In this document: positions 1 through 64,000 of the stretch, piece after piece
Numbering within the stretch: the stretch's first letter is position 1
How the letters are laid out: each line of letters opens with the position of its first letter
DNA from: Nemertoderma westbladi
Lineage: Eukaryota; Animalia; Xenacoelomorpha
DNA length: 64,000 bases
Reading direction: 5' to 3'
Assembly (NCBI GenBank): GCA_032718475.1
Contig: JAUCBJ010006766.1
Span: forward strand, 110,075-174,074
The notes under the pieces: generated by a model
Seen by the model: the letters and a program-made list of their open reading frames with translations, nothing else
What the model was told of the DNA's origin: nothing
The model's database searches: none
Translations under genes and position numbers: made by a program

Positions 1-163
1 AACTTGGAACGTGTATGTCTGACCTAGTCATTTTGGCAGTTTGTATCAATATCAGATAAGATTTTGCATTCGATATAATATCCTCATATCGGTTATTTTG
101 CACATTTTTTTCCATTACATAAATGTATCAACCCATTCCTCTTGTGAATGATCCTTCACATAG

Positions 164-199
164 ATTCGGCTAAACTTTGTGTGTAAAGGTATATTATTG
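164..199 (+). CDS. Candidate small exon of the + strand host gene (IRLNFVCKGILL)
   Basis: cacatag acceptor and gtaagt donor; 36 nt, phase 0, compatible with the next exon. Short, so it could be chance. Confidence 0.4.
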
Positions 200-256
200 G
201 TAAGTATCGACACAGATGTTCTCCTCCAATTCCAATTGACAATAATTCCTTACTAG

Positions 257-440
257 CCGCCAACCCCGCGGGATGCCGTTCTCAAAGACAAGATAGCGAG
301 TGCCGTGGCGGATTACCTGCAGACCTTAAACCTGGAGCACGGGTCTCTGGACAGGAAACCCAAAAGTCGAGAAGTCCGCCAAATAGAATACCAGCCTGTT
401 CGGGAACATCAACAGAGGCATGCAAGGAAGGGACACAGAG
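257..440 (+). CDS. Host gene exon (PPTPRDAVLKDKIASAVADYLQ...RKGHR)
   Basis: ttactag acceptor, gttggt donor, GC-richer open frame; ends in phase 1, matching the next exon. Confidence 0.75.
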
Positions 441-516
441 GTTGGTGACGTACCCTTAGGTTATACAGTATTATGTGTATGGTTTAGATAATGGTGGGAA
501 GTTTATAGCTCAGTAA

Positions 517-985
517 AGCCCCCGGACAGTAGCCCCCGGACAGTAGCCCCCGGGCAGTAGCCCCCGGGCAGTAGCCTCCGGACAGTAACCCCCCGGACAG
601 TAGCTCCACGGAGGCTACAGTCCGGGGGCTACTGCCTGGGGGCTACTGCCCGGGGGCTACTGCCCGGGGGATACTGCCCGGGGGCTACAGCCCGGGGGCT
701 ACTGCCCGGGGGCTACTGCCCGGGGGATACTGTCCGGGGACTACTGCCCGGGGGCTACTGCCCGGGGGATACTGCCCGGGGGCTACTGCCCGGGGGCTAC
801 TGCCCGGGGGCTACTGCCCGGGGGCTACTGCCCGGGGGCTACTGCCCGGGGGATACTGCCCGGGGGATACTGCCCGGGGGATACTGTCCGGGGACTACTG
901 TCCGGGGGATGCTGTCCGGGGGATGCTGTCCGGGGGATGCTGTCCGGGGGCTACTGACCGAGGGGCAACTGTCCGGGGGTAACTG
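517..985. repeat. 14-bp GC-rich minisatellite arranged as a foldback (MITE-like)
   Basis: About 6 copies of cagtagcccccgga followed by about 26 reverse-complement copies ctactgcccggggg; intronic. Confidence 0.85.
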
Positions 986-1085
986 TAGGCGTAGGCTCCA
1001 GTCATGGGGGCTATAGATCGGGAGGTTTCTATCCTAACACTACTGGTGGGAATTATATTTATTATTAGTTAATTGCTTTTTTTAG

Positions 1086-1224
1086 GGTTGGGTGAAATTA
1101 AACCGGCTGGTGTCACCTACTACCCCCCACTGGAATGGCTTCCACCAATAGCGAATTACTTCAAAATAAAGAGACCAATCACACCAAACTTCCATTGGAG
1201 CGAATGGCCTGATAGACCAGCATC
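1086..1224 (+). CDS. Host gene exon (GLGEIKPAGVTYYPPLEWLPP...WPDRPA)
   Basis: ttttttag acceptor, gtacgt donor; phase 1 in, phase 2 out, open frame. Confidence 0.75.
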
Positions 1225-1620
1225 GTACGTTAGGCCTACCATTTAAATAATTTTCATTAAAAAGCTTTCACATCAATAATATAACTAACTACTTATAAAG
1301 TACGGAGTCTTACATTTTGAACATTTACTGTATATTTTTTAACAATGCTGACTAGACTGCTGGTGGATACGCCTTGACGTAAAGGAAAGCCCAACGTGGA
1401 AGAGTTGAGTTGAGGGTAGTTGCAAAATTACGTACACCACTGTTAGTAATGTTCACTTAAGTAATGCTCGTTGTCACTAAAATTGAACCCTATATTCATA
1501 TACTTATATATTTATTTAAAGTAATACGACATGGGTAAAATTTTTAACAAATTAACCGGACAAATTATTGACGAAACAAATCATTAATTTACCTTTATGT
1601 ATTTTGTATATTTATTGCAG

Positions 1621-1667
1621 ATCCGTGGGTACTGAACAATATTTACCACCGCGTCCACATTCACGAG
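1621..1667 (+). CDS. Host gene exon (SSVGTEQYLPPRPHSR)
   Basis: ttgcag acceptor, gttagc donor; phase 2 in, phase 1 out. Confidence 0.7.
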
Positions 1668-2501
1668 GTTAGCTAATTAAAATACAATTATTAACTTTGC
1701 TTTCTACTGCTCTGTAATACCATACTGTAGTTACAATATTTTAATTCATATAGTAAACACATACAGTACTTACTTTACATCACATATGGTGTGTAATATA
1801 GAACGCGCAACATAATAAATAAACTTGTAAATAGATTTTTACAGCATAGGATCGACTGGGTGTGTAAGAGAATGAATAAATTGATGTTCAAACCTGCTTG
1901 CAGTCCTGCTCATTAGCCGTGAGTGGAACAAACAACCCTATGTCACCACCACCCTAAGTATAAGGTGCCTCAAAACATACGGCTTGAAGAGATCTTTAAA
2001 GTTTCAAATAAAAACATCAATCATTTTTAAATAATAATCAAGGCAAAAGCAAATCTACAAGTTTCATGTGGACCACCAATTTGACTCTCGTGAGACGCCT
2101 CTTAAAGGATTAAGGCCTTGAATATGCAAATTATCTTGCGAAAGTCATCGGTGATACGGAGTTGTGGCGACGCAATTTTATCGATTAACCGGCATAGCAT
2201 TCTTAATGCAACATGCCGATTATATACATGGATAGATAGACCAGGATACCAATGGAATCCTGACGTACACGATTTAGGGTTACAAGTTAACCTCTAATAA
2301 TATTCTAGCCTTATATCATGATGAACCTTTCGGCTACAGTCATTTTGTCGAAAAACCGCCACCATTTTAGACCTACAATGTTGAAAACAATTGTTTCAAT
2401 GATTAGAGTACCTGTCAAATCAACCGATTACAATGGATATTTACAGCATTATAAATATGACTATATCAGTTCCCTTTTCGTTATTTTTTATATTTATTTA
2501 G

Positions 2502-2774
2502 CGCAATCTATAACACGGGAGTACGAAGGTAACGTTGAAATAGACGGGGAATTAGTGGACGGTGAAATCCTCGAAGAAACAGTTCGAGTACCTAGTCGGA
2601 TTGGGTCTGCAAGACCGGAGTCCGCGTTGAGACCTGGTACAGGGGTCGTTAGGCCCGGAAGTGGGTTGGCTAGACCTGGGAGTGGGTTGGCTAGACCCAC
2701 AAGTGGGGCCGCTAGACCCGGGAGTGGCGTTCGACCGCCTCAGAGAAGTGGAAGCAACCGAGAACTAAGAGATG
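2502..2774 (+). CDS. Host gene exon with an acidic stretch and 7-aa RPG(S/T)G repeats
   Basis: tatttag acceptor, gtaagc donor; the coding core of ORF 2318-2848; phase 1 in and out. Confidence 0.8.
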
Positions 2775-3127
2775 GTAAGCAATTCAAACATAAAGTAGTC
2801 GGTAATAGAATAATTCATAATAACAATACATTGGAAGTTAATGTCTGACCCATCGAAAATACGTTTATTGGTAAGAATTGAATGTGTAAAAGCTTTTGCG
2901 GATATAATCAGTCCCCCTGCCCGCAAAGTACCGTTGTAGGTGTTTTAACGGACATAAAAGTCATTCTTCTATATGTGTGCTTTGGCGGACATGGTAAGGC
3001 ACAAAACCCGCAATGCGTCAAATTCTCTAGCACAGTGTAGCCTTGATGATTCAGATTACGACATCTAACAGCTGGTTGCTGGCATGGAAACGGCCGTTGG
3101 ACACATGGTTCTTTGTTTCAGCTTAAC

Positions 3128-3146
3128 AGCCAATCAGAGCGATTTT
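3128..3146 (+). promoter_or_regulatory. Conserved CCAAT-box motif in the LTR (ccaatcagagcgatttt)
   Basis: The same motif is retained in all four long LTR copies, including the diverged solo LTR (about 54294). Confidence 0.45.
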
Positions 3147-3314
3147 TACTGTCGATGTGGAGATATTCTACAGATCGTGCTAGCAGTGTTCAGTCTTACG
3201 GTTTTTTCTTGATTATAGTTGTGTTGTTTCTATCTAGGCCAAGAACACCGGCTCTAGAGTCAATTCGTTTTCAGACTTTAGAAGAAACATTAGTAGGCTT
3301 AGATTATAGAACGT

Positions 3315-3325
3315 ATAACTGTTAT
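3315..3325 (+). other. Putative 11-nt self-primer in the LTR (ataactgttat)
   Basis: Exact reverse complement of the 11 nt following the LTR (4101-4111); conserved in the solo LTR at 54461-54471. Confidence 0.7.
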
Positions 3326-4100
3326 CAACCCAACCTTATTAACACAACTCATGCGGTACAATCTTACATACCAATCATATCATATCTTAACCTACCGTCT
3401 TAATGCTTTTTACTGTTGTTATTATTTGTATCAGTTGGTTGAATATTATTATTTGGAGAACATCTATAAAGAACCCAAATTTCCCAATTTTCTTGATACA
3501 CTACAGGTTAGAGAGACAGGTTACATATAGCGATTGCGACTTATATTATCGTGGTTTGTAGTGAGTTTAATGCTATTTGATAGGCACTACATGAGTCAAT
3601 TGCTGTTCTCTTTATATATGATAAAATTCATTGACGGTCGGCAGATTAGTGTGCAGTATTGTGCGTTACCGGTAGTGTGCATGATTGTGGCTGATAACTA
3701 AGCATTTCCTAAAGAATGCGCCTCATACGTGAATCATAAGCCTTACAGTCTTACAGTTGTGTTTAGTATAAGTCATATCTCTGTTTACCTAGATAGAGCG
3801 CCACGTCCTAAAGGAACTGTTAATATTTCCCGAAAGTGAATAATATTGGTCAGAAATTATTTATTAACGATCAATCGAATAATCCAGTACGCTTACACTG
3901 CAATAATAAAATCTAAGCCCCATCCGAATCCAGTCTCCCGGGTATATCCAGCGGGTGAATGGACGCGCACTAGGCTGGCTTCGGCTAATGTTGTGTTTAT
4001 TGGTATTAAATACTTGTCATTTACTAAAGTCTATTTATAAACCAAAAGACATATAAATTTTGGCAGGTTAAACTGCTTAAGGTCTTCAAAAGCGCGTACA

Positions 4101-4111
4101 ATAACAGTTAT
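4101..4111 (+). other. Non-tRNA primer-binding site (ataacagttat)
   Basis: Directly abuts the LTR-terminal CA, has no TGG, and is complementary to 3315-3325. Confidence 0.7.
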
Positions 4112-4439
4112 TTTCTTTATTGCAGTAAGCAATAAAGTTGAAAGTACCGGTCGACCGGTAAACCTGAATCGGTACTGCTGTAGGTCCGTAGGCCTAACTG
4201 CCTGAACCGGTACTGCTGTAGGTCTGTAGGCCCAACTGTCCTAACCGGTACTTCCAGTATAAGTACATTAGTATTATTCGATTTGATAATTATATACCGG
4301 TAGGTCTCGATATTAAATCGGGGACGCCTGGTTTTTATTGGGATTTTACTTAGGTCTATTTCTGTCAGTTTTATTTCCTAGTAAGTTAATATTGAGCTGA
4401 AGACGTGTAAGTCTGCTCAGATTGTTCAGATAATTGTAG

Positions 4440-5000
4440 GCCGGACTGTTGTCGGACTGTTGTTGGGTCTGGAGAAATTGCGGCGTGTGTAGAGTTTGTC
4501 TGATAAAGTGCCAGTAGGTAAGTTGGGGCAGCCAGAGCTGTAAGGTCAATCCCCTCTTAAAGAATAAGTCGTACTACCGTGTTAGAACGCATACTAACTA
4601 ACCATTTTGGAATCTGCATATACTGTAGTTTATTTAGGCTTGATAGTAGTCTGCCAGCGCTTTAGCCTGTGTTTGTTTGTGTGGTCTGTTCAGGTACCGT
4701 AATAGTTATTACTCAGATATTTTGTAGGCTGGATTGTTGTCTAGCTATTATTAGGTCTGAAGAGATTGCTGCGTGTGTAGAGTTTGTCTGATAAAGTGCC
4801 AGTTAGTAAGTTGGGGCAGCCAGAGCTGTAAGGTCAATCCCCTCTTAAAGAATAAGTCGTACTACCGTGTTAGAACGCATACTAACTAACCATTTTGGAA
4901 TCTGCACATACTGTAGTTTATTTAGGCTTGTGGTAGTCTGCCAGCGTTTGGTTTGTATTTTGTTTGAGTATTCTGTACGGGTAGCGTAATATTTATTATT
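4440..5000 (+). repeat. ~288-bp tandem duplication in the retrotransposon leader
   Basis: gcgtgtgtagagtttgtctgataaagtgccag recurs at 4483 and 4771; also in copy 2 (about 46870-47430). Shorter ~38-bp repeats lie at about 4150-4255. Confidence 0.85.
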
Positions 5001-6285
5001 CAGAGTTTATGCGATTATTCGCAACATTCATGTCCCCAAGTTTATTCCTACAGTAATTGTGCTTGTTACACATACCGTTATAGTTAAATTAACCCCGGTA
5101 CTACACGGGCTGCTTGGCGTAGGTAAAGACTGGTGACTTTGTGCTCCGGTCACTCCAGCAGATGCCGTTGTTCTTTTAACTGTTCAAGTATATTTAACTG
5201 CTAGTTATCTGTTTTAATAAGTACTTGTACCTAATTTAGGGTTTAGTGTACAGTGCTTTCCGAAAGTAATTAGTGTGTAGACAGTGTATTGTGTTGTAAA
5301 GTGGTTAATAGGCACGTTGGATCTGGTAGTCCGCGGTAATTAACTTCCAGGTAGGAACACTCCGTGATACATAACGTAGTACCTATAGCGATACGGCTAT
5401 AGGTCGTCAGACGGTGGTATTTTTCCTATCTGGACAGCGCAATATATATTTACTACTACTTATTATTTTCAAATACCGTAGTATCCTGTCTGTTGTAATA
5501 ACCAGAATTCTAACCCTTTGTTAGGCTGGTTTGTAGACTTCCTGTAAAATTACCCTAAAAATTCGTACGTGATATTTTTGTTATGTTTAGTTAGAGAATT
5601 AATCTCACCCGTATCGTACATAATTTGTAGTATTAAGTAACTTAGGTAAATTAGAATTATTTGTTTTAGTGTCCAACAAGTAGCACTTCACTGAGAGCGC
5701 ACAGCTTCTGTGTAGTGACTCCCCCCAGAAATAATAACATTTATTTCAAATATTGACAAAACCCATTTTAAACGGGTATATATCTATTATAAATCAACTC
5801 AAACGATTTATCAATAGTAGGCCTGCCATACAACAACTAGGTCTCAATATCAGTTGGACTACTGCTTAAATAACGGTAATAAAGTAACTAAGTAACCTTT
5901 AAAATTCAGAAATTCAATTATTTAAATAATTGATATACCGGTATTTACGATAGGCCTATTATCTTTACTTCTATAAATTTAGGCTGAAATTATACCGGTA
6001 TTCTGTAATTAATTCTAGTCTAGAATTATACTTATATACTATAAGTGTAGGCTGTATACCGGTATTCACGATAGGCCTATTATATATTTATATATATTTG
6101 TGTTAAAATTATATACTGGTACTCTGTGACAAACCTAGTTTACAATACTTATATATATTATAAGTGTATACCGGTATTCTAATATACTGTAATAAATTAC
6201 CGGTACTAGGCCAACGGTCATACTGAATTACTAGACTCGCTTTAACTGTAACTATAGCAGTAAGCATTCAACTGTATAGATAAAC

Positions 6286-9200
6286 ATGTCTGACACCCAG
6301 CAAAACCTGTCAGACAGTCTAATCGATACAACCATCTGTGACACAGATAGGAGTGTGGAGCGATTAAGAAAGGGGTTCAGCTCACCTCCTACTGAAAGAA
6401 AGGTCATCCCTCCAGTAGTAGTATCAGACCCTAGGCTAATCCAACACCGTAGGTCTATCATCGGCACTCGGGCCCAAGTCAAACGGAACCAGGAAGCAGC
6501 TGTCCAACAGCAGCAACATCCTAGTCAAGAAACTTGTTCCCAGCGACCCGATAGCTCCAGTAGTTCGGATACTGTAGAGCTGACCCCCGAACGCGGAGTG
6601 CAGATGGCGGCTACAGCCTACTCGGATCCCCTTCTCACCCTTCCTGCCGCAGTGCTAACTACTATATTGATTGCGGTGGAGGAACACCAAGTCGATTGGG
6701 CGAGAAGTGAGCGAGCGACCCACGATAGTTATGCGGGATACGCCAGGGAAGAATTGATGTCTATTGTCGAGTCATAATGGAACTTTCCCGGACCCGGACT
6801 CCCGTTAGATTTGTCCGAAGCTACTTGGGAAGACATCCACAGGATGGGAGTGACTAAAGATACGATGGATCCAGCTGTTTGGAAGAGGTCAGCAGCAGGA
6901 TATGTACAGGGATTCTTCGGCTCCTTAGAGCGATTAGAAGAACAACTGTTTCGACAACCCCAAGAACCTCAAGAGCAGGAAGAGCTGCTATATCAAGTAC
7001 GCGAAAGAACCCTACGCATTAGGCTAATCCTATCAGCCTTTGAGGAAACTTCCAAAAGAAGACAGGACACGTCGCTGCAAGTTGCTGTCAAGACTTGGTT
7101 CCAGCGGGTAGGTCTCAAAGTACAAGAAACGGTCCAGTGGAAATCCCAGCTGGCAGAGCGACCAACCTATGAAGAATCAACCGATGCCACTTTCTCTCAA
7201 GTGGAAAGCGAAGTGACAGCAGAGAGACCGCGAACGAGAGACGCCATCGACATCTATCTGTCAGACTATCAACGTTTTTTAGGTGATGAAGAGTTGAGGA
7301 GACGACTGGCTGGACTTCGCCCCAATAGTGAAGGAACCAAGCTTGTGTTGGACTCAATCGATGCAGAAATGTGGGCTGCAAACAAAGCTAAATTTGATGA
7401 AAAGCTCCGCCTCGCTAGAGTCCAAGAAGAACAAGTAAAGAAAAAACGTATAGAGGACAGAAAGGCAGTAGCAGCGGCAAAGGCGGCAGCGACAGTGGAA
7501 GAGGCAAAGGCGACAGTGGAAGAGGCAAAGGCGGCGGTGGAAGCAGCAAAAGCAACAGCAGCAATGGCATTGGCAGAAGCAGAACAGAGAGCGTCGGAAG
7601 AGACCACCCAACTGGAGTTGGAAAATCTTCAAGAGACGCAAGACTGCATAAATAAACAGTTAACTGCTAGTCAAATGCAGATGATGAGTCGATCTACTCC
7701 CAAGCGCCAAGGATACACATCATCGGAGGAAGGCGAGACCACCGATCCTGAAGGCGGAGGAAATAGATCTCGTCTAAGCAGGCGTAGAAAAACATCTCAT
7801 CGTCACAAATTGCCTGATTTGCCCCCAGCGGTTAGAAGACAACTAGCTAGCACAGACTTAGGTAGTACAGAACCCACAGACCAAATTATTAAGGTCAAAA
7901 GACTCCCTACCATAGTTGATGAGCCTGAAATAATTAGGCCTGTCGTTCCCAAAACCACTCCTGTGCTAGAGACCCCTGTACTTCCAGAGCTTAACTCTAA
8001 ATTCCCTTTACACAGTACTACACTGCCTGTACCCGGTAGAACAGTCCATGAGAAAATTCCTGTCCTGGACTCTGAGAGAGAAATCAAAGATTTGTCTCCC
8101 GTTGTCCCGCGTCGGCCCGCTACAATGTTGGCGACTCCCGCTTCGGTGGTCGAGTGGGTAGAGGAGGGACGGCGGGGGATGAATCTCCTGCTCGGACAGA
8201 TGCAGGAGACTGTCCACCAACTTAAGGGAACAGTAAGGGAAAGTAGGGCAGAATTGCAAGAAGTGCAGCAAAGTATCGCGCTAGAACGCGACAAATTAGT
8301 CAATATACAAAAGGGTATACCAATACCCCCAGTAACATTGTGTCAACCTGTTAGGTCTGAAGTATTACATGCGCAAGGTGTGGAGCCTACACGCATCTAT
8401 ACTGCTAGTGAAGTAGAAACTCCTATAGCAAACCCTATTAAGGGTGATTATAAACCTGTTGTTAATGATATTCCCTATAGACCTGATAATGATCCGAGAA
8501 ATTTATATACCGATAATTCGATATTAAATAACACGATGGCCCAAGAAAGCTTTACGCGTCAGATGGCTAGAACAGAAGCCCGCCAAGCGGTCAAAGTGGG
8601 AGAGATCGTCAAATTCAATGGAGATGAGATGAAATGGTTACCTTTCAATGAATATTACAAAGATAGCATACAGAACTCTGTACTATCTAACGGAGAGAAA
8701 CTTAGATTCCTCATCAAGTGCTTGGAAGGACCTCCCAAGTTAATGGCGTTAAAGTTTATTGGACATCCAGATGGATTAAGACAAGTTTGGGATACACTAA
8801 ACATCAGGTATGGTAATAGGACTAACATAGCTAGGTATTTGTATGCGAAATTAGTAGCGCCCCGAAAGTTCCTTAGCAGCGGGATTATAGAGTTTTCCGA
8901 TGAGATTCAGGAGATCTGTAGACAGCTAGCTTGGTTAGGTAAGTCTCAGGAATATCAGAGTTCCATGGTTGTTGGAGCCGTAGCATCTACTTTGCCAAAG
9001 GGTGGAGTAGGGACAAAAAGGTTCTCTATGTGATGGACCAGCAACAAAGGGACCCTATCATGGCTGATCTCATGTCATTCTTAAATGGAGAGGTAAGGTT
9101 ACAGCTCCTAAAGCAGTCCCGAGAGAAGACACCGGAAAATAAGGTGAGTGAAAAACCCGTTTCTAGGAGAAAGGTAACACCAGTTTGTTATACAGACGAC

Positions 9201-12200
9201 GGCGAAAGCCAAACCTCATACGAGGAGAATAGTGGGAAAGACACCGAAAGATTTTATTATGTCAATAAAACAAGAAAAGACTTAAGTAAATCTAAGCCTC
9301 GAACCAGTGACAGGAGAGAACAGGTAACAACAACTCCTCCTATGTCTCCTAAGAGAATTCATGGAAGAAAGCCTGAGGAAAGAACAAGTGTGCACAACAC
9401 CGCACAGGTTAAAGTAAGTAACATCAAACCCAAATGAAATGAAATGAAATGAAATGAAAAATGAAATCGGCCTACCATTTCGAAAACGAGAACCTAGATT
9501 TATAAATAACAGACCCTTGGCAGAGAAAAGAATCGCTCAATTACATCGACGCCTTACGGCTAATGCTTCAGCTAAAGAAATGTACCAAACTCAGTTGAAG
9601 AAATTTATTACAAAGGGATACGCGGAGCGAGTACCGGAAGGAACACCAGTGACTGAGAGAACGTATTACTTAACACATCATTACGTTCCCAAACCCGGTA
9701 AACCCCATGAAGTACGAGTCGTATTCGATGGCTCCGCTCTATATATGGGCCAATCCCTCAATTCCGAGTTGTTACCAGGACCCAACTTACTCCAATCTTT
9801 GTTGGGAATACTTTTAAGATTAAGACAATATTCCATCGCGTTCGCCTCCGATATAGAAGGAATGTTCCTACAAGTCAAGGCGCTGGATAGAGATAGAGAC
9901 AGCCTAAGATTTCTGTGGTGGCCTGAAGGAGATCTCAACCAGAAACCGGTAGAGTACTGGATGACCATCCAGGCTTTTGGGATCATATCAAGCCCTTCCA
10001 ACGCCTGCTCCGTGGTGCGAACCACTGCGAATGACAACCGAGACGCCTTCTCCAAAGAGGTGATAGATAACATCAAGCGCGATATATACATGGATGACAA
10101 TTTAAAGTCCCTTCCATCAGTAGAAGAAGCCATTGATGTCGCGAAAGGAACGGTAGAGTGTTTGAAAAGAGGTGGATTTCGACTGACGAAATTCACTAGC
10201 AACTCCCGTGAGTTTCTGGAAGCGATACCGGTAGAAGACCGAGGAACGAAAGACCTAGACTTAATAAAGGACGATCTTCCAGAAACCAAGACGCTTGGCT
10301 TGAAGTGGGACACTGAAAGAGATATCCTGTTTTTTCAGCTAAAACAGCGAGATAATCCAGTTCGGACCAAACGGATTTGTTTAAGTATCCTGAGCACTTA
10401 TTTCGACCCATTGGGATTTATTAGCCCAGTTATATTGATTGCTCGGAGTTTAGTACAACAAATGTGGCTTGAAAACCGCTCATGGGACGATCCACTTAAG
10501 GGAGAACTGTTAAAGAAATGGATGAAATGGGAAGATTCTCTACCTGCCATCGAGAGCTTTGTAATTTCCCGTGCATATTTTGGTCATGTTCTCCCTACTT
10601 ATTCCTATCAACTCCATGTGTTTGGAGACGCCAGCGACATGGGAATAGGTATAGTAGCATATCTGCGAGTCGAAACTCCGGATGGAATCAAAGTCGCCTT
10701 GGTTACCTCTAAGGCATTGATTAACAACAAGTTAAAGGTTCCTCGAGCGGAGTTAAAAGCGGCTTTATACGCTACAGCCATCGGCCGGAACGTAACAGAA
10801 CAAATCGACTATCCACTGGAGAAAACTGTTTATTGGACCGACGCTTTACTCGTGTTGGAGTATATAACCAATGAAGTCTGTCAGTTCAGCGTTTTTGTTA
10901 CTAACAGAGTAGCCATTATTCTTAGTCGCACAAAGATAGATCAATGGAGACATTGCCCCGGTACGATTAATCCAGCCGATATCGCCTCCAGGGGAGCAAC
11001 TCCACAGGAACTGATAGATACTCCAGACTGGTTGGGTGGACCCGACTTCCTGAGCAAGGAAGAGGATGAATGGCCTCCTCACCTTACTACGGCGGAAATT
11101 AGACAAGCCAAGGGAGCGGAGAAAGTCAAACCTAAAACCCGGGCGAGTAAATCGAAGTTATTTAAACCGACTATCGATCTATCTGTATTACATACTTCCG
11201 GAAACGATGCTTCGGATCCGCAATCCCTCGCCACAAATAAGTCTGTTGTGGAAATTAGAGATAGAGATTGGAAATCTGGAATACCAGACGTCTCGCAAGG
11301 AATCTCACCCCTGCTGCAGAGAGCAATGCATCACTACAGTTCCTGGAATCGGCTCTGTAAAGCCGTCACGTATTTAAGGAGATGTTTTCATCATCACTAC
11401 TCCAGGACGAAGACCATTAGTGATACCGCTCCATTGACATCTGCGCAAGTTCATGTTATTAAAAATTTACCCAAATATAAGACATCCGACCGGTTTCTAA
11501 AGGAAAAAATCAGTTACAAGGAGCATGAAGAAACCAATAAGCAGATACTGAGACTCCTGCAATGCTATGAGGATTCCGATAAGTATTTCCTGTTGTTGAG
11601 AAATCCGCAGATGCGCTTAAGGGATCGCTTCTCTAGCACAATGATAGATGGGTTAATACGTGTTGGAGGAAGGCTCACCAATGCGCCATTATCCTTTGAC
11701 ACTAAATTCCCCATACTCATTAGAAATCTTGAAGTACAAATCAAGATGATTGTAGATGTTCACAGTAAACTTTATCATGCTGGTAGAGAACGAGTTCTTA
11801 GCGAAATCCGAACTCGCTATTATTTTTATAAACCCCCAAGTTCTTAGGAACTGCATACCCTGTAGGAAAGCATTCAGTAGGCCTTTAACACAGCGAGAGG
11901 CAGAATTACCTAGGGAACGAGTAAGCTTCTATGAACCACCTTTTACTAATACTGGTGTAGATTTATTTGGCCCTATTGAAGTATATCGTGCTAGGACTAT
12001 AGTCAAGAGATGGTGTGTCATCTTCGTATGCATGACTTGTAGAGCCATCCATCTCGATATGGTGAACGATCTATCTACCAACAGCTTCGTCTTAAGTTTA
12101 CGCCGACAGATCGCTCGCTTCGGGACGAGTAATACCTTGAGATCGGATAAGGGAACGAACTTCATTGGTGCCAACAACAAAATACAGGCTTACGTGAAGG

Positions 12201-12958
12201 ACTGGAACCAAAGACAGGTGGACGATCAGCTAAGGATAACAGCGTCTAGCTGGACCTTCAACGCCGCCGACGCCCCTTGGTGGGGAGGAAGTTGGGAGAG
12301 ATTAATTAGAAGTGTCAAGACCGCATTTCACTTTATAGTGCCATGCCGCGCTTATCTCACCGACGAACTTTTGCGGACGTTAATGGAGGAAATAGCTGCC
12401 TATCTCAACGAGAGACCGCTTATGCCAGTCTCATCGAGTCCCGACTCCCTGGAAGCGTTAACACCCGCGCACTTCCTACTGAAGAAACCTGTAGCCATGC
12501 TCCCACGATCGGAGATTGCCGACGGAGACGAATACTGCCGTCGAACTTGGCAACTTATGCAGTTGCTATCCCGTCGTTTCGCTGACCATTTCGAGAAACA
12601 TTATCTGCCCACGCTACAACTTCGAACTAAGTGGTTTGCGCAGCAAGAAAACGTCAGCGCCGGAGATATGGTGCTTATTGTAGATTCAGACCTTCCACGT
12701 AAACGGTGGCAGACAGGTCGTATCATCGAGACTCACATCTCGGATGATGGTTTAGTACGCTCGGTAGAACTCGTCGTCATGCGGCGTAACTTCAAGAAGC
12801 CAGGCATAATCTTTGAGACGCAACAACTCAACCGCCCAGTTGGTCGTTTATGTTTACTGGAAAGAGACAGAGAACTCTCCGGAAACTATGGAAGGCAAGA
12901 CACTCTTCCCACGACCACCTCCCTAATTCCTCAAACATCTAGGGACTCCCCAACGTGA
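6286..12958 (+). pseudogene. BEL/Pao gag-pol of copy 1 (disrupted)
   Basis: Gag (KFNGDEMKWLPF), RT (RVVFDGS, SDIEGMFLQV, YMDD), RNase H (HVFGDASD, PRAEL, YWTD, NPADIASRG), integrase (GVDLFGP, SDKGTNF, WGGSWERL). Lesions versus copy 2: stop at 6775, frameshift near 9010, ~1.4 kb deletion near 9433 (zinc knuckles and protease), frameshift near 11830. Confidence 0.93.
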
Positions 12959-14396
12959 TACGTCTGGAGTGGGTGCATGACTATATTATTCTATCTATTT
13001 TATTATATTTTTATATGCGAACTTTATTATGTACTTTATTATAATCGTTTTATTTAATTTTATTTAGTAGAATGTTATTTTAGATTATTTAGTAGGCTAG
13101 TGCAATATATTAGTGTTTATTACGTAATTACATATATATAATATATATTTAGTGTGACGGCGAGAAATAATTTTTCTTTTTCCTTACTGTCCGTATCATA
13201 TTATAAATACGTGACTACAGTAAGATGAAATGTCCGTACTTATTAAAGTACAATAAAGCCACGACTATATTCAAGTATTATTGGTAGGCAGAGTATTAGG
13301 AATGCAAAGTTCAGATCCTTGTGTCTCGGCTAAACCAAGCTCTGGGTAGACCTTGGAAACGACTTGCCTCTTCACACTGACATTGCTTCGTGCGATATTG
13401 CTCTTCTACCTTATATTAAATAATACATATAGTAGCGTGATGTCCCTCTAACAGTAGCGTAAAACGCAAATAAATCTGTTAAACCTTTTGACCATCTGTA
13501 ATTCTAGTCGATTAAGATATCGCGGCACCCACCGATATACTTGAAAGACAAATTCTAGAATCAGTGGTTAACGTCCCCAGACAAGTTCTGGAATAAATCG
13601 GTGCCCATCTTAAATATTAATTTAATATTTATTAAAATCTGTAAAATTCAGATCCTTTAAAATTTCTAGTCAATTAAGATATCGCAGCACTTACCGATAC
13701 TCTTAAAAGACAATTTTATAGAATTAAGGATCTTAGGTCCCCAGACATGCTCTGAAATAAAAATTGTGTCAATTTTAACATCAAATAATAAAATTCACGG
13801 GAATCAATTTAAATTCATATTTTAAATGAATTTCATAAATTGTCATTTTGTGCAATTTATAACATTCCCAAAATTCCATTAATTAATAGATCATGGGAGC
13901 GGAGATTCATCCTATTGAGTGTATTAGAGTGCGAGAATCTCCAACATATAGTCAATAGCCAATAAAAATTAATAAAATCATGCATAGAGAGGATATTGAC
14001 AATTAAAGAATTACTATTAAATAGCATTCCAGATCTGTATGCATGAGAATTACCCTAATTCTACCGCTAGCTTTCCATAATGTCACCATAGCAACACCCA
14101 CGCTAGAATTAGAAGCAAGTTAAAAGAACCATAGAAAGCTTGTCCCATTGCATAGCATAGAGAATACATAGCACACTGTTAGTATCCAAGGATACACAGT
14201 AATAACGTGACATTCTGGAAGGCACTGACTAACGGACAAATGGCCTGTATGTGTACAATTGGTGACAGTTGTGTGGAATTTGTGCGTTTATAGGTGAATG
14301 TTACTGCTAAAGTATGTTTACAGTAGCTAGTCGCAATTGTGAAAGTAACCCAACTCTCCTATAGAAAGAACCTAAAGTGGATCCAAGCCTTTGGGA

Positions 14397-14501
14397 CGGA
14401 CAGTGGAGTGACTTGTGCCGGTTATCGTTGTCGTGCTGTTGCTACATGTTGGCGTAAACACCGCGACGACGGTACATCGGCGCTGAGAATCCCACTGTCC
14501 G
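14397..14501 (+). other. Long RNA hairpin upstream of the extra ORF
   Basis: Nested stems cggacagtgg/ccactgtccg, gtgccggt/atcggcgc and tatcgttgtcgtg/cgcgacgacggta with G-U pairs; conserved in copy 2 at 36560-36664. Confidence 0.65.
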
Positions 14502-14581
14502 GGGGCAACGAGAGGTAGGCAGCGACGCCCGCTAGCCTAAACATAAACTCATTTGGATATTAATAAACTCAGATAGCAGAT

Positions 14582-17476
14582 ATGACGGAGTTGATAGAAG
14601 ATGATCTTGGTATTAGGGAGCGATATACTCTACCTTTACAAGCATTTGTGGATAGCTTAATACGCGGTGAAGCCGATCCAACCATTACGGAGGACGATGG
14701 TCGTTATATCGAACCGCCGATGTCCCAAGAGCAACTTACGCGTGAATTGGACTATCGAAAATTCACCGCTCGCTATACGAATCGTAATGGTACGTATATG
14801 GACTTCTTAACTACCGGCTATCCTATCGATTTACATGATACGGACGATGTAGACACAGAAAGGGAAATGGTTCTATTTAAATATCATACCCAGCGGAGTC
14901 GTAACGATAAACCGAGAATAGAACACGAAAATTCTATTCGTAACAGACTGGAAAGAGAAAACGTTGAAGAACCGGATAAGCGCATCGACTTCAACGACTA
15001 CCTGGAATTTTTGAGAGAAACTTATCTCAACATCACCAGTCAGCAGAACCTAGAGACTCGATATCCTCAAGGTATACATCATGACCCTATGGTAGAACTC
15101 AAACGGCTCTATTTCACTATGATGTACCTTACCGCCAATCGTCCACTACCTGTTATCCCGGATAGTTTTGAACAAATGGAAGAATATTGCAAAACTGGAG
15201 AACGATCACCCGCGTTTCCTCTACAGGATGTACGTCTTTGGTATTATTGTGACGAATGCCCTAGACCCAACCAACAAACTGAAAGACATAAACATCCGCG
15301 GAGACGTTGCGCTAAACACAGCTTTACGCATTATACTTACGGGAGTTTCGAGCGAAACCTGTTCGACGTATCACCTACGATCGCTCGTCTTAAACGATCA
15401 CTAAATAAACCTATGATCAGAGTTCCGGAATACTCGGTCAGGCCTCCTCATTCCTTAGTGAGACCTCAAACTCTTGATCCTAACAGTATCACTGATCCTC
15501 CCGAACTATATTCCCTGTTCAAAGACTTAGTGTTACCCGAACAATTAATCGGTGGTGCTCCGGTAGTGGGTTCGTTAGACATTCGCCCATCCTACTTAGC
15601 CGGATTGGGACGCGGGCAGCTAATATCGCCATTTGATCCTTACAATCGTCCAGGATTAAACCCGATGCAACCCGCCACGGAAGTCGAGGAGAGCGTTATA
15701 AGAAACGCTTTAGACGCCATTCGACAGAAGATCGGAAAGGGAACACAAGATTGTTTAGAGAAACGTAAATTACAACAACAAGTCCAATCGGTGAAGGAGT
15801 TAGCCTTGCCACAGTTCGATAGAGAAATCCAAAACCTCGAGGAGGACATCGAGCTTGGACGCACGTATTCTCTACAAGAGTTTTTAGATGAACGCTTACA
15901 GAGACAAGCGGAAGAAAATCTACTCGAGGAGAAACACACGAAAATGGACGAGAGAGAAGAAGCCGCTTTAGCCCAACCTGAAGCTCAAATCCTTATGACA
16001 GATCTCTACTCTAAAACTGTCCGTCATCCCTTGATGATTCCACATTTCGGAGACAAACTCTTCGCGACGATACAACCTCAACCGGTTGATATCAGTACAG
16101 GATCGCAATATCTTATCGCTGACGCCCCTATGTTACAGCGTCCGCCGATCGAGGCTGCTCGTGTTGACGGTATACTCGTTGAACCTCCGGACAATCGAGC
16201 GGATCTTGTCCGTCGTATGGTACACGATGTCAACATACGCGCTAGACCTTTACAGAACTCGTTTTATGGGATTAAAGACCACCCTTATTACGTTAATCTG
16301 ACTCAGTATTATATGGTAAAACCAGAAGACCCGACGCATAATTTAAAGTTTCTACCACTAATAAATCCTCTAGACATTGTCGAACTCGAACAATTGCAGA
16401 AACATCTGGATCAGTTAGTAAAGGTAAACTCATTTAGAAAACCATATAACATTTCTCGAATCGAGAAAGATATAGAACCTCCTTATAACCTCGATGGATT
16501 TATTAAAACTCGATTAGTCCATTGGAATCTAGATGTATTATTTGAAGAAGAGAAAATACAAAGATATGGAACTGTGGAGACGTATACCACTCGGCATATG
16601 AAGTATAGTGATCTCCCTGACGCTAACCAATGCGCCACCTTGTGGCATCCAGTAGGGATGACCCTAGAGAACGCCACCAAGGAGTGGAATGAAACTCTTA
16701 ATGTTATTGAGATGTATGGAGTTGTCACCTACGATAATGAAGGTAGCGTTCCGGTCGGAGAACTAGGAACTACGCGCATGATCCACATACGCGGATTAGC
16801 TGGTTCTACCCACGTGTTTACTCAAGCGTGTTCCGACGTGATTGATTATTCCTTTGAAACTCTCACCGAAACACAAAAGAATCTCCGACATGGACAATTC
16901 GAACTCGCGCAGCGTTACGTCATTGACACCGAACGCAAACCGGCCATGGGTATCGATGGATCGATGTTACCCCAGCCCGTACTCGAGATGTTGTTCAACG
17001 AAAGAATCCTTAAAATCGGCTCAGCTGTTTATGGAGATCTCCAAAACGACTTTCGGAATATGGAGAACATTCCATACCCTTTCGTTGATACTCAGCTGAT
17101 TGCTCCCTGGGCAGAAGGTCGAGGTTTCTTTCGCACCATGTATGCTAATACGTCTAGCAACATTACAAAGGTGCAACGAACTTCCATCGGACATCTTGCC
17201 TTTCAGGAATACGGATGGAATTTCAAAGTCGGAAATCCCATCAACTATCAACAAGTATACGGAGACCATTATTCTCGATTATACTTTGATGGACCATTGA
17301 CCGCACCTGGCGCCGTGTATAGCTTCATGAGTGTTCCACTCCGTCCCTCCTTAGCTATTTACACGATCTTTGAAAACACCGCACTTGCCGGTTGGCTAGC
17401 CGATGTGTGCAGTCGTACTATACGCGCCCATCCATTAATACTTGGGACCAAACTCGCTAAGCTAGATGAACATAAT
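14582..17476 (+). pseudogene. Extra ORF of copy 1, 5' part (Cys/His motif, coiled coil, DEDDy-like 3'-5' exonuclease), interrupted by a LINE
   Basis: Colinear with the copy 2 ORF up to KLDEHN; exonuclease-like motifs TYDNEG, ILKIGSAVYGD, FVDT and PLRPSLAIYTIFE. Confidence 0.85.
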
Positions 17477-17606
17477 GTATGGATCTGTATAATGGATCTG
17501 TAGGAAATTTTTGAGTTTACTAGCAATTTGCTAACTGCAATACTGCAATACAGTAATAACCTAACCTAACTGATAATCTGACTGTCAGACTAACCACTGA
17601 CTGTAT

Positions 17607-18374
17607 ATGGCCAACTCAGCAGAGGCTAATGGTGCTGAAGACCTGACGACGCTCGAGTTTAATTATGAAACACAAACTAATAAAGTTTTAAGAGAAGATC
17701 TGCGCTTTTTAAAACTACCAACAACTGGCCCAAAACCGACACTAATATTACGTTTACCGGCACACTTCAAACTACATCCAGACGATCAAATCGAAGTTTA
17801 CCAACGAAGGATCAATATGAGAAATAAAACTATCATCCCAACCGTAGATGAGTCCACAGGGAATACTCCAGACACCAGTCCCTATGAAAGTGACAATGAA
17901 ACAACGGTTTGCGATTACGGAATTACGAAAGTTCCAGCCGGTAATGGTAACGGTAACGATAGTCCCAGACGGGCGCTCAACGAATCGTATTTCATGGAAG
18001 GCAGTTCAGATAGGCCTAGATATACCGCCTACGGTACCAATAATGAAATAGATACTACACTGACCAGCATACCGGTAGATAATTCTCCCACACCATACTC
18101 ACCCAACGCCGACGGAAGTTTATGTTATACCGAGTGCTCTCCAAGCAACCGCAGTAGGCTTACGTTTGAGAGGTTGGTAACACTGGAAATGGAATTGGCC
18201 CAGCTAAAAGAAATCCGACGTGGAGATATGATCCGAATATTCAAACTCGAGAACGCTGTGGAATCGCTTATCAATGGCTGTTGTTGCCATAACCAGGATA
18301 ACGGCGGTAGGCCTACCGGTTCTGTTTCAATTACCGGCACCGGTAAGTCTATTGATACCGGTACCAATATGCCT
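17607..18374 (+). CDS. LINE A ORF1, N-terminal part (SAP-like motif, coiled coil)
   Basis: TNKVLREDLRFLKLPTTGPKPTLILRL fits the SAP consensus; the poly-Ile tail in the ORF track is the tail of LINE B. Confidence 0.7.
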
Positions 18375-19001
18375 ATTATTATTATCATTATTATTATCAT
18401 TATATTTATTTCTCCAATCAAACAAATAAGAAATTGCAATACACTTTCATAATTAAATCAATACTTATAAATGATGACTGAAGCTGGCTGACTGCTAATA
18501 GCCTGGAGCTAGTGGACGCAATCAGCCAGGTGTTAAGCTAAGTATCAGACATGAAATATTATTTTACTACCTTGGGTATTTATATTATGACACATTTTTT
18601 TATATCCTTAAATACTCTCCGGCCCAAAAAATGAAATATTTATAGAACCATTAACTAAATTTATTGTGATACTATTGACCGATACCTACTTGGTTGAGAC
18701 TAAAATTTGAAATTGAAAGAGTGGATGATGGCGATTTTATTTAAATAGGAATGATGTTTAATTAATTGACCAAAACAGAGTAGATTCAGAGAAAAGTTAT
18801 TGATAATTTATTTTATACAATTTGAAGTAAAAATAGTTAGGATGTTACGGGCGGCAATTTTTGTGAAGTCTTATATAGGTCAGGAAGTTAAATTTAAAAT
18901 TTTGCACAAGAGTATCCAGTATATAAAAAAAAATAAAAAATAATAATAAATAAATAGGGAGAAGTGTCAAATTTGTAAATTTTATTTGCAATAAAAATAT
19001 T

Positions 19002-22000
19002 TTATAGGTGCTGTAGGAGGTGCTTTTTCAGGTTTTTTGAAAAAATTGCTATTGTTTTTTTTTTCCTAATCATCACCGGGATCTCGTTCCAAATAGACGG
19101 ACCAAGATAACTAAGAGAGCGTTGAGTTGAGCTGAGACGTACTAGTGGAAGTTGAATATTCCCTTGGGTGGCTGATCTTGTATTATAATTATGGCAGTCT
19201 TTAATTTTATTGAAAAATAGCTTTGAGATATTTGTAGGGGCTAAATTGTTGTTACATCTGTATACAAACCTACCTATTTCGTACTTATAAAGCAAATCTA
19301 AGGGAAGGATATTTAATGATTTGTAAATGGGATTTGCCGATGAACGATGGTGGCTGAAGGTAATACATCGTAATAATTTATTGATTTTTATTCTGAGTGG
19401 TTTAATAATGCTTTCATAAGTTCCCCCCCAAAGTATGATTCCGTAAATTAAGTATGGGTGAATTAAAGAAAAATAAAGTAATCTTAAGATATTTAATGGG
19501 AATATATGCCTCAGTTTGAAAAATATGCCAGAAAATTTTGAAATTTTTTTAGTTATGTATTGAATGTGACTTCTCCAGTTTAATTTATTATCCACCCACA
19601 CCCCTAAAAATTTAGTTACATGTACTTGTTTTATTTTATTGGTGTTAATATGTACTATTGGCGTATTTGTAAAGTCTTTTAAAGTATATGAAAACAATTC
19701 GTATTCAGTTTTTGATAGATTTAAAGATAATTTATTGTCGATTAACCAATTCGAAATTTTAGCTAGTTCACAGTTTGTGGCTTCAATTAAAACATTAATA
19801 TTATTATTTGATGTATAAAGGGTAGTATCATCTGCAAAAAGGGTACAGTTAAGATTTGTTGCATTGGGTAGATCGTTGATGTAAAGTAGGAATAAGTTTG
19901 GTGACATTATACTACCCTGGGGAACCCCACAAGCCAGTGGTAAATTTATTGAATTGCAATCATCTATGGAAACGTATTGAAATCTGTTTGATAAAAAGTT
20001 TGAAATTAGGTCGTGAGGTTTTCCTCTTATGCCATAGTTGAGTAATTTATTTTTAAGAATTTTGTGATCTAAAGTATCATATGCTTTTTTTAAATCAATA
20101 AAGATAGCACTGGTTGTGTGTTTGTGTTCTAGAACATTTTGAATATGATTTATTACTGAGAGTAGAGCATCGGAAGTTGTTGTCTTAGGTCGAAAACCGT
20201 ATTGTGAACTAGTCAAAATTCCAAACTTTAATATAAAAGACTGAAGTTGGTTATTTATTATTTTTTCAAATATTTTGCTAAGAACTGGTAAAAGTGAAAT
20301 AGGACGGTAATTATTTGGGTCGGTGGGGTCCCCCCCTTTAAAAGATGGAATAATTTTAGCAATTTTTAGAGAGTCGGGGAAGAAACCTCGTTGAATTGAT
20401 AGATTTATAAGAGGAGCTAGGAGAAATGACAGAGGTTTAGCAGCCAGTATAAGAAGTTTAGTTGGAAATGTGTCATTGGTTCCTGATTTTGGATTTAAAT
20501 GCAAGAGTTCATATTCAACTTCCACCGGCGATGTCTCAACTAATGAGAACGAACTGGAGCTATTAAACTTAATATTCCGTGTTGGAGAGCGGTTTGATGT
20601 GGGAATTGAGCTTGCCAACTCTGGACCAATATTAGCGAAATGGGTGTTAAGAATGTTAGCAATTTTTAATTTATCTGTAAATGTTTCAATTTTATCCCCT
20701 TCTTTAACAGTTATTTTTTTTGGAATGTTTAATTTTTTTTGTCTATTTAAAGCTGAGTTTATTATGAGCCAGGTTTTTCTAGTGTTGTTTGAATTTGATG
20801 TGAATTTGTTCGTATAATAATTTTTCTCTGCAATTTTCAGGCATGAAGTTAATTTATTACGATATGTTTTAAATTTATTTAAGTTTTCTGTTGTGGGATT
20901 TTTTAAATATTTTCGGAATAATGTATTCTTCTTGCGGGAGCATTTTATTAAAGAGGTGGTTATCCAGGGTTTTTTGGGGGAATTGCGTTGACTTATTTTT
21001 TTTTTGGTTACATGATTCGAACAAATGTTTTCTAGATTTTCATAAAATTTATTAAATTTTTCATTATCTGGTATTAAACTGGATTTGTAAGACCAAGAGC
21101 TTTCCAGTTTAATATCTTTTATGAATTTATCGGCCTTAAAATTTGAGTAATCAAAAATGGTATTGTGTGTTGGGTCTGAAAAATGGCAAGAACAGTTTCT
21201 AAAAATTGAAAAGCAAGGTAAGTGGTCCGATGTACCAATTTGCGCTAAGATTGTGCCTGCGGTTGTAAAAGAAGTTGTTATGTTTGTTATAATGTGATCA
21301 ATTAATGAATCGTCTGAGCCTTCAACTCTTCTAGTAGCCGTTGTTATTAACTGGAGAAAACCGAAGGAATTTAATAAATTTGTATATTCACGTGCTTGGC
21401 AAGTATTTTTCAATAAGTTCACATTTAGATCTCCTGTTAAAATTACATCAAGTTTTTTATTTGACAAATTTGCTAATAAAGAATCTAAAGAGTTTAAAAA
21501 ACATTCAAATTTAATTGCTCCAGTTCGGTAAATAGTTCCAATAATTAAGGGTTTTGCATTGCTTGTGCATTTGATCTCAATAAACACGTTTTCCAAACCC
21601 TCGACCCGTAAGTCAGGCCTTTGATTAACTTCATAATTTTCATTTACAAAAATTGCCGACCCGCCTCTCTTTGTTTCCCTACAATCTAAATATGGTCCCT
21701 TATATCCAGCAATTTTGAAAAAATTTAATAGTTCTTCATCATCCTTTTTTACAAAAGTTTCGGTAAAAGTTAGAATATCTACTTTATTTTCAAGAGAAAG
21801 GAGAAAATCAATTGTTGGTTGAAAATTTTTGTTAAGACTTCTACAATTAAAATTCAGAACGGATAATGATTTTTTAGATAAATTTTTGTTAATTTCTTCA
21901 TTTAACTGACTCTCTGAATAATCTCCTTTGTTGTGGTTAAGGTTGATGATATTGTCTTCAGGATCTATGAAACTAAAAGTTTGATTAACAATGTCACTCG

Positions 22001-22292
22001 GTTCATCATTCTCAGCTAGTGGTGAAAAGAAAATATCATCATCAGTTACATCAATACATGCAAAGGGGAAAATTTCGCAGTAACAAAAGTTACAATAGGT
22101 ATCTAGGTTCGGTGGACGGTCAATAGTTTCACAAAGCATTTGGGATCCGCATGGTAAATGAAAACTCTTATTACACAAATCGCACTTAAATTTAGGTTCA
22201 TGAGGAAATATTTCTGAAAAACAAAAATGACAATAATTTGTGGGTGAAATATTACTAAGGGCCGGAGGTGAAACATGATGTCTATTTGACAT
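19002..22292 (-). CDS. LINE B ORF2: PHD-like finger, AP endonuclease, reverse transcriptase (intact, 1096 aa)
   Basis: CHFC..CDLC..H..C..C..C; NCRS, TETF, GDLN, IDHI, SDH; NYRPISLL, IDLKKAYD, GVPQGS, FADD, KFLGV. Confidence 0.92.
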   Translation of the reverse strand: MSNRHHVSPPALSNISPTNYCHFCFSEIFPHEPKFKCDLCNKSFHLPCGSQMLCETIDRPPNLDTYCNFCYCEIFPFACIDVTDDDIFFSPLAENDEPSDIVNQTFSFIDPEDNIINLNHNKGDYSESQLNEEINKNLSKKSLSVLNFNCRSLNKNFQPTIDFLLSLENKVDILTFTETFVKKDDEELLNFFKIAGYKGPYLDCRETKRGGSAIFVNENYEVNQRPDLRVEGLENVFIEIKCTSNAKPLIIGTIYRTGAIKFECFLNSLDSLLANLSNKKLDVILTGDLNVNLLKNTCQAREYTNLLNSFGFLQLITTATRRVEGSDDSLIDHIITNITTSFTTAGTILAQIGTSDHLPCFSIFRNCSCHFSDPTHNTIFDYSNFKADKFIKDIKLESSWSYKSSLIPDNEKFNKFYENLENICSNHVTKKKISQRNSPKKPWITTSLIKCSRKKNTLFRKYLKNPTTENLNKFKTYRNKLTSCLKIAEKNYYTNKFTSNSNNTRKTWLIINSALNRQKKLNIPKKITVKEGDKIETFTDKLKIANILNTHFANIGPELASSIPTSNRSPTRNIKFNSSSSFSLVETSPVEVEYELLHLNPKSGTNDTFPTKLLILAAKPLSFLLAPLINLSIQRGFFPDSLKIAKIIPSFKGGDPTDPNNYRPISLLPVLSKIFEKIINNQLQSFILKFGILTSSQYGFRPKTTTSDALLSVINHIQNVLEHKHTTSAIFIDLKKAYDTLDHKILKNKLLNYGIRGKPHDLISNFLSNRFQYVSIDDCNSINLPLACGVPQGSIMSPNLFLLYINDLPNATNLNCTLFADDTTLYTSNNNINVLIEATNCELAKISNWLIDNKLSLNLSKTEYELFSYTLKDFTNTPIVHINTNKIKQVHVTKFLGVWVDNKLNWRSHIQYITKKISKFSGIFFKLRHIFPLNILRLLYFSLIHPYLIYGIILWGGTYESIIKPLRIKINKLLRCITFSHHRSSANPIYKSLNILPLDLLYKYEIGRFVYRCNNNLAPTNISKLFFNKIKDCHNYNTRSATQGNIQLPLVRLSSTQRSLSYLGPSIWNEIPVMIRKKKTIAIFSKNLKKHLLQHL

Positions 22293-22626
22293 AACCTAAT
22301 AACAACTATAAAATAAGTACCAGAATTACTCAACTCAAGTATTTGACAGCTTACCAGTAGGTACCAATACCAGTAGGTCTTGTAAGTAATTTTCCAAAAA
22401 AAATAAATCCAAAATAACCGCGCTAAAAATATGTAACATTTAATCACTATATTACATCGTATTTTCGTAAAGTACTTTGTATATATACGTACCGGAATTA
22501 TGTTATTGATATAATAGGGTTGGTGCGGAAAAAAACATATTACAGTTTTAAGTAGGCCTAATTATGTTTTGTCTAACTTTTACATAACTGCTTTGGACAG
22601 GAATATAGGTCTATATCAATATATAT

Positions 22627-23347
22627 TTATGAAACTGTCGAGTTTGACCTTGTTCCCCTGCGATTCATGTCGGAAGTTGTCGTAGATGATCCGCGATCCA
22701 TAGCCCATTCTTTAATGGAATCCACGTCCACGTCGGAGTGAATGTAGATAGGAAGAGAAGTCTTCGATTTCTTCACGACAATGTTGCCATTGTAAGAGTA
22801 GGCCGCATGAATTTTATTCGATTTACTTAATGACGCTAGCTGGCGTAGTTGACTCGCACGTCGCGGGGTTAGGTGTTCCGATAGATATATAGAGCCGCCC
22901 AGCGATTTCGCATTAGCAAATGCAGTGATTCGGGATCCGTGTCCATAGAATTTGATGATAATGGGACGTGTTTTCGGTTTAATTTCGTTCGTCGTAGTCT
23001 CAATTGAGGAAGCTTCGTTGTTCTGAGCGCGCCCGAGGCGGTGGAATATATCTATTGCGTTCCAGTTGAGACCTAGTGTTTCGATTAGTTTCTTCACTGT
23101 GTTAGTTTCGGATTCTCGATTGGGTGATTCAGTCACACCGTGAATTAGTAAGTGTGATATATTGCGCTAGGTCGTCGTTTTGTTGTTCTAGTTTCGAATT
23201 CTTTAGATTAAGGGATTCTATCTCGGTTGCGTGCTGTTGTTTAAGGACACTGATTTCCGAGCGGAGACTTTTTATTTCATCAATTAAGTCTTTTCTTAAG
23301 GCAGATAGAGAATCCATGATTGCATCGAGAGTAAGTTTGGGGGGCAT
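22627..23347 (-). pseudogene. LINE B ORF1 (coiled coil plus L1-ORF1-like RRM/CTD), frameshifted near 23155
   Basis: MPPKLTLD..LAQY joined to LLIHGVTE..IDIFHRLG..RPIIIKF..IYLSEHLT, typical ORF1 motifs, split across two frames. Confidence 0.8.
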
Positions 23348-23527
23348 ATTTGACAACTCAATAGAGTAATCGCACGCCGAGCGACGGAACAATGAGTTAA
23401 TAGCAATGCAAGTCTGATAGTGGGGGTATGGAAGTAAAATGGACCTACCGGTACCGGTACTTAGTAAACCTATGTATACATACGTCTGTCACCTAGCTCT
23501 CTAACCTAGAAAGCCTGCGTTTCAAGG

Positions 23528-23561
<34 letters not shown>

Positions 23562-23563
<2 letters not shown>

Positions 23564-24758
23564 GGTAACACAAACTACCGGTAACACAAAAACCCTTCTT
23601 AGTGAAAATGTAAACAAACCTCCCTCCTTGGGAGGTCACAGCCTCAGTGAAGCACACAAGAGGAATGTGGCTCCAATCATTTCGCAAGACCCGGACCAAA
23701 CCACCGAAATATCAGATAGCCGAACCGCTTTCGTTACTGCGAATGGTGATCCCAATTCTACATCCAGTCCGGCATCCACTAGTAAGGACGACAATGGAGC
23801 CACCCCGATTGTACCTTTACCGGATGATGGTGCCACCTCCGAGGGATACACCAGGGTCCCTTCGGCTGAGAATAGAGATAATCTGGTGGAGACACTACTG
23901 TTTATGGACAGTAATCGCAAATATATATACCCTCGGAAAATTGACCGTGTGGCCCGGATGGTACCGAGTTCTACCACTATGGACCTGATCCGGAACGCAT
24001 CCTCAGCAATATCAAAGTTTAACGGAGTAATTAACCAGATCTATATACAAGCGGGGACGAATGACTGTGACCAGGATAATACTAATATACCCTTAATTAC
24101 GCGGAACACGAAGAGAAGTATCGAAATACTGCGTAAACGGTGGCCAAATTGTCGTTTTTACGTATCCGAGCTCATCGTTAGATCCGATGTCAACGTGGAA
24201 CCGATTAACAAGGCACTACAAACTCTATGTGCTAATATTAATGGCGTGATTCTCGTTCCTCAGGATAATATAACACGATCTCACTTAGTCGATTCCAAGC
24301 ATATCGCGGCAAAGTATGTAGGTATCTTAGCAAGGAACATTAAATCGCAGCTACACGGAACAAAGCTAACAAACAAAGATCAAACCGTCAGAACGATCCG
24401 GCAACCATTCATTCGCTCGAATACCGGTAACCCACAACCAGCTCATCTAATGAACAACTCGCTAGAGTTCCCGTCTCTCCCGAGCCGCCAATTTCCAATA
24501 CAATCGGCCTGGAGTTTTCCTCCATCCATGGGACGGCAAATCCCACATAACCAGCCGATGTACAGAAACCCGCAGCTACAACAATTCAACACGGCAACAT
24601 CTCGGCAGTTGCAGCAGCCAACTCCGTTGGATGCGATCAATCAATACGGGAATCGCGGAATGAATCGTAATGACAGTAACCCAATAGTCGATTCTGCGAT
24701 AGCCCTAATTAGAGCAATTACAGCCAGCAGCACACTGCTGACTGAGCAATATTTTTAA
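23562..24758 (+). CDS. LINE A ORF1, C-terminal part (SGNH/GDSL esterase-like domain, Q/P-rich tail)
   Basis: LLFMDSN, IYIQAGTND and DSKH correspond to SGNH blocks I, III and V; in frame with 17607-18374. Confidence 0.78.
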
Positions 24759-24851
24759 TGATAAATCGTAAATAAATATATCAAACGTATTTTTAACATT
24801 TTATCCAGATCGACTGTATCTCTAAATAATATCCAGAATGACCATTTTATA

Positions 24852-27800
24852 ATGTTCAGTTGTTATTTAATGATAAATTTTACCATTTTTTATAGTATAA
24901 TGATTATACTTAGTATATTTTACTGCGATACTCTATTTTACTGCAATGGTCGCTTTGAGAAATTCTCTGGTATGACTATATTTTGTGATTTCTGCTGTCT
25001 TATACTAATGTTCAATCAGCGCCTCCTATTTTCTTTTTTAATATTAACATTCGTAAAACTTGCGAAGCGGGGGCTCAAATTATACATCAAACCTGCCGTT
25101 TTTAATACGTCACATAAAGTAAAACTACAAATTATACATCATTGTTGTAATGGTTACACATTGTTACGATTGTTGGTTGTTATTATAGGTAGTGGAATGA
25201 TACATCCCTCCTCCTTAATAAAGTTGATATATATATTTACATATATCTCAACCAAATTTATATTTACTATCATTTGCAATTTAATTCGTCGAAAAATTTT
25301 CTCAAAAGTATGCATATCTACTATGTCGTATCTTAATTCATTGATAACGGGTGCATTACGGTATATCAAATATAAATCCAAAAAATACAAATTAAAATAT
25401 AATTTAATGGTATCGACACTCGTAATATGTAATATAATACTAGGACTACTAGTCAATATATCTCTTTATACTCAACGTAAGCTTACTGACAAATCTATTA
25501 CCTCCATACTGACTACAACTCTACCAATAGCAATACTAATATCAAACTTCATTTTAACATCACTAACAATAAGAATACTTACTCATCTATGTCCCACCAG
25601 TACTTCAATTAGACGTAATTTAAATACAATAATAATAATATACATTAGCGCGTGTAGCTGGTGGCAGCCAGGTCTCGTATCTCATAAATCACCAAATAAA
25701 AATAAAACTACCACTAACAATAACTCAATATGCTCTATAAATAACACTTCTAAATTAACTTCCAAAGCAAATATAATTATAGACATAATTGCACTGTTAA
25801 CTCCTATCCTTATACAAATATCTATAATACATGCTTTAATAATCTCTCAGCTAATTCATAGATGTGGAGATATACACCTAAACCCAGGACCAATCCTAAA
25901 AAAAATAAATATTAAATTAAATAAACAGTCAGAACGTAGGAGGAGTAGTAAAAATACTGATAATATTCGAGAACACTTAATTATAAATCAAAACAATCTG
26001 AAATATATGATCTTAAATACCCGTAGCTTAGTAAAAAATTATGACGAACTAAAGGATATCTTGTCTGGTATTTCAAGCAATATAATAATAGGTATCACAG
26101 AATCTTGGCTGAAACAAAGACACTCGAACCGCTCCATTGCTCTGCCGGGATTCAACGTTCATCGCTGCGATCGCAGGAGGAAACGAGGAGGTGGGGTATT
26201 ATTGTATATACCAGACAACATGTCTCAAAAAATACGTCCTGACATCAAAATAAAAAATAAGAAGGTACCGTACGACTCGCTTTGGGTTGAAGTAGATAAT
26301 CGATTTCTTATAAATGTTACTTATAACCCACCCAACTCAAAGAATTTCATAACAGATTTCAGTGAGGAAATCGAGAATGCTATTAACAATCCATCGACCG
26401 AGATTATAATGGGAGGTGACTTTAATATCGATATTCTTGATAAAAATAACATTAAAACAAGGGATCTCCATGAAATGCTTTCTAAATACGACCTGAAATT
26501 AATTAATAGCAGCGAACCGACTCGGTTTGGAAAAACAAAAAACTCCTTACTTGACCTCATTATCACCTCAGATAACAATCTACCAATAATTAACACATCT
26601 ACTCTATTTTGCGATTTTTCTGATCACGAAACTGTAATATTAAATACAAATATAAATTACAAATTGGACAACCAAAATAATGAAAAAAGTTGGAAAACTA
26701 TTAGAAACTTCAAACAATTTTCGGAATCAAAATTCATTGAGGACATTAACAAAATTGATTGGTCGCCATTGTATCACAGTCCGGACGTAAATTTTTGCTA
26801 TGACTATTTGGAAGCGAAAATGGAGGCCGTTCTTGATATCCATGCGCCATTCAGGAGAATATTGATTGTCGAGAACAAAAAACCGCCGATCAATACTCCA
26901 TGGTGGACGAAGGAGCTTGAAGAACTACGTAAAGAAAAAATGAACAAACTACAACAATGGCGATCCACAAAACAGGATTTTTATTATAAAGCCTTCAAAA
27001 GTGCACGTAACAAATATAATAATCTAAATAAGTATATGAAAAACCAGCACATGCGGGATAAATTTGGCACTGCGAAGGATCCAAAACTGCGGTGGAATAT
27101 AATTAATTCTATTCTAAATAAAAAAAAGGCACAAACCAAAATTAATCGCTTAAGGGATATGGACAATATTATTTACAACACTAAATCCAGTATCGCTAAG
27201 ATTTTCAATAGGGTATTTTTAAACCTAGGACTCAAAACATCAAATACTCCCCAGCACTACAATAAGGATTGGTCTAATAATACCACTTCTTACAATGAAG
27301 AATCGCAGATGCAGTTAAGGCCTGAATTTGCATTTTTCAACGTTAGTGACATGGAAGTATTTGATATCCTAAGCAAAATAAATATAAATAAACCAAATGG
27401 TCCATCCAGTATGCCACCTAAAATTATTAAGCTTGTTAGATACCAAATAGTTACTCCATTAACACTTATTATCAATAAATGTCTAACCACTTCAGTCTTC
27501 CCTCAGAAACTGAAACTAAGTGATATAACTCCTGTATATAAAAAAGGTGACATTTTAGACCCCGAAAATTACCGCCCAATATCTGTAACATCGACATTTG
27601 AGAAAATTTTCGAAAAAGTAATAATAAACCAATTATACATCTACATAAATAAGCATAAATTGATTAATAAAAAACAATTTGGTTTCCAAAAGGGCTATTC
27701 CACATCTGATGCAATTATTTATACCACAGAGTCATGGAGAGCACAAGTAGATAAAAATAAATTTGTGGCTGTAGCTGCTTTGGATCTCTCTAAGGCTTTC

Positions 27801-28970
27801 AATTCTTTAAACCACGCGATTCTGCTTAAAAAACTAAAATGCCTGGGATTACATCGGACCGCCATTACACTGCTAGAAAATTTCTTAAGGGACAGGCCAC
27901 AACGTGTTAAAATAAATGAGACTTATTCAAAATGGGAAACTATAAACAGGGGGGTACCTCAAGGAACGCAGTTAGGACCACTATTATTCCTTTTATATGT
28001 AAATAATTTAAAAACTTTCCTTGATCTTGATCTTGTGCAATACGCTGATGACACTCTGATATTTTTTTCACATACTGATCCAAAAATAGCTACGGCGACA
28101 CTAGAAAAACAAGTAAATGACCTAGAGACTACTTTTGCAAACCTACACCTAAACCTTAATACGGACAAGACAGAATTCTTACTATTATCCCCGCACAGTC
28201 GCTCCCCTGAAACTGACGATATAAAACTAACAACAAAAAATACCATAATACCACAATCTGAAAATATAAAATATTTGGGCGTCTATATAGATAATAAATT
28301 GAATTGGAAGTGCCAAATTAAATCCATATCTAATAAAATGGGACTGGCGAACTCCTGTTTGCGGAGAATCAAGGGCCAGTTATCTGTTAAAACTAAATTA
28401 AATATATTTAAGGCAACAGTTTTACCACATCACAATTACTGTAGTAATTTACTAGCGCCCCTACATAAAAAACATGGATATAAAGAACTATTATACAACC
28501 TAGATAAACAACAAAATTACGGCCTTCGCATAGTTTTCAGTAAAAAAATACGTGACCTGACTGGCACGCAGCTACGCACCTTAGCTAAATTACCAAATCT
28601 ATACTCACTTAGAGAGTACACTGGTTTAAAATTTTTTTATAAATATGTAAATAAACTATCACGCCCTTTCAAACAATTACAACTACCACTTTTACATACA
28701 AACAACACTAGAATACAGGGAAACCCACATTATACTACTAATAACAAAACTATTAGAAACACTACTGCCGATCAAATTATTAATTCTAGAACAGGAAATA
28801 TTAAAATACCAAGTACAAATAATGATTATGGTTTCTCAAGTATAATTGTATCATTAATAAAAATCTGGAACTCTTTAGATAAATCAACTAAACTACAAAA
28901 GGACTACAAATCATTTCTCAATTCAATTAAAAAAAATTTCTCAGCCAATATCATCGATACGACGGCATAA
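24852..28970 (+). CDS. LINE A ORF2: hydrophobic leader, 2A-like motif, AP endonuclease, reverse transcriptase
   Basis: CGDIHLNPGP at about 25863-25892; NTRS, ITESW, GDFN, SDH; NYRPIS, LDLSKAF, GVPQG, YADD, KYLGV. The true start codon is uncertain. Confidence 0.9.
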   Translation: MFSCYLMINFTIFYSIMIILSIFYCDTLFYCNGRFEKFSGMTIFCDFCCLILMFNQRLLFSFLILTFVKLAKRGLKLYIKPAVFNTSHKVKLQIIHHCCNGYTLLRLLVVIIGSGMIHPSSLIKLIYIFTYISTKFIFTIICNLIRRKIFSKVCISTMSYLNSLITGALRYIKYKSKKYKLKYNLMVSTLVICNIILGLLVNISLYTQRKLTDKSITSILTTTLPIAILISNFILTSLTIRILTHLCPTSTSIRRNLNTIIIIYISACSWWQPGLVSHKSPNKNKTTTNNNSICSINNTSKLTSKANIIIDIIALLTPILIQISIIHALIISQLIHRCGDIHLNPGPILKKINIKLNKQSERRRSSKNTDNIREHLIINQNNLKYMILNTRSLVKNYDELKDILSGISSNIIIGITESWLKQRHSNRSIALPGFNVHRCDRRRKRGGGVLLYIPDNMSQKIRPDIKIKNKKVPYDSLWVEVDNRFLINVTYNPPNSKNFITDFSEEIENAINNPSTEIIMGGDFNIDILDKNNIKTRDLHEMLSKYDLKLINSSEPTRFGKTKNSLLDLIITSDNNLPIINTSTLFCDFSDHETVILNTNINYKLDNQNNEKSWKTIRNFKQFSESKFIEDINKIDWSPLYHSPDVNFCYDYLEAKMEAVLDIHAPFRRILIVENKKPPINTPWWTKELEELRKEKMNKLQQWRSTKQDFYYKAFKSARNKYNNLNKYMKNQHMRDKFGTAKDPKLRWNIINSILNKKKAQTKINRLRDMDNIIYNTKSSIAKIFNRVFLNLGLKTSNTPQHYNKDWSNNTTSYNEESQMQLRPEFAFFNVSDMEVFDILSKININKPNGPSSMPPKIIKLVRYQIVTPLTLIINKCLTTSVFPQKLKLSDITPVYKKGDILDPENYRPISVTSTFEKIFEKVIINQLYIYINKHKLINKKQFGFQKGYSTSDAIIYTTESWRAQVDKNKFVAVAALDLSKAFNSLNHAILLKKLKCLGLHRTAITLLENFLRDRPQRVKINETYSKWETINRGVPQGTQLGPLLFLLYVNNLKTFLDLDLVQYADDTLIFFSHTDPKIATATLEKQVNDLETTFANLHLNLNTDKTEFLLLSPHSRSPETDDIKLTTKNTIIPQSENIKYLGVYIDNKLNWKCQIKSISNKMGLANSCLRRIKGQLSVKTKLNIFKATVLPHHNYCSNLLAPLHKKHGYKELLYNLDKQQNYGLRIVFSKKIRDLTGTQLRTLAKLPNLYSLREYTGLKFFYKYVNKLSRPFKQLQLPLLHTNNTRIQGNPHYTTNNKTIRNTTADQIINSRTGNIKIPSTNNDYGFSSIIVSLIKIWNSLDKSTKLQKDYKSFLNSIKKNFSANIIDTTA

Positions 28971-29321
28971 CATAAAACCAATTATGTGTGTAAGGATCAA
29001 TGAGGGATGCATTATTTGTTGACATTTATTTTCGTGCCGCTATCCTGCCTCGGGATGTGTCACGAAATTATTGTGTCTGGGTGACTGTGATGATAATTAT
29101 ATATTACCGGCAACTGTTTACTTAATTAATTAGCTAATTTTGTGTATTAGTTCAACTCCACTGTAGTCTTGGCAGGCGAGCCCCTGCAAGCCCTACTTGA
29201 CACTTATTTCCAGCTATTATCAGCTAAAGTAATTCATTACGGTGCTGCCTCATTTATATATATATATATATTTGGGTTATGGAAATAAAAGAAAGTATTA
29301 TTATATAAAGTATTATATAAT

Positions 29322-30680
29322 AAATTCATCCGCTTCGAATGTTTCCGGCGATTTTTAACCCCGTTCCGCAACGTGGATAGCCAATTTAAAGACCGCGCTT
29401 TGACCAAGCTCAGCCTAAGAAACTCAGCTGCAGAGAAGTTGGATAGCGCTGGATTTGCCATTTTCAAAGAGATTTGTATATCGAACTTGCACTCCTCTGT
29501 TATACAAAGACCTCGAATCCCCACAGGTTATTCTGTCGTGGAAATTCAGACAATAGGTCCACTTGAAGAGACAGACACTCCCACCTCAGCTATGCACTGG
29601 GAAGACGAACCAATATGCCTAGAATCTGAGGAGATTCAACCTATCGCGCCCCGGAACAGCGACAACGATTATATCCTAGAATGGTATCAAGGTCCACAGT
29701 GTCTCACTGCGTACGATTATCGCCATGCCAACTATGTTTCTCGGCAACGTTGTCGGTTGTGCGCATCGAGAGACCATGTTACGCCCATGGACACAAACGT
29801 CCGCTGTTCCTATTTCCAAGAACAACCGACGATGGAAATTTATTGCGCATATTGCAGACTCAATAACTTGCATATTTTTGCGGTTTGCCCTCAATTTATG
29901 ACTCAATGTCACCATTGTCAACTAAAGGGACACGCCAGTTTCGATTGCCCTTTTAATCACGATTTGGAAAGCGTAGATGAAATGATCACACTACGTTACA
30001 TCAGAGCTTGGGAAGCGAACGCTGATTTACATTGTGATTCGCGCCATCGCTATTATCCTGGACGCGCTTACGAAGGAGTTTATGCGTTCCATCCTTATCT
30101 ATTCGCTTCTGTCGAACAGAAATCACGCATATCGAGTTACGAACTACTGAAGCGCGTCGGAGAATGTATTTCAACCAAATTCGTACGCAAATTTCTCAGG
30201 AGTGTTAATCCTAGCGACCTTCATTCCTATAACTTAATCAATTATATCCGTCAGGATCCGGACTATGGAGACTTATTTGTTAACTCACACCCCGAGTTAC
30301 AGGAAGTATATCGACGGCCTTACGAATACCGAGCCCGCGAACGCGAGTTGGAAAGAACCATTAAACCCAGGAGGTTTCTGACTGCCTATGGTCCACCCAC
30401 AGCTCTCGTTCAGACCACTCGTAAAGGACCCGTAAGAGCGGCTGTCCTAAAACGCGCTCTCAAGGCCGTTAGACCCCTCTCCCCCGACGTTGATGTCAAT
30501 CAACCCGGCACTTCGACTGGCGGATACACCGACCATAATCCTACACCCTCTGATGCAATCATATTGCACCCTTCACCCAGGAGTTATAGCCCTCCTTGTA
30601 AAGTGGCTCGCCCCAAAGAGAAAAGGACTCTGGCCAGCTTTAAAAAACTGCGTAAACGCCGTCCGCGCAAGAAAGACTAA
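29322..30680 (+). pseudogene. Extra ORF of copy 1, 3' part (CCHC zinc knuckles, basic C-terminus)
   Basis: Resumes at KFIRFECF as in copy 2; CRLC..H, CAYC-X5-H-X4-C, CHHC-X4-H-X4-C; ends KKLRKRRPRKKD. Confidence 0.87.
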
Positions 30681-30750
30681 CTGTTTAGAGTATTTACGTA
30701 TATTAGAAACTGTGATTTTTGTATATTTATAGACTTGAATCCCATTTTCT

Positions 30751-30758
30751 GGGAGCGG
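30751..30758 (+). other. Polypurine tract of copy 1
   Basis: gggagcgg immediately before the 3' LTR TG; same sequence in copy 2 at 32148-32155 (-). Confidence 0.75.
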
Positions 30759-30863
30759 TGTAAAAGCTTTTGCGGATATAATCAGTCCCCCTGCCCGCAA
30801 AGTACCGTTGTAGGTGTTTTAACGGACATAAAAGTCATTCTTCTATATGTGTGCTTTGGCGGA
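30759..30863 (+). repeat. Truncated 3' LTR of copy 1 (105 bp)
   Basis: Matches 2885-2989, then is cut by the LTR end of copy 2. Confidence 0.9.
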
Positions 30864-32147
30864 TGTACGCGCTTTTGAAGACCTTTAGCAGTTTAACCTG
30901 CCAAAATTTATATGTCTTTTGGTTTATAAATATACTTTAGAAGATGACAAATATTTAATACCAATAAACACAACATTAGCAGAAGCCAGCCTAGTGCGCG
31001 TCCATTCACCCGCTGGATATTCCCGGGAGACTGGATTCTGAGGGCTTAGATTATTATTGCAGTGTAAGCTTACTGTACTGTATTATTCGATTGATCGTTA
31101 ATAATTAATTTCTGACTAATATTATTCACTTTCGGGAAATATTAACAGTTCCTTTAGGACGTGGCGCTCTATCTAAGTAAACAGAGATATGACTTATACT
31201 AATCACAACGGTAAGTCGGTAAGGCTTAAGATTCACGTATGAGGCGCATTCTTTAGGAAATGCTTAGTTATCAATCACAATCATGCACACTACCGGTAAC
31301 ACACAATACTGCTCACTAATTTGCCGACCGTCAATGAATTTTATCATATATAAAGAGAACAGCAACGGACCAATGTAGTGCTTATCAAATAGCATTAAAT
31401 TCACTACAAACCACAACAATATAAGTCGCAATCGCTATATATAACCCGTCTCTCTAACCTGTAGTGTATCAAGAAAATTGGGAAATTTGGGTTCTTTATA
31501 TATGTTCTCCAAATAATATTCAACCAAAACACAACAGTAAATAGCAGTATAATAATGTATGTTGAACCGATAATGTAAGAAACAAAGTATGATAAGATAA
31601 GTGAATTGATATGTTATGATATGAATTGAATTGAATTGATAACAGTCATACGCTCTATAATTTAAGCCTACTAATGTTTCTTCTAAAAGTATGAAACGAA
31701 TTGACTCTAGAGCCGTTGTTCCTGGCCTAGATAGCAACAACAAAGTATCAAGAAAAAACAGTAAGACAGAACACTCTCCTTATGATCGACCAAAAAGCTA
31801 CACGTCGACAGGAAAAATCGCTCTGATTGGCTCAAGCCAAACAAAGAACCATGTGGCCAATGGCTGTTTCCATGTCAGCAACCAGCTGTTAGATGTCGTA
31901 ATATGAATCATCACGGCTAAGCTGTGAAAGGTATTTGGTGCATTGCAGGTTTTTTGCCTTACCATGTCCGCTAAAACACGTATATAGCAGAATGACTTTT
32001 ATGTCCGTTAAAACACCTGTAACGGTACCTTGCGGGCGAGGGGAATATATATACAGTTAGAGAACCTTTTTTAGAGTATTCCAGCGCCTGGGGGGAAACT
32101 GGATTGCGAAGCAAAAGGACCAGTTATATCCCACAGAAGCTTTTACA
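30864..32147 (-). repeat. 3' LTR of copy 2
   Basis: TG...CA ends, preceded by the PPT; primer-like 11-mer at 31639-31649. Confidence 0.92.
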
Positions 32148-32225
32148 CCGCTCCCAGAAAATGGGATTTGAGTCTATACAATATACAAAATCACAGTTTC
32201 TAATATACGTAAATACTCTAAACAG

Positions 32226-35200
32226 TTAGTCTTTCTTGCGCGGACGGCGTTTACGCAGTTTTTTAAAGCTAGCCAGAGTCCTTTTCTCTTTGGGGCGAGC
32301 CACTTTACAAGGAGGGCTATAACTCCTGGGTGAAGGGTGCAATATGATTGCATCAGAGGGTGTAGGATTATGGTCGGTGTATCCGCCAGTCGAAGTACCG
32401 GGTTGATTGACATCAACGTCAGGTGAGAGGGGTCTAACGGCTTTGAGAGCTCGTTTCAAGACAGCCGCTCTTACGGGTCCTTTACGAGTGGTCTGAACGA
32501 GGGCCGTGGGTGGACCATAGGCAGTTAGAAACTTCCGGGGTTTAATGGTCCTTTCCAACTCGCGTTCGCGGGCTCGGTATTCGTAAGGCCATCGATATAC
32601 TTCCTGTAACTCAGGGTGTGAGTTAACAAACAAGTCTCCATAGTCCGGATCCTGACGGATATAATTGATTAAGTTATAGGAATGAAGGTCGCTAGGATTA
32701 ACACTCCTGAGAAATTTGCGTACGAATTTGGTTGAAATACATTCTCCGACGCGCTTCAGTAGCTCGTAACTTGATATGCGTGATTTCTGTTCAACCGAAG
32801 CGAATAGATAAGGATGGAACGCATAAACTCCTTCGTAAGCGCGTCCGGGATAATAGCGATGGCGCGAATCACAATGTAAATCAGCGTTCGCTTCCCAAGC
32901 TCTGATGTAACGCAGTGTGATCATTTCATCTACGCTTTCCAAATCGTGATTAAAAGGGCAGTCGAAACTAGCATGTCCCTTTAGTTGACAATGGTGACAT
33001 TGAGTCATAAATTGAGGGCAAACCGCAAAGATATGCAAGTTATTGAGTCTGCAGTATGCACAATAAATTTCCATAGTCGGTTGTTCTTGGAAATAGGAAC
33101 AGCGGACGTTGGTGTCCATGGGTGTATCGTGGTCTCTCGATGCGCATAACCGACAACGTTGCCTAGAAACATAGTTGGCATGTCGATAATCGTACGCAGT
33201 GAGACACTGTGGACCTTGATACCATTCTATGATGTAATCGTTATCACTGTTCCGGGGCGCGATAGGCTGAATCTCTTCAGATTCTAGACATATTGGTTCG
33301 TCTTCCAAGTGCATAGCTGAAGTGGGCGCGTCTGTCTCTTCAGGTGGACCTATTGTCTGAATTTCCATGACAGAATAACCTGTGGGGATTCGAGGTCTTT
33401 GTATAACAGAGGAGTGCAAATTCGATATACAAATCTCTTTGAAAATGCCGAATCCAGCGCTATCCAACTTCTCTGCAGCTGAGTTTCTTAGGCTGAGTTT
33501 GGTCAAAGCGCGGTCTTTAAATTGGCTATCCACGTTGCGGAACGGGGTTAAAAATCTCCGGAAACATTCGAAACGGATGAATTTATTATGTTCATCTAGT
33601 TTAGCGAGTTTGGTCCCAAGTATTAATGGATGGGCGCGTATAGTACGACTGCACACATCGGCTAGCCAACCGGCAAGTGCGGTGTTTTCAAAGATCGTGT
33701 ATATAGCTAAGGAGGGACGGAGTGGAACACTCATGAAGCTATACACGGCGCCAGGTGCGGTCAATGGTCCATCAAAGTATAATCGAGAATAATGGTCTCC
33801 GTATACCTGTTGATAGTTAATGGGATTTCCGACTTTGAAATTCCATCCGTATTCCTGAAAGGCAAGATGTCCGATGGAAGTTCGTTGCACCTTGGTAATG
33901 TTGCTAGACGTATTAGCATACATGGTGCGGAAGAAACCTCGACCTTCTGCCCAGGGAACAACCAGCTGAGTATCAACGAAAGGGTATGGAATGTCCTCCA
34001 TATTCCGAAAGTCGTTTTGGAGATCTCCATAAACAGCTGAGCCGATTTTAAGGATTCTTTCGTTGAACAACATCTCGAGTACGGGCTGGGGTAACATCGA
34101 TCCATCGATGCCCATGGCCGGTTTGCGTTCGGTGTCAATGACATAACGCTGCGCGAGTTCGAATTGTCCATGTCGGAGATTCTTTTGTGTTTCGGTGAGA
34201 GTTTCAAAAGAATAATCAATCAAGTCGGAACACGCTCGAGTAAACACGTGGGTAGAACCAGCTAATCCGCGGATGTGGATCATGCGCGTAGTTCCTAGCT
34301 CTCCGACCGGAACGCTACCTTCATTATCGTAGGTGACAACTCCATACATCTCAATAACATTAAGAGTTTCATTCCACTCCTTGGTGGCGTTCTCTAGGGT
34401 CATCCCTACTGGATGCCACAAGGTGGCGCATTGGTTAGCGTCAGGGAGATCACTATACTTCATATGCCGAGTGGTATACGTCTCCACAGTTCCATATCTT
34501 TGTATTTTCTCTTCTTCAAATAATACATCTAGATTCCAATGGACTAATCGAGTTTTAATAAATCCATCGAGGTTATAAGGAGGTTCTATATCTTTCTCGA
34601 TTCGAGAAATGTTATATGGTTTTCTAAATGAGTTTACCTTTACTAACTGATCCAGATGTTTCTGCAATTGTTCGAGTTCGACAATGTCTAGAGGATTTAT
34701 TAGTGGTAGAAACTTTAAATCATGTGTCGGGTCTTCTGGTTTTACCATATAATATTGAGTCAGATTAACGTAATAAGGGTGGTCTTTAATCCCGTAAAAC
34801 GAGTTCTGTAAAGGTCTAGCGCGTATGTTGACATCGTGTACCATACGACGGACAAGATCCGCTCGATTGTCCGGAGGTTCAACGAGTATACCGTCAACAC
34901 GAGCGGCCTCGATCGGCGGACGCTGTAACATAGGGGCTTCAGCGATAAGGTTTTGCGATCCTGTACTGATATCAACCGGTTGAGGTTGTATCGTCGCGAA
35001 GAGCTTGTCTCCGAAATGTGGAATCATAGAGGGATGACGAACGGTTTTAGAATAGAGGTCCGTCATGAGGATTTGAGCTTCAGGTTGGGCTAAAGCGGCT
35101 TCTTCTCTTTCTTCCAGTTTCGTGTGTTTCTCTTCGATTAGATTTTCTTCCGCTTGTCTCTGTAAGCGTTCATCTAAAAATTCTTGTAGAGAATACGTGC

Positions 35201-36478
35201 GTCCAAGCTCGATGTCTTCCTCGAGGTTTTGGATTTCTCTATCGAACTGTGGTAAGGCTAACTCCTTCACCGATTGGACTTGTTGTTGTAATTTACGTTT
35301 CTCTAAACAATCTTGTGTTCCCTTTCCGATTTTCTGTCGAATGGCGTCTAAAGCGTTTCTTATAACGCTCTCTTCGACTTCCGTGGCGGGTTGTATCGGG
35401 TTTAATCCTGGATGATTGTAAGGATCAAAGGGCGATATTAGCTGCCCGCGTCCCAATCCGGCTAAGTAGGATGGGCGGATGTCTAACGAACCCACTACCG
35501 GAGCACCACCGATTAATTGTTCGGGTAACACTAAGTCTTTGAACAGGGAATATAGTTCGGGAGGATCAGTGATACTGTTAGGATCAAGAGTTTGAGGTCT
35601 CACTAGGGAATGAGGAGGCCTGACCGAGTATTCCGGAACTCTGATCATGGGTTTATTCAGTGATCGTTTAAGACGAGCGATCGTGGGTGGTACGTCGAAC
35701 AGGTTTCGCTCGAAACTCCCGTAAGTGTAACGCGTAAAACTATGTTTAGCGCAACGTCTCCGCGGATGTTTGTGTCTTTCAGTTTGTTGGTTGGGTCTAG
35801 GGCATTCGTCACAATAATACCAAAGACGTATGTCCTGTAGAGGAAACGCGGGTGAACGTTCTCCAGTTTTGCAATATTCTTCCATTTGTTCAAAACTATC
35901 CGGGATAACAGGTAGTGGACGATCGGCGGTAAGATACATCATAGTGAAATAGAGCCGTTTGAGTTCTACCACAGGGTCGTGATGGATACCTTGAGGATAT
36001 CGAGTCTCTAAGTTCTGCTGACTAGTGACGTTGAGATAGTTTCTCTCAAAAATTCTAAGTATTCGTTGAAGTCGATGCGTTTATCCGGTTCTTCAACGTT
36101 TTCTCTTTCCAGTCTATTACGAATAGAATTTTCGTGATCTATTCTCGGTTTATCATTACGACTCCGCTGGGTATGATATTTAAATAGAACCATTTCCCTT
36201 TCTGTATCTATATCGTCCGTATCATGTAAATCGATAGGATGGCCGGTCGTTAGGAAGTCCATATACGTACCATTACGATTCGTATAGCGAGTGGTGAATT
36301 TTCGATAGTCCAATTCACGCGCAAGTTGCTCTTGGGACATCGGCGGTTCGATATAACGACCATCGTCCTCCGTAATGGTTGGATCGGCTTCACCGCGTAT
36401 TAAGCTATCCACAAATGCTTGTAAAGGTAGAGTATATCGCTCCCTAATACCAAGATCATCTTCTATCAACTCCGTCAT
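32226..36478 (-). CDS. Extra ORF of copy 2 (~1417 aa; DEDDy-like exonuclease plus zinc knuckles), one 1-bp frameshift near 36040
   Basis: ORFs 36008-36508 and 32226-35972 join; copy 1 reads gaaacttatctc where copy 2 reads gaaactatctc. Confidence 0.85.
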
Positions 36479-38105
36479 ATCTGCTATCTGAGTTTTTTTT
36501 AATATCAAATAAGTTTGTATTTAGGCGAGCGGGCGTCGCTGCCTACTTCTCTTTGCCCCCGGACAGTGGGATTCTCAGCGCCGATGTACCGTCGTCGCGG
36601 TGTTTACACCAACATGTAGCAACAGCACGACAACGATAACCGGCACAAGTCACTCCACTGTCCGTCCCAAAGGCTTGGATCCACTTAGGTTCTTTCTATA
36701 GGAGAGTTGGGCTATTTTTACAATTGCGACTAGCTACTGTAAACATACTTTAGCAGTAACATTCACCTATAAACGCACAAATTCCACACAACTGTCAACA
36801 ACTGCACACACACAGGCCATTTGTCCATTAGTCAGTGCCTTCCAGAATGTCACTTTATTACTGTGTATCCTTGGATACTAACAGTGTGCTATGTATTCTC
36901 TATGCTAGGCAATGGGACAAGCTTTCTATTGTTCTTTTAACTTGCTTCTAATTCTAGCGTGGGTGTTGCTATGGTGACATTATGGAATGCTAGCGGTAGA
37001 ATTAGGGTAATTCTCATGCATACAGATCTGGGATGCTATTTAATAATAATTCTTTAATTGTCAATATCCTCTTTATGCATGATTTTGTTAATTTTAACGG
37101 CTATTGACTATATGTTGGAGATTCTCGCACTCTAATACACTCAATAGGATGAATCTCCGCTCCCATGATCTATTAATTAATGGAATTTTGGGAATGTTAT
37201 AAATTGTACAAAATGACAATTTATGAAATTCATTTAAAAATATGAATTTAAATTTATTCCCGTGAATTTTATTATTTGATGTTAAAATTGACACAATTTG
37301 ATTCCAGAGCAGGTCTGGGGACATAGGATCCTTAATTCTATGAAATTTGTCTTTTAAGAGTATCGGGAAGTGCTACGATATCTTAATCGACTAGAATTGT
37401 TAACGGATCTGAATTTTACAGATTTTAATAAATATTAAATTAATATTTAAGATGGGCACCGATTTATTTTAGAACTTGTCTGGGGGCGTTAACCATTGAT
37501 TCTAGAATTTGTCTTTCAAGTATATCGGTGGGTGCCGCGATATCTTAATCGACTAGAATTACAGATGGTCAAAAGGTTTAACAGATTTATTTGCGTTTTA
37601 CGCTACTGTTAGAGGGACATCACGCTACTATATGTATTATTTAATATAAGGTAGAAGAGCAATATCGCACGAAGCAATGTCAGTGTGAAGAGGCAAGTCG
37701 TTTCCAAGGTCTACCCAGAGCTTGGCTTAGCCGAGACACGAGGATCTGAACTTTGCATTCCTAATACTCTGCCTACCGATAATACTTGAATATAGTAGTG
37801 GCTTTATTGTACTTTAATAAGTACGGACATTTCATCTTACTGTAATCACGTATTTATAATATGATACGGACAGTAAGGAAAGAGAAAAAATTATTTCTCG
37901 CCGTCGCACTAAATATATATTATAAGTAATTGCGTACGTAATAAACACTAATATATTGCACTAATCTACTAAATAATCACTAAAATAACATTCTACTAAA
38001 TAAAATTGAATAAAAACGATTATAATAAAGTACATAATAAAGTTCGCATATAAAAATATAATAAAATAGATAAAACAATATAGTCATACACCCACTCCAG
38101 ACGTA

Positions 38106-41100
38106 TTACGTGGGGGAGTCCCTAGATGTTTGAGGAATTAGGGAGGTGGTCGTGGGAAGAGTGTCTTGCCTTCCATAGTTCCCGGAGAGTTCTCTGTCTC
38201 TTTCCAGTAAACATAAACGACCAACTGGGCGATTGAGTTGTTGCGTCTCAAAGATGATGCCTGGCTTCTTGAAGTTACGCCGCATGACGATGAGTTCTAC
38301 CGAGCGTACTAAACCATCATCTGAAATGTGTGTCTCGATGATACGACCTGTCTGCCACCGTTTACGTGGGAGGTCTGGATCTACAATAAGCACCATATCT
38401 CTGGCGCTGACGTTTTCTTGCTGCGCAAACCACTTAGTTCGAAGTTGTAGCGTGGGCAGATAATGTTTCTCGAAATGGTCAGCGAAACGACGGGATAGCA
38501 ACTGCATAAGTTGCCAAGTTCGACGGCAGTATTCGTCTCCGTCGGCAATCTCTGATCGTGGGAGCATGGCTACAGGTTTCTTCAGTAGGAAGTGCGCGGG
38601 TGTTAGCGCTTCCAGGGAATCGGGACTCGATGAGACTGGCATAAGCGGTCTCTCGTTGAGATAGGCAGCGATTTCCTCCATTAACGTCCGCAAAAGTTCG
38701 TCGGTGAGATACGCGCGGCATGGCACTATAAAGTGAAATGCGGTTTTGACACTTCGAATTAATCTCTCCCAACTTCCTCCCCACCAAGGGGTGTCGGCAG
38801 CGTTGAAGGTCCAGCTAGACGCTGTTATCCTTAGCTGGTCGTCCACCTGTCATTGGTTCCAGTCCTTCACGTAAGCCTGTATCTCGTTGTTGGCACCTAT
38901 GAAGTTCGTTCCTTTATCCGATCTCATAGTATTACTCGTCCCGAAGCGAGCGATCTGTCGTCGTAAACTTAAGACGAAGCTGTTAGTAGATAGATCGTTC
39001 ACCATATCGAGATGGATGGCTCTACAAGTCATGCACACGAAGATGACACACCATCTCTTGACTATAGTCCTCGCACGATATACTTCAATAGGGCCAAATA
39101 AATCTACACCAGTATTAGTAAAAGGTGGTTCATAGAAGCTTACTCGTTCCCTAGGTAATTCTGCCTCTCGCTGTGATGCTTTCCTACAGGGTATGCAGTT
39201 CCTAAGAACTTGGTTCAGAGCTCTACGGGGTTTATCAAAATAATAGCGAGTTCGAATTTCGCTAAGAATTCGTTCTCTACCAGCATGATAAAGTTTACCG
39301 TGAACGTCTACAATCATCTTGATTTGTACTTCAAGATTTCTAATAAGTATTGGGAATTTGGTGTCAAAGGATAAGGGCGCGTTGGTGAGTCTTCCTCCAA
39401 CACGTATTAACCCATCTATCATTGTGCTCGAGAATCGATCCCTTAAGCGCATCTGCGGATTTCTCAACAACAGGAAGTACTTTTCGGAATCCTCATAGCA
39501 TTGCAGGAGTCTCAGTATCTGCTTATTTGTTTCTTCATGCTCCTGGTGACTAATTTTCTCTTTTAGAAAACGATCAGATATCTTATATTTGGGTAAATTC
39601 TTAATAACATGAACTTGTGCAGATGTCAATGGAGCGTGATCGCTAGTGGTCTTCGTCCTGGAGTAGTGATGATGAAAACATCGTCTTAAATATGTGACGG
39701 CTTTACAGAGCCGATTCCAGGAACTGTAATGATGCATTGCTCTCTGCAGCATGGGTGAGATTCCTTGCGAGACGTCTGGTATTCCAGATTTCCAATCTTT
39801 ATCTCTAATTTCCACAACACAATTTCTACACAACTCTAATTTCCGCTACTATACCTATTCCCATGTCGCTGGCGTCTCCAAACACATGGAGTTGATAGGA
39901 ATACGTAGGAAGAACATGGCCAAAATATGCACGGGAAATTATAAAGTTCTCGATGGCAGGTAGAGAATCCTCCCATTTCATCCATTTCTTTAACAATTCC
40001 CCTTTAAGCGGATCGTCCCATGAGTGGTTTTCAAGCCACATCTGTTGTACTAAACTCCGAGCAATCAATATAACTGGGCTAATAAATCCCAATGGGTCGA
40101 AATAAGTGCTCAGGATGCTTAAACAAATCCGTTTGGTCCGAACTGGATTATCTCGCTGTTTTAACTGAAAAAACAGGATGTCTCTTTCAGTGTCCCACTT
40201 CAAGCCTAGCGTCTTGGTTTCAGGAAGATCGTCCTTTATTAAGTCTAGGTCTTTCGTTCCTCGGTCTTCTACCGGTATGGCTTCCAGAAACTCACGGGAG
40301 TTGCTAGTGAATTTCGTCAGTCGAAATCCACCTCTTTTCAAACACTCTACCGTTCCTTTCGCGACAGCTATGGCTTCTTCTACTGAGGGAAGGGACCTTA
40401 AATTGTCGTCCATGTATATATTGCGTTTTATGTTGTCTATCACTTCTTTGGAGAAGGAGTCTCGGTTGTCATTCGCAGTGGTTCGCACCACGGAGCAGGC
40501 GTTGGAAGGGCTTGATATGATCCCAAAAGCCTGGATGGTCATCCAGTACTCTACCGGTTTCTGGTTGAGGTCTCCTTCAGGCCACCACAGAAATCTCAGG
40601 CTGTCTCTATCTCTATCCAGCGCCTTGACTTGTAAGAACATTCCTTCTATATCAGAGGCGAACGCGATGGAATATTGTCTTAATCTTAATAGTATTCCCA
40701 ACAAAGATTGGAGTAAGTTGGGTCCTGGTAACAACTCGGAATTGAGGGATTGGCCCATATATAAAGCAGAGCCATCAAATACGACTCGTACTTCTTGAGG
40801 TTTACCGGGTTTGGGAACGTAATGATGTGTTAAATAATACGTTCTCTCAGTCACTGGTGTTCCTTCCGGTACTCGCTCCGCGTATCCCTTTGTTATAAAT
40901 TTCTTCAGCTGAGTTTGGTACATTTCTTTCGCTGAAGCATTAGCTGTAAGGCGTCGATATAATTGAGCGATTCTTTTCTCTGCCAAGGGTCTGTTATTTA
41001 TAAATCTAGGTTCTCGTTTTCGAAATGGTAGGCCGATTTCATACCTACCTTGGTCCTTTAAAAAACGTGTAGTTGTTTCCTGGATTTGCTTGGCTCTTTC

Positions 41101-44100
41101 TTCTTCTATCGATAGAGCCTTATCATATGAATTGGGCTCTACCAGTTCCTGAGTAAAGAATCGTACGGCTAGTTCGTCCCGAGTTCTAGCGTTGTAGCGC
41201 TCTATCTCATCGTTTAGTTCGTCATTGTAAGCGATGGGTTCCGATGGGTGAATCAGTTGACATAGGTTCACCTGACTTTTCCAAGTTTGGTTTTCTGTAA
41301 GTAGGTCGATTGTGTTCTCTTCATCGAAGAGTTGGTAGATGTCGTCATTATCTGAGGAGTATGGTGTTCCCTCAGTTAGTTCGTCCACCTCACTGCTCTC
41401 CACTTCCCAATCATGTACTTGGTATGTTTGTTCTTGGGGCATTCTCTCTTCGAGAGTCCTGCGGGAAGGGCCAGTAAAGTACCAACCTACTCTAGTTCTT
41501 ACCGCATAGGTTTGCAGTGGCTGCGGTTGAGCAGGCCGTTTCTCTAATGTTTCGAGCGCCTCGTGCGCGTTTTGGCCGATGAGGATTTGCACTCCAGGAT
41601 AATCTGTCTGGAATCGAGGTATCTTAAGATGTTGGATGCTCTCATCTTCGTCCCAATTATAAAGGTCTGCTTGAGTAGTAGCGAAGTTCTTTATAGCCAC
41701 CATTTTTACCGACCTTATACCTTGTGTTCCTAACTTATCCTGGGGGTGGACAACACACCTACATAGTAATCTGCCGTTAGGGTAGATTTCCAAACCTGCA
41801 TAATTCCTGACATATTCAATTTAGTCCGGAACTTGGGTTGTCCAGCAAAGATATCTTCGGCTAGTTCTTGATCGATGAATGTTCCTGTGCTGCCGGAGTC
41901 AAGGAGGGCGTTCACTATGTAACTTTTGTTAAGACCGTGAACTCTTACCTGCACTACAGGAAATTCTCTGATTCCTACGTTGGAAGTTGGAGCTTTCCAA
42001 GATGGTTGTTTGGCAAAAGTAGTTGGGGGAAACTCATTGTTGGTGTCCTTTTCATAAGTAAGTGCTCGATACACTGCGGTATTGATTAGATAACAGGATT
42101 CGTTGGCGTCGGAGAATTCGTCAGTATAGAATCCTTCCATCTCAGACTCCTGATCAGTGTCGTTTACATCACTGAATTGGACATGTAGTTCGGGCTCACT
42201 TACCTGACTCTGTTTGTCTCGTTCGAACTCACTGTGTAACAAGATGTGATGTTTCGCGCCACACTTTGCACACTTTATGTCGGAGTAACAGGTTCGCCGT
42301 TGGTGTCCTGGTCTGAGGCAATTATAGCATAACCGCTTGTCCCACACAACTGCACGTCTGTCTACAAGGGATTTCTTTAGAAATTCAGCACACGCACTCA
42401 AACGGTGGGTCCCGTCGCACAGCGCACAGTTAGGTTTTATGTTACTCACTTTACCTTGGGTAACTTGATGCACTCTCGTTTTTTCTTCGGGTTTTCTTCG
42501 GTGCATTCTGTTAGGAGACTGAGGGGGGTTCTTGGTAATCTGTTCTCTCCTATCGTTGTTTCGAGCCTTATATTTACTTACATCTTTTGGGGTTTTGTCA
42601 ACGTAGTAAGATCGGTCAGTGTCTTTCCCGCTGTCCTCTTCTTGAGAAACTTGGCTTTCGCCGTCGTCAGTGTAACACACCGGTGTTATTCTTCTCCTAG
42701 AAGCGGGTTTCTCACTTACCTTATTTTCCGATGTTTTCTCTCTGGACTGCTTGATGAGTTGTAGTTTTACCTCACCATCTAAGAAGGACATGAGATCAGC
42801 CATGGTAGGACTTCGTTGTTGTTGTTCATTCATGTACAACACTTTCTTGTCCCAGCGTGTACATACTCCACCTTTTGGTAAAGAAGAGACTACGGCTCCA
42901 ATAACCATTGAACTCTGATATTCATGAGACTTACCTAACCAGTCCAATTGTCTACAGATCTCCTGAATTTCATCGGAAAACTCTATAATCCCGCTACTAA
43001 GGAAGTGTCGGGGGGCTACTAATTTTGCATACAAATACTTAGCTATGTTATCCTTGTTACCATACCTGATGTTTAATGTATCCCATACTTGTCTTAATCC
43101 TTCTGGATGTCCAATAAACTTTAACGCCATTAATCTGGGAGGTCCTTCCAAGCACTTGATGAGGAACCTAAGTTTCTCTCCGTTAGATAGTACAGAGTTT
43201 TGTATACTATCTTTGTAATATTCGTTGAAAGGTAACCATTTCATCTCATCTCCATTGAATTTGACGATCTCTCCCACTTTGACCGCTTGGCGGGCTTCTG
43301 TTCTAGCCATCTGACGCGTAAAGCTTTCTTGGGCCATCGTGTTATTTAATATCGAATTATCGGTATATAAATTTCTCGGATCATTGTCAGGTCTATAAGG
43401 GATATCATTAATAACAGGTCTATAATCACCCTTAATAGGGTTTGTTATAGGAGTTTCTACTTCACTAGCAGTATAGATGCGTGTAGGCTCCACACCTTGC
43501 GCATGTAATACTTCAGACCTAACAGGTTGACACAATGTTACAGGGGGTATTGGTATCCCCTTTTGGATATTGACTAATTTGTCGCGTTCTAGCATGATAC
43601 TTTGCTGCACTTCTTGCAATTCGGCCCTACCTTCCCTTACTGTTCCCTTAAGTTGGTGGACAGTCTCCTGCATCTGTCCGAGCAGGAGATTCATCCCCCG
43701 CCGTCCCTCCTCTACCCACTCGACCGCCGAAGCGGGAGTCGCCAACATTGTAGCGGGCTGACGTGGGACGACGGGAGACAAATCTTTGATTTCTCTCTCA
43801 GCTTCCAGGACAGGAATATTCTCATGGACTGTTCTACCGGGTACAGGCAGTGTAGTACTGTGTAAAGGGAACTTAGAGTTAAGCTCTGGAAGTACAGGGG
43901 TCTCTAGCACAGATGTGACTTTGGGAACGACAGGCCTAATTATTTCAGGCTCATCAACTATAGTAGGGAGTTTTTTGACCTTAATAATTTGGTCTGTAGG
44001 TTCTATTCTACTTAAGTCGGTGCTAGCTAGTTGTCTCTTAACAGCTGGGGGCAAATCAGGCAATTTGTGACGGTAAGATGTTTTTCTACGCCGGCTTAGA

Positions 44101-45571
44101 CGAGATCTATTTCCTCCGCCTTCAGGATCGGTGGTTTCACTTTCCTCCGATGACGTATATCCCATCCGTTTGGGAGTAGATTTTCTCATCATCTGCATGT
44201 GACTAGCAGTTAACTGTTTATTTATGTTGTCTTGCGTCTCTTGCAGATTTTCCAACTCCAGTTGGGTAGTCTCTTCAGACGCTCTCTGTTCTGCGTCTGC
44301 CAATGCTATTGCTGCTGCTGCTTTGGCTGCTTCTACTGTCGCTGCTGCCTTTGCCGCTTCCACTGCCGCTGCCGCTTTCGCCGCTGCTACTGCCTTTTTG
44401 TCCTCTATCCGCTTCTTCTTTACTTGTTCTTCTTGGACTCTAGCGAGGCGGAGTTTTTCATCAAATTCAGCTTGGTTAGCAGCTAACATTTCAGCATCGA
44501 TTGAATCTAACACACGCTGGGTTCCTTCACTATTGGGGGAAAGTCCAGACAGCCGTCTCCTCAACTCTTCGTCTCCTAGGAATCGCTGATAGTCGGACAG
44601 ATAAATGTGGATGGCGTCTCTCGTTCGTGGTTTCTCTGAGGTCTCTTCGCCTTCCACTTGAGAAAGGGTGACATCGGTTGGTTCTTCATAAGTTAGTCTC
44701 TCAGACAGCTGGGATTTCCACTGGTCTGTTTCTTGTACTTGGAGACCTACCCGCTGGAACCACGTTTTGACAGCAACCTGCAGCGATGTGTCCTGTCTTC
44801 TTTTGGAAGTTTCCTCAAAAGCTGATAGGATTAGTCGAATGCGTAGGGTTCTTTCGCGTACTTGATATAGCAGTTCTTCCTGCTCTTGAGGTCCTTGGGG
44901 TTGTCGAAACAGTTGTTCTTCTAATCTCTCTAAGGAGCCAAAGAATCCCTGCACATATCCTGCTGCCAACTCTTCCAAACAGCTGGATCCATCGTATCTT
45001 TAGCCACTCCCATCCTGTGTATATCTTCCCAAGTAGCCTCTGACAGATCTAACGGGAGTCCGGGTCCGGGAAAGTTCCATTGTGACTCGACAATCGACAT
45101 CAATTCTTCCCTGGCGTATCCCGCATAATTATCTTGGGTCGCTCGCTTATTTCTCGCCCAATCTGCTTGATGTTCCTCCACCGCAATCGATATAGTTGTT
45201 AGCACTGCGGCAGGAAGGGTGAGAAGGGGGTCCGAGTAGGCTTCAGCCGTCATCTGCAATCCGCGTTCGGGGGTCAGTTCGACAGTATCCGAACTACTGG
45301 AGCTATCGGATCGCTGGGAACAAATTTCTTGACTAGGCTGTTGCTGCTGTGGGACAGCTGCTTCCTGGTTCCGTTTGACTTGGGCCCGAGTGCCGATGAT
45401 GGACCTACGGTGTTGGATTAGCTTAGGGTCCGATATCACTACTGGAGTAATGACTTTTCTTTCAGTAGGAGGTGAGCTGAACTCCTTTCTTAAACGCTCC
45501 ACACTCCTATCTGTGTCACAGATGGTTGTATCGATTAGACTGTCTGACAGGTTTTGCTGAGTGTCAGACAT
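38106..45571 (-). pseudogene. BEL/Pao gag-pol of copy 2 (disrupted)
   Basis: Triple BEL zinc knuckle (CALC..H..C, CYNC..H..C, CAKC..HH..LH), protease ALLDSGS, RT YMDD, integrase. Frameshifts near 44970 and 41790, ~0.58 kb RNase H deletion near 39845, stop at 38850. Confidence 0.93.
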
Positions 45572-47793
45572 GTTTAGCTATACAGTTGAATGCCTACTGC
45601 TATAGTTACAGTTAAAGCAAGTCTAGTAATTCAGTACGACCGTTGGCCTAGTACCGGTAATTTATTGCAGTATATTAGAATACCGGTATGCACTTATAAT
45701 ATATATATAAGTATTGTAAACTAGGTTTGTCACAGAGTACCGGTATATAAATTTAGCACAAATATATATAAATATATAATAGGCCTATCGTGAATACCGG
45801 TATACAGCTTACACTTATAGTATATATAAGTATAATTATGAACTAGAATTATGACAGAATACCGGTATGATTTCAGCTCGAATTTATAGAATAAATATAA
45901 TAAGCCTATGGCAAATACCGGTATGTCAATTATTTTATAATAATTGAATTTCTGAATATTTAGGGTTACTTGGTTACTTTAACTTACTTTGTTACCGTTA
46001 TTTAAGCAGTAGTCCAACTGATTTTGAGACCTAGTTGTTGTATGGCAGGCCTACTATTTATAAATCGTTTGAATTGATTTATAATAGATATATACCCGTT
46101 TAAAATGGGTTTTGTCAATATTTGAAATAAATGTTATTATTTCTGGGGGTCACTACACAGAAGCTGTGCGCTCTCAGTGAAGTGCTATTTATTGGACACT
46201 AAAACAGATAATTCTAATTTACCTAAGTTACTTAATACTACAAATTACTTACGATACGGGTGAAATTAAATCTCTAATTAAACACAACAAAAATATTACG
46301 TGCGAAATTTTTTAGGGTCATTTTACAGGAAGTCTACAAACCAGCCTAACAAAGGGTTAGAATTCGGTTTATTACAACGGACAGGGTACTACGGTATTTG
46401 AAATAATAAGTAGTAGTAAATATATTGCACTGTCCAGATAGGAAAATACCACCGCCTGACGACCTATAACCGTATCGCTATAGGTACTACGTTATGTATC
46501 ACGGAGTGTTCCTACCTAGAAGTTAATTACCGCGGACTACCAGATCCAGCGTGCCTATTAACCACTTTACAACACAAATATACTGCCTACACACTAATTA
46601 CTTCGGAAAGCACTGTACACTAAACCCTAAATTAGGTACAAGTACTGGTACAACAAATAATCAGTAGTTAAATATACTTGAACAGTTAAAAGAACCACGG
46701 CATCTGCTGGAGTGACCAGAGTACAAAGTCACCAGTCTTGTCCTACTCCAAGCAGCCCGTGTAGTACCGGGGTTAATTTAACTATAACGGTATGTGTAAC
46801 AAACACAATTACTGTAGGAATAAACTTGGGGACATGAATGTTGCGAATAATCGCATAAACTCTGAATAATAAATATTACGCTACCCGTACAGAATACTCA
46901 AACTAATACAAACCAAAACGCTGGCAGACTACCACCAAGCCTAAATAAACTACTGTATGTGCAGATTCCAAAACGGTTAGTTAGTATGCGTTCTAACACG
47001 GTAGTACGACTTATTCTTTAAGAGGGGATTGACCTTACAGTTATGACTGCCCCAACTTACTAACTGGCACTTTATCAGACAAACTCTACACAAGCAGCAA
47101 TCTCTTCAGACCTAATAATAGCTAGACAACAATCCAGCCTACAAAATATCTGAGTAATAACTATTACGGTACCTGAACAGACCACACAAACAAACACAGG
47201 CCAAAACGCTGGCAGAATACTGTCAAGCCTAAATAAACTACAGTATGTGCAGATTCCAAAATTGTTAGTTAGTATGCGTTCTAACACGGTAGTACGACTT
47301 ATTCTTTAAGAGGGGATTGACCTTACAGCGATGGCTGCCCCAACTTACTAACTGGCACTCTATCGGACAAACTCCACACACGCCGTAATCTCTCCAAACC
47401 CAACAACAATCCGACAACAGTCCGGCCTACAATTATCTGAACAATCTGAGCAGACTTACACGTCTTCAGCTCAATATTAACTTACTAGGAAATAAAACTG
47501 ACAGAAATAGACCTAAGTAAAATCCCAATAAAAACCAGGCGTCCCCGATTTAATATCGAGACCTACCGGTATACAATAATCAAAATCGAATAATACTAAT
47601 GTACTTATACTGGAAGTACCGGTTAGGACAGTTGGGCCTACAGGCCTACAGAAGTACCGGTTCTGGCAGTTGGACCTACGGACCTACAGCAGTACCGGTT
47701 CTGGCAGTTGGGCCTACTGACCTACAGAAGTACCGGTTCAGGTTTACCGGTTGACCGGTACTTTCAACTTTATTGCTTACTGCAATAAAGTCA

Positions 47794-47804
47794 ATGACTG
47801 TTAT
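47794..47804 (-). other. Non-tRNA primer-binding site of copy 2 (ataacagtcat)
   Basis: Abuts the LTR; complementary to atgactgttat at 48574-48564 in the same LTR. Confidence 0.7.
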
Positions 47805-49075
47805 TGTACGCGCTTTTGAAGACCTTTAGCAGTTTAACCTGCCAAAATTTATATGTCTTTTGGTTTATAGATATACTTTAGAAGATGACAAATATTTAAT
47901 ACCAATAAACACAACATTAGCAGAAGCCAGCCTAGTGCGCGTCCATTCACCCGCTGGATAATCCCGGGAGACTGGATTCTGAGGGCTTAAATTATTATTG
48001 CAGTGAAGCTTACGGTATTGTATTATTCGATTGATCGTTAATAATTAATTTCTGACTAATATTATTCACTTTCGGGAAATATTAACAGTTCCTTTAGGAC
48101 GTGGCGCTCTATCTAAGTAAACAGAGATATGACTTATACTAATCACAACGGTAAGTCGGTAAGGCTTAAGATTCACGTATGAGGCGCATTCTTTAGGAAA
48201 TGCTTAGTTATCAGTCACAATCATGCACACTACCGGTAACACACAATACTGCTCACTAATTTGCCGACCGTCAATGAATTTTATCATATATAAAGGGAAT
48301 AGCAACGGACCAATGTAGTGCTTATCAAATAACATTAAATTCATTACAAACCACAACAATATAAGTCGCAATCGCTATATATAACCCGTCTCTCTAACCT
48401 GTAGTGTATCAAGAAAATTGGGAAATTTGAGTTCTTTATATATGTTCTCCAAATGATATTCAACCAAAACACGACAGTAAACAGCATTAAGACGGTAAGT
48501 TCAGATATGATATGAACTGATATGGACCGATATGTGATATGAGTTGTTAAGAACTGTGAATTGATAACAGTCATACGCTCTATAATTTTAGCCTACTAAT
48601 GTTTCTTCTAAAAGTATGAAACGAATTGATTCTAGAGCCGTTGTTCCTGGCCTAGACAGCAATAACAACAAAGTATCCAGAAAAAAACAGTAAGACTGAA
48701 CACTCTCCTTATGATCGACCGAAAAGCTACACGTCGACAGGAAAAATCGCTCTGATTGGTTCAAGCCAAACAAAGAACCATGCGTCCAATGGCTGTTTCC
48801 ATGTCAGCAACCAGCTGTTAGATGTCGTAATATGAATCATCACGGCTAAGCTATGAAAGGTATTTGTCGCATTGCAGGTTTTTTGTCTTACCATGTCCGC
48901 TAAAACACGTATATAGCAGAATGACTTTTATGTCCGTTAAAACACCTGTAACGGTACCTTGAGGGCGAGGGGAATATATATACAGTTAGAGAACCTTTTT
49001 AGAGTATTCCAGCGCCTGGGGGGAAACTGGATTGCGAAGCAAAGGGGCCAGTTATATCCCACAGAAGCTTTTACA
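47805..49075 (-). repeat. 5' LTR of copy 2
   Basis: TG...CA ends; similar but not identical to 30864-32147. Confidence 0.92.
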
Positions 49076-49929
49076 GGTACTTTAGTATATGTTCCAGGTT
49101 ATTGGTGAAGTTGAGACTGTCAGATTAAGCAGTGGTAACAGTAGTACCGGTACTTTAGTATATGTCCCAGGTTATTGGTAAAGTTGAGACTGTCAGATTA
49201 AACAGTTCTAACTGTAGTACCGGTACTTTAGTATATGTTCCAGGTTATTGGTAAAGTTGAGACTGCCAGATTAAACAGTGGTAACTGTAGTACCGGTACT
49301 TTAGTATATGTTCCAGGTTATTGGTGAAGTTGAGACTGTCAAATTAAACAGTGGTAACTGTAGTACCGGTACTTTAGTATATGTTCCAGGTTATTGGTGA
49401 AGTTGAGACTGTCAGATTAAACAGTGGTAACTGTAGTACCGGTACTTTTAGTATATGTCCCAGGTTATTGGTGAAGTTGAGACTGTCAGATTAAACAGTG
49501 GTAAATGTAGTACCGGTACTTTAGTACAGTATATGTCCCAGGTTATTGGTAAAGTTGAGACTGTCAGATTAAACAGTTCTAACTGTAGTACCGGTACTTT
49601 AGTATATGTCCCAGGTTATTGGTAAAGTTGAGACTGTCAGATTAAACAGTGGTAACTGTACTGTAGTACCGGTACTTTAGTATATGTCCCAGGTTATTGG
49701 TAAAGTTGAGACTGTCAGATTAAACAGTTCTAACTGTAGTACCGGTACTTTAGTATATGTTCCAGGTTATTGGTAAAGTTGAGACTGTCAGATTAAACAG
49801 TGGTAACTGTACTGTAGTACCGGTACTTTAGTATATGTCCCAGGTTATTGGTAAAGTTGAGACTGTCAGATTAAACAGTTCTAACTGTAGTACCGGTACT
49901 TTAGTATATGTTCCAGGTTATTGGTGAAG
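49076..49929 (+). repeat. 73-bp tandem repeat (11 full units plus a partial one) containing a splice acceptor and GYW-stop
   Basis: Units start at 49076, 49149, 49222, 49295, 49368, 49441, 49515, 49593, 49671, 49744, 49822 and 49895. Confidence 0.92.
49917..49927 (+). CDS. Putative terminal coding exon of the host gene (G-Y-W-stop)
   Basis: ttccag acceptor; joins phase 1 to exon 2502-2774 (ELRD-GYW*); AATAAA at 50012-50017. Confidence 0.55.
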
Positions 49930-50399
49930 ACGCGACAGTCAGATTTGGAATCTGCAACTATGAACACGATTCTAATGATCTAGATTATAGGGCCCTACTG
50001 CAAAGACAAAGAATAAATATTGTAAAATATACATTTTTTGACGGGATGTAACAGCTAAATAATTTGAAAATTATAAGTTATTAAGTAATTTAAACAGGAC
50101 TTACGACGATCCGACTCTATAGCAAATGGAGCGGAAAAAAAATTGGGAAAAATGAAATTTGAAAATTATTTTTTATAAAATAATTGTTGTGCATAAATGC
50201 CGGTCATGCCAGCATTAAGATTAGTGTTGAACTACTGTATCTTCATACCAAATTCCGTAGCATTTAAAATATTAGAGGAAGTAAATTAGATTATAGAAAG
50301 TATGGAAGTAAATTACGGCTGAAGACAAATTGGAATCGATTAGAATTACTCACAAAGTCTGACGATTTTTTTCCAGGGCGGTCCCCCCAGAACTATACT

Positions 50400-50550
50400 C
50401 CCCATAGGAAACTCCACACTCATTTAGCTACCACTTAAGGATGCAGGGCAGAGATGCGCCCTGGCTAGTCCCTTCAAGGCTTCCTGCCGAAACGAAAACT
50501 ACTCTGGCCCCAATGCGGGGATCGTACCCACGACCTCCGGTTTCATGTGA
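50400..50550 (-). mobile_element. 5'-truncated tRNA-derived SINE fragment
   Basis: Minus strand ccggaggtcgtgggtacgatccccgc resembles a T-arm/B box, followed by a GC-rich body. Confidence 0.4.
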
Positions 50551-50890
50551 ATTCAATGTCTAATGGTAACAGCTGATAATGAAATTAATATATATATTAA
50601 CATATTAATATATATACATATATAATTTATACATATTACAAATAATAATAACTCACACGAATTATATTTCTCGATGGTTCTCGAATGTCCGGAATTACCG
50701 ATAAATCAAGAAACACGGGACTACCAAGCGTGGTAATTGAAGCTCCCATCGTCTTCTCTACACTAGTGCTGTCGGAAAGCATCCCTAGAAATTAACATAA
50801 AATTTCCGAGATAGGCCAAATGGCACCATGTATATTTCCATTTTTTTTCCTATATTTTTTTATTATAAATTGATGCGACATCGTTCATAT

Positions 50891-52895
50891 GGGTCAATGC
50901 CAACCATATGGACCAAGTCACGTACGGGACAAAAAATATACAAAAATGTAAATCATTTGAGAATGAATGGTCGGTTGGTTTTGATAATTAGATTGCCGCA
51001 TAGGCCTACACTATAATCGGTCCCCCCCCCCCCTGCTGTGATACACTCCAACCACAGTTTGTTATAGAAAAAGCTACAACGAATTTTTCAAAAAAAATAT
51101 CGACACGTACGGGGACATTTTTCAAATTTTATGATTGTGATTACGGACTCATTTAGGCCATTAAAATTACAATTCAGGTGCCAAACGAATAATATCCCTG
51201 CTGAGTATAATTCCTGTGAACAAATAAACGTAGCTTCGAAGTGAATATGAGATATCAGAAATACAAAAAAAATTTAACGTGGTCCGTTTTTTTTGTCACA
51301 TAACGTGACACTCAGTAAATGATTAATTTAATAGCATATAAATTGTCAAATATGGGCCAATAACCCGATGTGTTAACACTTCCACTCATATTCTTCCATT
51401 TGAATCAGTTAGATTGGCAATTTTTGGTGACTTAGCTCAGTTCATATGAATATATTCCGTGAGCGTCTCCAAAATGGGCCATAAAAGTGTCCCCTACTTA
51501 ACGGAGATTTTATATCAGAAAACGCGAACTCAAAGATTTAGATCACCACAGCCATTTCTCTGATAGTTTTGCCATGTATGGGTTCAGGGTTGTATCAGTG
51601 AGACTGCTACGTATACATTTATTTGGCTAGGTTGAAAAACTACCATGTCCCATAACGTGACAGGATGTCCCATACTTGACATTGTGTTGGGGGCAGAAGT
51701 TAATCATGGTCTAAACAATATAATTACTTACATTTAATTATTTGTAACATAATAATAATTCTGTAACCTGCTCCTTCCCCTTAATTGACAACAGACCATA
51801 TTAATTTAATACCAAATTAACTGTTTGTGGAAAGGGTTTTGGGATTGGGACAGTAGTTTTGAGAGTGTGATGAAAGTTGGGAATGGAACAGGAGTTGGCA
51901 GTGGGAAGGACGATAAACTGGACTTAAATTCTAGTACGGAGGAGTTGTTTGAAGAATTTTATGATTTGTTTTTAATTGGAAAATATATGTCAAAATTTAT
52001 ATTAATTTTTTTTTTTTTTTTTTAAATTATTATTAAGTACCGGTATATTATTCAAATTATAGCACAACAAACAATGGCTAGTATCAGTGAACAAACCTAC
52101 TGTATACCTATACATACAATGTTATACACACGTTGGCAGGACGAGGACAATAAAACTCAGTATTGGGTAGCCAGATCAACCCCCCGCAGACCTGCCCCAT
52201 CCCCAAAGCCCGACCCGTGCCAAGACCGTCGACCACCTCTGAGGCAGAGAGAATTCGATCGGAGGAGGGCAAATTTATAATAATTGATTCCACGTAAATT
52301 CCTTCCTATACCATATCAATATGTCCCATACATGACATCAAAAAACTGTCTATTTACATTTTCAAATTAATTTTTTGATATAAAATAACGGTTTACAGAT
52401 GACCATATGCAACAGTTTTGTGTATCAAATTGTTATTAACAGGAAAAAAAAAATTAGTCCCACTTTTCACGTCAAAGTTTCCCCGAAAGTGAAACTTTGT
52501 ATTGTCACTCTATAAAAAATATATTTTTAGTGACAGAATTTTTAAATTTTTTCTCACCAGAAAACTTTCCACTTCGATCTGATATCTCTTGCCGGACACC
52601 TCAATACCACCATTAAACGACTGTTACTTCAAATTTTCAAGAATATGGACATAAAGTATGAAAAAAATATTTATAAATTTCCCATACGTAACAAAAAGTT
52701 TTTCTCAATTTTTGCATTCCGGAACGTTTCTCTCAATAACGGCCAATAAATTTTTGGGGAAATTTCTGGTTTCATATGCAGAAATTATCGCTCTTTCTAA
52801 CCATCACTATGACAAATTCTCAAAGTTAATTTCAAAATTCAACAAATTTCAAAAATCACGTACGGGAACTTGGTCAATATGGTTGGCATTGACCC
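50891..52895. mobile_element. Non-autonomous DNA transposon (Sola2-like ends), ~2.0 kb
   Basis: TIRs gggtcaatgccaaccatat(g/t)gaccaagt with ATAT on both flanks; no transposase ORF. Confidence 0.8.
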
Positions 52896-54058
52896 ATATT
52901 ATAAAAGATATCGCATCAATTTATGAGAAAAAAATATATATGGTTGATTCTCCTAAAAATTGCCTAAATAAGTGATTTTTATTGCAAATTTTTTTGAAAA
53001 ACTATAAATCATTCGATAGGTATTCAAATATGACGGTGCTGCGTGCCACGCTTAAGTACCTCATTAACAACTATAGAGCAAAATATAGTGTCCCCTGCTG
53101 TAATTGTTTTGTCCCTTGTTGTAATGCGTTTCACAAAAGTGGGACAAATTAAGTAAAGCTGTAGGCCTATGCTATTTATACTAATTATTTGAACCCATTG
53201 TGGCTTATCAATAAATTTACCGGTATTGCATTGTTTTTGTATTTGTAGAAAATGTAAAAAACATTAGCAAGTTAAGTTAATATAATATGATAATAATATA
53301 TTAATGAATAGTTCTATAATTGTGATAATTAAGTCCACCACAAAGCAATATGAACAGCCAAAAGGAATTTATCGTGAAAATTCACGGCAGTTTGAATTGG
53401 CCATCAAGTTTCACAGAGAAGTCCCTTGTCGTCAATTTTCACGGCATATTGACAGCAAATACTTCACATAGATGATTGAGATTTTGTTGTGAAAACGATG
53501 GCTATCGAGGGCAACCGTGAAATTATTTATTAAAGCAGCTAATGCAGGTGCAGGTACATAGAGTTGTCAGCCAATGGGCACCTCGCTATGGGGTGATGTT
53601 TGGCCCTGAGCTGCAGATTGGATGATGCGGCCATTAGGACCGGGCTTCACCCTGCAGGAAAGGTGCTCTATAGCCTATTGGTTGTTACCTTATCTGCTTC
53701 TCAATTCCTTTCTACCGGGATACCGTCTCTATCTCTCCGTACGGTAATGCAAATGTATCTATCTATATGTACCACATCGGGGACAGTCCACATGCTGTAA
53801 TTCCATTCAGTAATGGTGGACGCATTACTGCATGGTGGACAATATTGTTTGGTTAACATTTAAATAAACTGCTGAGGCTGACAAAGTACTATAAAGTTAA
53901 TATTCGGATAGCGAATTTACCAACGATTCAGATGATACAAAAACCAAGCCATCTACTGTAGGCCTACTTATAAGAAAGTTCCAATCATTTTTATATCATT
54001 ACAACGGTAGACCATTGCTTTACGAACTCGACTTTTTTGTAATTTTCGAATGAATTGA

Positions 54059-55226
54059 TGTAAAGGCTTTTGCGGATATAACTAATCATTTTTCCCGCAA
54101 AGTACTGTGTAGGTGTTTTAGCGGACATAAAAAGCCATTTTTTCTGTATGTGTACTTTAGCGGACATAACAAGCCATTTTATGCCGCAATACGCCAAATA
54201 CTCTTAATACAGTGTAGTTCAGATGACGAAATCTATCAGCTGATTTAATGTCGATGTGGAGCTTTCTTAACTCTCTTTGTTCGGCTCACTCGACCAATCA
54301 GAGCGATTTTCATTTTATTTTGCACAGAAGCCTACGGGAAATCGCGCAATGCATGACGGTCTTTGTTTACCTTTTCCTGAGCCCCAGAACATCGGCTTTG
54401 GAATTATTCTGAGTTTCAGACTTTAGCCAAACATTAGAACGGCTTTGATCATAGGAACGTATAACTGTTATCAGTACACAGACCAGCACTGCACACGGTA
54501 CAGTCCAGTCAACTCAATGCATTACGTCCTACCCAACTTTCACCGCATTATTTTAATTCTGTTTACTGTCGGTTATTAATTGTTATAAGTTGATGGATAT
54601 GTGGTTATATTTGGAGAATATCGATAAATAATCATAAAACCCCAATCTTCTTGATATACTGAAGGTAAGAGGGACCAGTTACCTGTAGCAACTGCGACTT
54701 ACATTATAGTGGTTTTGGAGTGAATTGAATGCTATTTCATAATCCCTACATGCAATCCATACTGTCCCACTACATACAACCACTTAGTGAAGGTCGGCAG
54801 ATCAGTGTGCAGCAGTGTGCGGTAGTGTGCATGAGTGTGACCGATAACAAAGCATTTCCTAAAGAATGCGCTTTATACGAAAATCATTAGCCATCCCGTT
54901 GTGTTTAGTGTAAGTCATAACTCTGTTTACATACTTAGAGCGCCACGTCCTAAAGGAACTGTTAATATTTCCCGAAAGTGAATAATATTTGTCAGAGATA
55001 TTATAGTAACGATCAATCGAATAATACAGTAAGTCTACACCGCAATAAGGTCAGAGCATCCGAATCCAGTCTCCCTTAACTGTGGGTGAATGGTCGCGCA
55101 TAGGCTGGCTTCGGCTAATGTAACTTTATGTGCACCAAATACTTGTGATAGGCTAAAGTCGATTTATAAACTAGAAGACACCTAAAATTGGCAGGTTAAA
55201 CTGCTAAAGGTCTAAAAGCGCGAACA
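54059..55226 (+). mobile_element. Solo LTR of a diverged subfamily of the same BEL/Pao family
   Basis: tgtaaaggc...gcgcgaaca, colinear with 2885-4100, perfect 5-bp TSD attga. Confidence 0.92.
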
Positions 55227-55922
55227 ATTGACATTGTTGGCAAAGCGTTACATGGAAAAGTCGTGGACATCGGCATTACAGCGGGGACATTTTAACCGAA
55301 TTTGGATACACATTATTAACAGTGCGAAAACTTGTTATTAAGATATTTAGATAATAAATATGATCTGCATGAAAGCTTAAATTCTCTACTTCAATATGAT
55401 ATACGGGTTGTTGAGAGGGCTTTATGGAATTTGCAGGTATTTATCGAATGTTGAAAATGAAAGTTTATAAATTGGACAAGCTAAATTTACGACTTTTTCA
55501 ACTTCAAACAGTCATAATTCTTCAACGGTTTATCATATTTACGTAATTCTTGGTGTTTAAAAATCACGAGAAAAAATTATCTATTAAATGGTATATAGAT
55601 AGTTTTGTAATATTGCGGTTTCCTTAACTCAAGAAAATTATCTTTGAAAACTTGTACAAAAATTGGGCACTTTTTAGGAGTATCACCCATATATAGTAAA
55701 AAATATTGAAAATATGTCTAAATTATCGATAAAATTACTAGAAGAAAATAAACGAGTAAAAACGCTTTCCTTTCAAACCTAGTGGGATAATAATATCAAT
55801 ATTCAATCATTTTCACTATTTCAATATTGTGGTGCCAATCATCAAACCGTGGAAAGATCAAGTGACGTGACATTTTATCTGTCTGTCAACAAATAAACGT
55901 ACGAATCTTTAAGATAACATAC

Positions 55923-56103
55923 TTAGCGTTCCAGTACCAACCATCTAACATAGGGAAACCTCCCAAATCCGCCCGTAATTGTCTGATATAATCCAGGACG
56001 TATACTTCCGAATCACTTGTGTTCATACAAGCCGCGTAGTAGTCCGCAGCTTTAGTAAATATCTCATCCGATGCCTTCTCTTTAATTGTCTGTTCTAGAA
56101 CGT
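55923..56103 (-). CDS. Neprilysin/ECE-like (M13) gene exon (DVLEQ..KAADYYAACMN..LGGFPML)
   Basis: cctag acceptor, gtatgt donor; matches the M13 N-domain motifs KA..YY.SCMN and GGWP. Confidence 0.85.
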
Positions 56104-56257
56104 CTAGGATAATAAAATATATTGTGGAGATATATACTTTAATCGGAGTTTATTCCTCTTGTAGTATAGTTCTCAGTAAGATTTTTGTAATTACTGTATT
56201 TGGCTAATTCTTAATATAAATCACAAAAGAAAGTATGATTGGTAAATTCTGCTATTT

Positions 56258-56400
56258 GCCGGGGTAGCTCAGTTGGTTGAGCGCGGGGCCTGCAATCTAT
56301 TGGTAGTAGGTTCAAGCCTCACCAAGGTCCACTAAACCTTTCCAACTTGGGTCGATAAAATGAGTACCAGTTAAATTACTGGGGAGAAAAACAAGGGATA
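56258..56400 (+). mobile_element. tRNA-derived SINE with a Nin/Deu-like core
   Basis: A box tagctcagttggt, B box ggttcaagcc, core gggtcgataaaatgagtaccag. Confidence 0.72.
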
Positions 56401-59112
56401 GGAGTAGCTCCCACCCTACTTTCGGGTAGCAGATAGGCGTAGCGCCCACCCCTACTTTAGGGTTGCAGATAGGAGTAGCGCCCACCCCGACCCTTGGGTA
56501 GCAGATAGGAGTAGCGCCCACCCCTACCTTCGGGTAGCAGATAGGAGTAGCGCCCACCCCTACCTTCGGGTAGCAGATAGGAGTAGCGCCCACCCCTACC
56601 TTCGAGTAGCAGATAGGAGTAGCGCCCACCCTTACCCTCGGGTAGCAGATAGGAGTAGCACCCACCCCTACCCTTGGGTAGCAGATAGGAGTAGCGCCCA
56701 CCCCTACCTTCGGGTAGCAGATAGGAGTAGCGCCCACCCTTACCCTCGGGTAGCAGATAGGAGTAGCACCCACCCCTACCCTTGGGTAGCAGATAGGAGT
56801 AGCGCCCACCCCTACCTTCGGGTAGGAGATAGGGGTAGCGCCCACCCCTACCTTCGGGTAGCAGATAGGAGTAGCTCCCACCCCTGCCTTCGGGTAGCAG
56901 ATAGGAGTAGCGCCCACCCCTACCCTTGGGTAGCAGATAGGAATAGCGCCCACCCCTACCATCGGGTAGGAGATAGGGGTAGCGCCCACCCCTACCTTCG
57001 GGTAGCAGATAGGAGTAGCGCCCACCCCTACCTTCGAGTAGCAGATAGGAGTAGCACCCACCCCTACCCTTGGGTAGCAGATAGGAGTAGCGCCCACCCC
57101 TACCTTCGGGTAGGAGATAGGGGTAGCGCCCACCCCTACCTTCGGGTAGCAGATAGGAGTAGCTCCCACCCCTACCTTCGGGTAGCAGATAGGAGTAGCG
57201 CCCACCCCTACCCTTGGGTAGCAGATAGGAGTAGCGCCCACCCCTACCATCGGGTAGGAGATAGGGGTAGCGCCCACCCCTACCTTCGGGTAGCAGATAG
57301 GAGTAGCGCCCACCCCTACCCTTGGGTAGCAGATAGGAGTAGCGCCCACCCCTACCTTCGGGTAGGAGATAGGGGTAGCGCCCACCCCTACCTTCGGGTA
57401 GCAGATAGGAGTAGCGCCCACCCTTACCCTCGGGTAGCAGATAGGAGTAGCACCCACCCCTACCTTCGGGTAGGAGATAGGAGTAGCTCCCACCCCAACC
57501 TTCGGGTAGCAGATAGGAGTAGCGCCCACCCTTACCCTCGGGTAGCAGATAGGAGTAGCACCCATCCCTACCCTTGGGTAGCAGATAGGAGTAGCGCCCA
57601 CCCCTACCTTCGGGTAGGAGATAGGAGTAGCTCCCACCCCAACCTTCGGGTAGCAGATAGGAGTAGCGCCCACCCTTACCCTCGGGTAGCAGATAGGAGT
57701 AGCACCCATCCCTACCCTTGGGTAGCAGATAGGAGTAGCGCCCACCCCTACCTTCGGGTAGGAGATAGGAGTAGCGACCACCCCTACTGTACTTTCGGGT
57801 AGCAGATAGGAGTAGCTACCACCCCTACCCTTGAGTAGCAGATAGGAGTAGCGCCCGCCCCTACCTTCGGGTAGGAGATAGGAGTAGCTCCCACCCCTAC
57901 CTTCGGGTAGCAGATAGGAGTAGCTCCCACCCCTACTGTTCTTTCGGGTAGCAGATAGGAGTAGCTACCACCCCTACCCTTGAGTAGCAGATAGGAGTAG
58001 CGCCCACCCCTACCTTCGGGTAGGAGATAGGAGTAGCGCCCACCCATAACTTCGGGTAGCAGATAGGAGTAGCGCCCACCCCTACCTTCGGGTAGCAGAT
58101 AGTAGTAGCGCCCACCCCTACCTTCGGGTAGCAGATAAGAGTAACGCCCACCCCTACTCTCGGGTAGCAGATAGGAATAGCACCCAACCCTACCCTTGAG
58201 TAGCAGATAGGAGTAGCGCCAACCCCTACCTTCGGGTAGGAGATAGGAGTAGCGCCCACCCATAACTTCGGGTAACAGATAGGAGTAGCGCCCACCCCTA
58301 CCTTCGGGTAGCAGATAGGAGTAGCGCCCACCCCAACCTTCGGGTAGCAGATAGGAGTGGCGCCCACCCATAACTTCGGGTAACAGATAGGAGTAGCTCC
58401 CAACCCTACTTTCGGGTAGCAGATAGGAGTAGCGCCCACCCCTACCTTTGGGTAGCAGATAGAAGTAGCGCCCACCCCTAACTTCGGGTAGCAGCAGCAG
58501 ATAGGAGTAGCGCCCACCCCAACCTTCGGGTAGCAGATAGGAGTGGCGCCCACCCATAACTTCGGGTAACAGATAGGAGTAGCTCCCACCCCTACCCTCG
58601 GGTAGCAGATAGGAGTAGCTCCCAACCCTACCTTCGGGTAGCAGATAGGAGTAGCGCCCACCCCTACCTTCGGGTAGCAGATAGGAGTAGCGAACACCCC
58701 TACCTTCGGGTAGCAGATAGGAGTAGCGCCCACCCATAACTTCGGGTAACAGATAGGAGTAGCTCCCAACCCTACCTTCGGGTAGCAGATAGGAGTAGCG
58801 CCCACCCCTACCTTTGGGTAACAGATAGGAGTAGCTCCCAACCCTACCTTCGGGTAGCAGATAGGAGTAGCGCCCACCCCTACCTTCGGGTAGCAGATAG
58901 GAGTAGCGCCCACCCCTACCCTCGGGTAGCAGATAAGAGTAGCGCCCACCCCTACCTTCGGGTAGCAGATAGGAGTAGCGAACACCCCTACCCACGGGTA
59001 GCAGATAGGAGTAGCGTCCACCCCTACCTTTGGGTAGCAGATAGAAGTAGCGCCCACCCCTAACTTCGGGTAGCAGATAGGAGTAGCGCCTACCCTCACC
59101 CTCGGGTAGCAG
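56395..59112 (+). repeat. 36-bp minisatellite, about 75 copies, intronic
   Basis: Unit cccctaccttcgggtagcagataggagtagcgccca. Confidence 0.95.
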
Positions 59113-59141
59113 CTATCGAAGGAGTATATTTGTATTGTTAC

Positions 59142-59351
59142 CTTTCAGGGCAAGAAGTACAGATTGTTGACTTTCAGTCATTCTACTCCATACTGTGTAG
59201 GTGTTAGGTATTCTGCTGTTTCGGTACCAGTTTCCACAAGAGTATCTGTATAGGTCGTTGCACGGGTCAGCAGTGGTATCCATACTCTCCAGCATTGTGT
59301 TAGCGGCGGAAATGCAGGTTGGTGTTAGGCAAACATCTTTTGTAAAGTTTC
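59142..59351 (-). CDS. Neprilysin/ECE-like (M13) gene exon (VCLTPTCISAA..MDTTADPCNDLYRYSCGNW)
   Basis: Hallmark C.T..C and DPC.DFY.YACG.W motifs; ctcag acceptor, gtaac donor, phase 1/1. Confidence 0.9.
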
Positions 59352-60206
59352 CTGAGATAGATAAGTTGGGGCTGACAGTTTGGTGCTTTATATTTTAGCG
59401 CCTAGCAAACTTTAAACATACAGTAAAATATTGTCTATCTACAGTAAGTGTCGCTGGAACTATTATAGTAAAAACTGATATCAGACATTAGTAGGTTTTA
59501 TATGTTAGAAAAGTTAAAGAAAAAAAATAAAGAAATGTAAGAAAATAATGTTGTTGTTGCTGGGCCACCTTAATCTTATGGTTCAGATCGCACTTTCTGA
59601 AAATGCCATTGTCTAAATTTATTATTTTTGTAACTAACGTCTCTCTAACGTCGCATTTAACATGGAAACTGAAAGTAGAACAATGTAGGCTAATTAGGAT
59701 GCAGAGTAAAGCAGGTCAGTGGGGGTTGGGAGAAGTAGAACTCTCAATTCGAGAATATTGGATGGATCTTTCATCGTTTGTGGTTTTGTGAAACTGAAAC
59801 AGTTTAAGGCTTTATGTCCTCCGCCTTGGCTCTGACCAAACTTAGGCCCGGTCAAACCCTATCGACTGACAGGTAAGTACACATTTTTAAATTAATTGAT
59901 AGCCTATTCAATACAAATTGATTATTAAAAAAATATTAATAAGAAATAAAAAAACTCACTCCTAAAAAAAGCTCAACATCAAACAAATAATTTTCGCTCA
60001 TATAAAAGTTGGCGATTCCAAAATCGTTGTTACATGATAAGAAACTTTCCATTTTTTACCTATCGGTACCCAGCCATGCTATACTGCTGTCACATACCTA
60101 ACGGTACCCACCCACCCATGCTATACTTGTATACTGTACACTGCTGTTACATACCTACCAGACCCACCCATGCTATACTGCTGTCCCACATGATGGTTTT
60201 TCTTAC

Positions 60207-60347
60207 CTTTGGCTATTAGATGCAGACAAAGGAGTACAACGCAGAGAGTGAACAACGTTACAGTTGCTATTGTCAGGATTCTTTCTAGAAGTGAGCCTGT
60301 ACGAAATCGTTGTTTCTTGGTAACCGTCACATCTATTGGCGACGAGC
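60207..60347 (-). CDS. Neprilysin/ECE-like gene exon encoding the type II membrane anchor
   Basis: RTGSLLER followed by hydrophobic ILTIATVTLFTLCVVLLCLHLI; ctgcag acceptor, gtaaga donor; phase matches the next exon. Confidence 0.8.
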
Positions 60348-61415
60348 CTGCAGGCAATATTTATTGTTGAAATTCAAGTCCTGAATTCGTCGTAAATTTG
60401 ATTTACATTAAGCAATGCTCTAGGGTTGGTGCGCGAAAAATTGTTTGGATAAAAACAAATGAATAAGGGTTAACAAGGTGCCCTGAATCGAGTGGCGGGG
60501 TGTTTTTTTGTAAAACAACGAGGAAACGGTCGAAATCGGTTTGAAAATTGATGTGATTGGTTGCTACATATTTGACGTCATTACGCAATGATCTGATAAT
60601 TTGTTATCTTGGTTTCTATGGAGAGAGATTTTCGATCGATTCAAATACACATTAAATCTCAATCATTTCACGTTCAAGCATAAAAAAATTCGTTCACTTG
60701 AGGGTGAACGGACAAAGCCTGTGTGTTGGTCCATTATGTATGCTAAGGACAAAACTGTTAGCTAATTAAAATTAGGAAAAAGAAATGAAAATTTACAGAA
60801 ATTGGAAAACAAGTAAAAAAGGAAATTGGATTTCTATTTTTATTAATTACCGGTATTTTATTATTATTTTAATTTTTATTATAATTATTTGTACAGATGT
60901 AAATAATATCGCGACAACAAATGGCGCAGGGTGACATATTTTTCAGATCGCAGTACGACATATTTTAATTCTCCTGAGTGTTCCTTAGGCATACTGTGTA
61001 CCAACAAATAAGCGTAAAAACCAATTTTTCAACTCAATTTCAGTTTCTCGATATCCATCAATCAGAATGTCTGAATTTCGCTTCCGAGAATTTGTGGGGA
61101 AGGTACGTGTCCGTGCGTGCGTACGTACGTAGGTGTGTGGTCCGTTTATTTTTATAATAATAAAAAAAATTTTAATAATTGGTCTCAATCACTCAAACTC
61201 AGGGACGCCTCTATAACCCTCAACGTAGATAATAAGAAGGCACGCTATGGAAAAATGCTCAAACTAAAAAAGATAAGAGAAAAGGAAAAAATATGACCGC
61301 AGCGATATAACTTTCAATAATAAAAAAAATGGAACGCAGATTTTCAAATATCAAAATTTTTAATTAATTTTGAAATATACTAGTTAACGCGCTAATTTCT
61401 GCATGTTGTACAGTA

Positions 61416-62116
61416 CAGGCCACCAGAAAACGCAGATTTGTACAATTGTGAACACATTTTATCAAATGTGTACCAGTGTAATGTAATGTTGTTGAACGGG
61501 ACAATTGAACATAATTGAACATAATTGAATTGGCAACAACCAAAATTTTTTCGCCAAAGGATACAATTGAATACTTTTGAAACGCTTAGAGTTATCTTAG
61601 TAATCTGGAAACTCTCTGTAGTTTGCCGCTAACTGTCACTCACTGCAGCTGGAAATGTGATAATGATATTGTTTACCTTTATAGTGTGCGGTTAATAGTG
61701 TCTAGTAGGCAGGCCTATAGTTAGTGATGTTAAGGCATCTTCTGGTGTTTCTCTGTGCCCTCTCGGTGTCAGACTAATGGCGCGACATCTCCCTGCACTA
61801 AATTAATTATTCAATGGTCTAGGCTCCTCCATCCACTATACCCATCCACTCCATGAACCTCCATGTGGTCTTGTATGTAGTTCTCTCTCTACCAATACAG
61901 CCCATGTCCGCAATGTTACGCCCTGGGGGCTCTCTCATCTACCTGATATCAGACATACAGGCGCACCGCACAGAAAGCCTTTGTCGGTCCCAGCAAGTTT
62001 AGCCTCCTGCTGTGTGATCAAGAAGCCAACTCGCTACAACCTGCCAATCAGATGACTTGAACAAATGTGTTCACATGTGATCACATTGGATGAAATCTGC
62101 TTTTTCTGGTGGCCTG
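61416..62116. mobile_element. MITE, ~700 bp
   Basis: TIRs caggccaccagaaaacgcagattt and aaatctgctttttctggtggcctg; no clear TSD. Confidence 0.7.
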
Positions 62117-62482
62117 TCGTATGTTATAACTTTTGTATTTATAATAAATTAAAATTTCACGAATTTACACTTACAACGAGCTCCAATGGTAGCGTCTAGA
62201 GATATCGATTCCTCCAAATTATCTTTATGAATGTGATTGGTTGGCATATTGAAGCAGTTTGGGTTGTCTAACCAATGGGGGCTGTTGTAAGACTGGTAAC
62301 TGAAACAAAAATGAAAAAATGCATACCGGGAACGTATTGATTAATTAAAAGAATGACAATTAACCTAAAGATAGAGAGAAAAAACATTGTTTAAAGTAAA
62401 CAAATTACATCGCAGGGGCTGTACAATTAAAAAATATAATATGTTGGAGGATGTTTAACTCCTTTGCCTACTAACACTTAAA

Positions 62483-62801
62483 AAAGGCGCCACACTGCCG
62501 CTTTTTAAATCTAAATAATCCAGGTTCATTAAGGCGGCAGTGTGCCGTCTTTATATAATTATAAGTTAACCCCCAGGGCGGCAGAGTGCCGCCTTTACAT
62601 ATATTATCCTGTCCCCCATCAAGGGCGGCACTTGTTTTGAGGTTAGGACCTACTTTAAATTACACAATTTATGAAAATTAATTACAAGTTAGCCAATATT
62701 ATGTTACAAATGATTAAAGCGGCAATGTGCCGCCCATGGAGTTTAAGGGTGAAAGATTTAAGAAATTTAAGTATGATAAAAGGCGACAGTGTGCCGCCTT
62801 T
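62483..62801. repeat. Cluster of about 6 palindromic ggcggca-nnn-tgccgcc motifs
   Basis: Copies near 62484, 62531, 62576, 62622, 62716 and 62780. Confidence 0.65.
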
Positions 62802-64000
62802 GGGGGTAAGATAAGTAATAATATGGTTATCCTCTTTATATAAAATTCTCCGGTAGGCCTACGACAAGAAAGTAAATCTTGGTCCGATCAAATATCATTT
62901 TCTCGTTCCTTTGGTACGTAAAGGATTGCTTTATTTTAGGTAAGATCATCCTTCATCTTGTTAATAATAGAAACTAAACAATTTACATTTGAAAAAATGG
63001 TATAAATCTATTCCACGTCCCCCTTGAGTTATGGATATATTCGCTGTGAAATGACATTCGCTGAATACTATAGTGGTGCGGTGGTCGCAAAAAATAATTA
63101 TCAATTATTTAAATCTGTGATTTAAGCCTAATACAGTATAACTATGCTGAAATTTGGATAATATTATCTGACTCTTCAAATAATTCAATGTTTGAAATTA
63201 ATATGTTGTTTTTGTGGATTTAGACACAATGTAGACTTATCATTATACTGTAGGTATGTACACTAACTGTACGTTTCATTTGCACAGTATTTATTCTTGT
63301 TGAGAAACATTCACAGTGTAGGCCCTATTTAATCTAAATATAAATTGTCTGTTTGTCTGACACACACTATAATACTGTAATAATAAAATGCATCTCTATA
63401 ACGCCAAATTTACAACATAGAGAAGTAAGCTAAGGCGCATTAAGTTAGATTAACGTATATACAGGTCCCCCCAAGTATACTGTAGTATGCCTAATATAAA
63501 AAAAAAAAAGTTCGTTAGTATAGTCCTGGTGCGGTAAGTAGAGTTATTTTCAATAGTAGAACGCTGGAGATTACTTGTATGCGTTTTTAAAAATAATTAA
63601 TAATAATAATAATAATTAATAATAATTAAACAAATAATTGTGGTACAGTTATACACTCGAAACAATATCCATGAATACAGATTGTTAAAAACGTCTCGCC
63701 CTGAACCTAATAAACAGAGCAGTCGGAATTCCTCCAGTTTGCCGCTAGAGGGTGAAATATCTGAAAGTAAACATATCTCATTTTGGGTTTAAAATCATTT
63801 TCAGCTGGTATTCGGTGGGGCGTTGGCGCGAATTTTGTTTTTATTGATATTTTGCGAATTTTGTTCCATTGGGTAGGGAACTATTAAGGGATACGGTAAT
63901 AAATTATATTCAATTATTGTGAACTTTGTTAAAATCGTGGCGAACATTGTTACTTTGAATTCGTGCTATAGCAGTAATTCACTTCTTTACCAACACCCCC

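Follow-up and report, generated by a model that had tools for sequence, protein, structure and literature searches.

Results

Organisation of the locus

The window, i.e. the whole 64,000-nucleotide stretch of Nemertoderma westbladi DNA analysed here, contains two BEL/Pao copies and one diverged solo LTR, and the four LTR copies can be aligned with each other, which fixed the LTR ends as TGTA...TACA (Table 1). Both copies are disrupted by frame changes and deletions, copy 1 additionally by LINE insertions. Two LINEs of opposite orientation, with endonuclease and RT, lie at 19002-22295 (minus) and 24765-28970 (plus) within 17500-29316 and split the extra ORF of copy 1. Copy 2 sits inside the 3' LTR of copy 1 in opposite orientation (junctions 30863-30864 and 49075) with no TSD, and the remainder of this LTR is missing from the window; we regard the copy 1/copy 2 junction as a rearrangement or recombination. 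Because copy 2 has no TSD and its LTRs are 5.6% different, it may itself be a recombinant.

Several repeats were found around the elements: a 290-bp direct duplication at 4426-5004, which both copies have in their 2.2-kb 5' leader, a tandem array of ~73-bp units at 49072-49945 abutting the end of the copy 2 5' LTR, an array of 36-bp units at 56284-59200 (more than 70 copies, ~92% alike, open in several frames), and a near-palindromic patch at 510-985 built of short-period inverted and direct repeats. A splice-donor-like site at 3505-3512 occurs in all four LTRs, is stronger in the solo LTR and may be used in making a subgenomic RNA from which the extra ORF is expressed. In a contig survey, the family was very high-copy in the organism of the public DNA runs X1-X3.

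Table 1 Features of the two BEL/Pao copies and the solo LTR in the window
Feature	Position	Strand	Remarks
Copy 1 5' LTR	2885..4100	+	1216 bp, TGTA...TACA; ends set by TSD-flanked solo LTR
CCAAT box, predicted promoter element	3130..3134	+	in 4/4 LTRs
Initiator-like TCAGTC, candidate start 125 nt before 11-mer	3190..3195	+	in 2/4 LTRs
Predicted self-primer ATAACTGTTAT, 5' arm of central duplex D1	3315..3325	+	
H1 5' arm	3321..3330	+	overlaps primer 3' half, spans predicted cut 3325/3326; double changes (3328, 3329); 9/10 pairs formed in copy 1
H2 5' arm	3538..3548	+	11 pairs, double change in solo LTR
H1 3' arm	3689..3698	+	holds mimic of first five PBS letters
H2 3' arm	3764..3774	+	
Side duplex D3, LTR arm	3897..3906	+	10 bp; pairs with leader 4117-4126
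H3 5' arm	3924..3936	+	C-G to A-U in copy 2
Side duplex D2, LTR arm	3960..3968	+	8/9 pairs, A-U to U-A in solo LTR
H3 3' arm	3972..3984	+	
D2 3' arm (U5 end)	4092..4100	+	adjoins PBS, ends at last LTR base
Primer-binding site (PBS) ATAACAGTTAT	4101..4111	+	without TGG
Local hairpin behind PBS	4115..4137	+	5' arm 4117-4126 alternatively pairs with 3897-3906 (D3)
Copy 1 gag-pol, several reading-frame pieces	6280..12958	+	DUF1759, Peptidase_A17, DUF5641; internal deletion relative to copy 2
Copy 1 extra ORF, part one	14567..17503	+	interrupted by LINE insertions
Copy 1 extra ORF, part two	29289..30680	+	
Polypurine tract plus initial 105 bp of copy 1 3' LTR	30751..30863	+	matches 5' LTR exactly; truncated by copy 2
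Copy 2 3' LTR	30864..32147	-	11-mer ATGACTGTTAT at 31649-31639
Copy 2 extra ORF, 1284 aa	32226..36080	-	likely DEDDy-exonuclease-like domain and CCHC knuckles; weak matches
Copy 2 gag-pol, several reading-frame pieces	38106..45577	-	
Copy 2 PBS ATAACAGTCAT	47794..47804	-	read 47804-47794
Copy 2 5' LTR	47805..49075	-	11-mer ATGACTGTTAT at 48574-48564
Diverged solo LTR	54059..55226	+	TSD ATTGA at 54054-54058 and 55227-55231; 11-mer ATAACTGTTAT at 54461-54471
Solo LTR D2 arms	55091-55099, 55218-55226	+	

The element belongs to BEL/Pao

The initial annotation, made from the sequence alone, had assigned the element to BEL/Pao, and this was borne out by Pfam matches to DUF1759, Peptidase_A17 and DUF5641 (E-values 1e-12 to 3e-36) and by the grouping of the RT. 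Pfam also found an integrase zinc domain, and no chromodomain match in the element. The domain set, the Gag-Pol order PR-RT-RH-IN, the TG...CA LTRs of 1.2 kb, the 5-bp TSD and the polypurine tract are all as expected of BEL/Pao and shared with the Belpaoviridae, including Achilles of the olive fly. The nearest proteins are ~40% identical, the named ones coming from aquatic invertebrates and fish, and PF05380 is carried by all but two of the 120 protein matches listed. A quick maximum-likelihood tree was built from 72 RT-RNase H rows (the window element, 27 of 80 related loci and 44 proteins, no gypsy or copia outgroup). In this tree the element forms a long branch (1.65) in a 58-row aquatic group, apart from the insect rows (support 98), and falls outside the 51-row clade that contains the loci tested below. 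Because of this long branch outside their clade, traits of the relatives can be carried over to the window element only by inference.

The ICTV description of Belpaoviridae gives an 18-nt PBS for tRNA-Arg or tRNA-Gly and calls replication ‘poorly understood’ (PMC8742986), so that the initial annotation was right to name tRNA priming as the published description; for Achilles, a tRNA-Tyr PBS is reported (excerpts of PMC4580426). Unlike these elements, the window element lacks a PBS for a tRNA 3' end, with no TGG at offsets 0-4 in either copy, is ~18 kb long and carries an extra ORF that is unlike env. The missing tRNA PBS counts against the ICTV description, not against the protein-based placement.

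The extra ORF after pol (1284 aa) gave zero Pfam matches, and a word-based search returned no homologues. Atlas features suggest a DEDDy/EXD1-like exonuclease with CCHC (score 0.87, taken as a lead only), and one relative was found (E-value 4e-7, 29% identity), itself with weak exonuclease and zinc-knuckle matches; a single-sequence fold reached pLDDT 30 and was left unused. The ORF thus likely encodes a DEDDy-exonuclease-like domain with CCHC knuckles. DEDDy ORF3s have been described in LTR elements of bdelloids (excerpts of PMC5408684).

The sequence behind the LTR is complementary to an 11-mer inside it

Six 11-mers had been annotated as two complementary sites, and all of them were found in place: ATAACTGTTAT in the 5' LTR of copy 1 and in the solo LTR, ATAACAGTTAT directly behind the former, ATAACAGTCAT in copy 2 and ATGACTGTTAT twice in its LTRs (Table 1). 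The end of the LTR is indeed set by the solo LTR with its 5-bp duplication on both sides. The sequence following the LTR lacks TGG and is, as proposed, the exact reverse complement of the LTR 11-mer over 11 bp at offset 0 in both copies. This duplex, D1, is AU-rich (-10.1 kcal/mol). In copy 2 both sites changed together, replacing an A-U by a G-C pair; this covariation is a single event, which by our estimate of position and base would be met in about 1 of 20 cases and could have passed via a neutral G-U.

The claim that the 11-mer survived in the diverged solo LTR beside variable sequence held in conservation windows over the four LTRs, as 10 of 11 columns are invariant in windows 3306-3316 and 3317-3327 and only 1-3 of 11 in each of the six windows from 3328 to 3393. 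Contigs of public DNA runs likewise diverge at 3326-3329. At both 11-mers the contig survey revealed no variant of at least 8%, with 17 variable places in 861 nt, coverage being poor there since the flanks diverge. A search of sequencing runs listed no RNA run that carries the element, and contigs of run X4, the one that is possibly RNA, do not cover 3210-3359. The exact 22-nt LTR pattern had no match in metagenome contigs, and a protein-guided scan of viral contigs produced 402 pattern matches and no relatives.

By chance, 0.0012 matches of this 11-mer would be expected in the LTR. An exact complement in the LTR exists for 3 of 2089 leader 11-mers, one of the three being the first 11-mer past the LTR end. 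The copy 1 PBS is nearly a palindrome, with 10 of 11 positions identical in its reverse complement, a caveat already raised in the initial annotation. The copy 2 changes lie at position 3 of one site and position 9 of the other, and of the 11 PBS positions in related elements 0-6 agree with the reverse complement, yet these sites pair over 11-15 nt with the LTR. The self-complementary PBS is therefore neither chance nor a palindrome artefact. We conclude that the complementarity of the 11-mers is real, and the sequences point to self-priming as its likely function.

Covarying helices accompany the predicted primer in the LTR

Among 88 nine-base helices in the copy 1 LTR, five are kept in all four LTRs; each of these shows a double change and is located 3' of 3320. 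When columns were shuffled within 40-column blocks, 25 runs gave 0-2 such matches. The five matches merge into four helices, H1, H2, H3 and D2. A looser scan that allowed G-U kept 31 of 169 helices, seven with a double change, two of these with an arm upstream of 3315. By energy alone D2 and H1 are not significant, as 25-26 of 100 (D2) and 49-170 of 300 shuffles (H1) were equally good, and the support for D2 and H1 comes from four related LTRs.

A further duplex, D3, joins the LTR to the leader; equally good shuffles numbered 2 of 100 for copy 1 and 9 of 100 for copy 2. In contigs of run X3 each arm of D3 has a substitution and an insertion of one letter, and the changes on the two arms match each other, as judged by eye from separate, unlinked contigs. 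In folding with the PBS constrained to be open, D2 had P 0.37 in copy 1 and 0.95 in copy 2, and D3 had P 0.4 and 0.78, respectively. H1 and D1 compete for the last five letters of the primer. The predicted structure of the window element contains an arrangement of D1, D2 and D3 like that of the Tf1 pretzel, where two side duplexes stand beside the PBS (excerpts of bioRxiv 2022.12.06.519325).

Related elements carry predicted splice-built primers

Relatives were taken from the 80 related loci. The coding region is bracketed by a direct repeat in 36 of them, and in 13 of these the downstream copy extends beyond the repeat, so that the LTR end is fixed. After L046 (repeat within coding sequence) and L063 (short tandem array) had been left out, 11 elements with ~40% RT identity to the window element remained. 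All 11 have a PBS without TGG that pairs over 11-15 nt with their own LTR at offsets 0-4, contiguously in three and only across a GT-AG junction in eight, and none of 154 cross-element PBS/LTR swaps reached 10 nt (maximum 9); ends and donor patterns were chosen after an open scan had been seen, the null was run under the same rules, and the loci may stem from few hosts. A match that exists only after splicing implies that the partner is RNA. The 11 PBS sequences are all different, none beginning with TGG. In the eight spliced cases the first 4-9 primer letters end an exon. The primer lies 71-216 nt from the LTR end in the relatives, compared with 775 nt in the window. Directly behind it, all four LTRs of the window have a C, as do 8 of the 11 relatives.

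Two cases link contiguous and spliced primers. L055 (1-326; 6694-7103) has a 5' LTR with the acceptor end of an intron and a 3' LTR with a precise intron-less junction that completes the PBS complement, and the contiguous L016 is sister to the spliced L017 (support 99). Given both LTR states in L055 and this sister pair, ready-made primers likely arise through intron loss, and the 11-mer of the window is likely such an intron-less form. An H1-like duplex over the predicted cut was enriched in the 11 relatives (Fisher p 0.003; p 0.8 at a control position). The side duplexes of the pretzel were not general among them, with the 3' side in 2 of 11 and the 5' side in none.

No match of at least 10 nt emerged, under the rules used here, at L022, L033, L039, L042 and L067, five loci whose terminal inverted repeats are good and whose LTRs are in part incomplete. 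LTR ends taken from terminal inverted repeats alone (53 candidate ends at 28 loci, three scoring at least 10, none TGG) missed ends found by eye and were not counted. Two candidate introns in the window were also discarded. Joining 3320 to three CAG/GTTA sites gave only 10 bp at offset 1 with a poor donor, GTTATC, so the contiguous 11-mer was kept, and a loop-shortening intron at 3507-4066 was rejected for the genomic RNA, since this stretch is kept in all four LTRs. L018 and L019 are tandem BEL/Pao units with a period of ~6.1 kb and apparently common LTRs.

Altogether, the four covarying LTR helices and the predicted splice-built primers of the relatives go beyond the initial annotation, and in the window the predicted primer is ready-made, in a family that forms a long branch, measures 18 kb and has five covarying helices.

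Promoter motifs and folding give different indications of the transcript start

In 4 of the 11 relatives a canonical TATA box was found 124-167 nt before the primer, and two more have a weak one at 120-128 nt; in none was a canonical box present 25-35 nt before it. In the window, each of the four LTRs has a conserved CCAAT box 185 nt upstream of the 11-mer and two have an initiator-like motif at -125; a TATA box near -30 of the 11-mer was not found. In folding of copy 1, D1 was kept (P 0.6-0.99) when the RNA started 0-65 nt upstream of the 11-mer and lost (P 0.0) with starts at 3191 or 3130; in copy 2 it was kept only when the RNA started at the 11-mer. Since D1 is kept only for near starts, folding favours a start near the 11-mer.

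The self-priming proposal of the initial annotation thus stands with respect to the self-complementary PBS. That the 11-mer forms the first 11 nt of the RNA became doubtful in view of the exon ends in 8 of 11 relatives, the positions of the TATA boxes and the CCAAT box at -185. Provided that self-priming occurs in cis, the RNA quite probably starts upstream of the 11-mer. A start upstream of 3315 is compatible with self-priming and would represent a variant unlike Tf1.

Discussion

On balance we favour a reading in which the element primes reverse transcription with its own LTR 11-mer. The 11-mer would probably lie ~90-125 nt from the 5' end of the transcript, and cleavage behind 3325 would release it. 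For this reading, the complementary sites, the helices and the relatives provide the arguments. In the predicted fold, D2 and D3 would flank the PBS and leave it open, and H1 would keep the 3' half of the primer and the bond 3325/3326 in duplex. A nick at this bond, by analogy with Tf1 made by the RNase H of the element, would create the 3'-OH, and the freed 11-mer would move onto the PBS. RT would then copy from 4100 back to 3326 to give the strong-stop product, and after strand transfer the sequence up to 3325 would be recopied from the 3' LTR. Changes in the LTR would reach the PBS when the primer is copied in plus-strand synthesis. The upstream part would be recovered from the 3' LTR, which could account for the relatives' retained intron ending just before the cut; occasional splicing in the 3' copy would in turn yield a ready-made primer as in the window.

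More tentatively, the same may hold for a large aquatic branch of BEL/Pao, where tRNA priming would have been replaced by an internal self-primer, either splice-assembled or ready-made, that is covered at the cut by a PBS-mimic helix, nicked, and strand-exchanged to the PBS.

The alternative closest to this is priming strictly as in Tf1, with a start at 3315, the 11-mer as the first 11 nt and RNase H cleaving the bond of bases 11 and 12 within a three-duplex pretzel. In Tf1, 11 bases pair and RNase H cuts at this bond (excerpts of PMC7175516 and PMC4600332), and the length of 11 and the offset of 0 equal those of Tf1 (excerpts of PMC7175516). Two side duplexes are predicted as in the pretzel (excerpts of bioRxiv 2022.12.06.519325), there is a T-A step at 3314-3315, the conserved block 3284-3327 could be a core promoter, folding favours the near start, and the kept helices all lie 3' of 3320. 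The promoter motifs argue against such a start, with no TATA box near -30, CCAAT at -185 and canonical TATA boxes far upstream of the primer in four relatives; moreover, if the transcripts of the eight spliced relatives (of 11) began at the primer, their first exons would be 4-9 nt long. We therefore consider this alternative unlikely.

Still less probable is an element-derived primer acting in trans, i.e. a short RNA cut from another LTR transcript (the second genome copy in the particle, a solo LTR or a 3' LTR) that anneals to the PBS. In its favour, 775 nt is a large loop for an AU-rich duplex of 11 bp to close, the solo LTR retains the 11-mer, and copies of the family are very numerous. 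In copy 2, however, the matched changes stand in cis at both sites, and the predicted duplexes D2, D3 and H1 likewise form in cis, near the PBS and the cut.

A host RNA such as a half tRNA-Asn might also prime, the LTR 11-mer merely guarding the PBS as a structural switch. The anticodon loop of tRNA-Asn resembles the core of the 11-mer, and the alternative folds (H1 versus D1, hairpin versus D3) would suit a switch. Half-tRNA priming does exist in Ty1/copia lineages (excerpts of PMC6317226 and PMC5445492). Each of the 11 different PBSs of the relatives, however, matches its own LTR or splice junction, and no single tRNA fragment fits both alleles of the window perfectly. Host priming of this kind appears quite improbable. 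No tRNA genes for comparison were found in the window or in the 52 of 80 loci scanned. Finally, a chance or near-palindromic DNA motif repeated twice without RNA pairing is very improbable, as the near-palindrome of the copy 1 PBS is outweighed by copy 2 changes that fit pairing and not direct repetition, by the low chance expectation and by the non-palindromic PBSs of the relatives.

Self-priming has been described for Tf1/sushi and predicted for Tcn1 and the copia TAR lineage (excerpts of PMC6317226). As in the Ty3/gypsy chromoviruses Tf1, Tf2, Tj1 and Tosmo, in Tf1/sushi generally and in Tcn1, the PBS of the window element adjoins the 5' LTR, an 11-nt LTR complement is present and a tRNA site is not (excerpts of PMC7175516 and PMC4600332). 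Unlike Tf1/sushi, it is a BEL/Pao element without a chromodomain match, its primer is likely internal, the loop is 775 nt long and H1 lies over the cut; its relatives, moreover, would mostly assemble the primer by splicing. The element would hence work like Tf1 but is not a member of the Tf1/sushi group. The TAR lineage of Ty1/copia (Houba, Osr-1) is similar in its predicted self-priming, with an LTR complement of at least 10 bp to the post-LTR sequence, and shows that self-priming arose more than once; these are plant copia elements, and excerpts of the same paper (PMC6317226) mention neither a splice-built primer nor covarying helices. Fungal GalEa copia elements with a Conserved Hairpin Site also have no tRNA PBS, and immediately behind their 5' LTR stand a short near-palindromic motif and a hairpin; the authors describing them found no LTR complement (excerpts of PMC5445492), whereas that of the window is exact and covarying.

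Our literature search, to which subscription journals, Repbase notes and supplements did not belong, found no publication on BEL/Pao self-priming. It is absent from the sections available of PMC3601003, PMC5445492, PMC8220671, PMC5443660, PMC3286476, PMC2864245 and PMC5408684, and the supplements of BEL/Pao surveys and of PMC6317226 may bear PBS tables. By term search, the main text of the Sinbad paper contains neither ‘PBS’ nor ‘tRNA’, and that of the BEL/Pao survey neither ‘primer’, ‘PBS’ nor ‘tRNA’.

For those annotating such elements, the self-complement gives a rule for locating LTR ends. The proposed mechanism makes exact and cheap predictions at the RNA level, namely a cut at 3325/3326 and five named helices. 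Self-priming would account for two traits of aquatic BEL/Pao elements, the lack of TGG behind their LTRs and the introns within these. A BEL/Pao case, if true, would place self-priming in all three LTR superfamilies, of which one gypsy group is published and one copia lineage predicted. Priming from within the RNA, often by a splice-built primer, would differ from the mechanism of Tf1. For the aquatic BEL/Pao branch this would mean an independent invention of self-priming and an RNA switch that links splicing and folding to the start of reverse transcription.
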